In this document: positions 1-34,193 of the stretch, one piece after another
Layout: each line of letters opens with the position of its first letter
Position numbering within the stretch: position 1 is the stretch's first letter
Assembly (NCBI GenBank): GCA_964494295.1
Contig: CAZBTT010000002.1
Coordinates: forward strand, 1 to 34,193
Direction of reading: 5' to 3'
Length of the DNA: 34,193 nucleotides
Source: an uncultured Acidobacteriota bacterium
GTDB taxonomy: Bacteria; Acidobacteriota; Vicinamibacteria; Fen-336; JAGNNV01
The notes under the pieces: generated by a model
The model's input: only the letters and a program-made list of their open reading frames with translations
Told to the model about the DNA's origin: nothing
Database searches by the model: none
Made by a program: the position numbers and the translations under genes

Positions 1-1
1 G

Positions 2-958
2 GCTGGGCTGTGCGGGGCGTCCGCCGCGTCGGCCGCGGCGGGGTGGTGGGGCGGGGGTTTCGGGGTTGGGTTCGGGCTCGACCGGTCCCGGTGGAAGCCC
101 CGGCTGGCGTACGCCCGGCCCTTCGCGCTCTACGTGCTGGTGGAGATATCCCAGTCGACGTATCACCAGTACAGCGTGAGCTGGTCTTTTGACGCCGCCA
201 CCTTCGCGATCTATTCGGTGGGCTGCTTCCAGGTGCCCCTCGTCGACTTCCTCGCCACGCCAGCCTCGAGCGTGATGATGGTCCGGATGACCGAGGAGAT
301 GCGAGACGGGCGACCACGCGCGGCCGCCCTGATCTGGCTCGACATCACCCGCAAGCTCGCCCTCATCTTCTTCCCCATGGTGGCTCTCCTGATGGCGACC
401 TCGCGGGAGCTGATCACCTTCCTGTTCACCGACGCCTACGCGGCGAGCGCTCCGATCTTCGCGGTGTGGGTGCTCGCCATCGCCCTCTCGGTGCTGCAGA
501 CCGACGGGGTCATGAGGGTTCACGCCCAGATCCGTTTCCTGTTCTTCGTGAACCTCGTGCGACTCGCGCTCATCGTCGCGCTCATTCAACCGATGATGGC
601 GGCCTTTGGCCTTCTCGGTCCGGTTCTGATCACACTGCTCGCGATGGCCCTGGCCAAGGGCCTTCACCTGCTCCAGATGCGACGTCTCATGACCCTCGCC
701 ACCCACGAGGTCCTTCCGTGGCGCGATCTTGCCAAAGTCCTCGCCGTGAGCGCGCTGGCCACAGTGCCGGTTTTGCTGCTTCGGGGTCTGCTGAGCGGGC
801 CCAGGCCCCTGCTGCTTCTCGCCTTCGGCCTCGTCTATGCAATCGCGTACGTCGCTCTTCTATTCGCCACCGGGATCATCAGCACGGAAGAGCGGACGAG
901 CCTCCGGCGCTGGCTGAGATTCCCAAGCGCCCCGCCTCTCGCCCCGGGGGTCCATTAA
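2..958 (+). CDS. Polysaccharide flippase, MOP/Wzx-type, C-terminal part (5'-truncated by the window edge)
   Basis: Frame 2 has no stop from nt 2 to the TAA at 956-958, so the gene starts upstream of the window. The product is a series of hydrophobic helices (FAVWVLAIALSVL, LGPVLITLLAMALA, LLLLAFGLVYAIAYVALLF) typical of the C-terminal half of Wzx/MOP flippases. It sits at the head of an EPS operon. Confidence 0.75.
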   Translation, partial: AGLCGASAASAAAGWWGGGFGVGFGLDRSRWKPRLAYARPFALYVLVEISQSTYHQYSVSWSFDAATFAIYSVGCFQVPLVDFLATPASSVMMVRMTEEMRDGRPRAAALIWLDITRKLALIFFPMVALLMATSRELITFLFTDAYAASAPIFAVWVLAIALSVLQTDGVMRVHAQIRFLFFVNLVRLALIVALIQPMMAAFGLLGPVLITLLAMALAKGLHLLQMRRLMTLATHEVLPWRDLAKVLAVSALATVPVLLLRGLLSGPRPLLLLAFGLVYAIAYVALLFATGIISTEERTSLRRWLRFPSAPPLAPGVH

Positions 959-961
959 GCC

Positions 962-2896
962 ATGTGCGGCATCGCCGGCATTCTCGATCTTGAGGGCGGC
1001 CCCGTCCTTTCGGAAGACCTCGTCAGCATGTGCGACGCCCTCGTCCATCGCGGCCCGGACGAGGCCGGCTTCCACGTGGCTCGAGGCCTCGGCCTTGGAA
1101 TGCGCCGGCTGAGCGTCATCGACCTCGAGGGCGGCTCGCAACCGGTGCGCAACGAGGACGGAACGGTCGTCGTGGTTTTCAACGGCGAGATCTACAACTT
1201 CCGCGATCTGCGCCGCGACCTCGTGAGCTCGGGTCATACGTTCACGAGCCATACAGACACGGAAGTGATCGCTCACCTCTACGAGGAGCACGGCGTCGCC
1301 TGTGTCGAGCACCTTCGCGGGATGTTCGCCTTCGCCTTGTGGGATGAGAAGCGCCGCCAGCTTCTGATCGCCCGCGACCGGCTGGGAGTGAAGCCCCTGT
1401 ACTGGACGCAGAAATCCGGACGGCTCCTCTTCGCCTCGGAACTGAAGGCGATTCTCCAGCTGGAGGAGGTGGAACGCGACCTCAACTGGGCTTCGGTCGA
1501 TCACCTCTTCACCTTCCTCACCACACCGTCCAAAGAGAGCATCGTCGAGGGCGTCCACAAGCTCGAGCCCGGCCGCCTGCTGGTGGCGAGCGCTGAAAAG
1601 GGCGTAAGCATTCATCGCTACTGGGCCCCGCGTTTCGAGCCCGACCACGGCAAGAAGGAGAGCCACTTTGTGGACGGCGTGCGCGGTCTGCTCGAGGAAT
1701 CGGTGAAGCTTCGCCTCGTGAGCGACGTGCCCCTCGGGGCCTTCCTCTCGGGGGGTCTCGACAGCTCCGCGGTGGTCGCGACGATGGCGCGGCTGATGGA
1801 TCAGCCGGTGAAGACCTTCTCGATCGGCTTTGCCGAGAGCGACTACGACGAACTCGAGTACGCCAGGCTCGTGGCCGCGAAGTTCGGCACGGACCATCAC
1901 GAGCTGGTTCTGGAGCCGGACGTCATCGATGTGCTCGAGGACATCGCCTGGTACCTCGACGAGCCCTTCGGCGACTCCTCCGCGATTCCTGCGTCACCCG
2001 TTTGGAAGAGGCCGGCCGCGCACTGCACCGCGGTGCTGTCGGGCGACGGCGGCGATGGGGTCTTCGGCGGCGACGGCAAATACCGGATCGAAGGCCGGGA
2101 GCGCGAGGCTCTGCCCCACCTGGCCCGGGCGGCCCTTCGCGGGATCGGCGCGCTGATGCCGGATGGAATGAAAGGGCGGAACTTCGTTCGCCATCACGGG
2201 CTTCCCGAGGGAGAACGGTATCTCGACGCCCTGACCCTCTTTCGCGAGGACCAGAAGCGCCGTCTCTTCGAACCCGCGGTCTACGCCTCTTTCCCCGCGG
2301 GCGACGCATCGAGCCGGGAAGCCGCCGCCCTCCTCGGTGGCGACGCGCACTGGCTCTCCAGGCTGCAGCAGCTGGACATCGAAAGGGCGCTGCCCCTCGA
2401 CATCCTGACCAAGGTCGATCGCATGTCCATGGCCCACTCTCTCGAGGCGCGCGAGCCGTTGCTCGATCACAAGCTGCTGGAGTTCGCGGCCACGATTCCA
2501 CCGCAGATGCAGATGCGAAACGGATCCGGGAAGTATGTCTTCAAGCAGGCGATGCGCGGCGTGCTGCCGGATCGGGTGATCGATCGCGCCAAGCAGGGCT
2601 TCGGCGTGCCTCTTGGCCACTGGTTCCGAGGGCGGCTCTCGGGCTTCATCAGGGATCTGCTCCTGAGCGGCCGCGCGCTTCGCCGCGGCATCTTCAACCA
2701 GGCCTATGTGCTCAAGCTCATCGAGCGCCACGAAGCCGGTCACGATCTCGGCCTGCACCTCTGGACCCTGATTTCCTTCGAACTCTGGTGCCGCACCTTT
2801 CTCGAGGGCCGGAAGGCCCGGCCGAAATCGCGTCCGGCGCGCTCCCTTTTCCACACCCCACCGGCGCAGCCGCTCAAGGCCGCGTCGTCCCTATGA
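962..2896 (+). CDS. Asparagine synthase (glutamine-hydrolysing)-like amidotransferase, EPS-associated (copy 1)
   Basis: Begins MCGIAGI (Cys2 nucleophile of class-II glutamine amidotransferases). Also shows YNF/RDRLGVKPLY, the SGGLDSS PP-loop, LSGDGGD and a C-terminal HLWTLISFELWCRTF tail. 644 aa. The start lies 3 nt after the flippase stop. Confidence 0.92.
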   Translation: MCGIAGILDLEGGPVLSEDLVSMCDALVHRGPDEAGFHVARGLGLGMRRLSVIDLEGGSQPVRNEDGTVVVVFNGEIYNFRDLRRDLVSSGHTFTSHTDTEVIAHLYEEHGVACVEHLRGMFAFALWDEKRRQLLIARDRLGVKPLYWTQKSGRLLFASELKAILQLEEVERDLNWASVDHLFTFLTTPSKESIVEGVHKLEPGRLLVASAEKGVSIHRYWAPRFEPDHGKKESHFVDGVRGLLEESVKLRLVSDVPLGAFLSGGLDSSAVVATMARLMDQPVKTFSIGFAESDYDELEYARLVAAKFGTDHHELVLEPDVIDVLEDIAWYLDEPFGDSSAIPASPVWKRPAAHCTAVLSGDGGDGVFGGDGKYRIEGREREALPHLARAALRGIGALMPDGMKGRNFVRHHGLPEGERYLDALTLFREDQKRRLFEPAVYASFPAGDASSREAAALLGGDAHWLSRLQQLDIERALPLDILTKVDRMSMAHSLEAREPLLDHKLLEFAATIPPQMQMRNGSGKYVFKQAMRGVLPDRVIDRAKQGFGVPLGHWFRGRLSGFIRDLLLSGRALRRGIFNQAYVLKLIERHEAGHDLGLHLWTLISFELWCRTFLEGRKARPKSRPARSLFHTPPAQPLKAASSL

Positions 2897-2915
2897 CGTC
2901 CTTCGGAGATCACTC

Positions 2916-3503
2916 ATGAAAATGCAGACCCTGTTGTCACTGGCCCTGGCCGCCGTCCTCGCCACCCAGGGCGGCCTCGCGGAGGCTCAGCGCGGCAAGC
3001 CCGCCCCGGGCGAGATCGGCGCCGACTATCGCATTGGCCCGGAGGACATTCTCCAGATCTCGGTGTTCAGCAACGAAGCGCTGAGCCGCACCGTGCCGGT
3101 CCGCCCGGACGGCATGATCACCCTTCCCCTGTTGAACGACGTGAAGGCGGCGGGCCTCACGCCGATGGAGCTGCGCGACTCGTTGATGAAGAAGTTCGTG
3201 GAGTTCGTTCCTTCACCCGAAGTCGCGGTCATCGTCACAGAGGTCAAGAGCTTCATGATCTCGGTCATCGGTCAGGTGATGAAGCCCGGCCGCTACGACC
3301 TCAAGAGCTCCGCTACCATCGTTGACGCCCTGGCCATGGCCGGCGGATTCAAGGAGTTCGCGGGGCGGTCGAAGGTGGTGGTCTTGCGCAGCGAGGGCGG
3401 GGTTTCAAAGCGCATCCCGTTCGACTACGACAAGATGAGCGCGGCGAAGAAACCACAGGAGAACTTCGCGCTCCGCCCGGGCGACATCGTGATCGTTCCG
3501 TAA
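2916..3503 (+). CDS. Polysaccharide export protein (Wza/EpsE-like, Poly_export + SLBB), small periplasmic/OM form
   Basis: N-terminal signal peptide (MKMQTLLSLALAAVLATQGGLAEA). YRIGPEDILQISVF and PVRPDGMITLPLL motifs of the Poly_export domain. C-terminal SLBB-like GRYDL..TIVDALAMAGG and LRPGDIVIVP. GGAG lies 7-8 nt upstream of the ATG. Confidence 0.88.
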   Translation: MKMQTLLSLALAAVLATQGGLAEAQRGKPAPGEIGADYRIGPEDILQISVFSNEALSRTVPVRPDGMITLPLLNDVKAAGLTPMELRDSLMKKFVEFVPSPEVAVIVTEVKSFMISVIGQVMKPGRYDLKSSATIVDALAMAGGFKEFAGRSKVVVLRSEGGVSKRIPFDYDKMSAAKKPQENFALRPGDIVIVP

Positions 3504-3609
3504 GAAACCCGCGTTCTCCTGCGGTCATGCAGGAAATCCCTCAGTCGGCTCTTTCGGTCGCGGCGCAATCTACAAACGGCGCGGATCCTGCGATGAAGGT
3601 GAGGGCATT

Positions 3610-3641
3610 CCCGAGGGTTGCGCGGGGAACTGCCCCTCGGG
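3610..3641 (+). promoter_or_regulatory. GC-rich inverted repeat (CCCGAGGG ... CCCTCGGG) in the only sizeable intergenic gap of the operon
   Basis: CCCGAGGG at 3610-3617 is perfectly complementary to CCCTCGGG at 3634-3641, with a 16-nt loop. No T-tract follows. Function is unknown (RNA stability, processing or attenuation element, or nothing). Confidence 0.25.
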
Positions 3642-3672
3642 AGGTGGCCGGCATCTTGCAATCAGCCGAGGC

Positions 3673-4881
3673 GTGTCCACACGCATCGAACGCGAAAAGC
3701 CGGGCCGAAGGTGGCGGCTGGGGTTTGCCCTCGCGCTCCTGCCCCTCTCCCTCGTGGGCGCGCAGGAACTGGCGCCCCAGCTCCCAAAGCAACAGGGTGG
3801 CTTCTTCGTGCCGATGCTGACCGTGGGACAGACCTTTGACGACAACCTCTTCTTCACTCAGTTCCCGGAGAGCGATTTCGCGACCCGCCTGAGCTTCGGC
3901 CTGCAGACTGGTTATCGCTCGACCCCTTTCACCCTCGACCTGCAGGCTTCGCGCGCCGCAGACCGGTTCGCCCGGCATTCCGATTTCGACACCAACAACG
4001 CCAGAACCGTGGCTCAGGTGACGATCAATGCGCAGGCGTCGAAGTCGATCGCGTTGTCGCTGTTCGCCTGTTATCTCGATACGAAAACTCCGGGCGAGCT
4101 GAACCTGATCAGCGGCCTTGGCCTCGGCCGGTCGCTCGCGACCCGCGCCTCGATAGCTCCGGCGGTCGAACTGCGGCTGGGGAGCCGGTCCACCTTCATC
4201 GGCGCTTTCCCGATCGCGCACGACACCCTCGATGGCCGGGTGGCCGACACGATGACGGGCACGGCGGTTTTCGATCGGAGGATTTCGAGGCGCAACAGCG
4301 TGAGTCTGCGTTACGAACATCGCTGGTTCGACTTCACGGGTGGGGACAAAGCCGAGAAATCGACCGCCAACGTATTCATGCTGGGCTGGCTTGGCGAAGT
4401 CTCGGACCGGACCATCGTCCTGCTCCGGGCGGGTCCGCGCTATGCGAAGGGCGCTTATACCGCCGAGATCCTCGCCTCGGTCAAGCGTCGCTTGAACCAT
4501 GGGGGCCTCCTCACCCTGAGTTACTCCAAGAGTCAGGCCACGACCCTGGGGGCGACCGGCGCCCTGGACATCCAGTCCGTGGTGGCCACACTGGCGACCC
4601 GGATCTCCCGCAAGTTCGAAGTTGCGTCGGGCCCCGGTCTCTATCGCAACTCGTTGCGGGGCAAAAATCTCCAGGCGTTGCGCCTCAACGTCGAGTCGCT
4701 CTGGCACTTCTCTCCCTGGTTTCATCTCGGGGCCACCTACTCGTTCGACCTTCAGCAGCCTGACTTCGGCGCTTCGGGGAAGATTCGGAGGAGCGCCCTG
4801 ACGGTGAGGGTCATCACCTCGAAGGAACAGCGTCGACCTGAAGACCCCACCTCGGAACTTCTCTCCTCGGGGACGCCATGA
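3673..4881 (+). CDS. Putative outer-membrane beta-barrel protein of the EPS export apparatus (resembles the uncharacterised PEP-CTERM-locus OMP family)
   Basis: GTG start followed by a basic n-region and hydrophobic core (RRWRLGFALALLPLSLVGAQE). The rest is rich in alternating-polarity, Tyr/Phe/Gly/Ser/Thr-rich strands (TLSYSKSQ, GATYSFDLQQ, VSLRYEHRWFDF). It lies between the Wza-like and Wzz-like genes. Its stop overlaps the next start (ATGA). Confidence 0.68.
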   Translation: MSTRIEREKPGRRWRLGFALALLPLSLVGAQELAPQLPKQQGGFFVPMLTVGQTFDDNLFFTQFPESDFATRLSFGLQTGYRSTPFTLDLQASRAADRFARHSDFDTNNARTVAQVTINAQASKSIALSLFACYLDTKTPGELNLISGLGLGRSLATRASIAPAVELRLGSRSTFIGAFPIAHDTLDGRVADTMTGTAVFDRRISRRNSVSLRYEHRWFDFTGGDKAEKSTANVFMLGWLGEVSDRTIVLLRAGPRYAKGAYTAEILASVKRRLNHGGLLTLSYSKSQATTLGATGALDIQSVVATLATRISRKFEVASGPGLYRNSLRGKNLQALRLNVESLWHFSPWFHLGATYSFDLQQPDFGASGKIRRSALTVRVITSKEQRRPEDPTSELLSSGTP

Positions 4882-6386
4882 CCGCGACCAGGGGCAGAAT
4901 GGGCGTGGACGTCGCGACCGCCTCGTTCCGGCGCAGGAAATGGGTGGCGCTTTCCGTCTTCGCGGTGGTTCTCTCCGCGGCATTGACCTTCGCGAAGTCG
5001 TTGCCGAACCTCTATCAGTCGACCGCGATCGTCCTGGTCGAGCGCCCCTCCTCACCGGGCGGTTCGGACGACGTCGAGTCGCGCCTTCAGAGCATCCGGC
5101 AGGAGATCCTGAGCCGGACGCGGCTCGCAGAGTTGATCGGCCGCCTGGACCTCTATCCCGAGATGCGAAAGGTCGCCTCCATGCAGGCGGTCGTCGATCA
5201 CATGCGGCGCGACGTTCGGATCGATGTGTCGGGCTCCGACCAGGCAACCGGCCGGGGCACGATCGCGTTCTCCCTCGGCTACCGGGGTCGTGATCCGGTG
5301 AAAGTCACTGAGGTTGCGAACGCGCTCACCAACTCCTACCTCGAGGAGGATGCGCATCTGCGCGACCGTCAGACCAGCGGCGCCGCCGCCGTCCTGCGCA
5401 CCCAGCTCGAAGAGGTCAAGAAGCGGCTGGCCCCGCAGGAGGCGAAGATCGCCGAGTTCAAGAGGAGCCACGCCGGAGAGTTGCCTCAACAGGCGGACGC
5501 GGGCCTCATCGCGATCGAGCGCCTGAGTGGGCAACTGCAGAGGGTGACCGAGATGCGCACCGCGGCCGCGGACCGTCGCGCGGCGCTGCTTCGCGAGTCG
5601 GGGGAGCCAGGCGCAGCCGAGATCACGGATCCGGATCGGTTGCGGCTCGCCCGCCTCACCCAGGAGCTTGCGGCCCTGCGAACAAAGTTCAGCGAGAAGT
5701 ATCCGGATGTGATCGCGAAGAAGAGCGAAGTCGAGAGTCTCGCCCTCGTGGTCGCGCAAAAACCGGTGGTCGATCGCGCCCTGCCGCAGCTCGAACAGCT
5801 CAATCGGGAGATCCGCGCACAGCAGGGTGAAGAGACGCGGCTCCGGAGCGAGATCGCCATGCTCGAGCGGCGCGCCGCCGGGGCGCCGTTCCGTGAGCAG
5901 GAGTATCAGATCCTCTCCCGCGACTACGTCACCACGCGCGATTTCTACGACTCTTTGCTGAAGCGATATGAAGAAGCGCAGCTCGCCGAGGCTCGTGAAG
6001 ACGGACCCCAGGGACAAAGGCTCCGTCTGCTCGATCCCGCGATCACTCCCACCGACGCCCTCGCCCCCGACCGTCTTCGCCTCGCCATATTCGGGCTGAT
6101 CGCGGCTCTCGCCCTCGCCGTCATCGCGGTCGCGGGGGCCGAGAGGTTCGACACCTCCTTCCACTCCGCGGAGGATCTGGCCCGCCACACCCGCGTTCCG
6201 GTCCTCGTGCGGATTCCGCGCATGCCGAACGATTCCGGTGAAGAACGAAGCCGCTCCAGACGACGCGCGGCTCTGATGACGCTCGGCCTGGTGATCGGCG
6301 TCTTTCTGACCGTCAACGCGTCAAGGATGCTCGCCCACGACAACGAAGGCGTTGTCGCTCTGCTCGCTCCAAGGAGCCGCTCATGA
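4878..6386 (+). CDS. Polysaccharide chain-length determinant / co-polymerase (Wzz/GumC/EpsF-like)
   Basis: N-terminal TM (WVALSVFAVVLSAALTFA) followed by the LYQSTAIVLVE motif. A long coiled-coil-like central region is rich in Q/E/R/L. C-terminal TM helices (LAIFGLIAALALAVIAVAG; ALMTLGLVIGVFLTV). ATGA overlaps on both sides. Confidence 0.88.
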   Translation: MTATRGRMGVDVATASFRRRKWVALSVFAVVLSAALTFAKSLPNLYQSTAIVLVERPSSPGGSDDVESRLQSIRQEILSRTRLAELIGRLDLYPEMRKVASMQAVVDHMRRDVRIDVSGSDQATGRGTIAFSLGYRGRDPVKVTEVANALTNSYLEEDAHLRDRQTSGAAAVLRTQLEEVKKRLAPQEAKIAEFKRSHAGELPQQADAGLIAIERLSGQLQRVTEMRTAAADRRAALLRESGEPGAAEITDPDRLRLARLTQELAALRTKFSEKYPDVIAKKSEVESLALVVAQKPVVDRALPQLEQLNREIRAQQGEETRLRSEIAMLERRAAGAPFREQEYQILSRDYVTTRDFYDSLLKRYEEAQLAEAREDGPQGQRLRLLDPAITPTDALAPDRLRLAIFGLIAALALAVIAVAGAERFDTSFHSAEDLARHTRVPVLVRIPRMPNDSGEERSRSRRRAALMTLGLVIGVFLTVNASRMLAHDNEGVVALLAPRSRS

Positions 6387-7165
6387 GCACCATTCCGGAT
6401 GTCCGGGTGACCCTGCCCGCGGCCCGCGCCGCTCGGAAGGAGGCCACGGCCGCACAGGCTCAGAGGATGCCTCAGACCTACGCGACCGAGCAGTACCGCG
6501 TCTTGAGCCACATCGTCCAGCAACTCGGGAAGCTCGGCAAGCGCGTGATCGCGGTTTCGAGCCCGGTGGCGGGCGACGGCAAGACCACGACGAGCATCAA
6601 CCTCGCGGCGACCCTCGCCCAGGCTTCCGAGTCCCGGGTGCTTCTCATCGATGCGGATCTGCGCCGTGGTTGTCTTGCCGACCAGCTTGGCCTGGGGAGA
6701 TCCGCGGGTCCGGGCCTTTCGGGAGCCATCTCCGACTCCATGTGCCGGCTCACGTCAGTGACGCGACGCCGGGTGGGTTTGAACTTCGCCCTTCTGCCCG
6801 CCGGCGCCTATCCGCCGATGCCTTATGAGGCGCTGCGCTCGGCGCGCATGGGCGAAATCCTCGCGGAGGCTCGTGAGCAGTTCGACTACGTGCTCCTCGA
6901 CACCCCGCCGGTGGTGCCGGTGGCCGACCTTCGGGCCCTGAGCGACTGGGTGGACGGAATCTTCCTGGTGGTGACCGCGCATGTGACTCCGCGCGGCCTT
7001 CTCGATGAGGCGCTTTCGTCCATGGATGCCGACAAGGTCGTGGGCCTCGTCTACAACGGCGACGATCTTCCCCTCTCCGGGCAATACCGCTCGTACTACA
7101 GCTACGGGGAAGGGTCGTCGCCCCGCCGGGCGCCCTCGATCCTCGGCGGCACGGACCGAAGATGA
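6383..7165 (+). CDS. BY-kinase-type tyrosine autokinase / chain-length regulator ATPase (CpsD/CapB/EpsG-like, separate cytoplasmic subunit)
   Basis: Walker A is VSSPVAGDGKTTTSINLA, Walker A' is VLLIDADLRR, Walker B is YVLLDTPP. C-terminal tyrosine cluster YRSYYSY. Located immediately after the Wzz-like activator gene. Confidence 0.88.
   Translation: MSTIPDVRVTLPAARAARKEATAAQAQRMPQTYATEQYRVLSHIVQQLGKLGKRVIAVSSPVAGDGKTTTSINLAATLAQASESRVLLIDADLRRGCLADQLGLGRSAGPGLSGAISDSMCRLTSVTRRRVGLNFALLPAGAYPPMPYEALRSARMGEILAEAREQFDYVLLDTPPVVPVADLRALSDWVDGIFLVVTAHVTPRGLLDEALSSMDADKVVGLVYNGDDLPLSGQYRSYYSYGEGSSPRRAPSILGGTDRR
7085..7105 (+). other. C-terminal tyrosine cluster (Y-R-S-Y-Y-S-Y) of the BY-kinase, a candidate autophosphorylation site
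   Basis: Four Tyr codons within seven residues near the C-terminus, as in BY-kinase Y-clusters. Confidence 0.6.
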
Positions 7166-7196
7166 TTCCCATGAACTCCTTCATCGGGAAAGGTCG

Positions 7197-8741
7197 GTGG
7201 TTGTGCCGTTGACCCTGGCTCTCCTGGAAGGGGCGACCCTGTTCCTCGTCGCCTGGGTCCGGCTCGTGGGCGGCGCGGGGCTGCCCTTGGGCTTCGACCC
7301 GGGGGCGACGCTGCACGCCGGGCTCATCGCTTTGTCCGGCCTCTTCGCTTTTCACTTCGCCGACCTCTATGACCTGCGAAAGGTGCGGAGGTTCCGCCAG
7401 TTCCTCTCGCGATGGCCGGGCGCCCTTGCCTTGATGTTCGGTCTCGCCGCCCTCCTCTCCCTCGTGCCGGACTTTCGAACCTCCTGGCGCTTCCTTGCGG
7501 AAACCGTGGTGATCGCGGGCCTCGCGATCCTGCCCTTGCGGGCGCTGCTCCATCACCTGTTCGCGGTTCATCCCTTCAGCCGCCGCGTCCTCGTCGTCGG
7601 CACCACCGAGCTTGCGGGCAAGATCGTTTCCGAGATGCTCGCCACCCCGGACCTTCGGGACGTGGTGGTGGGCGTCGTCGAGGACGGCGCCGGCGAATTC
7701 AAGCCGGATCTGCCTACGCTGCGTCTTGGCGCCGTGGAACACCTCGGTCGGATCATCGAGGGGTTCGAGCCCGACCTGATCGTGTGCGCCACCTGTGAAC
7801 GGCAGGACCCCTTCGTGGTGGGTGAGCTCCTGAAGCCCCGTTCCCGAAGCACTCCGATCGAGGACGGCGTCGCCGTCTATGAGCGCCTGACCGGAAAAAT
7901 TGCCATCGAATACGCCGAGCCTCGAGCCATTCTTTTCGCGAACGAATCGGAAGCCTCGTGGCTGACCTTGTTCCTCGCGCGGGTGCTGAGCTTTGTGGTG
8001 GCGCTCGCTGGAATCATCGTCCTGCTTCCGTTCCTCCTGCCCGTGGCCCTCCTCATCAAGATGGACTCGGAAGGACCGGTCTTCTTCCTCCACGAGCGTG
8101 TGGGCCTCGGCGGCCGTCCCTTCCGCCTGATCAAGTTTCGGACGATGTCGATGGGCGGGGCGCTTTCCGAATGGGCCGCCGACAACCACCACCGCACCAC
8201 CCGCGTGGGGCACTGGCTGCGCCGGTTCCGCATCGATGAACTGCCGCAGTTCGTGAACATCCTCAAAGGCGACATGAATCTGGTGGGTCCGCGGCCTCAC
8301 CCCGTCTCGAACGTCGCGCTTTTCACCGAGAACATTCCCTACTACGGCCTGCGTTGTTCGGTGCGGCCCGGCGTCACGGGCTGGGCGCAGATCCGATACG
8401 GCTATGCGAACAACCTCGCGGAAGAGACGGAGAAGATGCGCTACGACCTGCACTACATCAGGCATCTCTCCCTCGCCATGGACCTGCGCGTCCTCTTCGA
8501 GACCGTGAAGGTCGTGATCACCGGCAGCAAGCCCGCGACCCTCGCGGATGAGCCGGGCGCTCAGCTGCTGCCCATCTATTTCGGGGACGAGCATCCAAGA
8601 AGAAGGCGCGCCGGGCTCCGCCTGGAGACGCCGCCGCAGGCCCTCACGGTCGGCCCGTCGTCGTCGTGGGGCGCCGAGGTGACTTCGATCGACGAACAAC
8701 GAGCCAAGGGGCGAACCACCTCCTCCCGGGATGTCGCGTGA
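7197..8741 (+). CDS. Priming polyprenyl-phosphate sugar-phosphate transferase (Bac_transf family, WcaJ/EpsB-like)
   Basis: N-terminal TM helices, then a Rossmann-like segment (RRVLVVGTTELAGKIV), then the Bac_transf core (RPFRLIKFRTM, DELPQFVNILKGDMNLVGPRPH, RPGVTGWAQI). The ORF is open from 7005, but that part overlaps the kinase gene. GTG at 7197 is preceded by GGAAAGG and is the chosen start (GTG 7203 and TTG 7209 are alternatives). An unusual ~70-aa low-complexity C-terminal tail is present. Confidence 0.85.
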   Translation: MVVPLTLALLEGATLFLVAWVRLVGGAGLPLGFDPGATLHAGLIALSGLFAFHFADLYDLRKVRRFRQFLSRWPGALALMFGLAALLSLVPDFRTSWRFLAETVVIAGLAILPLRALLHHLFAVHPFSRRVLVVGTTELAGKIVSEMLATPDLRDVVVGVVEDGAGEFKPDLPTLRLGAVEHLGRIIEGFEPDLIVCATCERQDPFVVGELLKPRSRSTPIEDGVAVYERLTGKIAIEYAEPRAILFANESEASWLTLFLARVLSFVVALAGIIVLLPFLLPVALLIKMDSEGPVFFLHERVGLGGRPFRLIKFRTMSMGGALSEWAADNHHRTTRVGHWLRRFRIDELPQFVNILKGDMNLVGPRPHPVSNVALFTENIPYYGLRCSVRPGVTGWAQIRYGYANNLAEETEKMRYDLHYIRHLSLAMDLRVLFETVKVVITGSKPATLADEPGAQLLPIYFGDEHPRRRRAGLRLETPPQALTVGPSSSWGAEVTSIDEQRAKGRTTSSRDVA

Positions 8742-10066
8742 CGATTCAGGGCGCCTCTAAACCCGCCTTTGCAGCGGCGGCGGATTGGTGGCGGCCGCTG
8801 AGTCGAACCGAGGCCTTTCCGGCCACGATCCGATCCGGCGATCCATCCGGCCCTTCTGCGAGCCCGCTCGCCTATCGCGCCCTGATCGCGTTCACCTGTT
8901 TCCTGCTCCTTGCGCCGCAGAACCTCTTTCCAGTGCTGGGCACGCTTCGGATCGTGTTCCTCGCCGGTGTGATCGCCATCGTCGCCCACGTGCGGGATCG
9001 ATGGGCCCTCGGCCTGCCTCTGGCCCGGCCGGGCCGGGAGATGACACTGGCAGGATTGATCCTTCTCTGGTCGGTGCTCGGCATGCCTTTCTCCCAGTGG
9101 CCGGGAGGGAGCCTGGCGCTCCTGCTCGACCTTTTCATCAAGTCACTCGCCTTCTTCTGGCTGATCGCCAACCTGATAGACACGCTGCCCAGGCTGAGGA
9201 CCATGACTACGGTGTTGACCACGCTCACGGTGACTCTGGGTCGTGTCGGGATATGGAACTATCTCTCCGGAGTATTCGCACCTACGCGGGATATCCGGAT
9301 CCTGGGCTACAACGCCGGCCTCACCCGGAACCCCAACGACCTCGCGTTGATGATCAATCTGATCCTTCCGATGACCGTAGCCCTGCTCCTCCTGTCATCC
9401 GGGCCCCTGGCGCGAGTCCTCCTCGCCGGAGCGATCCTCATCCAGGCATGCGCCATCGTCCTCACCTTCTCGCGGGCGGGGTTCCTGACTCTGGCGACCA
9501 CAGGCCTCGTGTTTGGGGTGCGGCTCGTGCGCCGCCCGAGCCGTGGCCTCGTCTTTGCCGGGCTGTGCGCAGCGCTTCTGGCCCTGCCTTTCCTTCCCGC
9601 CTCGTACACCGACCGCATCCTCACGATGGGCAGCCTCGAGGCCGATGTCACCGGTTCGGCGCAGGCGCGCTGGACGGGCACGGTCGCCGCGATGGAACAC
9701 GCGGTCGACAACCCATTCCTGGGCGCCGGGCTCGGGATGAACATCCTGGTCCTGAACGACTCGGTGGGCGCCACATGGCGGCGCGTGCACAACGTCTATC
9801 TCGAATACGCGGTGGATCTCGGCCTGCCCGGGCTCGCTCTTTTCCTCCTGCTCATGGCCTCGAGCTGGCGCAGCGTGCGCGCGGCGACAAAGAGCCTCAA
9901 CCGTGAGGTGGCGCAGCTCTCGGAAGGCATCGAGATCAGCCTTCTGGCCTTCGCGGTGGCCGCCTTCTTCCACCCGGCCGCCTACGAGTTCTATTTCTAT
10001 TTCATCGCCGGCCTGGCCGTGGCCGCGAAAGTCGTGAACGAAAGAAACGCACGGGTGCCGGCATGA
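8738..10066 (+). CDS. Wzy-type polymerase / O-antigen-ligase-like membrane protein
   Basis: Polytopic membrane protein with about 10 or more hydrophobic helices and a Wzy_C-like TFSRAGFLTLA segment. GTG at 8738 overlaps the upstream TGA (GTGA). The ORF is open from 8666, but that part overlaps the upstream gene. Confidence 0.82.
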   Translation: MTIQGASKPAFAAAADWWRPLSRTEAFPATIRSGDPSGPSASPLAYRALIAFTCFLLLAPQNLFPVLGTLRIVFLAGVIAIVAHVRDRWALGLPLARPGREMTLAGLILLWSVLGMPFSQWPGGSLALLLDLFIKSLAFFWLIANLIDTLPRLRTMTTVLTTLTVTLGRVGIWNYLSGVFAPTRDIRILGYNAGLTRNPNDLALMINLILPMTVALLLLSSGPLARVLLAGAILIQACAIVLTFSRAGFLTLATTGLVFGVRLVRRPSRGLVFAGLCAALLALPFLPASYTDRILTMGSLEADVTGSAQARWTGTVAAMEHAVDNPFLGAGLGMNILVLNDSVGATWRRVHNVYLEYAVDLGLPGLALFLLLMASSWRSVRAATKSLNREVAQLSEGIEISLLAFAVAAFFHPAAYEFYFYFIAGLAVAAKVVNERNARVPA

Positions 10067-11277
10067 GTGCGCCCGCGCCGCCCGGGGAGCGCGTCCCCGT
10101 GCTCACCTTCCTCACCAACTTCCTCATCGGAGGGACGGAGCGCCAGGTGCTGAATCTCGTGCGGAATCACGACCGCAGCCGCTTCGAAGTGCACCTTGGT
10201 TGTTTTCGCCTCGCCGGCCCCTTGCTCACGGAGATCGATGCCTCCGCGGTGTCTCTGTCCGAGTACCCCATAAAAACCCTGCCGAGTCCGAGAACCTTGT
10301 GGCAGCAGTGGCGCCTGATCCGCTACATCCGCGCCCATCGGATTCGCGTCGTTCACTCCTTCGGCTTCTACGCGAACGTCTTCGCGATTCCCGCGGCCCG
10401 CTTCTCCGGAGCGCCCCTCGTCATCGCCTCGATCCGCGACACCGGCGATCACCTGACCTGGCTGCAAAAGGCGATGCAGAAGTGGGCGTGCCGCGCGGCG
10501 CACCACGTGCTCGTGAACGCGCTCGCGGTCAGGACGGCTCTGGTAAAGCAGGGTTACGACCCTGCCCGGATCACCGTGATTCGAAACGGAATCGAGGTCG
10601 CCCGGTTCAAGGATTCGCAGACTAGCGGTGTCGTGCGGGCGCTCCTCGGCATCCCGGACGATGCGCCCATCATCGCGGTCTTCGCGCGACTCAACCCGCT
10701 CAAGGGTCTCGAGTTCTTCCTCGAAGCCGCCGCCCTGTTGCGTCTGCGGTTCGAGGATGCGCGTTTCCTCATCGTGGGCGACAGCATTTCGCGCGCGTAT
10801 CGCGACGAACTCGAGAGCAGAACCGAAGCCCTTGGTCTCGGCGCACGAGTGTTCTTCACCGGCTTCAGAACCGACATTCCCGAACTCCTGGGGGAGGTGA
10901 GTGTCCTCGTCCTGCCTTCGCTTGCCGAGGGCCTCTCAAACGTGATCCTTGAAGGCATGGCCGCCGGAGTGCCCGTGGTGGCCACCCGGGTCGGAGGCAA
11001 CCCCGAGATGATCGAGCATGGCGTGAGCGGTTTGCTCGTTCCCGCGCGGGACGCTCCTGCGCTCGCCGAGGCGATCGGATCGCTGATGGCGGACCCAGGC
11101 CGCCGCGAGGCGATGGGCCGGGCCGGCCAGAAGCTGGTGAGCGAGCGATTTTCTCTCGAGGCCGCCGTGGACCAAACCGAGAAGCTCTACCAGCGCCTGC
11201 TCCGCCCCTCTGCCGAGCGGCGCTCCCCGGCTTCACCGCTGGCCCGTCCCCCTCTTTCCGAGGAGGAATGGCGATGA
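10063..11277 (+). CDS. Glycosyltransferase family 4 (GT-B, retaining type)
   Basis: N-terminal LTFLTNFLIGGTERQV. E-x7-E motif EGLSNVILEGMAAGVPVVATRVGGNPEMI. ATGA overlap with the upstream gene. Confidence 0.9.
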   Translation: MSAPAPPGERVPVLTFLTNFLIGGTERQVLNLVRNHDRSRFEVHLGCFRLAGPLLTEIDASAVSLSEYPIKTLPSPRTLWQQWRLIRYIRAHRIRVVHSFGFYANVFAIPAARFSGAPLVIASIRDTGDHLTWLQKAMQKWACRAAHHVLVNALAVRTALVKQGYDPARITVIRNGIEVARFKDSQTSGVVRALLGIPDDAPIIAVFARLNPLKGLEFFLEAAALLRLRFEDARFLIVGDSISRAYRDELESRTEALGLGARVFFTGFRTDIPELLGEVSVLVLPSLAEGLSNVILEGMAAGVPVVATRVGGNPEMIEHGVSGLLVPARDAPALAEAIGSLMADPGRREAMGRAGQKLVSERFSLEAAVDQTEKLYQRLLRPSAERRSPASPLARPPLSEEEWR

Positions 11278-12488
11278 GCGCCGAACTCCTGAGGTTCCCG
11301 TCCCCGCCGGCCACGCTTCCGGTGTTCGTCACCGCGGCGGCGGCTGCGCTTCGCGTGGAGACCATGGACGACCCTGCGCTCTTCGCCGGACTCCGCGATC
11401 CCTGGAACGAGCTGCTCGAATCGAGCCCTTCGGACACGGTGTTCCTGACCTGGGAGTGGCTGCACACCTGGTGCGCGCATCTCTCCGCCGGAACGAAGCT
11501 CCACGTCATCACGGTCCGTCGAGGATCCCAGATCCTCGCCATCGCCCCATTCGTATCCCGGGGGAAGAGTCTTCTCGGCGCGTTGCGACTCTCCTTCATG
11601 GGCACCGGCCGCGTGGGATCCGACTATCTCGATATTCTCGTAAGGCACGGCGCTGCGGCCGAGGCCATTCCGAAACTGTCGGCCCACCTTCTTGAGACGG
11701 GCGCGCAGCTCGACCTCGCCCAGATGCGGATCCGGTCGAGCGCGGGACGCGCCCTGGCCCGCGAGCTTCGACTCCGCGGCGGTCTTGTCCGGGCGAAGCG
11801 GACGCACCGGTGTCCTTACATCGACCTCGCCGGGGCCACCTTCGATGCCTATCTCGGGAGCCTCGGCTCCGAGCATCGCTATAACTTCCAGAGAAAACTC
11901 CGCAAGCTCGAGACGGCGCACGCGATGAGATTCGAACCCGTCGCCTCAGAGGCGAGGCGACGCGAACTGCTTCCGGTGTTGTTCGAGCTGCACCGGCTGC
12001 GATGGAGGGAACGGGGCGGCTCCGACGGTCTTTCGGGCGAGGGAATCCCCGAGTTCCACGATGAGTGGTCGCGTCTCGCCCTGGAGCGTGGCTGGCTTCG
12101 GTTCTACGTCTTGTGGCTGAAGGACTCGCCGGCCGCGGCGCTTTATGGCTTCCGGTATGGCCGCGTCTTCTCCTTCTATCAATCGGGCTTCGACCCTCGC
12201 TTCTCGAAACTCAGTGTGGGCCTCGTGACCATGGGCCTCGCGATCCGGAGCGCCATTGAAGAAGGGGCTGCCGAATTTGATCTCCTCCACGGTGAGGAGT
12301 CGTACAAGCTCCACTGGGCGAAGCAGGCGCGCCGCCTGTGCCGGTTGAGCGTTTTCCCGAGGGGCCCCCTCGGCTATCTCGCGAGGGCTGGCGCCTCCGC
12401 CGGGGATTCCGTCCACCGCCTGGCGCGCCGGCTTCCAAAGGGACTGGTCTCGCGCATCGCCGCTCACCGACGAGGAGGGGCTCGGTGA
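11274..12488 (+). CDS. GNAT-fold CelD/BcsL / FemAB-related acyl(aminoacyl)transferase-like protein (copy 1)
   Basis: C-terminal FDLLHGEESYKLHWA motif and overall layout of the Acetyltransf_6/CelD family. AGGAGG at 11261-11266 lies 7 nt upstream of ATG 11274, which overlaps the upstream stop (ATGA). ATG 11268 is an alternative start. Confidence 0.8.
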   Translation: MSAELLRFPSPPATLPVFVTAAAAALRVETMDDPALFAGLRDPWNELLESSPSDTVFLTWEWLHTWCAHLSAGTKLHVITVRRGSQILAIAPFVSRGKSLLGALRLSFMGTGRVGSDYLDILVRHGAAAEAIPKLSAHLLETGAQLDLAQMRIRSSAGRALARELRLRGGLVRAKRTHRCPYIDLAGATFDAYLGSLGSEHRYNFQRKLRKLETAHAMRFEPVASEARRRELLPVLFELHRLRWRERGGSDGLSGEGIPEFHDEWSRLALERGWLRFYVLWLKDSPAAALYGFRYGRVFSFYQSGFDPRFSKLSVGLVTMGLAIRSAIEEGAAEFDLLHGEESYKLHWAKQARRLCRLSVFPRGPLGYLARAGASAGDSVHRLARRLPKGLVSRIAAHRRGGAR

Positions 12489-14656
12489 TGCGCCGCCTGG
12501 TTAGATCCGCCATCGCTCACGGCCTCGCGCGGACCGGCGCCGATCGCTGGATAGGCCGAGTGGGGGGAATCGCGAGAGAACCCCTGATCCTCGGGTACCA
12601 CCGCGTTCTCCCCGACGACGTGACCATCCCGACGCGGGGCGTGCCGAGCCTGGGCATCAGAGTTTCGACGCTTCGTCGTCATCTCGAGTTCATCGCTCGG
12701 AGACACAAGATCATTTCACTCGACGAAATGGGGGCTCGCGTGGAAACGGGCGCCGCATCGGGGTTCGCGGCCCTCACTTTCGACGATGGGTACAAGGACT
12801 TCGCGGAGAACGCTTTTCCCCTGCTTCAGTCCATGGGAATACCCGCCGCGGTGTTCGTGGTGACCACGCTCCTGCACGAGGGCGAGGCCTTTCTTCACGA
12901 CCGCGTCTACTCGGTCCTCGATCGCGCGATCCGCGCCGGCGGTTCGAAGCGCGTCGTCGCCCTGCTTGCCGGGGAGAATCCTCCGCTCGCGGGCCTCCCC
13001 GACCAGGCCTTCGCGGCCACTCGTCTGCTGCTGCGCACGTACGACCGGCAGACCCTTTCGAGGCTCAGCGCCGCCCTCGAAGCTGAGTTCGGAAAGGGAG
13101 AGAGTTCGCCGCGCTCCCTTTCATGGGACGACCTCATCCGCATGTCGCGACTCGGCCTCATCGTCGGCTCCCATACCCGGACCCATGCGCTGCTGCCCCG
13201 CGAGACGCCCGCCCGCGCGATCGAGGAGACCGCGACCTCCCGTGCGGAGATCGAGGCGAGGCTGGGTGTCCGCGTCTCGCACTTCGTCTATCCGGACGGT
13301 TGCTTCGACCACGCGGCGGTGCAGGCGGTCGCGGCCGCCGGTTATCGCTTCGCCTACACCGGATGCAAACACCAGGACCCGGATCACCCGATGCTGACCC
13401 AGGCGCGCCGCGTCTTCTGGGAGGGTTCGACCGAGGGTGTTTTCGGAGGCTTTTCGGAGGACGTCCTGAGCGGGCATCTGAACGGGATCTTCGATCGGTC
13501 CCGCCCGTGCCTCGACACCCACGGAGTCCCGCCGCTCGCACCGCCGCGGGCCACGCTCGCGATCGTGGCGCCGAGCCTCGACGTGCCGGGAGGACAAGCC
13601 GTGCAGGCCGCTGCGCTCGTTTCCAACTGTCGCCTCGAAGGGAACGAAGTTCTTTTCGTCGCCACGAACCCGCGATTTCCCCGCAGGCTCGGCTTCCTGC
13701 GCGCCGTGCCGGTGGCGCGCACGATCCTCAACCAGGCTCTCTACGCGGGCGGCCTGACGCGTCTCCTCAAGGCCGACGTGGTGCACGTCTTCTCCGCGTC
13801 GTACTGGTCTTTCCTTCTGGCCCCCGTGCCCGCGATGCTGGTGGCGCGCATTCTCGGTAAACGTGTTGTCCTCAACTATCACAGCGGGGAGGCGGCCGAT
13901 CACCTCAAGCGCTGGCGGGGTCTGGTCCACCCCTGGCTGGGCCTCGCCCACCGGATCGTCGTGCCGTCTGAGTACCTTCGCCAGGTCTTCGAGGAGCACG
14001 GCTACCGGGCCCACGTTGTGCCGAACGTCGTTGATACCGCTCTCTTCGTGTACCGGGAACGCGACGCCCTGCAACCGAGGTTCCTCTCGACCCGCATGCT
14101 CGAACCCAACTACGGCGTCGACGTGGTGGTCCGCGCCTTCGCCCTCGTGAAGAGTGAGTACCCTGAAGCGACCCTCGTCATCACGGGATCGGGCAGTGAG
14201 GAAGCTCGCCTCCGCCAACTGGCCAGAGGCACCGCCGGCATCACGTTTGTGGGTCGCGTGCGGCCCGCGCGGGTACCCGCGCTGTGCGATGGCGCCGATG
14301 TGTTTCTCAATGCCCCCCTCGTGGACAACCAGCCGCTCTCCGTTCTCGAGGCCTTCGCGTCGGGCCTTCCGGTGGTGACCACCGCGGCGGGGGGCATCGC
14401 CACGATGGTGCGCCACGGCGAGTCCGGTCTGATCGTGCCTCTTTCAGACGCTCAGGCGATGGCCGAAGCAGCGATATCGCTTCTGCGCGACCCGGCCCTG
14501 GCGCGCCGAATCGCGCGCGGAGGTCAGAAGGTGGCGCTCGCTCATTCATGGAGCCGGGTGCGCGATCAGTGGAGGGAGATGCACTCGGGGCGAGGCGCCG
14601 ATGTCCGGTTGAACGCGCCATCCCCTGCGGCCCTCGCGGAGGAACGGCGATGTTGA
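12488..14656 (+). CDS. Fusion protein: N-terminal polysaccharide deacetylase (CE4/NodB-like) plus C-terminal GT4 glycosyltransferase
   Basis: The N-terminal half has LTFDDGYKDF (Asp-Asp motif) and GSHTRTH (His-x3-His-type motif). From about nt 13550 a GT-B fold starts (LAIVAPSLDVPGGQAVQA, then LSVLEAFASGLPVVTTAAGG). ATG 12488 shares 1 nt with the upstream TGA. GTG 12485 is an alternative start. Confidence 0.82.
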   Translation: MRRLVRSAIAHGLARTGADRWIGRVGGIAREPLILGYHRVLPDDVTIPTRGVPSLGIRVSTLRRHLEFIARRHKIISLDEMGARVETGAASGFAALTFDDGYKDFAENAFPLLQSMGIPAAVFVVTTLLHEGEAFLHDRVYSVLDRAIRAGGSKRVVALLAGENPPLAGLPDQAFAATRLLLRTYDRQTLSRLSAALEAEFGKGESSPRSLSWDDLIRMSRLGLIVGSHTRTHALLPRETPARAIEETATSRAEIEARLGVRVSHFVYPDGCFDHAAVQAVAAAGYRFAYTGCKHQDPDHPMLTQARRVFWEGSTEGVFGGFSEDVLSGHLNGIFDRSRPCLDTHGVPPLAPPRATLAIVAPSLDVPGGQAVQAAALVSNCRLEGNEVLFVATNPRFPRRLGFLRAVPVARTILNQALYAGGLTRLLKADVVHVFSASYWSFLLAPVPAMLVARILGKRVVLNYHSGEAADHLKRWRGLVHPWLGLAHRIVVPSEYLRQVFEEHGYRAHVVPNVVDTALFVYRERDALQPRFLSTRMLEPNYGVDVVVRAFALVKSEYPEATLVITGSGSEEARLRQLARGTAGITFVGRVRPARVPALCDGADVFLNAPLVDNQPLSVLEAFASGLPVVTTAAGGIATMVRHGESGLIVPLSDAQAMAEAAISLLRDPALARRIARGGQKVALAHSWSRVRDQWREMHSGRGADVRLNAPSPAALAEERRC

Positions 14657-16824
14657 CCCGGCTTCTCAAGATGGGCCTCGGCGAGGTCGCAGACCGCAGC
14701 CGGCAGAAGGCCTCGATGTGGTTCGAGCGAAACGCCTTGAGCACGCCCCAGTCGCGTCGTCGCGCCCGTCGGTCGGCGGCAGGCGATCATGACTTCGCGG
14801 CCCGGCAGTCCCTTGAGTACTTTCAGGTCACGGGCCCGGAACGGTTTTTCGCGGGTGTCGCCGATCCTCAGAGTCCGGGGCTTTTCGAAAGTCTCTCGCC
14901 GAAGGCGCAAGCGGGTGTGCTTGCCTCGGCCGAGAGTGTTCGAGCCGGGCGCTTTGATCTGCTCGGCTACAAGGGGCTCTTCTTCGGGGATCCCATCAAC
15001 TGGAGGCTGGATCCGATCTCGGGGCAGACGTCTCCGCTCGTTCACTGGACGTCGATCAACGCCCTCGACTCCGCGGTGGTGGGAGACAGCAAGGTGGTGT
15101 GGGAGCTGAACCGGCTGCAGTTTCTCGTGACTCTTGGTCTGGCTTACCGGGCCAGCGGAGATGAAAGGAACGCCTTCGCCTTCGCGAGCCTCGTCCGGTC
15201 CTGGATCCGCGACAACCGGACCGGCTTCGGGATCAACTGGGTCAGCTCTCTGGAGGCGGCGTTCCGGATCGTCTCGTGGAGCTTTGCCCTGTCGCTGTTT
15301 CGATTGTCTCCGCATCTCACCCCGGACCTGTTCTGGGAAATGACCGGAGCGATCGAGACCCACGCGGCCCACATCGAGCGGTACCTCTCCCGCCATTCAT
15401 CACCCAACACCCATCTGACCGTCGAGGCGCTCGGTCTCTTCTACGCGGGCACGCTCTTTCCGGACAACCGGCTGGCCGCGCGCTGGCGAACTCTCGGCCA
15501 GGGCATTCTGGATGAACAGATCCACCACCAGGTCCTCCCCGATGGCGTGTACTTCGAGCAGGCCACCGCGTATCAGATCTACACGATCGAGATCTACCTG
15601 CACTACCTGATTCTGGCCGCGCGGAATCATGTGCCGGTGCCCGCGGACATTGCCAAGAGCGTCCAACGAATGCTCGATGTCATCCTGGCGCTGCGTCGGC
15701 CCGATGGTGGCGTCCCCTCGATCGGCGATCAGGATGGCGGGTCCCTGCTTCCTCTCGTGCGCCGTGAGCCCGACGACGCGCGCGGCGTCTTTTCCGTGGC
15801 CGCGGCATTCTTTGGCCGCCCCGACTTCGCCTGGGCGGCCGAGTCGGTTCAACCCGAGGCCCTGTGGCTGCTCGGTCCTGCCGCGATCGCGGTGTTCGAA
15901 GCCACGGGAGCCGCACCTCCATCTCTGACCTCGCGCGCGTTTCCTGGCGGCTACGTGGTGATGCGTTCGGGCTGGCAGCGCACCGCCCATCACCTCGTGT
16001 TTGATGTGGGACCGCTTGGGTGTCCCATGAGCGGAGCGCACGGTCACGCCGATCTTCTGAGCGTGGTGGTCAGCCCGTTCGGCGAACCGTTCATCGTCGA
16101 CCCCGGCACTTGCGTTTACGCCGCCGATCCCGCCTTCCGCCGGCATTTCCGCGGCACCGCCGCGCACTCCACCGTCACCGTGGATGGCCTCGGCCAGGCC
16201 GAGCCCACGGGGCCCTTCAGCTGGCAAGAGCGCCCCGAAGCACCCCTGGCCCGAATTGAACCCAACCCCGACTTCGATTTCGCCGATGCGAGTCACGACG
16301 CCTATACGCGCCTGGCGGATCCGGTCACTCACCGACGGCGAGTGGTGTTCGTGAAGTCCCCGGGCTACTGGGTCATCGTGGATGATCTCGTGGGTTCGGC
16401 GGAGCACCGTTTCGAGCAGAGTTTTCAGTTCGCCGCACTCCCCGTGGGCCGGACTCCGGATGGTTGGGTACGCGCCAGGGGATCACGAGGCCGCGGACTC
16501 CTGATCAGGACCTTCGCCAACGCAGCGATCGAGACCAGGATTGAATCCGGTTCGCTTCAACCCATCGCCGGATGGATCTCGGCCAACTACGGCCAGCGCT
16601 CTCCCGCGCCCTTGCTCGTCTTCAGCGTAGCGGCGTGCGCGTCCATCCGGATGCTCACGCTGCTGTTCCCGGTCGAAGACGCGGGGGCGGAGCCGCCGCG
16701 CGTCCGCCCGGTCGGAGGCGACGGCAGGGCGCCGGTGGGCCTCTTTTTCGAGGACACGAACGCGGTCATCCACTTCGACCACGACGCGTTCGCCCTCGAA
16801 GGACCTCCGACATGGAAAGCCTGA
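14650..16824 (+). CDS. Heparinase II/III-like (alginate-lyase N-domain plus Hepar_II_III C-domain) protein
   Basis: SPNTHLTVEALGLFYAG (N-H motif region), GAHGHADLLS and HSTVTVDG motifs of the heparinase II/III family. ATG 14650 overlaps the upstream stop (ATGTTGA). No obvious signal peptide. Confidence 0.8.
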   Translation: MLTRLLKMGLGEVADRSRQKASMWFERNALSTPQSRRRARRSAAGDHDFAARQSLEYFQVTGPERFFAGVADPQSPGLFESLSPKAQAGVLASAESVRAGRFDLLGYKGLFFGDPINWRLDPISGQTSPLVHWTSINALDSAVVGDSKVVWELNRLQFLVTLGLAYRASGDERNAFAFASLVRSWIRDNRTGFGINWVSSLEAAFRIVSWSFALSLFRLSPHLTPDLFWEMTGAIETHAAHIERYLSRHSSPNTHLTVEALGLFYAGTLFPDNRLAARWRTLGQGILDEQIHHQVLPDGVYFEQATAYQIYTIEIYLHYLILAARNHVPVPADIAKSVQRMLDVILALRRPDGGVPSIGDQDGGSLLPLVRREPDDARGVFSVAAAFFGRPDFAWAAESVQPEALWLLGPAAIAVFEATGAAPPSLTSRAFPGGYVVMRSGWQRTAHHLVFDVGPLGCPMSGAHGHADLLSVVVSPFGEPFIVDPGTCVYAADPAFRRHFRGTAAHSTVTVDGLGQAEPTGPFSWQERPEAPLARIEPNPDFDFADASHDAYTRLADPVTHRRRVVFVKSPGYWVIVDDLVGSAEHRFEQSFQFAALPVGRTPDGWVRARGSRGRGLLIRTFANAAIETRIESGSLQPIAGWISANYGQRSPAPLLVFSVAACASIRMLTLLFPVEDAGAEPPRVRPVGGDGRAPVGLFFEDTNAVIHFDHDAFALEGPPTWKA

Positions 16825-17672
16825 CCCGCCTCACCCGACGCGAGCACTGGGATGCGGTGCATGCCTTCGAGAGGGCCGATGTCCGCAAGACTCCCGAAGC
16901 GGAGAAGGGCTGGGCACGCCGCGCCCTGAAGCGGCTGGTTGGAAGTCGCTTCGTCGAATACATGTCGAGTTACGACGACCATCAGATCTGGGACCTTCTC
17001 TACCGGCGTCACATGCCGCTTCCCGGGGCGAGCGTGGTGGAGATCGGAAGCGCTCCGGGCGACCATCTGGTGAAACTGAGCGAGACCTTCGGCCTGGTGC
17101 CTTACGGCATCGAATACTCGCCCGCGGGTGTTGAGGTGAACCGGCTTCTCTTCGCGAGCCGCGGTCTTGACCCGGGGAACGTCCTGGCCATGGACTTCTT
17201 CTCCGAGGAGTGCCAGGAGCAGAACCAAGAGCGCTTTGACGTGGTCGTGTCCCGCGGCTTCATCGAGCACTTCGAGGAGCCAGCGTCCGTGGTCGACCGC
17301 CACATCGATCTTCTCAAGCCGGGAGGACTCCTGGTCGTGACGATCCCGAATCTTCGAGGCGTCAACCACACGCTGACGCGTCTCTTCCACCCCGAACTCA
17401 TTCCCATGCACAACCTTTCGATCATGTCGAAAGTGTCGTTCCTCCAGCTCTTCGACACCACCCGGGTGAGGCCCCTCGTCTGCGCCTACGTCGGGACGTT
17501 CAGCTTCTATCTCTTCAATGTGAAGGAAGGCTCTCGCCTCGCCCCTCTGCTGCGTCTGTGCATGAAGGCCCAGAGTCTCTTGAACGTGGTCTTCCGGACG
17601 TGCCTCGGAGATCGGGGCGCCGAGAATCGTTTCACCAGCCCGCAGCTCATCTTCATGGGCGTCAAGAGATAG
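16812..17672 (+). CDS. Class I SAM-dependent methyltransferase
   Basis: Motif I is VVEIGSAPGD, an acidic residue follows beta-2 (YGIEYS), and the post-I/II region is FDVVVSRGFIEHF..LKPGGLLVV. The ATG overlaps the upstream gene by 13 nt. Confidence 0.8.
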   Translation: MESLTRLTRREHWDAVHAFERADVRKTPEAEKGWARRALKRLVGSRFVEYMSSYDDHQIWDLLYRRHMPLPGASVVEIGSAPGDHLVKLSETFGLVPYGIEYSPAGVEVNRLLFASRGLDPGNVLAMDFFSEECQEQNQERFDVVVSRGFIEHFEEPASVVDRHIDLLKPGGLLVVTIPNLRGVNHTLTRLFHPELIPMHNLSIMSKVSFLQLFDTTRVRPLVCAYVGTFSFYLFNVKEGSRLAPLLRLCMKAQSLLNVVFRTCLGDRGAENRFTSPQLIFMGVKR

Positions 17673-17674
17673 CC

Positions 17675-19585
17675 ATGTGCGGCATCGTGGGGATCCTTCG
17701 CCTCCATCCATCTGCTCCAAGAGTGGACGCGGAGCGGCTGACCCGCATGCGCGATGTCCTGCGCCATAGAGGACCGGACGGAGAGGGCCTCCACATCAAG
17801 GAGCCCATCGGCCTCGGCCACCGCCGTCTCGCGATCGTGGACCTCGAAGGCGGACAGCAGCCGATGTGCAACGAGGACGGCACGCTGTGGATCACCTTCA
17901 ACGGAGAGATCTACAACCATGCCTCGCTCCGCCCCGGCCTCGAGGCTCGCGGCCACCGCTACAAGACCCGCAGCGATACCGAGACCATCCTTCACCTCTA
18001 TGAAGAGATGGGGGAGCGCTGTGTCGAGCGGCTCTCCGGAATGTTCGCTTTCGCGATCTGGGATGAAAAGCGAGAGCGGTTGCTCCTCGCCCGGGACCGC
18101 CTGGGAATCAAGCCGCTCTATTACGCGATCAGCGACCAGGAGCTGGTGTTCGCTTCCGAAGTGAAGGCGCTCCTCGAAGCCGGGCACCAGGCGCGACTGA
18201 ACGATCGCGCGCTGAGCGAGTACCTGGCCACGCGGTTCGTGTCGGGAGCATCGACCCTCTTCGAAGGGGTCAAGCGGCTGGAGCCGGGAAGGACCCTCAC
18301 GTGGTCGCGCGAGGATGGCTTCGCCGAGCGGCGATACTGGTCCATTCCACCGGTGTCCGAAGACACTCACTCTCCGCCGGCCGAGCGGGCGGAGGTTCTT
18401 GCGCTTCGGTTGCGCGAAGCCGTGAAGAGCCATCTGATGAGTGATGTTCCCCTTGGGCTCTTCCTGTCCGGGGGCATCGACTCGAGCGGCATCCTCGGCC
18501 TCATGGCTCCTCTCATGCGGGAGCCGGTCCGCACCTTCGCGGTGGGTTTCGCCGAACGGGAGGCCGATGAGCTCGCCTATGCGCGGCTCGCCGCCGAACG
18601 TGCGGGATCTATTCACCACGAGATGGTCGTTTCCGCGGACCAGTTCTTCGCCGAACTGCCTCGCTTGATCTGGCATGAAGACGAACCGATGGCGTTCGCC
18701 TCGAGCGTGCCCTTGTACTTCCTTTCACGGCATGCCCGCGATCACGTCAAGGTGGTGCTCACCGGCGAGGGCGCGGACGAGCTATTCCTCGGCTACAACC
18801 GTTATCGCGTCACCGCCTGGAACGAAAGGCTCGGGCGGGCCTATGCGTCGATGCTTCCCCAGGCCGCCCGCCGCGGCGTGCGCGGACTGGTGAAGCGCCT
18901 TCCGCGCCAGGCCGGCCGCTACCTCGAGCGGAGTTTCCTCGGCCAGCCGCCCGGCATGAGGTCTTTGTTCTGCGAAAACTTCGCGGTGTTCGATTCCTCG
19001 CGCCGGGAACGTCTGGTCGACCCGCAGATGCTCGGGAGTTCGGGGGATGCCCACGGTGAGGAAATGCGCTGCTACGACGAAGCTTCAGGTACGCCCCTCG
19101 ATCGCATGAGCCGGGCGGACCTTCAGACCTACCTGGGTCGGCTCCTGATGAAGCAGGACACGATGAGCATGGCCGCCTCGATCGAGAGCCGCGTGCCTTT
19201 TCTCGACCACGAGCTTGTCGAGCACGTCGCCGCGTTGCCTTCTTCGGCCAAGCTCCGGGGCTTCACCACGAAAGCGATTCTGCGCGACGCCCTCAAAGAT
19301 ATCGTTCCGAAGGAAATTCTGGCGCGCCCGAAGATGGGTTTCCCGGTTCCTCTCGGACCCTGGCTCGCCGGGCCTTTCTTCTCCGTGGTTCGCGAGTTCG
19401 TCCTCTCGCCCCGGGCGAGCGGACGGGGCCTGTTTCAGCCGAAGGCGATCGCGCGCCTCGTCGAGGAGCATCGCACCGGTGCGGTCGACCATGGCGAGCG
19501 CCTGTGGCTTCTCGTCAATCTCGAGATCTGGCATCGCGTGTTCGTCGACCGGGAGAGCGCGTCCTCGGTCATGAAGGCGGCCTGA
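17675..19585 (+). CDS. Asparagine synthase (glutamine-hydrolysing)-like amidotransferase (copy 2)
   Basis: MCGIVGI start (Cys2), RDRLGIKPLYY, SGGIDSS PP-loop, LTGEGADELFLGY, LWLLVNLEIWHRVF tail. Starts 2 nt after the upstream TAG. Confidence 0.92.
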   Translation: MCGIVGILRLHPSAPRVDAERLTRMRDVLRHRGPDGEGLHIKEPIGLGHRRLAIVDLEGGQQPMCNEDGTLWITFNGEIYNHASLRPGLEARGHRYKTRSDTETILHLYEEMGERCVERLSGMFAFAIWDEKRERLLLARDRLGIKPLYYAISDQELVFASEVKALLEAGHQARLNDRALSEYLATRFVSGASTLFEGVKRLEPGRTLTWSREDGFAERRYWSIPPVSEDTHSPPAERAEVLALRLREAVKSHLMSDVPLGLFLSGGIDSSGILGLMAPLMREPVRTFAVGFAEREADELAYARLAAERAGSIHHEMVVSADQFFAELPRLIWHEDEPMAFASSVPLYFLSRHARDHVKVVLTGEGADELFLGYNRYRVTAWNERLGRAYASMLPQAARRGVRGLVKRLPRQAGRYLERSFLGQPPGMRSLFCENFAVFDSSRRERLVDPQMLGSSGDAHGEEMRCYDEASGTPLDRMSRADLQTYLGRLLMKQDTMSMAASIESRVPFLDHELVEHVAALPSSAKLRGFTTKAILRDALKDIVPKEILARPKMGFPVPLGPWLAGPFFSVVREFVLSPRASGRGLFQPKAIARLVEEHRTGAVDHGERLWLLVNLEIWHRVFVDRESASSVMKAA

Positions 19586-19590
19586 GCCCG

Positions 19591-20769
<1,179 letters not shown>

Positions 20770-20800
20770 GCATCAAGATCCTGTGCGTCGTCGGGAGCGC

Positions 20801-21961
20801 ATGAGATCCGAGGCAGAAATGTCGGCAACGCCGCGCGCGCGCCTGGAAGATCGCCTCGAGGTGGAAGAACTGGGCTCGATGGTCGCCTTCCTGGCCCTCG
20901 AATCCGAGTGGAACGCGCTCGTCGAAGCCAGCGTCGCCTTGCCGTTCCTCCGCCACGAGTGCATACGAGCCTGGCTCTTCAACTTCGCACCCGCCTCGCG
21001 GCTCGCGATCCTGATTGCACGAGACCAGGGCGGGAACCTCGTCGCCGCCCTTCCACTGGTCCTGGAGCGGGGCTTTGTCTGCGGCCTGCCCGCCCGACAG
21101 CTGGTGGCCGCGGCCAACACGCACTCCTCAAGGTTCGACCTCATCGCCCTGGACCCGCGGAACGCCGGCCGCGCCTTCCTCGACTATCTGGTCCAAAGGC
21201 CGGGCTGGGACCTCCTGCGGATCATCGATGTGCACGAAGGGGGCGCGGCCTGGCAGATGTACCGCGCGGCCGAGGAGCTGGGGCTTCCGGTGGGGGCCTG
21301 GGAGGGAGAGCGCAGCCCGTATCTCGCCTTTCCCTCCACTTACGAGGAACTGCTCGCGACCAAGAGTCCGGCGTTTCGGGCGAACCTCCGCCGTCGTCGC
21401 CGGCAACTCGAGAAAGCCGGAGTCCTGACCCTGGAACGTGTCACCAGCCGCGAGGGCCTGATCGAGCGACTCGACGAAGGCCTGGCACTCGAGCGCAGCG
21501 GTTGGAAGGGAAGGCGGGGCACCGCGATCGCGCAGGACAAGCGAACGCGCGATTTCTACACCGATGTCGCGAAGGCCGCGGCTCTTCACGGCTACCTGTC
21601 GCTCTTCTTTCTGCGCCTCGACGGCCGGCCCATCGCGTTTCACTTTGGCCTGGTGCACGACGGCATCTACTCAGTGCCGAAGCTCGCCTACGACGAAGCG
21701 CTTCGGGGCGCGAGTCCGGGCCTCGTGCTGGTGGAAGAGGTGATCAAGGACGGCATCTCGCGCGGATTGCGCGGGTACGACTTTCTGGGCGCCGAGGCCG
21801 AGTGGAAGAACAAATGGAGCTCGAGCGTGCGGCCGAACCACTGGCTCTTCATCTTTCGCGACACGCTCCTCGGACGCGCGCTGCGCAGGGCGAAGTTCGG
21901 CTGGCTGCCCGCGGCCCGGCGCGTCCTTCAAGGCGTCGAGAAGATGGGAGCGGCGGAATGA
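20801..21961 (+). CDS. GNAT-fold CelD/FemAB-related protein (copy 2)
   Basis: Close paralog of copy 3 (shared ...SRFDLIA/...LRFDLLT, GWKGRRG/GWKGRQR, YDFLGAEAEWKNKWSSSVRPNHWLFIFRD versus FDFLGCDLPWKLEWTSTVRPHYWLFIFRD). Start is ATG 20801 or ATG 20819. Confidence 0.8.
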   Translation: MRSEAEMSATPRARLEDRLEVEELGSMVAFLALESEWNALVEASVALPFLRHECIRAWLFNFAPASRLAILIARDQGGNLVAALPLVLERGFVCGLPARQLVAAANTHSSRFDLIALDPRNAGRAFLDYLVQRPGWDLLRIIDVHEGGAAWQMYRAAEELGLPVGAWEGERSPYLAFPSTYEELLATKSPAFRANLRRRRRQLEKAGVLTLERVTSREGLIERLDEGLALERSGWKGRRGTAIAQDKRTRDFYTDVAKAAALHGYLSLFFLRLDGRPIAFHFGLVHDGIYSVPKLAYDEALRGASPGLVLVEEVIKDGISRGLRGYDFLGAEAEWKNKWSSSVRPNHWLFIFRDTLLGRALRRAKFGWLPAARRVLQGVEKMGAAE

Positions 21962-23115
21962 GCGCGCCCCAGATCTTCGTGCCCGCGTTTCCCACCATCC
22001 AGCCGGAGATGCTGCTGGGGTTGCGGCGCGGGTCGCTCGCGGCCCGCCATCCCTTCAAGGCGCCCTCGGCTCGTCCTTTCTACTTCGCGCGAAACGCGAT
22101 ATGGCACGCGGCTTTGGCCCTCGGACTCGACGAGGGCGAGGTGGTGGTTCCGGCCTACCATCACGGGGTCGAGATCGAAGCTCTCCTCGACGCGGGCGCC
22201 CGGCTGCGGTTTTATGCAGTCGGACCGAGGTTCGAGATCGACCTCGAGGAAGTCGAACGTCTCATCGGACCGGAAACGAAAGCGCTTTACCTCACGCACT
22301 TCCTCGGCTTCCCGGGTCCGGTTCGCGCCATGAAAGCGCTCGCGGTGAAGCACCGCCTTCCCCTCATCGAGGACTGTGCTCTGGCCCTCTTCTCTGCCGA
22401 CGGCGACCTCCCCCTCGGCGTTACCGGCGACGTGTCGATCTTCTGTCTCTACAAGGTCCTCGCCGTTCCCGATGGCGGACTGCTCGTCCATCCGGAAGGG
22501 GAGAGAGGGATGGCACAGAAGGGTCCGCGCCCGCCCCTCGCCTCGAGTGTCGCGGCCGTGACCTCCTCGACGCTGCGCAACGTCGCGCTCCGGGGCGGCA
22601 GAGTCGGACGAGGCCTGCGAGCCCTGGTCCTGGGCCTGGGCCACGGCGCGCTCAAAGCCTCGAAGGTGAAACCCGTTCTGGCCGGCACGCAGTTCTTCAA
22701 TCGTGATCATGCGCATCTTGGGATGAGCCGCTTCACCGAGCATCTGCTCGGGGGCCAGGATGTGCCAGGGATCATCGAACGCCGACGCCGTAACTACCTC
22801 TACCTGCTCGAGCGTCTCCGCGATGTGTCGCCGCCTCTCTTCGACGAGCTTCCACCCGGCGTGGTGCCGCTGTGTTATCCGATGCTCGTCTTTGACAACC
22901 GCGCTTTCATGGAAGAGCTCGTGGGCCGGGGGATCGAGGCCGTCGATTTCTGGCGTGAGGGTCACCCGGCCTGTGATGTCTCCCGTTTCCCCGAGGTGGC
23001 CCGGCTGCGCCGAAGCCTCGTGGAGATTCCCTGCCACCAGGACGTCGACCTCGAAACACTCTCGGTCATGGTGGGTGTGATTCGCGACGTTCTGCAACGT
23101 CACCCGAGGGCGTGA
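21958..23115 (+). CDS. DegT/DnrJ/EryC1/StrS-like PLP-dependent aminotransferase-fold protein
   Basis: ARNAIWHAALALGLDEGEVVVPAYHHGVEIEAL, LIEDCALALFS, and a candidate Schiff-base lysine in DVSIFCLYKVLAVPDGGLLV. ATGA overlap with the upstream gene. Confidence 0.72.
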   Translation: MSAPQIFVPAFPTIQPEMLLGLRRGSLAARHPFKAPSARPFYFARNAIWHAALALGLDEGEVVVPAYHHGVEIEALLDAGARLRFYAVGPRFEIDLEEVERLIGPETKALYLTHFLGFPGPVRAMKALAVKHRLPLIEDCALALFSADGDLPLGVTGDVSIFCLYKVLAVPDGGLLVHPEGERGMAQKGPRPPLASSVAAVTSSTLRNVALRGGRVGRGLRALVLGLGHGALKASKVKPVLAGTQFFNRDHAHLGMSRFTEHLLGGQDVPGIIERRRRNYLYLLERLRDVSPPLFDELPPGVVPLCYPMLVFDNRAFMEELVGRGIEAVDFWREGHPACDVSRFPEVARLRRSLVEIPCHQDVDLETLSVMVGVIRDVLQRHPRA

Positions 23116-24260
23116 TGGCCACCGAGGACCTCAAGGAACTCTCCGCCTTCTCCATCATCCGCGACGACTGGAATGGCCTCGTGGACGCGAGCGACCCCCA
23201 GCCTTTCTACCGCCACGAATACATCAAGGCGTTCATGGCGAACTTCCTCGAGGGAGCGCCGCTCGAAGTAGTGACCGTGCGCGACTCGTCGGGCCGGTTG
23301 ACCGCAGCCCTTCCCCTTGCCGTCGGGCGTGGCTCGATCTGCGGCATCGGCACGCGCGAACTGGCCTCGCCAACCAATGTCCACTCGCTGCGCTTCGACC
23401 TCTTGACCGCAGCGGGAACGGAGCCTCTGATCGATGAGGCCGCGCACGTCGTGTTCCAACATCTGGCCGCAGACAAACGCTGGGATGTTCTGAGACTCAC
23501 GGACATCCCGGAAGGCGGCAAGGCCTGGCGTGTGTATGCGGCGGCCCAGACGGCCGGATTTCCGGTGGGGGCCTGGAAGTCCCAGTGCAGTCCTTACATT
23601 GCACTTCCCGATTCGCAGGATGCCCTGATGAACCGTCTGAGCGCCAAGTTCAGGGCAAACCTGCGGCGGCGCAGGAAACGCCTCGCCGAGAATGGGGAAA
23701 TCACGTTCGAGCGTCTCTCGGGAACCGCCTTATCGCCCCACCATCTGGACGAGTCCCTGGTCATGGAGTCCGGTGGCTGGAAGGGTCGCCAGAGAAGTGC
23801 GGTGAACCAGAGCGAGGCCAGCCACGGCTTCCATCGAGAACTGTTTCTGGACCCGGAATACCGGGAGCGGCTCTCGCTCTTCCGCCTGAAGCTTCAAGGC
23901 CAGCCGATCGCATTCCAGTACGGAATCACGACGAACGACGTGTTTTCGCTGGTGATGACCAGCTATGACGAGTCTTTCTCAGCATTTAGTCCAGGTCATC
24001 TCCTCACCGAGGACGTGCTCAAGGACTGTGTGTCCCGCGGGCTTCGGGAGTTCGACTTCCTGGGGTGCGATCTTCCCTGGAAACTCGAGTGGACAAGCAC
24101 AGTCAGGCCACATTACTGGCTCTTCATCTTCCGGGACAGCGCGCGTGGACGTTTGCTTCGGAAGATCAAGTTCTCGTGGGTCCAAACGGCCCGCCAATTG
24201 CTTACAAAGTGGCGTATGCCTGCGTTGCCCAATCCTCGCCTGCCGAGGGTATCCCAGTGA
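23112..24260 (+). CDS. GNAT-fold CelD/FemAB-related protein (copy 3)
   Basis: See copy 2. GTG 23112 (GTGA overlap) or ATG 23115. Ends in a GTGA overlap with the next gene. Confidence 0.8.
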   Translation: MMATEDLKELSAFSIIRDDWNGLVDASDPQPFYRHEYIKAFMANFLEGAPLEVVTVRDSSGRLTAALPLAVGRGSICGIGTRELASPTNVHSLRFDLLTAAGTEPLIDEAAHVVFQHLAADKRWDVLRLTDIPEGGKAWRVYAAAQTAGFPVGAWKSQCSPYIALPDSQDALMNRLSAKFRANLRRRRKRLAENGEITFERLSGTALSPHHLDESLVMESGGWKGRQRSAVNQSEASHGFHRELFLDPEYRERLSLFRLKLQGQPIAFQYGITTNDVFSLVMTSYDESFSAFSPGHLLTEDVLKDCVSRGLREFDFLGCDLPWKLEWTSTVRPHYWLFIFRDSARGRLLRKIKFSWVQTARQLLTKWRMPALPNPRLPRVSQ

Positions 24261-26992
24261 CGAGCCTGCTCGTCGTCCTGATGGCCGCGGCCCTCTCTCA
24301 GGGAAGGGTCGAGTTGCCTCGTGCCCAGGTGGATGTCGCCTACCCTGCTCTCACCGGCCGGACGATTCGCGTCGCCGCCGCGGACGACTTCCAGGCCGCG
24401 CTTGAAGCGGCGCGTCCCGGCGACGAAATCACCCTTGCCGCGGGTGCTACGTTCACGGGCCCTTTCACTCTCCCCGCAAAAACCGGAACGGGCTGGATTG
24501 TCGTGCGGTCGAACGAGAGCGGACGCCTGACCAAGGGCAAACGGGTCAGGCCCGAAGACGCGGCATTCATGCCCAAGCTCGAATCGCGTTGGGGAGCGGT
24601 GATCAGCGCGGAGAGCGGGTCGCATCACTTCCGCTTCGTGGGCATGGAGATAAGGCCGGCTCAGAATGCATTCCTCACGAACGTCGTTCTGTTGGGATCC
24701 CGGGAAACCGTGCTGTCCGAAGTCCCCCACCACTTCGTTATCGATCGCTGTTTCATCCACGGGGACCCGGTTCGCGGTTCGCGCCGCGGCGTTGCCCTTG
24801 GATCGGAGGAAACCGCGGTCATCGACTCTTGGATTTCGGATTTCAAGGAGGGGACGGCCGACTCTCAGGCGATCGCGGGTTGGAACGGGCCCGGTCCCTA
24901 CCGTATCGAGAACAACTATCTCGAGGGCGCCGGTGAGAACCTGATGTTCGGCGGCGCCGACCCGCGGGTGCAGGGCCTCGTGCCCTCCGATATCGAGATC
25001 CTCCGGAACCACTTCAAGAAACCGCTCACCTGGAAGACCGGCGACCCGGCCTACGGGGGCGCCAAGTGGACGATCAAGAACCTGCTCGAACTCAAGAACG
25101 CGCGGCGCGTTCTGATCGCTGGGAATCTCTTCGAGCAGAACTGGGTCGCCGCGCAGAGTGGTTTCGCCATTCTCTTCACGGTCCGGAACCAGGACGGCAA
25201 GTCCCCCTGGTCGGTCGTGGAAGACGTCACCTTTGAGCACAACGTCATCCGCCACAGCGCTTCCGGCGTCAACATCCTCGGTCAGGACGATGCCGCCCCG
25301 AGCGGGCGCACCGCGCGCATCGCTATTCGCAACAATCTCTTCGAGGATATCGGCGGCGATCGCTGGGGAGGAGGCGGGCGACTCTTCCAGATTCTGCAGG
25401 GAGCCCGGGACGTGTCCATCGAGCACAACACCGCGCTCCAGACCGGCAGCATCGTGATGGCCGAGGGTCCGCCGAATCCAGGCTTCGTGTACAGAGACAA
25501 CATCGCGCCGCATAACGCGCAGGGCATTGTGGGCACCGGCGTCTCCTCGGGCCTCCCCACGCGCGCGGCCTTCTTCCCGGATGGGGTGTTCCGTCGGAAT
25601 GTGATCGCGGGCGGCGAGGCTTCGAACTATCCGCCCGACAACTTCTTCCCGGATTCGCTCGAGGACGTGGGTTTCGTGAACCGTAAGAGCCGCGACTATC
25701 GATTGAGCCCTTCGAGTCTCTACAGGCGGGCTGCGAGCGATGGGTCCGATGTGGGCGTCAACTACGAGAAGCTGCGTGACGCCCTTTCCGCAGCCACCGC
25801 TGCGCCGGCTCAGGGTGCGCTGATCGATCCGGCCGGCTCGGCTGAAACCGGACCCTGGATGACGCAATCGGTGTTCTGGCTATCGGTGTTGCTCCTCGGC
25901 TACGCGAACGTGGGTTATCCGGCCCTGCTGCTCCTTTGGGCTCGCGTGCGTCCCCGGCCGTTTCGGAAGGGGACACTCGAGCCGCGCGTGACCATGGTCA
26001 TCGCCGCCCACAATGAGCAGGGGGCGATCGGGGCCCGCCTGAACAACGTCCTCTCCCTCGACTATCCGAAGGATCGCTTCGATATCCTGCTTGGCCTCGA
26101 CGGTTGCTCGGACCAGACCGCCGAAGTCGCGCGCTTCCATGAAAGCGAGCGGGTCCGTGTTGTCGAGTTCGAGACCCGGCGCGGGAAACCGAGCGTCCTC
26201 AACGCGCTCCTGCCCATGGCGGGCGGGGACATCGTGGTGTTTGGAGACGCGCGGCAAAGATACGGCCGCGGCGCGCTCAAAGCTCTCGTGGCCCCTTTCG
26301 CGGACCCCGAAGTCGGGGCGGTGACGGGCGAACTGATCCTGACTGCGGGCGAGGGCCGGCCGCTCGAGAAGGGTCTGGGTCTCTACTGGCGAGTAGAGAA
26401 GGCGATTCGTCGCAGCGAGAGTGAAGTGGGTTCCGTAGTGGGGGCTACGGGCGCCATCTATGCGATGCGTCGCGAGTTGTTCGAGCCGCTTCCGCCGGAC
26501 ACCATTCTCGATGACGTCCTCGCTCCGATGCGCGTGGTCCGTCGCGGTTTCCGCGTCGTCTTCGAGCCCCTGGCCCGCGCCTACGACAAGGCGCCCACGT
26601 CCCTGGGCGGGGAGTTCGCCCGGAAGGTGCGAACGATCTCCGGAAACTTCCAGCTGTTCGCGCGCGAGCACTGGCTGCTTGGCTTCGGCAATCCGCTGCT
26701 GATCCAGACCCTGTCGCACAAGGGCCTTCGCCTGCTCACGCCGTTGCTGCTTCTGATGGCCCTTGGCGCGAATCTCTTGCTTCTCGACCGTCCTCTCTTC
26801 CAGTTGATCCTGCTGGCCCAGATTGCCTTCTACCTCACCGCGATCTTCGGACACTCCCTACGGAACCTGAAGATCCCCGGTCTCGGCGTGCCCTACGTCG
26901 TCTGCATGCTGGCAAGCGCCACCGCACTCGCCTTCTTCCGGCACGCGAGCAGCCGGCAAAAAGTGACATGGGTGAGGGAGGGAGAGGTATGA
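24257..26992 (+). CDS. Fusion protein: signal/anchor plus right-handed beta-helix (pectin-lyase-fold) domain, TM helix, synthase-like GT2 glycosyltransferase, C-terminal TM bundle
   Basis: The N-terminus VTSLLVVLMAAALSQG is hydrophobic. About 530 aa follow with beta-helix-type repeats (ARPGDEITLAAGATFTGPFTLPAKTGTGWIVVRS; NNYLEGAGENLMFGG; FEHNVIRHS; IEHNTALQ; YRDNIAPHN). From in-frame ATG 25859 comes a complete GT2: TM FWLSVLLLGYANVGYPALLLLW, VTMVIAAHNE, LGLDGCSDQT, VFGDARQ, GATGAIYAMRRELF, FARKVRTISGNFQ, then about 3 C-terminal TM helices. Confidence 0.82.
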   Translation: MTSLLVVLMAAALSQGRVELPRAQVDVAYPALTGRTIRVAAADDFQAALEAARPGDEITLAAGATFTGPFTLPAKTGTGWIVVRSNESGRLTKGKRVRPEDAAFMPKLESRWGAVISAESGSHHFRFVGMEIRPAQNAFLTNVVLLGSRETVLSEVPHHFVIDRCFIHGDPVRGSRRGVALGSEETAVIDSWISDFKEGTADSQAIAGWNGPGPYRIENNYLEGAGENLMFGGADPRVQGLVPSDIEILRNHFKKPLTWKTGDPAYGGAKWTIKNLLELKNARRVLIAGNLFEQNWVAAQSGFAILFTVRNQDGKSPWSVVEDVTFEHNVIRHSASGVNILGQDDAAPSGRTARIAIRNNLFEDIGGDRWGGGGRLFQILQGARDVSIEHNTALQTGSIVMAEGPPNPGFVYRDNIAPHNAQGIVGTGVSSGLPTRAAFFPDGVFRRNVIAGGEASNYPPDNFFPDSLEDVGFVNRKSRDYRLSPSSLYRRAASDGSDVGVNYEKLRDALSAATAAPAQGALIDPAGSAETGPWMTQSVFWLSVLLLGYANVGYPALLLLWARVRPRPFRKGTLEPRVTMVIAAHNEQGAIGARLNNVLSLDYPKDRFDILLGLDGCSDQTAEVARFHESERVRVVEFETRRGKPSVLNALLPMAGGDIVVFGDARQRYGRGALKALVAPFADPEVGAVTGELILTAGEGRPLEKGLGLYWRVEKAIRRSESEVGSVVGATGAIYAMRRELFEPLPPDTILDDVLAPMRVVRRGFRVVFEPLARAYDKAPTSLGGEFARKVRTISGNFQLFAREHWLLGFGNPLLIQTLSHKGLRLLTPLLLLMALGANLLLLDRPLFQLILLAQIAFYLTAIFGHSLRNLKIPGLGVPYVVCMLASATALAFFRHASSRQKVTWVREGEV

Positions 26993-27987
26993 GCCTCGTC
27001 CTCCAACGCCCGGATGGCACGGTCGAGATCGAGGAGCGCGCGGGCACGACGCGCCTTGTGACCGCTCGTCCGAAGGGGAGCGCTTCCCTCTCCTGCTCGA
27101 CCACCTATCCCATCGATCTCATCGAAGCGATCCTTGACGTCAAGGGCGCGGCGTGGGTGTGCGATGAGATCACCCGCGATCAGGACCCCGAATCGATCCA
27201 GCGCTTCTTCGAGAACGACTTTCTGCCCTACGTCAGCGCCGCGGAATTCGAAGGGAAGAGAGTGCTTGATTTCGGGTGCGGGTCGGGCGCCTCCACGATG
27301 GTCCTCGCCCGGATGTTCCCACGCTCGCGCATCGTCGGGATTGAACTCTCGCCGGAGTACCTCGACCTCGCACGAAGGAGACTGCGGTTCTACGGATACG
27401 GAAACGTCGAGTTTCTCCTCTCGCCCTCCGGCACGAGTCTGCCCGAGGGCCTCGGTCAGTTCGACTTCATCGTGATGAGCGCGGTGTTCGAACATCTCCT
27501 GCCGGACGAGCGCCGAACGATCATGCCGCGATTGTGGTCTCACCTGGCGCCCGGAGGCCGGCTGCTCCTCAATCAGACGCCCCATCGCTTCTTCCCCTTC
27601 GAGAGACACACCACGGGTCTGCCCTTCATCAACTATCTGCCCGACCGCGTCGCGCACTTCGTTTCGCGCCGTTTCTCCAACCGTTCGCTCGAACGGGAAT
27701 CCTGGGAGTCCCTGCTGAGAAAAGGGATCCGGGGCGCCACCGAACGCGAAATCCTCGCGAGTCTGGGGCCGTTGGCGAGCGGCGCACTCGTGGCGCCTCG
27801 GCAACCCGAGTATCGCGACCGCGTCGACGTCTGGTACGCGGCTCTCGGACCGCGGCATCGGCCGATGAAGGCCGCCGTCCGAGAGATGCTGCGCGTGGTC
27901 GAACGCGTGTCTGGCACCACGCTGGTCGTCAACCTGGCCCTTGCGATCTCCAAGGCCCCGGGCGTTCCGCGAGAGGCCCGCGTATGA
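26989..27987 (+). CDS. Class I SAM-dependent methyltransferase
   Basis: Motif I is VLDFGCGSGAST, then IVGIELS, then FDFIVMSAVFEHL..LAPGGRLLL. ATGA overlaps on both sides. Confidence 0.82.
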   Translation: MSLVLQRPDGTVEIEERAGTTRLVTARPKGSASLSCSTTYPIDLIEAILDVKGAAWVCDEITRDQDPESIQRFFENDFLPYVSAAEFEGKRVLDFGCGSGASTMVLARMFPRSRIVGIELSPEYLDLARRRLRFYGYGNVEFLLSPSGTSLPEGLGQFDFIVMSAVFEHLLPDERRTIMPRLWSHLAPGGRLLLNQTPHRFFPFERHTTGLPFINYLPDRVAHFVSRRFSNRSLERESWESLLRKGIRGATEREILASLGPLASGALVAPRQPEYRDRVDVWYAALGPRHRPMKAAVREMLRVVERVSGTTLVVNLALAISKAPGVPREARV

Positions 27988-29123
27988 AAGCACCCCGCCA
28001 GACGACTCGAAATAGACAGTGTTCGATGCCCGACAAGGCCGCGGAGCTTGCCCACCTGCTCGCCGGCACACGCCGTCCGCTTCGCCGGGCCCTCGAACTG
28101 CTGAGCCGTGACGCTCGCCGCGTGACGCGCGCGTTCCGCTCTCTCCTCCGGACGCTCGAACCGAGTCGCGACGCTTACACCACGCTCCTCGCTCCGGATC
28201 TCCTGTCGTGTTACACGTTTCTGCTGGCCCAAGGTCCGGTAACTGCGCGGGGAGATGAAGCCTTTTGCCTTGCGGTGGAGCGGGCGGCCCTCACCCTGGT
28301 GCGCTCCGGCGTGCCTGAAAACCACGCAACCGCGGTGGTTGGACTTCATCTCGAAGCCTGTCTTGCCTCGCTGCCGGGCGCCGCGGAAGCCCGCGCGGCG
28401 GCCCGCCTCAGTTCAGCGACCCAGTGGCTGGTGGCGGCCGCGTATTGCGAGGGACGGGTAGAGGGACTCCGGCGCCTCGACGACCAGGAGCGTCAGAAAC
28501 TCTCAGGCGACCTCCATGACGAGGTCGGCGCCGATCTGGTTGTGCTGAAGCTGTACGTCGAGATGATCGCCTCCGAGCTGGCCCGCGGTCGCCGCACCCC
28601 GCTCGGACCGAAGCTCGAAGAGGCCCTGGCCCTCATCGCCCATGCCATCGAGTCGGTGCGGCGCCTCACCCTTGACCTCGGTCCCGCCTTCCTCGACACC
28701 CTCGGCTTCATACCCGTTCTTCGAAACTTCGTCCGTCAGTATTCGCGGCGGACCGGCATCAAGGTGACCCTCGTGGAGCCCGATGCGAAAGTCTCGATGC
28801 CCCCGGGGCATGAAGCGGCGCTCTACCGTATCCTCCTGGGCGCCCTGTCGAACGTCGCGAAGCACGCGCACGCGCGCCGCGCGAGAGTGACGCTTCGCAG
28901 CGCCTCCAACACCTTCTTCATGGTGGTCGAGGATGACGGGAGAGGCTTCGATGTCCGGGCGCAGCGTCCCGATCACACCTTCGGAATCAACGCGATGCGG
29001 GAGAGGATCCACGGCCTGCACGGTCACCTCAAGGTCAGCTCGAGGCGAAAGGACCGCCCTGGCTCCCGATCGGGAACGCGCCTCGAGATCCGGCTTCCCC
29101 TGCGCAAAGGAACGATGTCGTGA
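27984..29123 (+). CDS. Sensor histidine kinase, HisKA_3/NarX-type, with no predicted TM segment
   Basis: H-box LSGDLHDEVGADLVVLKL, N-box LLGALSNVAKHAHA, G1 VEDDGRGF, G2 region FGINAMRERIHGLHGHLKV..SGTRLEIRLPL. The N-terminal ~165 aa are helical and Ala/Arg/Leu-rich with no 20-residue hydrophobic stretch. ATG 27984 (ATGA overlap). ATG 28026 is an alternative start. Confidence 0.85.
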   Translation: MKAPRQTTRNRQCSMPDKAAELAHLLAGTRRPLRRALELLSRDARRVTRAFRSLLRTLEPSRDAYTTLLAPDLLSCYTFLLAQGPVTARGDEAFCLAVERAALTLVRSGVPENHATAVVGLHLEACLASLPGAAEARAAARLSSATQWLVAAAYCEGRVEGLRRLDDQERQKLSGDLHDEVGADLVVLKLYVEMIASELARGRRTPLGPKLEEALALIAHAIESVRRLTLDLGPAFLDTLGFIPVLRNFVRQYSRRTGIKVTLVEPDAKVSMPPGHEAALYRILLGALSNVAKHAHARRARVTLRSASNTFFMVVEDDGRGFDVRAQRPDHTFGINAMRERIHGLHGHLKVSSRRKDRPGSRSGTRLEIRLPLRKGTMS

Positions 29124-30700
29124 ATCCCAGGATCCGCGTCCTCCTTTGCGACGATCACCCGCTTCTTCGCGAGGGTCTGCGCGCCATTCTGCGCGAGCAC
29201 CCGGGCTTCGAGGTCGTGGGCGAAGCGAAGAACGGACTCGAAGCGGTCAGCCAGTTTCGGACCCTTCGACCGGACGTGGCCCTGATGGATATCGACATGC
29301 CGGAGCTGTCGGGGCTCGAAGCCACCAAGCGCATTGTCGAGGCCCGACTGCCCGGGAAAGTGCTGATCCTCAGTTTGTACGATGACGAAGACCTGATCGC
29401 CGGGTGCCTCGATGCGGGCGCGGTCGGCTATGTGCTGAAGGACGGGCCCACGAGCGAACTCCTCTTCGCGATCGAGGCCGCGCATCGGGGCGAGCGATAC
29501 ATGAGTCCGCGCGCTCTCTCCGTGGTCATCGAACACGCGCGCGAGGGCGGAGACAAGACGGGCACCCGCTTCGACCTCCTGACCGACCGAGAGCGCGAGG
29601 TGCTGCGGCGCCTGGCCGACGGCCACTCCAGCAAGGACATCGCTTTGAAACTGAACCTGAGCATCAAGACCGTCGAGGCCCACAAGTACAACCTGATGCG
29701 GAAGCTCGACATCCACAACCGCGCGGATCTCGTGAAATACGCGATCCGCAAGAAGCTGGTGCAGGTGGGCGCCCTTGTGCTGACCCTCGGCGCGAGCATC
29801 GTCGGCGCAGCCCTTCAGCCCTCCCCCCCCGCGCGTATCGAGGAGAACAGCGGGGCCGTGACCTGGATCGGATCGTGGTCGACCAACGCCCTGCCCCTGA
29901 ACAGCGGCGGCGGCGCCAGACTGGCGATGGACAAGGGAGCCGAGGCACGGCTCGACTTCGCGGGCACGTCCGTCGAATGGATCGGTTATCGCGATGAATG
30001 GTCGGGCCTTGCCGATGTTCTCGTCGACGGTGAGTTCCAGGCCACGATCGACACGTTCGCGAAACCCGCCCAGGCGCAGGCGACGCTTTTCCGGGCTCGC
30101 GGCCTGCGCGAGGGCCGCCACACTCTCGCCATCAGGCCCCGGGGAGATCATCAGAAAGACTCCAGGGGTGCGTGGGTGTGGGTGGATGCCTTCATCGTTG
30201 GAGAGTCGCGAGAAGACTCAACTCCCCTTGACCGCCCGGTCGCGCAGAGCCGCCGCGACCGGCAGGCAAACCGGGATCCGGACCGACGGGGGACCTCTCG
30301 CCGCGAGACCGGCGCCCCGCGGATACAGGTCGATCAGGAGGACGAGGCCGTGACATGGGCGGGCTCCTGGTCCACGAACAGACTCCCGGTTCATCGCGGG
30401 CGCAGCGCCCGACTCGCCATGGAGAGCACGTCTTCGGTGTCCCTGACCTTCACCGGCACCGGGGTGAGCTGGATCGGCTACCGCGACGAGTGGTCGGGAA
30501 TCGCCGAAGTCCTTCTCGACGGAAGACACCGCGCCACCGTGGACACCTATTCGAAGGCCGCCCGGGGTCAAGTGGAGCTCTACACCGTCGATGGTCTCCG
30601 CGACGGGCCCCACACCCTGACCATTCAACCCACGAGCCGCAAAAGTCCCATGTCGGGCGGGGCATGGATCTGGGTGGACGGATTCCTGATCACACGCTGA
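29120..30700 (+). CDS. NarL/FixJ-type response regulator (REC + LuxR HTH) fused in frame to a hydrophobic helix and two tandem ~120-aa CBM-like beta-sandwich repeats
   Basis: REC residues: DD at 11-12, D57 in DVALMDIDMP, S85, K107. LuxR HTH: LTDREREVLRRLADGHSSKDIALKLNLSIKTVEAHKYNLMRKL. The frame then continues with IRKK-LVQVGALVLTLGASIVGAAL and two repeats, each with the (S/A)WIGYRDEWSG(L/I)A and GAW(V/I)WVD(A/G)F signatures. GTG 29120 overlaps the HK stop (GTGA). No stop codon occurs between the HTH and the repeats. Confidence 0.85.
   Translation: MNPRIRVLLCDDHPLLREGLRAILREHPGFEVVGEAKNGLEAVSQFRTLRPDVALMDIDMPELSGLEATKRIVEARLPGKVLILSLYDDEDLIAGCLDAGAVGYVLKDGPTSELLFAIEAAHRGERYMSPRALSVVIEHAREGGDKTGTRFDLLTDREREVLRRLADGHSSKDIALKLNLSIKTVEAHKYNLMRKLDIHNRADLVKYAIRKKLVQVGALVLTLGASIVGAALQPSPPARIEENSGAVTWIGSWSTNALPLNSGGGARLAMDKGAEARLDFAGTSVEWIGYRDEWSGLADVLVDGEFQATIDTFAKPAQAQATLFRARGLREGRHTLAIRPRGDHQKDSRGAWVWVDAFIVGESREDSTPLDRPVAQSRRDRQANRDPDRRGTSRRETGAPRIQVDQEDEAVTWAGSWSTNRLPVHRGRSARLAMESTSSVSLTFTGTGVSWIGYRDEWSGIAEVLLDGRHRATVDTYSKAARGQVELYTVDGLRDGPHTLTIQPTSRKSPMSGGAWIWVDGFLITR
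29756..29815 (+). other. Candidate transmembrane helix (or cryptic signal-peptide core) inside the response-regulator ORF
   Basis: LVQVGALVLTLGASIVGAAL has 20 uncharged residues apart from one Gln. It is preceded by IRKK (positive-inside) and followed by QPSPPAR. Confidence 0.55.
29840..30202 (+). other. CBM-like repeat 1 of the response regulator
   Basis: ENSGAVTWIGSWSTN...ARLDFAGTSVEWIGYRDEWSGLADVLVDG...GRHTLAIRP...GAWVWVDAFIV. Aligns along its full length with repeat 2 and with 33135..33515 (- strand). Confidence 0.7.
30332..30697 (+). other. CBM-like repeat 2 of the response regulator
   Basis: EAVTWAGSWSTN...SLTFTGTGVSWIGYRDEWSGIAEVLLDG...GPHTLTIQP...GAWIWVDGFLITR. Confidence 0.7.
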
Positions 30701-33084
30701 TGTGGGAACTGCGCGCCCTCTTTTCCTTGTGGGGCCTCACGCTTGCCCCGGACGCGCTGGTTCTCGACTCGGGAGTCCACCTGCCGGTGCTCTACGACTC
30801 CTTCGTGCCTCCCGCCCTCGGCCAGACCTACGTGGACCAGACCTTCAGCACCACCATCAAACGCCTCTCTGATGCGGTGAACACTCCAAACCATGCGGCG
30901 AGCGGCAACCTCCTGTGGATTGGCACGGAATACCCGACCGCCTCGCCCTGGAACGTCAACAACAGCTGGCTGATCCTCCAGCACCAGGGCTACTTCGGCC
31001 TCTACGACGGCGGTGGAACCTACGTTCGCGACCTCCCCTTCTCCGTGAATGCCGCGACCGAGCCGCGCTGGTCGCGCACCGACCCGAACGTCCTTTTCTA
31101 CGTGAGCGGGAACAGGCTCATGCGGCTCGATGTTTCCGCGGGTGCGTCCTCTATCGTCCGGACCTTCAGCGAATACTCGGCGATTCGCGGCCGCGGCGAG
31201 TCGGACATCAGCCGGGACGGCGATCACTTCGTGTTTGCCGGAGATGCCCCCGGCGGCCTCGCCAACCGGTATGTGTTCGTCTACCAGATCAGCACGAATA
31301 CGAAGGGCGCGGTCCTCGACACCATCGGTCACTCCTTCAACCAGCTCTACCTCGCCTCGGACAACAGCGTGGCACTTGGATGGATCGCGGCCGGGACCGC
31401 CCGTTATAGCGGCGTCGAACTCTTCGACCGCAACATGATCTTTCAGCGTCAGCTCACCCGGGCGATCGGGCACATGCGCCTGACCCGCGACACGAACGGC
31501 GCCGATGTGCTGATCTGGACGAACTCGGGCGATCCGCAACCGATTCCAAATTGCCAGAATGGGATCGTCAAGGTGCGGCTGTCGAACGCTCAACAGACCT
31601 GCCTGCTTCAACTCGATTGGAGTCTCGCGGTCCACATCACCGCCGGAGACGGAGACGGATGGGCCTTCGTGGAGACCTACGATCCGGCTGATCCGCCCGC
31701 GTCCACCCCCGCCTGGAAGCCCTACACGAACGAGATTATTCAGGTGAAGCTCGATGGGACCGAGGCTCGAAGACTGCTCCACCACCGCAGCCGTCAGACC
31801 GCAAACTACGAATACCAGCCCCGGGCCACGGTCAGCCGCGACGGCACGACCCTCGTCTACTCGAGCACGTATAACCTCGAGGGGACGAGCGGCCACGCCT
31901 TCGGATACACGGATGCGTACATGATCGCCGTTCCCGGATCTCCGACTCCACAACTCTCGATCGCAGACGTAACCGCGCACGAGGGTACGGGCGCTACGAC
32001 CATGGTCTTCACGGTCAGGCTTTCGCATATCACCGACGTGCCGGTGAGCGTCCAGTACCAGACGGCGAACGGCACCGCGACCGCCGGAAGCGACTACACC
32101 GCGGCCGGTCCCCTGACGTTGACCTTCCCCCCTCTGACCGCCAGCCGGACGTTCTCCATCACCCTCCTGGGTGACCATGTGATCGAGCCCGATGAGACGT
32201 TTCATGTGAATCTTTCGAACCCGACGAATGCGACCCTCTCGGATCCGTCCGGCCTCGGGACGATCATCAACGATGACTCCACGCGCGTGTTCGTGGCGCA
32301 CTCCGGCGACGATGCCGGCCTTTGCTCGAACATAGCCACGCCCTGTCGGAGCCTGGCCGGGGCGATGACCCAGGCAGCCGAGAACGGAGAAATCATCGTG
32401 ATGACCTCGGGCGAATACGAAACCGCTCCCCTGGTGATCACAAGGGGTGTCGCGGTTTCCGCGTCCCTCGGCGCCGTCGTGCTCATTCGCCAGCCGATCA
32501 CCCTAGCCGCCCCGGGAGCGCGCGTTGTCTTGCGTGGCCTGACCCTCAAGGGAGCAGGGGTGTCAACCGCTCTCACGCTCACCGCGGGGCACACTTTGTC
32601 TCTTGAAGACAGCTCGATCGAACGCTGGAACGTCGGCTTCAGGATCGCCAACACAACCGGGGCGCGCGTGATCGTCTCGAATGTGGTCTTCCGCGGCAAC
32701 GGGTCGGGCATCAACGACGACGGAGGGCCCGCGGGAAATCGCGTGGCGGTCGAGGAAACGCGGTTTGAGGGCAATCTCAACGGAATCGACGTCTGGAGCG
32801 GCGCCTTCGTCGTGCGTGAGTCCGCATTCGTCGGGAACAGCGGAAACGGCGTCGTGGCGGGTCCCGGAACGGTTCAAGTCCACCGGAGCGAGTTCGCTTT
32901 CAACACCACCGGTGTCAGGACGCGCGCCTCTGGAACCGCGCGAATCAGCGGATGCCGGGTCTTCGGCAACGCGACCGGACTCTGGGCCGAGGCCTCGAGC
33001 AGCCTCGTGACCGCGGGCGGAAACGGCATCCGCGGTAACGGCGTCAACACTCAGGGCGTGATCACAGCCGCGCCGGCGCAGTAG
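30700..33084 (+). CDS. Large multidomain protein: PD40/TolB-like propeller-type N-domain, Calx-beta domain, and right-handed beta-helix C-domain
   Basis: N-domain has repeated 'S(R/P)DG..lvf'-type blades (ISRDGDHFVFAG, VSRDGTTLVYSS, DPNVLFYVSGNRLMRLD). Calx-beta spans 31951..32277 (LSIADVTAHEGTGATTMVFTVRLS..VSVQYQTANGTATAGSDYT..DHVIEPDETFHVNLSNP). C-domain has DUF1565/beta-helix-like repeats (TPCRSLAGAMTQAAENGEIIVMTSGEY; FRGNGSGI; FEGNLNGI; FVGNSGNGV; FGNATGL; IRGNGVN). ATG 30700 shares 1 nt with the RR stop. The N-terminal signal peptide is weak or uncertain. Confidence 0.8.
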   Translation: MWELRALFSLWGLTLAPDALVLDSGVHLPVLYDSFVPPALGQTYVDQTFSTTIKRLSDAVNTPNHAASGNLLWIGTEYPTASPWNVNNSWLILQHQGYFGLYDGGGTYVRDLPFSVNAATEPRWSRTDPNVLFYVSGNRLMRLDVSAGASSIVRTFSEYSAIRGRGESDISRDGDHFVFAGDAPGGLANRYVFVYQISTNTKGAVLDTIGHSFNQLYLASDNSVALGWIAAGTARYSGVELFDRNMIFQRQLTRAIGHMRLTRDTNGADVLIWTNSGDPQPIPNCQNGIVKVRLSNAQQTCLLQLDWSLAVHITAGDGDGWAFVETYDPADPPASTPAWKPYTNEIIQVKLDGTEARRLLHHRSRQTANYEYQPRATVSRDGTTLVYSSTYNLEGTSGHAFGYTDAYMIAVPGSPTPQLSIADVTAHEGTGATTMVFTVRLSHITDVPVSVQYQTANGTATAGSDYTAAGPLTLTFPPLTASRTFSITLLGDHVIEPDETFHVNLSNPTNATLSDPSGLGTIINDDSTRVFVAHSGDDAGLCSNIATPCRSLAGAMTQAAENGEIIVMTSGEYETAPLVITRGVAVSASLGAVVLIRQPITLAAPGARVVLRGLTLKGAGVSTALTLTAGHTLSLEDSSIERWNVGFRIANTTGARVIVSNVVFRGNGSGINDDGGPAGNRVAVEETRFEGNLNGIDVWSGAFVVRESAFVGNSGNGVVAGPGTVQVHRSEFAFNTTGVRTRASGTARISGCRVFGNATGLWAEASSSLVTAGGNGIRGNGVNTQGVITAAPAQ
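31951..32277 (+). other. Calx-beta domain within the 30700..33084 protein
   Basis: Canonical Calx-beta pattern: V..EG.G...F.V.LS.....V.V.Y.T.NGTA.AGSDY.......L.F.P......F.I....D...E.DE.F.V.LSNP.NA.L. Confidence 0.8.
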
Positions 33085-33114
33085 CGAGACGGCGGACCAG
33101 AGCCGCCGCCTCGC
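33084..33114. terminator. GC-rich hairpin between convergent genes (possible bidirectional terminator)
   Basis: GCGAGACGGCGG (33084-33095) pairs with CCGCCGCCTCGC (33103-33114), giving 11 pairs with one A/C mismatch around a 7-nt loop (ACCAGAG). It sits in the 47-nt gap between the + strand stop (33082-33084) and the - strand stop (33132-33134). There is no U-tract, so the intrinsic-terminator call is tentative. Confidence 0.45.
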
Positions 33115-33131
33115 TCAAGGCGTCTTCGAGA

Positions 33132-34193
33132 TCAGCGCGACACCGCGAAAGCATCCACCCAGACCCACGAGCCGGCCGCCCCCGGTCTTCGCGTGCCCGT
33201 CACCTCGATGGTGAGTGTGTGCGTGCCGTTCGACAGACCGCTGATGGTGTAGAGCGTAGCCTGCGCTACCCCGCTCGGGGCATAGGTGTCGACCGTACCC
33301 TTGACCACGCCGTCCACTCTGATCGTGGCTATACCCGACCACTCATCACGGTAGCCGACCCAGGAGGCGCCGCTTCCTGAGAACACGAAGGTGGCGGTGG
33401 ACCCTTGATCCATCGAGAGCACCGCGCTGCCGCCGCTGTTCGTCGCCCGAGCGTTGGGTGACCACGATCCCACGTAGCTCACGCTGGAGCTGTTCTGCTC
33501 GACGAGGTTGCCGCCGGCCGCGGGAGCTGGCAGGGGCGCCGGCGCCGGCGCGGGTGCGGGGGTCGGGGCCGGAGTCGTCGGCGACGTCGGAGGCGGCGTG
33601 GGCAATGGAGTCCCCGCGGGCTCGGTCGAGGGTGTCGTGGAGGAGCCCGAAACCTGGATCATGTAGGCATCGGAGTACAGGCTCGGGTAACCGAGAATCG
33701 ACTGCAGAGAATGGTTGCTCGTGAACGCGAGCCTGCTGCCGTCGCGGCTTGACGTCACCTTCGGCTGGTAGACATAGCTGTCCCCGCCGAAGGGGCGGCT
33801 GCGGTGATGAACCAGCCGACGGGTTTCCGAACCGTCGAGCTTCACCTGGAGGATCTCGTTCGCATAGGGAACCCACGCCGAGGACTGAGGGAAGGGATCG
33901 CTTGGAGCGTAGGTCTCGACGAAGGCCCAGCCGTTGCCGTCAGGGGCCGTGATGTGGACGGCGAGGCTCCAGTCGAGCTGCAGCAGGCACGTCTGCTGCG
34001 CGTCTGAGAGGCGCACCTTCACGATGCCGTTCTGGCACGCGATGGGCTGAGCGTCGGCCGAGTTGTTCCAGATGAGGACGTCCTGGCCATTGTCGACAGT
34101 GATGTCCATGTGGCCGATGGCGTGAGTCAGCTGACGCTGGAAATTCATGTTGCGATCGAAGAGCTCAACACCCTGGTACCGACTCGAGCCGTT
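33132..34193 (-). CDS. Paralog of the 30700..33084 N-domain, followed by a Pro/Thr/Ala linker and a C-terminal CBM-like domain (third copy). 5'-truncated by the window edge
   Basis: The - strand frame stays open to nt 34193. The residues upstream of the track's Met (..SSRYQGVELFDRNMNFQRQLT) align with ..TARYSGVELFDRNMIFQRQLT of the + strand protein, so the gene starts outside the window. Shared blocks include CQNGIVKVRLS(D/N)AQQTCLLQLDWSLAVHITA and GWAFVETY. The C-terminus is ...SWVGYRDEWSGIATIRVDG...GSWVWVDAFAVSR. Confidence 0.85.
   Translation of the reverse strand, partial: NGSSRYQGVELFDRNMNFQRQLTHAIGHMDITVDNGQDVLIWNNSADAQPIACQNGIVKVRLSDAQQTCLLQLDWSLAVHITAPDGNGWAFVETYAPSDPFPQSSAWVPYANEILQVKLDGSETRRLVHHRSRPFGGDSYVYQPKVTSSRDGSRLAFTSNHSLQSILGYPSLYSDAYMIQVSGSSTTPSTEPAGTPLPTPPPTSPTTPAPTPAPAPAPAPLPAPAAGGNLVEQNSSSVSYVGSWSPNARATNSGGSAVLSMDQGSTATFVFSGSGASWVGYRDEWSGIATIRVDGVVKGTVDTYAPSGVAQATLYTISGLSNGTHTLTIEVTGTRRPGAAGSWVWVDAFAVSR
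33135..33515 (-). other. CBM-like domain, third copy (C-terminus of the convergent paralog)
   Basis: Aligns without large gaps to both repeats of the response regulator and shares the WxGYRDEWSG and WVWVDAF signatures. Confidence 0.7.
33516..33644 (-). other. Pro/Thr/Ala-rich interdomain linker
   Basis: SSTTPSTEPAGTPLPTPPPTSPTTPAPTPAPAPAPAPLPAPAA, typical of linkers in secreted multidomain carbohydrate-active proteins. Confidence 0.75.

Follow-up and report, generated by a model that had tools for sequence, protein, structure and literature searches.

The DNA analysed here (the window) is a stretch of 34,193 nucleotides from an uncultured Acidobacteriota bacterium. As judged from the Pfam families of the neighbouring genes (Poly_export, GNVR/AAA_31, Bac_transf, Wzy_C, GT4, GT2, acetyltransferases, a deacetylase and heparinase II/III), the locus lies in an EPS operon, in agreement with a preliminary description. 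A large GT2 glycosyltransferase gene and a SAM methyltransferase gene (24065..27987, + strand; Pfam, synteny) precede a histidine kinase gene in every related locus, and the kinase ATG overlaps the stop of the methyltransferase gene. The kinase (27984..29123, + strand) is a soluble HisKA_3-type protein of 379 aa, with matches to HisKA_3 (35.7 bits) and HATPase_c (37.6 bits) that both exceed the Pfam cutoffs and with PDB sequence matches to VraS and DesK. Hydropathy analysis revealed no hydrophobic segment in the kinase (top 19-mer Kyte-Doolittle value 1.39), and its N-terminal ~165 aa gave no Pfam match, even at E<=1. Its TGA stop overlaps the GTG start (GTGA) of the gene that is the subject of this study (29120..30700, + strand). 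This gene is continuously open, without an internal stop, and encodes a 526-aa protein in which a REC domain, a GerE HTH, a former signal peptide, a first beta-sandwich, an Arg/Asp linker and a second beta-sandwich follow one another (ORF and Pfam domains; fused orthologs P0002-P0006). The kinase motifs, its lack of a hydrophobic segment, the GTGA coupling and the presence of REC, HTH, hydrophobic stretch and two repeats in one frame had all been described before and were confirmed by ORF, Pfam, hydropathy and AlphaFold2 analyses. The placement of the gene at the 3′ end of the EPS operon did not hold: the ATG of a translationally coupled gene for a secreted Calx-beta and right-handed beta-helix protein (30700..33084, + strand; Pfam Calx-beta, Beta_helix, NosD) starts at position 30700 and overlaps the stop of the fused gene (TGATG). 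A convergent gene (33132..34148, − strand) encodes at its C-terminus another copy of the beta-sandwich module (E 1.8e-55 with an HMM from alignment A3).

The N-terminal half of the product has the features of a response regulator. The REC domain (aa 7-118, 29138..29473, + strand; Pfam Response_reg, E 8e-26) was modelled by AlphaFold2 with pLDDT >90, and a residue check found the putative phospho-acceptor set complete (D11, D12, D57, S85, K107). It is followed by a LuxR/GerE-type helix-turn-helix (aa 153-208, 29576..29743, + strand; Pfam GerE, E 9e-21), whose final helix (aa 201-210) continues into ...IRKK. Residue set and domains are those noticed earlier, and the regulator half looks phosphorylatable and DNA-binding. 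Stand-alone regulators of 222-223 aa from Vicinamibacteria, annotated in their sources as NreC/NarL family, are 84-87% identical to it; among NCBIfam equivalogs, every score for the fused protein was below cutoff. NarL/FixJ (NreC-like) regulators that work with cytoplasmic HisKA_3 kinases have in common with it the REC acidic pocket with S85 and K107, the GerE HTH and the HisKA_3 partner; the fused protein differs from them by 300 extra C-terminal residues, which comprise a hydrophobic segment and two extracytoplasmic-type beta-sandwiches.

These C-terminal repeats (aa ~238-362 and 405-526) are 52% identical to each other (64/123). Repeat 1 (29831..30205, + strand) is a CBM-like jelly roll (AlphaFold2 pLDDT >90, Foldseek), and repeat 2 (30332..30697, + strand; AlphaFold2, Foldseek) carries a weak match to Pfam CE2_N, for which the whole protein scores 33.9 bits against a cutoff of 27.9, with the best stretch at aa 436-503. 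Between them lies a disordered linker (aa 363-404, 30206..30331, + strand; pLDDT <50) with 11 Arg and 5 Asp in 42 residues, the length of which varies between orthologs via in-frame indels. AlphaFold2 gave two all-beta sandwiches (mean pLDDT 89.6) with the linker disordered and, together with Foldseek, bears out the earlier view of tandem CBM-like domains around an Arg/Asp-rich linker. The Foldseek matches are CBM-type modules and include the xanthan-binding module MiXBM (7ehg, target TM-score 0.69), CE2 (6hfz/6hh9), a xanthan lyase (6f2p, E 2e-11), CBM35/36 xylanase modules and the RsgI anti-sigma sensor domain (6qdi), with sequence identity to the repeats of 14-20% for the CE2 and CBM modules. 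With the CE2 esterase N-terminal domain and MiXBM-type jelly rolls the repeats share the CE2_N match and the fold, and glycan binding is a putative function; in contrast to CE2 and CBM enzymes, the fused protein has no attached catalytic domain. The tandem module forms a family of its own, found mainly in Acidobacteriota. In all relatives the repeats appear, from their sequence context, to be of extracytoplasmic type, with signal peptides or fusions to PKD, SBBP or NHL domains, and invariant Trp, Asp, Gly and His positions are common to the fused repeats and the secreted homologs.

A survey of homologs, proposed in the preliminary description, showed the two halves fused in six protein clusters and split in more than 100 relatives, which have the same operon with regulator and repeat protein as two genes. 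The fused forms come from separate assemblies (NCBI, ENA and Logan, different samples) of a limited set of uncultured Acidobacteria from soil (Vicinamibacteria), with orthologs in syntenic loci L001, L009, L010, L012 and L013, the last two representing two GTDB species. They are monophyletic, with mutual identity of at least 76% and at most 62% identity to any split form. At dS of 0.3-0.8 between the fused genes, dN/dS was 0.03-0.06 for REC, 0.01-0.06 for the HTH, 0.12-0.27 for repeat 1 and 0.10-0.19 for repeat 2. Directly after the hydrophobic segment, indels of 7 and 15 codons are in frame, and the frame stays open. Since the sequences come from metagenomes and a run rich in C (CCCTCCCCCCCCG, 29820-29832) lies directly after the segment, one might suspect an error of assembly or sequencing, or else a recent accident of the pseudogene kind. 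We regard this as scarcely credible and effectively refuted: the fusion occurs in six clusters from assemblies of different samples, all belonging to a single clade, purifying selection acts strongly on both halves, and the indels preserve the frame. For the same reasons, the fusion is almost certainly real and functional.

Comparison with the split loci also shows how the fusion arose. There, the same kinase gene is followed by a gene for a 222-223-aa NarL-type regulator and, after a gap of 3-12 nt and in the same frame, by a gene for the secreted tandem-repeat protein. The split regulators end in KKLVHVSAIxGGL* and thus run ~10 residues beyond the point (IRKKL) at which NarL regulators had been said to stop. 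The split secreted protein begins with M..RR, a hydrophobic core and A-x-A|QP..RFEE, a predicted cleavable signal peptide. Alignment of the two arrangements shows that an in-frame deletion of ~20-35 codons joined the gene of a NarL-family regulator to its neighbour, which encodes a secreted protein with tandem CBM-like domains. The regulator gene lost its last few codons and its stop, the short spacer went together with the ribosome-binding site that it contained, and the downstream gene lost its start codon and the charged stretch at the N-terminus of its signal peptide. From this deletion it follows that the apparent TM helix is, as the aligned junctions indicate, the C-terminal tail of the regulator (LVQVGAL) joined to the hydrophobic core of the downstream gene's signal peptide. 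The kinase, regulator and repeat protein constitute an ancestral trio that is unfused in many Vicinamibacteria. As cytoplasmic HisKA_3 kinases are ordinary and a TM-less kinase is already present in the unfused trio, the kinase is of the ancestral, ordinary NreB/NreC type and unrelated to the fusion, and the label of a topologically inverted two-component system was an over-reading.

In-frame ATG or GTG codons at aa 193, 205, 214, 216 and 220 raise the possibility that the secreted protein is made by internal initiation in the HTH region (ATG M193, 29696, or GTG V205, 29732), with the fusion as a minor by-product; a start at V205 would yield a textbook signal peptide (M-KYAIRKK-LVQVGAL...). 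We consider this very unlikely, as no Shine-Dalgarno-like motif precedes any of the five codons, whereas the regulator start has AAGGA. The ancestral GAGG and ATG were deleted, the same codons are ordinary HTH residues in split regulators, and the regulator would read through into the fusion anyway.

The segment itself (aa 213-233, LVQVGALVLTLGASIVGAAL-Q; 29756..29818, + strand) comprises 21 residues, as delimited by hydropathy and junction comparison with split loci, and contains the sole strongly hydrophobic 19-mer of the fused protein (aa 213-231, Kyte-Doolittle value 1.97), preceded by R210-K211-K212. It is Gly/Ala/Ser-rich and, despite many substitutions, uniformly uncharged and hydrophobic across the fused proteins. 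Its hydrophobicity is marginal, with an estimated dG of +1.5 to +3.3 kcal/mol, and AlphaFold2 gave a pLDDT of 42-68 with helix at aa 218-223 only and no confident long helix. Such marginal hydrophobicity for a stand-alone TM helix, the low model confidence and the position of an export signal 212 residues from the N-terminus, behind folded domains, would fit a regulator that is soluble, cytoplasmic and extended at its C-terminus, and whose beta-sandwiches have a cytoplasmic role or are decaying. This appears unlikely: the repeats show dN/dS of 0.10-0.27 and retain the invariant residues of secreted homologs, and the segment has kept its character. Type II proteins such as ToxR, CadC, RsiV and FecR, whose N-terminal cytoplasmic domains are large, are moreover routinely inserted. 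Since the repeats are under purifying selection and extracytoplasmic in every relative, the segment probably still drives their export, and N-in/C-out topology is likely. We infer, with good support, that the repeats are exported and that the regulator is attached to the membrane.

Whether the segment is cleaved after export or kept as a permanent anchor is an evenly balanced question. A -3/-1 scan predicted that a signal-peptidase-like site, G-A-A|L-Q-P, is kept at the segment end, and each member of the fused clade has small residues at -3/-1 (GAA|L, GAG|L or SGA|I); these six sequences are too few and too closely related to show selection there. The distance from K212 to this site is 20 residues, compared with 19 between R7 and the cleavage site in the split protein P0015. 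These small residues and the signal-peptide-like length make cleavage plausible, as do the marginal hydrophobicity, the lack of a confident long helix and the variable, Pro/Arg/Asp-rich linker that follows the segment. On the other side, the split forms usually have A|Q-P (small-x-small-Q in 57/87), whereas a bulky Leu or Ile stands directly before Q-P in 6/6 fused proteins, and the canonical cleavage site could have been lost. The segment is also more hydrophobic than most split signal peptides, which favours a stable anchor: its 19-mer Kyte-Doolittle value in this comparison is 1.95 vs. a mean of 1.63, and its dG is estimated at ~2.3 vs. a median of 4.1.

An uncleaved signal-anchor would give a single-pass type II protein with the NarL-type module inside and two CBM-like domains outside, a ToxR/CadC-like sensor. 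We see this as a real possibility, though one that we would not bet on. The RKK on the N side and the lack of charge over the 21 residues are as expected of a type II anchor, the added LVQVGAL tail gives the segment a greater length and hydrophobicity than most of the ancestral signal peptides have, Leu/Ile replaces the usual Ala before Q-P, and the fusion was kept through dS of up to 0.8. The fold matches to a xanthan-binding module and an anti-sigma sensor domain also suit a sensor, and, with many membrane proteins encoded in the operon, the DNA itself may be near the membrane. Membrane-bound proteins with REC and DNA-binding domains are known from catalogues (PMC10269533). Yet a signal-peptidase-compatible site is kept in 6/6 fused proteins, virtually no linker separates the last HTH helix (aa 201-210) from the segment (aa 213 onward), and mechanical coupling through the variable, disordered outside linker would be poor. 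The regulator half shares 84-87% identity with soluble orthologs and shows no adaptation to a different mode of action, and the TM residues evolve nearly neutrally in the fused clade. Where the two genes are separate, the repeat protein is secreted in free form and is not a sensor. Thus, of the ToxR/CadC-like tether proposed earlier, the N-in/C-out orientation stands as likely, but the helix is a former cleavable signal peptide and the ectodomain may be clipped, in which case there would be no ToxR/CadC-style coupling. Feedback sensing of the polymer is hypothesis only, as the repeat protein cannot have sensed for this system in unfused ancestors.

ToxR/CadC-type regulators share with the fused protein the order of a cytoplasmic N-terminal DNA-binding domain, one span and a C-terminal extracytoplasmic domain. 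The fused protein differs in having a LuxR/GerE domain instead of an OmpR-type winged helix, a receiver domain with a cognate kinase, a span that was a signal peptide until recently and carries a signal-peptidase-type site, and a nearly absent cytoplasmic linker. A 2023 census catalogues membrane proteins with REC and a DNA-binding domain as 'hybrid transmembrane transcription regulators', including single-pass forms without a kinase; Response_reg occurs in 9.2% of TTRs, GerE is the third commonest DNA-binding domain, and single-TM entries include 'Response_reg,GerE' (261 aa) and 'Response_reg,HTH_25' (457 aa) (PMC10269533). The exact REC-HTH-TM-CBM architecture, for which novelty had been claimed, is not described in this census (no CE2_N entry in the supplementary lists consulted), but REC and DNA-binding membrane proteins as such are not new (PMC10269533). 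Periplasmic glycan sensing is described there for Bacteroides hybrid two-component systems (PMC10269533). Classical hybrid systems have an N-terminal sensor, the kinase in the same chain and an AraC-type HTH, whereas the fused protein has a separate soluble kinase and an ectodomain C-terminal to the HTH. RsiV/RsgI-type anti-sigma factors share the type II topology and an extracytoplasmic ligand-binding domain, with an anti-sigma domain in place of the response regulator as cytoplasmic part.

To account for these observations we tentatively put forward an explanation based on export and cleavage, which as a whole is plausible but falls somewhat short of probable. The segment would still act as an export signal: REC-HTH would fold in the cytoplasm while Sec moves both beta-sandwiches through the membrane (N-in/C-out), and type I signal peptidase would cut at the retained G-A-A|L-Q-P. 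There is precedent in the type II protein RsiV, which signal peptidase cuts at A-x-A at the TM/ectodomain junction before site-2 protease acts (PMC9044953). The freed tandem CBM-like protein would, as in unfused relatives, bind the polysaccharide made by the operon, and the regulator would stay behind on the cytoplasmic side, held at the membrane by a tail anchor, where the soluble HisKA_3 kinase would phosphorylate it at D57. It might then act on promoters in its vicinity, either while membrane-bound or once site-2 protease has removed the remnant anchor; RseP is known to remove remnant signal peptides and to cleave type II single-span proteins (PMC8144685). Under export and cleavage, the fused product would be a polyprotein in which synthesis and location of the regulator are coupled 1:1 to the export of its partner, putatively a rare way of tethering a phosphorylatable DNA-binding regulator to the membrane.

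The fused gene (29120..30700, +) is open throughout its 526 codons and encodes a receiver domain (aa 7-118; Pfam Response_reg, E 8e-26) with the complete phosphorylation residue set D11, D12, D57, S85 and K107, followed by a LuxR/GerE helix-turn-helix as the output domain (aa 153-208; Pfam GerE, E 9e-21). The NCBIfam models NarL, UvrY and MctR cover aa 5-213 with scores under their equivalog cutoffs, and the regulator half also gave a weak match to the PEP-CTERM-associated EpsA regulator model. Just upstream, HisKA_3 and HATPase_c were found above threshold (Pfam) in the kinase (27984..29123, +), the stop codon of which overlaps the regulator start by 4 nt (GTGA). A database search with aa 1-233 showed that the regulator half shares 84-87% identity with stand-alone regulators, and the regulator halves of six fused proteins are >90% identical to this part of the window protein. 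Together, regulator and kinase make up an unremarkable pair of the NarL/NreC type, the HisKA_3 kinase being cytoplasmic. The preliminary description had called the system topologically 'inverted', and a hydropathy scan indeed found no hydrophobic segment in the kinase; this is not an adaptation to the fusion, however, because the kinase is TM-less in unfused loci too. The N-terminal ~165 residues of the kinase (27984..28478, +) are an unassigned cytoplasmic input domain, kept in fused loci and in split loci, i.e., relatives with the same operon in which regulator and secreted repeat protein are two genes. Pfam returned nothing for these 165 aa, even at E<=1, and they had no counterpart by sequence in the PDB, where the matches spanned the catalytic core only.

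The C-terminal tail of the fused protein consists of two repeats that share 52% identity, joined by a linker with 11 Arg and 5 Asp among 42 residues. Pfam CE2_N gave a weak whole-protein match in the tail (33.9 bits vs. a cutoff of 27.9), with no single stretch passing alone. AlphaFold2 modelling of aa 234-526 with 90 homologs confidently predicted two beta-sandwiches, separated by a disordered linker (mean pLDDT 89.6). When the fold of the tail was compared with the PDB using Foldseek, matches were obtained to a xanthan lyase (6f2p, E 2e-11), the xanthan-binding module MiXBM (7ehg, target TM-score 0.69), the N-domains of CE2 esterases (6hfz, 6hh9), BT_2959 (3nqh), CBM35/36-type xylanase modules, a malectin-like domain and the RsgI-type anti-sigma sensor domain (6qdi). 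The predicted structures support a tail of jelly-roll beta-sandwiches that are 'CBM-like' at the level of the fold. ORF scan, Pfam, hydropathy and AlphaFold2 together bear out the preliminary description of one frame, free of stops, that encodes REC, HTH, a hydrophobic segment and two beta-sandwiches, and the Foldseek matches agree with its likening of the repeats to carbohydrate-binding modules.

The tail module is mainly acidobacterial and is found in EPS loci and, elsewhere, in fusion to extracellular-type domains. It adjoins EPS export genes in one Terriglobia genome and is also C-terminal in proteins with PKD, SBBP, DUF7948 or NHL domains, partners that confirm the extracytoplasmic setting of the module. 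The Arg/Asp-rich disordered linker (30206..30331) was seen in Vicinamibacteria members only and is highly variable in length; in Terriglobia and Bryobacterales homologs (protein clusters P0037, P0041 and P0042) the repeats are joined by a short linker of Gly, Ser and Thr.

With the C-terminal 317 residues as query, the best 120 of 245 database matches included five other clusters of the same REC-GerE-repeat architecture, 73-85% identical to the query and originating from NCBI, ENA and Logan assemblies. Gene order matches that of the window on contigs of three fused clusters, and two fused clusters are GTDB species representatives, both labelled Vicinamibacteria. The six fused forms constitute one clade, with at least 76% identity within it and at most 62% to any unfused form. 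Among four fused genes dS is 0.3-0.8, and dN/dS values of 0.03-0.06 for REC, 0.01-0.06 for the HTH region and 0.10-0.27 for the repeats show that both halves are still under selection. Indels in the fused genes keep the frame, those of 7 and 15 codons lying just past the segment and others in the inter-repeat linker. An assembly or sequencing artefact, which the preliminary description had wished to exclude, is ruled out by the six independent clusters, their monophyly, the purifying selection on both halves and the in-frame indels; a decaying pseudogene is excluded as well. In a survey for independent fusions among 80 GTDB loci, regulator and repeats were in one ORF only at L012 and L013, and 80 JGI metagenome loci held split forms only, with no further fused form. 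Loci L092-L094, to which the junction query aligned whole at ~50% identity, looked like a second fused lineage because tblastn read through a stop into an in-frame gene 3-9 nt later; on translation a stop was found after ...SAIDGDS. The fusion is real, conserved, rare and confined to one small Vicinamibacteria clade.

Both the fused and the split forms that were to be looked for in other genomes exist. Beside the six fused clusters, more than 100 further tail homologs (among the matches listed) are stand-alone proteins of ~270-350 aa with ordinary N-terminal signal peptides, which usually end in small-x-small↓Q-P, followed by ..RFEE (the arrow marks the putative cleavage site here and below). 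The split operons of Vicinamibacteria have the order GT2, methyltransferase, TM-less HisKA_3 kinase, NarL-type regulator of 222-223 aa and secreted repeat protein. The split regulators end in ...VKYAIRKKLVHVSAIxGGL before the stop, and in several lineages the secreted-protein gene starts 3-12 nt past this stop in the same frame. Orthologous regulators have 218-234 aa, vs. 526 aa for the fused protein, and stop 9-17 residues past KKL; the earlier statement that NarL-type regulators end right after ...IRKKL needs correction, as the orthologs carry ~10 more residues.

The fused junction reads ...VKYAIRKKLVQVGAL-VLTLGASIVGAAL-QPSPPARIEE, corresponding to the regulator tail, the hydrophobic core of a signal peptide and the start of the mature protein. 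Compared with the split loci, ~20-35 codons are absent, comprising the last codons of the regulator, its stop, the spacer with GAGG, the ATG and the charged n-region. The origin of the junction is unusually clear: one in-frame deletion joined two same-frame genes 3-12 nt apart. Internal translation initiation, by which the fused gene would yield a separate secreted protein, is unlikely, as a ribosome-binding motif is lacking and the start codon of the ancestral gene has been deleted.

Other loci show further variation at this position. A 224-aa gene with a weak GNAT match lies between regulator and secreted protein in L011 (2864-3538), L007 (5330-6004), L098 and L110. In L005, L093 and L094 the secreted protein starts with ME(N/D)..ARL(T/A)R, resembling the first ~12-20 codons of the 224-aa gene, which suggests that an earlier deletion may have given the signal peptide a new N-terminus there, and that the junction between regulator and secreted protein is a hotspot for in-frame remodelling. 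Regulator and secreted-protein gene are in frame in L003 (7986-8003), L005 and L092-L094, with only the stop and 3-12 nt between them; a single stop-codon mutation there would give a read-through fusion with the full signal peptide kept.

The sole strongly hydrophobic stretch of the fused protein is aa 213-233, right after R210-K211-K212 (Kyte-Doolittle 19-mer 1.97). RKK, LVQVGALVLTLGASIV and G-A-A↓L reproduce the positive n-region, hydrophobic core and small -3/-1 residues of a signal peptide, and sequence comparison showed that the segment and the signal peptides of the stand-alone relatives are homologs. The segment is shown to be the descendant of a signal peptide. A Sec signal peptide is N-terminal in its precursor, whereas this segment begins at residue 213 and is internal; its pattern is kept in all six fused proteins.

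Because all relatives have the repeats outside the cytoplasm, and the fused forms retain the same invariant Trp, Asp, Gly and His positions under purifying selection, we infer with good support that the segment probably still drives export, which would give an N-in/C-out topology. A cytoplasmic fusion with a non-inserted segment is unlikely, since the repeats are under selection. The exported product may be a processed polyprotein, the ectodomain of which is cut off at the retained signal-peptidase-type site, a reading that we consider plausible yet short of an even chance. Small residues at -3/-1 are kept in all six fused proteins (GAA↓L, GAG↓L or SGA↓I), and the 20 residues from the last positive charge to the putative cleavage site are about the distance in split signal peptides. 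The segment is rich in Gly, Ala and Ser and, by estimate, marginal in hydrophobicity; its pLDDT in the full-length AlphaFold2 model is 42-68, with no confident long helix continuing the last HTH helix, and the stretch after it is a variable, disordered linker. Both halves have also evolved as if their jobs were unchanged. A precedent for signal peptidase acting on a type II protein is RsiV, where the cut is made only once ligand is bound and a site-2 protease acts next (PMC9044953), and proteases of the RseP type clear away remnant signal peptides and cut type II anchors (PMC8144685).

The segment could instead stay uncleaved and serve as a permanent, ToxR-like anchor, a possibility that we rate only slightly lower. 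With the regulator tail added, the segment exceeds most ancestral signal peptides in length and hydrophobicity, and a bulky Leu or Ile stands directly before Q-P in 6/6 fused proteins. Lipoprotein ancestry was considered as a case for such an anchor and proved uninformative, a lipobox-like motif being present in just 14 of 87 stand-alone homologs. Both the polyprotein and the ToxR-like models place the regulator at the membrane, if only for a time.

By analogy with RsiV, the fused protein might also be a proteolytically gated response regulator, in which the operon's own EPS or its fragments, bound by the tandem CBM-like ectodomain, would control the signal-peptidase site; we regard this as improbable. 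Polymer binding would make the site accessible or conceal it, much as lysozyme acts on RsiV, and a site-2 protease would then free REC-HTH from the membrane. If this gated view were true, expression would need two signals at once, release triggered by polymer outside the cytoplasm AND phosphorylation by the cytoplasmic kinase, and we know of no two-component system for which such an AND gate has been described. The sensor reading of the preliminary description is possible but unproven, and competes with the simpler polyprotein reading.

The polysaccharide locus upstream (Pfam Poly_export, GNVR, AAA_31, Bac_transf, Wzy_C, several GT4, Acetyltransf_6, DegT, a large GT2 and methyltransferases) is in line with the EPS setting proposed earlier. 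Two AsnB-like glutamine amidotransferase/asparagine synthase genes (962..2896 and 17558..19585, both +), a polysaccharide deacetylase-GT4 fusion (12338..14656) and a heparinase II/III-like gene (14284..16824) were also identified. The GT2 glycosyltransferase (24065..26992, +; 975 aa) matches Pfam only at aa ~640-920; its N-terminal ~600 residues are without a family match, and the large extension is kept in all related loci (910-956 aa). The fusion gene is not the 3′ end of the operon, as had been assumed, but is followed by a translationally coupled gene (30700..33084, +; TGATG overlap) for a Calx-beta and right-handed beta-helix (NosD-like) protein. In related loci this position is taken by varied secreted proteins, with DUF4214, Calx-beta/FG-GAP or two Calx-beta genes. 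A convergent gene (33132..34148, -), the reading frame of which is open as far as the window end (34193), has a single copy of the beta-sandwich module of the fused tail at its C-terminus (HMM E 1.8e-55). In its equivalent at locus L001 (9826-11181, -) the module comes after a Pro/Thr-rich linker, and the N-terminal domain is a homolog of the 30700..33084 protein of the window. A few kb downstream of split loci there are a KaiC-like ATPase, two KaiB genes and a HisKA-HATPase-REC hybrid kinase (L003/L004 13632-15809; L011 10210-11856), the L011 variant being a KaiB-kinase fusion, and an Hpt-REC protein is recurrently nearby in L007, L008 and L011.

The fused protein shares with NarL/FixJ regulators the receiver with its Asp pocket, the GerE output HTH and the adjacent HisKA_3 kinase, but differs in size from these soluble two-domain proteins of ~200-230 aa, which end soon after the HTH. 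Its domain order is similar to that of ToxR/CadC; those, however, are one-component proteins with an OmpR-type winged helix and without receiver or kinase partner, whereas the fused protein has GerE, no Trans_reg_C match in Pfam, a REC domain and a coupled kinase. With regard to a single stable N-in/C-out TM helix like theirs, its segment shows a hydropathy peak of 1.97 with RKK on the N side, marginal hydrophobicity, low AlphaFold2 confidence and a signal-peptidase-like site that has been kept. Bacteroides-type hybrid two-component systems join periplasmic sensor, TM, HisKA/HATPase, REC and AraC-type HTH in one chain; the fused protein has no kinase domains or HTH_18, and its kinase is separate and soluble. 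RsiV is a type II protein that undergoes a ligand-dependent cut at the TM/ectodomain junction; a motif compatible with such a site is present in the fused protein. If the segment is counted as TM, the protein fits the 'hybrid' class (TM, DNA-binding and two-component core domain) of a 2023 census of transmembrane transcription regulators, which includes single-TM 'Response_reg,GerE', 'Response_reg,HTH_25' and 'Response_reg,HTH_18' entries without kinase domains (PMC10269533). The broad class of membrane proteins with REC and DNA-binding domains is catalogued but not characterised, and the fused protein is best filed among the hybrid transmembrane transcription regulators. The novelty claimed earlier does not extend to this class; it stands for the REC-GerE-segment-tandem CE2_N-like architecture, of which, and of its origin, no description was found in the literature searched. 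Phrase searches also found no paper on membrane-bound, anchored or tethered response regulators and nothing relevant on C-terminal TM LuxR regulators.

Textbooks present response regulators as the soluble partner in two-component signalling. To our knowledge, nearly all known membrane-bound examples belong to large hybrid kinases or are catalogue entries not yet characterised. Here, a cleavable signal peptide has come to join a regulator to an exported module of glycan-binding-like type. Close relatives whose operons are otherwise identical carry either the fused or the unfused version, which makes a natural experiment on how membrane tethering, or polyprotein-style co-export, affects a response regulator; the two versions could also show how transmembrane transcription regulators arise. 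If the ectodomain truly signals, this would be a compact design tying outside polymer to a phosphorylated transcription factor. The finding may help explain exopolysaccharide control in soil Acidobacteria, which is relevant to soil aggregation.

Follow-up and report, generated by a model that had tools for sequence, protein, structure and literature searches.

The window analyzed here, a stretch of 34,193 nucleotides from a soil acidobacterium, encodes a 526-aa response regulator in which a receiver (REC) domain and a LuxR/GerE-type HTH are followed, in this order, by a hydrophobic segment, a first copy of a beta-sandwich domain, a disordered linker, and a second copy of that domain. Comparison with relatives that keep the two parts as separate genes identifies the domain pair as a recent, clade-restricted, in-frame fusion of a gene for a secreted protein. 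The explanation that we favor overall, and hold to be reasonably probable, is that the domain is a carbohydrate-binding module (CBM)-like unit and that its clade-limited fusion produced a tethered regulator whose extracytoplasmic glycan-binding domains would provide feedback on the operon. The pertinent features of the window are as follows.

27984..29123, + strand: histidine kinase, 379 aa (Pfam HisKA_3 and HATPase_c; best NCBIfam matches, NarL-partner kinases)
29120..30700, + strand: fused regulator, 526 aa, a single uninterrupted ORF
29138..29473, + strand: REC domain, residues 7-118 (Pfam Response_reg, E 8e-26, profile positions 1-110 of 111)
29576..29743, + strand: LuxR/GerE-type HTH, residues 153-208 (Pfam GerE, E 9e-21)
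29756..29815, + strand: hydrophobic segment LVQVGALVLTLGASIVGAAL, residues 213-232 (Kyte-Doolittle; junction compared with that of the unfused orthologue L003)
29840..30202, + strand: domain copy 1, CE2_N-like beta-sandwich (alignment; CE2_N 19.8 bits, E 9e-4; AlphaFold2)
30203..30331, + strand: disordered linker between the copies (pLDDT <50 at construct residues 153-174)
30332..30697, + strand: domain copy 2, CE2_N-like beta-sandwich (alignment; CE2_N 20.5 bits, E 5e-4; AlphaFold2)
30700..33084, + strand: downstream protein, 794 aa, its own ATG overlapping the regulator stop (TGATG)
30700..~31950, + strand: ~415-aa PL22-like beta-propeller of the 794-aa protein (model pLDDT 90.1, pTM 0.88)
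~31957..32277, + strand: Calx-beta domain of the 794-aa protein (Pfam Calx-beta)
~32629..33045, + strand: right-handed beta-helix of the 794-aa protein (Pfam Beta_helix, NosD)
33132..34193, - strand: convergent gene with the C-terminal half of a propeller, a Pro/Thr/Ala-rich linker, and copy 3; frame open to base 34193
33135..33515, - strand: domain copy 3 (alignment, BLASTP)

The regulator half and its partner kinase

The REC domain, as read from the translation, has a complete phospho-acceptor pocket (D11, D12, D57, S85, and K107), and this pocket, together with the LuxR/GerE HTH, places the N-terminal half on sequence grounds in the NarL/FixJ family of response regulators. Its best NCBIfam matches, spanning residues 5-213, are of the MctR, UvrY, and NarL types, each below the equivalog cut-off. 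The ATG of the kinase gene overlaps the stop codon upstream of it (ATGA), and the kinase stop overlaps the GTG start of the regulator (GTGA); this kinase-regulator pair is kept in relatives. No membrane segment was found in the kinase (maximum hydropathy 1.39), and its N-terminal ~165 aa gave no family match.

Predicted fold and affinities of the repeated domain

The preliminary description had reported three copies of the domain with shared motifs, and these hold up. The copies, ~121 aa each, align end to end without gaps and share 42 invariant columns, which include the W(I/V)GYRDEWSG and W(V/I)WVD(A/G)F motifs and abound in Trp, Tyr, Asp, and His. Copies 2 and 3 are about 50-53% identical to copy 1 (pairwise BLASTP: 53%, E 2e-47, for copy 2; 51%, E 3e-45, for copy 3), a likeness that on these alignments is far in excess of chance. 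The jelly-roll fold suggested by eye is likewise borne out by structure prediction: an AlphaFold2 model of the two-domain part, built from a 91-sequence alignment, displays two all-beta sandwiches (mean pLDDT 86.9, and >90 within both domains), with the strands of copy 1 at construct residues 24-147 (pLDDT above 90) and those of copy 2 at residues 187-311. In Foldseek searches against the PDB, the best matches of the pair were carbohydrate-binding or accessory jelly-rolls, namely, Paenibacillus xanthan lyase 6f2p (E 2e-11), the xanthan-binding module MiXBM (7ehg; target-normalised TM-score of 0.69 across ~140 columns), the C-terminal domain of the BT_2959 glycoside hydrolase (3nqh), the CE2-like esterase 6hh9, and CBM51/CBM35-type modules, with the RsgI-type sensor domain 6qdi among the weaker ones. 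A PDB profile search with the domain also recovered 3nqh (E 8e-5); 7EHG and 6F2P were absent from the PDB-sequence profile search at E <= 10.

CE2_N (PF17996) is the sole Pfam family that matches the domain. Single copies score 19.8, 20.5, and 14.3 bits, all under the curated gathering cut-off of 27.9 bits, which the two-copy regulator passes (33.9-35.8 bits) solely by summing two stretches; 91 of 91 two-copy homologues match the family at E <= 0.01 (best 4e-13). CE2_N is the jelly-roll N-terminal to family 2 carbohydrate esterases, a member of the galactose-binding-like superfamily, and its beta-sandwich agrees with the fold modeled for the window domain. However, CE2_N proper precedes an SGNH esterase, whereas the window domain is C-terminal or stand-alone and often in tandem; Pfam detected no esterase domain in the three window proteins, and none was found among the homologues listed. 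A beta-sandwich fold is thus a high-confidence prediction for the repeated domain, which is a distant relative of the CE2_N/galactose-binding-like group. A further comparison is offered by the xanthan-binding family CBM84, whose modules are borne by lyases and recognize a bacterial exopolysaccharide (PMC10881899). Its members 7EHG and 6F2P are close to the window domain in fold, but with an identity of 14-20% and without a sequence-level match.

Genomic settings and the case for glycan binding

Elsewhere in Acidobacteriota, the domain mainly ends, in one or two copies, an unannotated beta-propeller protein of ~410 aa; it is also seen in a stand-alone secreted two-copy protein and in giant secreted proteins with many copies. 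At E <= 1e-30, the domain falls into 355 clusters (50% identity); a single protein may carry as many as 14 copies, and the giant proteins pair the domain with fn3, Laminin_G_3, and Calx-beta. Propeller homologues measure ~410-430 aa alone, ~570-590 aa with one copy, and ~690-720 aa with two (PF17996-flagged). Of 79 genome loci, 45 contain the propeller gene, which in 25 loci is the immediate upstream neighbor in the same orientation. At 16 non-fused loci, a 47-56% identical regulator, usually accompanied by a kinase, is found within 6 kb; the association of the two-component system with domain proteins is partly conserved. The normal place of the two-domain gene is immediately after a gene for a NarL-type regulator, where an XrtA/PEP-CTERM-like exopolysaccharide biosynthesis operon has its 3' end.

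Both neighbors of the regulator share the propeller. The 794-aa downstream protein, in which no copy of the repeated domain was found, starts with it; over 187 aa, the convergent protein matches residues 232-416 of this downstream protein at 67% identity, which points to a paralogous propeller. The convergent ORF, earlier taken for a complete gene of 338 aa, is truncated by the contig end: its frame is still open at 34193, and full-length orthologues at L003 and L006 are 572-583 aa long. The top Foldseek matches of the propeller, over the whole domain, are the oligogalacturonate lyases 3pe7 and 3c5m (E 6e-14; TM 0.59-0.67), and these PL22 matches beat generic WD40 propellers by four orders of magnitude; searches gave no Pfam match at E <= 1 and no PDB sequence match. 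The modeled propeller resembles the seven-bladed propeller of PL22 oligogalacturonate lyases by fold only, and while the PL22 enzymes are cytoplasmic, homologues of the neighboring propeller mostly bear signal peptides. The propeller family also has an invariant LHHRSR motif, which we note as a lead only. With a PL22-like propeller common to both, the neighbors are not generic adhesins. The analogy drawn to regulators of polysaccharide utilization survives in its logic alone; the genes around the regulator form a cluster for polysaccharide biosynthesis rather than a utilization locus.

Hundreds of proteins carry the domain as an appendage of a putative lyase-like propeller, and we infer that the domain behaves like a carbohydrate-binding module, with glycan binding as a putative activity. 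The idea, put forward in the preliminary description, that the regulator and its neighbors recognize one and the same glycan is equally putative. The domain might instead mediate protein-protein contact or cell-surface adhesion or act as a structural spacer, its CBM likeness being confined to the fold, but we consider this improbable. The structural matches are just 14-21% identical in sequence and the single copies remain under the Pfam cut-off, yet among the matches over the full domain, the best are carbohydrate-binding modules or accessory modules of CAZymes. Jelly-rolls are multifunctional, and Cry/Vip toxin domains and a viral capsid protein were also among the Foldseek matches; against this, the enrichment of invariant Trp, Tyr, Asp, and His resembles that of sugar-binding sites. 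Finally, although the giant proteins are adhesin-like in combining as many as 14 copies with fn3, Laminin_G_3, and Calx-beta, the domain has been attached repeatedly to the PL22-like propeller and is located in polysaccharide biosynthesis loci.

Origin of the fused regulator

At the unfused syntenic loci L003, L004, and L005, a 223-aa regulator is followed, after a 12-nt gap, by a 325-344-aa protein with a signal peptide. The fused ORF is found in seven distinct sequences (that of the window, P0002-P0005, P0386, and L008), which stem from different samples and assemblers, are all from metagenomes, and belong to one narrow clade, each being at least 81% identical to the query. In the fused frame, the ribosome-binding site and start codon of the downstream gene are lost. 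We propose that, in this narrow clade of Vicinamibacteria, a deletion of ~16 codons made one reading frame of the regulator and the two-domain gene; it would have removed the last residues and stop codon of the regulator, the 12-nt spacer, and the start codon and charged head of the signal peptide. Within the fused proteins, dN/dS is 0.03-0.05 for REC plus HTH and 0.13-0.17 for each domain copy, indicating purifying selection on both halves, with higher values in the linkers; the inter-copy linker evolves fast (0.37-0.54) and is variable in length. The fused frame is intact across dS of ~0.3-0.65. Neither the fusion nor the internal membrane segment was mentioned in the preliminary description.

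That the fusion is an artefact or a dead gene is hardly credible. Every sequence comes from a metagenome assembly, which might raise the suspicion of an assembly or sequencing error, but the identical fusion recurs in seven distinct sequences of differing sample and assembler origin, and the strong purifying selection on both halves speaks against a pseudogene. The same low probability attaches to the production of the two-domain part from an internal start: in-frame GTG codons do occur at V213 and V215, and a purine-rich AAGAAG precedes them, but AAGAAG merely encodes a conserved Lys-Lys that is present in unfused regulators too, and initiation at either valine would yield a signal peptide without a positive head. 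Moreover, the regulator is without a stop codon, so the extension is always attached.

The hydrophobic segment and its predicted topology

Residues 213-232 constitute a stretch of 20 uncharged residues between the HTH and copy 1 (Kyte-Doolittle 1.97 over 19 aa), preceded by RKK. Stand-alone two-domain homologues start with an N-terminal signal peptide, and the segment is predicted to be a signal-anchor or membrane helix formed from the C-terminal tail of the regulator and the hydrophobic core inherited from the signal peptide. The hydropathy, the RKK, and the descent from a signal peptide suggest a ToxR-like layout, with the DNA-binding part inside, one helix, and the domains outside. Given the predicted membrane segment between the HTH and the domains, any sensing would be extracytoplasmic. 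The HTH runs into the membrane segment without a linker, and DNA binding may suffer.

The strictly hydrophobic run is 17 residues long in five of the six fused proteins examined and 10 in P0005, while unfused signal peptides (n = 81) have a median run of 13, with 8 of the 81 reaching at least 18 residues. The run of the fused proteins is longer than that of most unfused signal peptides yet inside their range. Longer hydrophobic runs favor an uncleaved anchor over a cleaved signal peptide. In all fused proteins, the segment is followed by an AxA-like signal-peptidase site (GAA↓LQ or SGA↓IQ), the counterpart of the A-x-A↓Q site in unfused homologues, and the two halves might therefore be cut apart.

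This conserved site is one of the points that lend some weight to an alternative which we think unlikely though worth weighing, namely, that the fusion is merely tolerated. In this reading, a chance deletion would have joined two co-transcribed genes, with both halves keeping their old jobs (regulation, and binding of an extracytoplasmic target by the two-domain protein) without any signal between them; signal peptidase I would perhaps release the two-domain protein and leave a membrane tail on the regulator. The 17 hydrophobic (20 uncharged) residues, set against a median of 13, nevertheless favor an uncleaved anchor, and even after cleavage the regulator would stay tethered to the membrane, itself a functional change. 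The segment and adjoining linker are near neutral (dN/dS 0.5-1.2), a point in favor of this alternative; yet the segment is hydrophobic throughout. Likewise, the fusion is confined to a single narrow clade and separate chains do the work in all other lineages, but the frame has remained intact through dS of ~0.3-0.65 in seven distinct sequences.

Parallels with known membrane-associated regulators

The predicted layout of the fused regulator finds partial parallels in three systems. Activators of the ToxR/CadC type demonstrate that a membrane-tethered regulator is able to find and bind DNA (PMC5430869, PMC6320335, PMC7888679). The fused regulator is predicted to follow their general plan, in which the N-terminus binds DNA in the cytoplasm and a single membrane helix leads to a sensor at the extracytoplasmic C-terminus. 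However, they have an OmpR-type winged helix, a cytoplasmic linker, and no receiver domain, whereas the fused regulator has a full REC and a LuxR-type HTH, is accompanied by a partner kinase, and lacks a linker ahead of the membrane segment. In the RsgI anti-sigma factors of cellulolytic clostridia, an extracellular carbohydrate-binding module senses polysaccharide outside the cell (PMC10328401, PMC4711584). Here the likeness would lie in a regulatory part at the N-terminus inside the cell, one membrane helix, and a carbohydrate-binding-like part outside; distinctive to RsgI are an anti-sigma domain that holds SigI, autoproteolysis, and the sensing of substrates for degradation rather than of a biosynthesis product. 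The Bacteroides hybrid two-component systems (HTCS) of polysaccharide utilization loci combine an extracytoplasmic glycan sensor, a receiver, and an HTH in one membrane protein, in which the tethered DNA-binding part works (PMC3404733, PMC3243724). Their order is sensor, membrane segment, kinase, REC, and AraC HTH, so that the kinase is part of the chain; in contrast, the fused regulator has the order REC, LuxR HTH, membrane segment, and sensor, and its kinase is a separate, soluble protein.

As to class assignment, a strict ToxR type is ruled out by the GerE/LuxR-type DNA-binding domain and the full receiver domain, and a Bacteroides hybrid two-component system by the separate soluble kinase, the LuxR-type HTH, and the C-terminal sensor.

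A proposed mode of action

In the favored explanation of a tethered, glycan-sensing regulator, the presence of three copies in the window would have two sources, one copy residing on the propeller paralogue of the convergent gene and two deriving from the stand-alone secreted protein. The retained hydrophobic core would insert with the N-terminus in and the C-terminus out, so that the REC-HTH part is held on the cytoplasmic side of the membrane while the two beta-sandwiches are exposed outside the cytoplasm. These would bind a glycan, most plausibly the polysaccharide from the adjacent cluster. Binding of the polymer could modulate the regulator, for example, by clustering or dimerizing it via the last HTH helix, of which the segment is the direct continuation. 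This polymer input would join phosphorylation by the soluble kinase, resulting in feedback control of the operon. Only tentatively do we go further and speak of a "ToxR-like response regulator," i.e., a membrane-held NarL type with two inputs, phosphorylation at D57 by the soluble cytoplasmic kinase and exopolysaccharide made by its own operon on the tandem extracytoplasmic domains. The polymer, being multivalent, would cluster or dimerize the regulator by way of the membrane helix, into which the dimerizing last helix of the HTH extends; polysaccharide synthesis would thereby be under feedback from its product, with no need for a transmembrane kinase.

If this tentative reading is true, the fusion would serve as a natural "Rosetta stone," which would imply that, in the many Acidobacteriota without the fusion, the secreted two-domain protein and the two-component system share one pathway. 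The fused layout itself would represent an unusual membrane-tethered regulator that could directly sense the cell's own slime polysaccharide.

Genomic context and operon structure

The window has a G+C content of 65%, and a Wzx/Wzy-type exopolysaccharide biosynthesis cluster fills almost its whole plus strand. The features of the locus are as follows.

134..26989, plus strand: large XrtA/PEP-CTERM-like exopolysaccharide cluster
14284..16824: heparinase II/III-like protein
27984..27987: stop-start overlap of methyltransferase and kinase genes, ATGA
27984..29123, plus strand: kinase
29120..29123: stop-start overlap of kinase and regulator genes, GTGA
29120..30700, plus strand: 526-aa ORF of the fused regulator, containing copies 1 and 2 of the repeated domain
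29840..30202, plus strand: copy 1
30332..30697, plus strand: copy 2
30698..30702: stop-start overlap of regulator and downstream genes, TGATG
30700..33084, plus strand: propeller, Calx-beta and right-handed beta-helix protein (794 aa), with no copy of the repeated domain
30700..31950, plus strand: propeller part of this downstream protein
33135..33515, minus strand: copy 3, at the C-terminus of the convergent ORF
33636..34193, minus strand: propeller part of the truncated convergent gene, joined to copy 3 by a Pro/Thr linker

The cluster encodes two AsnB-type amidotransferases, a chain-length determinant, a tyrosine autokinase, a priming sugar transferase, a Wzy-like polymerase, GT4 and GT2 glycosyltransferases, three FemAB-like acetyltransferases, a deacetylase (as a deacetylase-GT4 fusion ORF) and methyltransferases. 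In NCBIfam these genes score best against XrtA/PEP-CTERM system families, nearly all under the trusted cut-offs, and neither an exosortase gene nor a PEP-CTERM tail was seen within the window; we therefore call the cluster only XrtA-like. The overlapping stop and start codons that chain the methyltransferase, kinase, regulator and propeller genes indicate that these four genes at the 3' end lie in one operon, and they suggest that translation of the two-component system is coupled to the polysaccharide operon's end. The kinase combines HisKA_3 and HATPase_c domains and has no membrane segment (maximum hydropathy 1.39); its N-terminal ~165 residues (27984..28480, plus strand) gave no family match.

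Architecture of the regulator

The regulator opens with a receiver domain (residues 7-118, E 8e-26), in which the phospho-acceptor set D11, D12, D57, S85 and K107 can be read intact, followed by a GerE/LuxR HTH (residues 153-208, E 9e-21). The last helix of the HTH leads through the residues RKK directly into the segment LVQVGALVLTLGASIVGAAL, whose Kyte-Doolittle value across 19 residues is 1.97, against a usual threshold of 1.6. Beyond this lie a Pro-rich stretch, copy 1, a disordered linker of ~43 residues and copy 2. The membrane segment, along with the fusion origin of the gene and the lyase-like nature of its neighbours, was absent from the preliminary description.

The three copies recognized there are truly homologous: copies 2 and 3 align with copy 1 end to end and without internal gaps at 50-52% identity (BLASTP E values of 2e-47 and 3e-45, respectively), and 42 columns, both signature motifs included, are invariant in all three. 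The convergent ORF stays open to the window's last base, and the gene is thus truncated by the contig end and does not encode a 338-aa protein.

Fold and family of the repeated domain

The fold had been guessed to be a galactose-binding-like jelly-roll, to be checked by structure prediction with Foldseek and by Pfam. The AlphaFold2 model of the regulator's C-terminal 312 residues, built from a 91-sequence alignment, contains two all-beta sandwiches (mean pLDDT 86.9, above 90 inside both domains) separated by a disordered linker. Its Foldseek matches in the PDB include a Paenibacillus xanthan lyase (6f2p, E 2e-11), the C-terminal domain of the glycoside hydrolase BT_2959 (3nqh), the xanthan-binding module MiXBM (7ehg, target-normalised TM-score 0.69), a CE2-like acetyl-mannan esterase (6hh9), and modules of the CBM51 and CBM35/6 types. 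The predicted beta-sandwiches and their carbohydrate-binding structural neighbours agree with the jelly-roll guess. Both MiXBM and the module of the xanthan lyase are classed in CBM84, whose members bind an exopolysaccharide of bacterial origin (PMC10881899).

An assignment to a solved CBM by sequence was also sought and set aside, a profile search of PDB sequences yielding only 3nqh (E 8e-5) and marginal matches to the GlfT2 N-domain. In Pfam a sole relative, CE2_N, was recovered at E <= 0.01 in 91 of 91 two-copy homologues, but the single copies of the window score 14-20 bits against a cut-off of 27.9 bits. We regard the domain as new, uncurated and related to a known superfamily; it is best described as a distant relative of CE2_N within the galactose-binding-like jelly-rolls. 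Since its similarity to known modules lies only at the level of fold, the domain may have a protein-binding or adhesion role rather than a glycan-binding one. The earlier idea of a sensing module shared by the regulator and its neighbours is plausible but unproven.

Origin of the regulator by gene fusion

Syntenic unfused loci of related Vicinamibacteria have the same gene order as the window. Their regulator is of a normal length of 223 aa, ending in ...ADLVKYAIRKKLVHVSAIVGGL and a stop codon, and 12 bases on a separate gene begins, whose product opens with MKHTVRRTLLGIALACSPAPPWAAAAQP..., a signal peptide, and continues with two copies of the domain. (In one unfused locus, L006, an extra 224-aa gene without a family match lies at 9330..10004 between the regulator and the two-domain gene.) The window's junction reads ...ADLVKYAIRKKLVQVGALVLTLGASIVGAALQPSPP... 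without a stop codon, and the same uninterrupted frame is found in six further sequences, namely the database proteins P0002-P0005 and P0386 (P0003 coming from the Vicinamibacteria MAG JANNJB010000268) and the Vicinamibacteria MAG contig L008, where the fused ORF is 556 aa long. The junction can be accounted for by an in-frame loss of ~16 codons that would have taken the regulator's last residues and stop, the downstream ribosome-binding-site spacer, the start codon, and the charged head of the signal peptide, whose hydrophobic core survives as the internal segment.

No fused protein under 81% identity was found with the full-length query among 5.8 billion proteins, which suggests that the genes fused once, recently, within one clade. 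A query spanning the HTH, the membrane segment and copy 1 found no other HTH-plus-domain protein among the best 150 matches in 1.84 billion representatives, a set from which the fused cluster itself is absent, so that other fusions are possible. The one match to fall in the HTH region, P0317 (2854 aa), has 14 GerE HTHs in tandem and no copy of the domain, and is an oddity unrelated to the locus.

Selection on the fused gene

dN/dS along the fused gene (Nei-Gojobori; sequences from the window, L008 and L001, the closest fused MAG relative)
Region: dN/dS
REC and HTH: 0.03-0.05
Membrane segment and linker: ~0.5-1.2
Copy 1: 0.13-0.17
Inter-domain linker: 0.37-0.54
Copy 2: 0.14-0.17

With dS at 0.3-0.65 across the structured domains, these ratios imply that both halves are maintained by selection. 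The fused ORF is thus unlikely to be an assembly artefact or a pseudogene, given dN/dS values of 0.03-0.17 and the existence of seven distinct fused sequences. An internal start for the two-domain part is likewise unlikely, because the downstream ribosome-binding-site spacer and start codon were apparently lost at the junction; having lost its own start signals, this part is made within the long chain.

Membrane topology

The ancestors of the two-copy part were exported, RKK precedes the hydrophobic segment, and the residues after it are acidic and Pro-rich. An N-in/C-out topology is therefore the likeliest, in which the REC-HTH part would be tethered to the membrane's inner face and the beta-sandwiches would lie outside the cytoplasm. 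The main rival explanation is that the fusion is merely tolerated, with no coupling between the halves. As a variant of this, signal peptidase might cut the chain after the segment, freeing a two-domain protein and leaving the regulator with a membrane tail; a small-residue site (GAA↓LQ) is indeed conserved at this position. The length of the hydrophobic run, as a test of anchor versus cleaved signal, is only suggestive: the segment is hydrophobic in every fused member, and of the six fused proteins examined, five have a strictly hydrophobic run of 17 residues (20 uncharged residues) and P0005 has an Asn-interrupted run of 10, whereas the signal peptides of unfused homologues (n=81) have a median run of 13, reaching at least 18 in 8 of 81.

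Residues 222-230 (29783..29809) show a small-xxx-small pattern in five of the six fused proteins whose sequences were retrieved: it is A224xxxG228 in the regulator and AxxxS in P0003, and is missing from P0004, where Ala 223 and 224 give AxxxV. The pattern could favour helix-helix packing, or may be mere small residues typical of the vicinity of signal-peptide cleavage sites.

The neighbouring propeller

The propeller matched neither Pfam nor PDB sequences, and the fold search alone gave matches. Its AlphaFold2 model (pLDDT 90.1, pTM 0.88) best resembles the PL22 oligogalacturonate lyases 3pe7 and 3c5m (E 6e-14, TM 0.59-0.67) over the whole domain, with generic WD40 propellers next at 1e-9 to 1e-10. 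The two paralogues in the window are 67% identical across their common part. Homologues (among them P0121-P0240) define a family of at least 668 protein clusters without a Pfam match, in which an LHHRSR motif is invariant, as are many further His, Arg, Asp and Glu residues, and which, going by the model, may be a new polysaccharide lyase family. A putative polysaccharide lyase bearing the repeated module in a polysaccharide locus would fit the glycan-binding idea.

Of the 794-aa gene, L001 retains only the first 25 codons (11605..11679), the rest being deleted, and the convergent propeller-domain gene comes directly after this remnant. A terminator and promoter scan of the 47-nt gap between the downstream and convergent genes in the window (33085..33131) found nothing; the gap holds a short GC-rich inverted repeat (GGCGG...CCGCC) without a T-run.

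Distribution and associations of the domain

Searching with the two-copy region recovered 244 proteins, nearly all stand-alone and ~270-350 aa long, with a typical N-terminal signal peptide. A scan limited to one genome per species gave 80 loci. Acidobacteriota (Vicinamibacteria, Bryobacterales, Terriglobia and Thermoanaerobaculia) account for nearly all of them, and NC10 and Rokubacteria are among the sources of the few others. By tblastn of the window proteins, the ~410-aa propeller occurs in 45 of 79 loci, and in 25 of the 79 the two copies follow it immediately on the same strand, as parts of a single protein. Accordingly sized propeller homologues are ~410-430 aa alone, ~570-590 aa with one copy and ~690-720 aa with two; others have Calx-beta/DUF5648, DUF4214 or fn3 in place of the domain. 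Among 1.84 billion representatives, the domain is found in 355 clusters at E <= 1e-30, in proteins of up to 5149 aa and up to 14 copies (both in P0241), and its partners include Laminin_G_3, fn3, beta-helix and RGI-lyase-type domains. This wide spread, together with the copy numbers and partner domains, is the behaviour of an accessory binding module. In 16 unfused loci, a regulator 47-56% identical to that of the window lies within 6 kb, usually with the kinase; this partial co-occurrence of the two-component system with propeller and domain genes in other Acidobacteriota is independent evidence that they are functionally linked.

A proposed sensing mechanism and its implications

Response regulators are textbook soluble proteins, informed only by their kinase. 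A phrase search for papers on membrane-bound, membrane-anchored or transmembrane response regulators found none in the library searched, which is weak evidence of absence. We propose that the cluster's own polymer would bind the tandem domains and that binding would alter the clustering or dimerisation of the regulator, acting jointly with phosphorylation of D57. Because the partner kinase is soluble, the fused ectodomain would be the system's only direct view of the outside.

Parts of this proposal have precedents. The membrane-integrated regulators CadC and ToxR are examples of DNA-binding domains that work while tethered (PMC5430869, PMC6320335, PMC7888679); in RsgI anti-sigma factors an extracellular carbohydrate-binding module informs a cytoplasmic regulatory domain via one membrane helix (PMC10328401); and the HTCS of Bacteroides combine a glycan sensor with a receiver domain and an HTH within one membrane protein (PMC3404733). 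The fused regulator is a new combination of these known designs.

Regardless of the fusion, two large unannotated families are defined in the polysaccharide loci of Acidobacteriota, one a putative binding module of CE2_N-like type, the other a propeller resembling PL22 and possibly a new family of lyases. If the proposal is true, a full-receiver regulator that is membrane-anchored and has its own extracytoplasmic ligand-binding domains would be a new kind of two-component wiring, in which the logic of ToxR/CadC and RsgI is joined to a phosphorelay, and it would hint at how the abundant uncultured Acidobacteria of soil monitor their own exopolysaccharide matrix.
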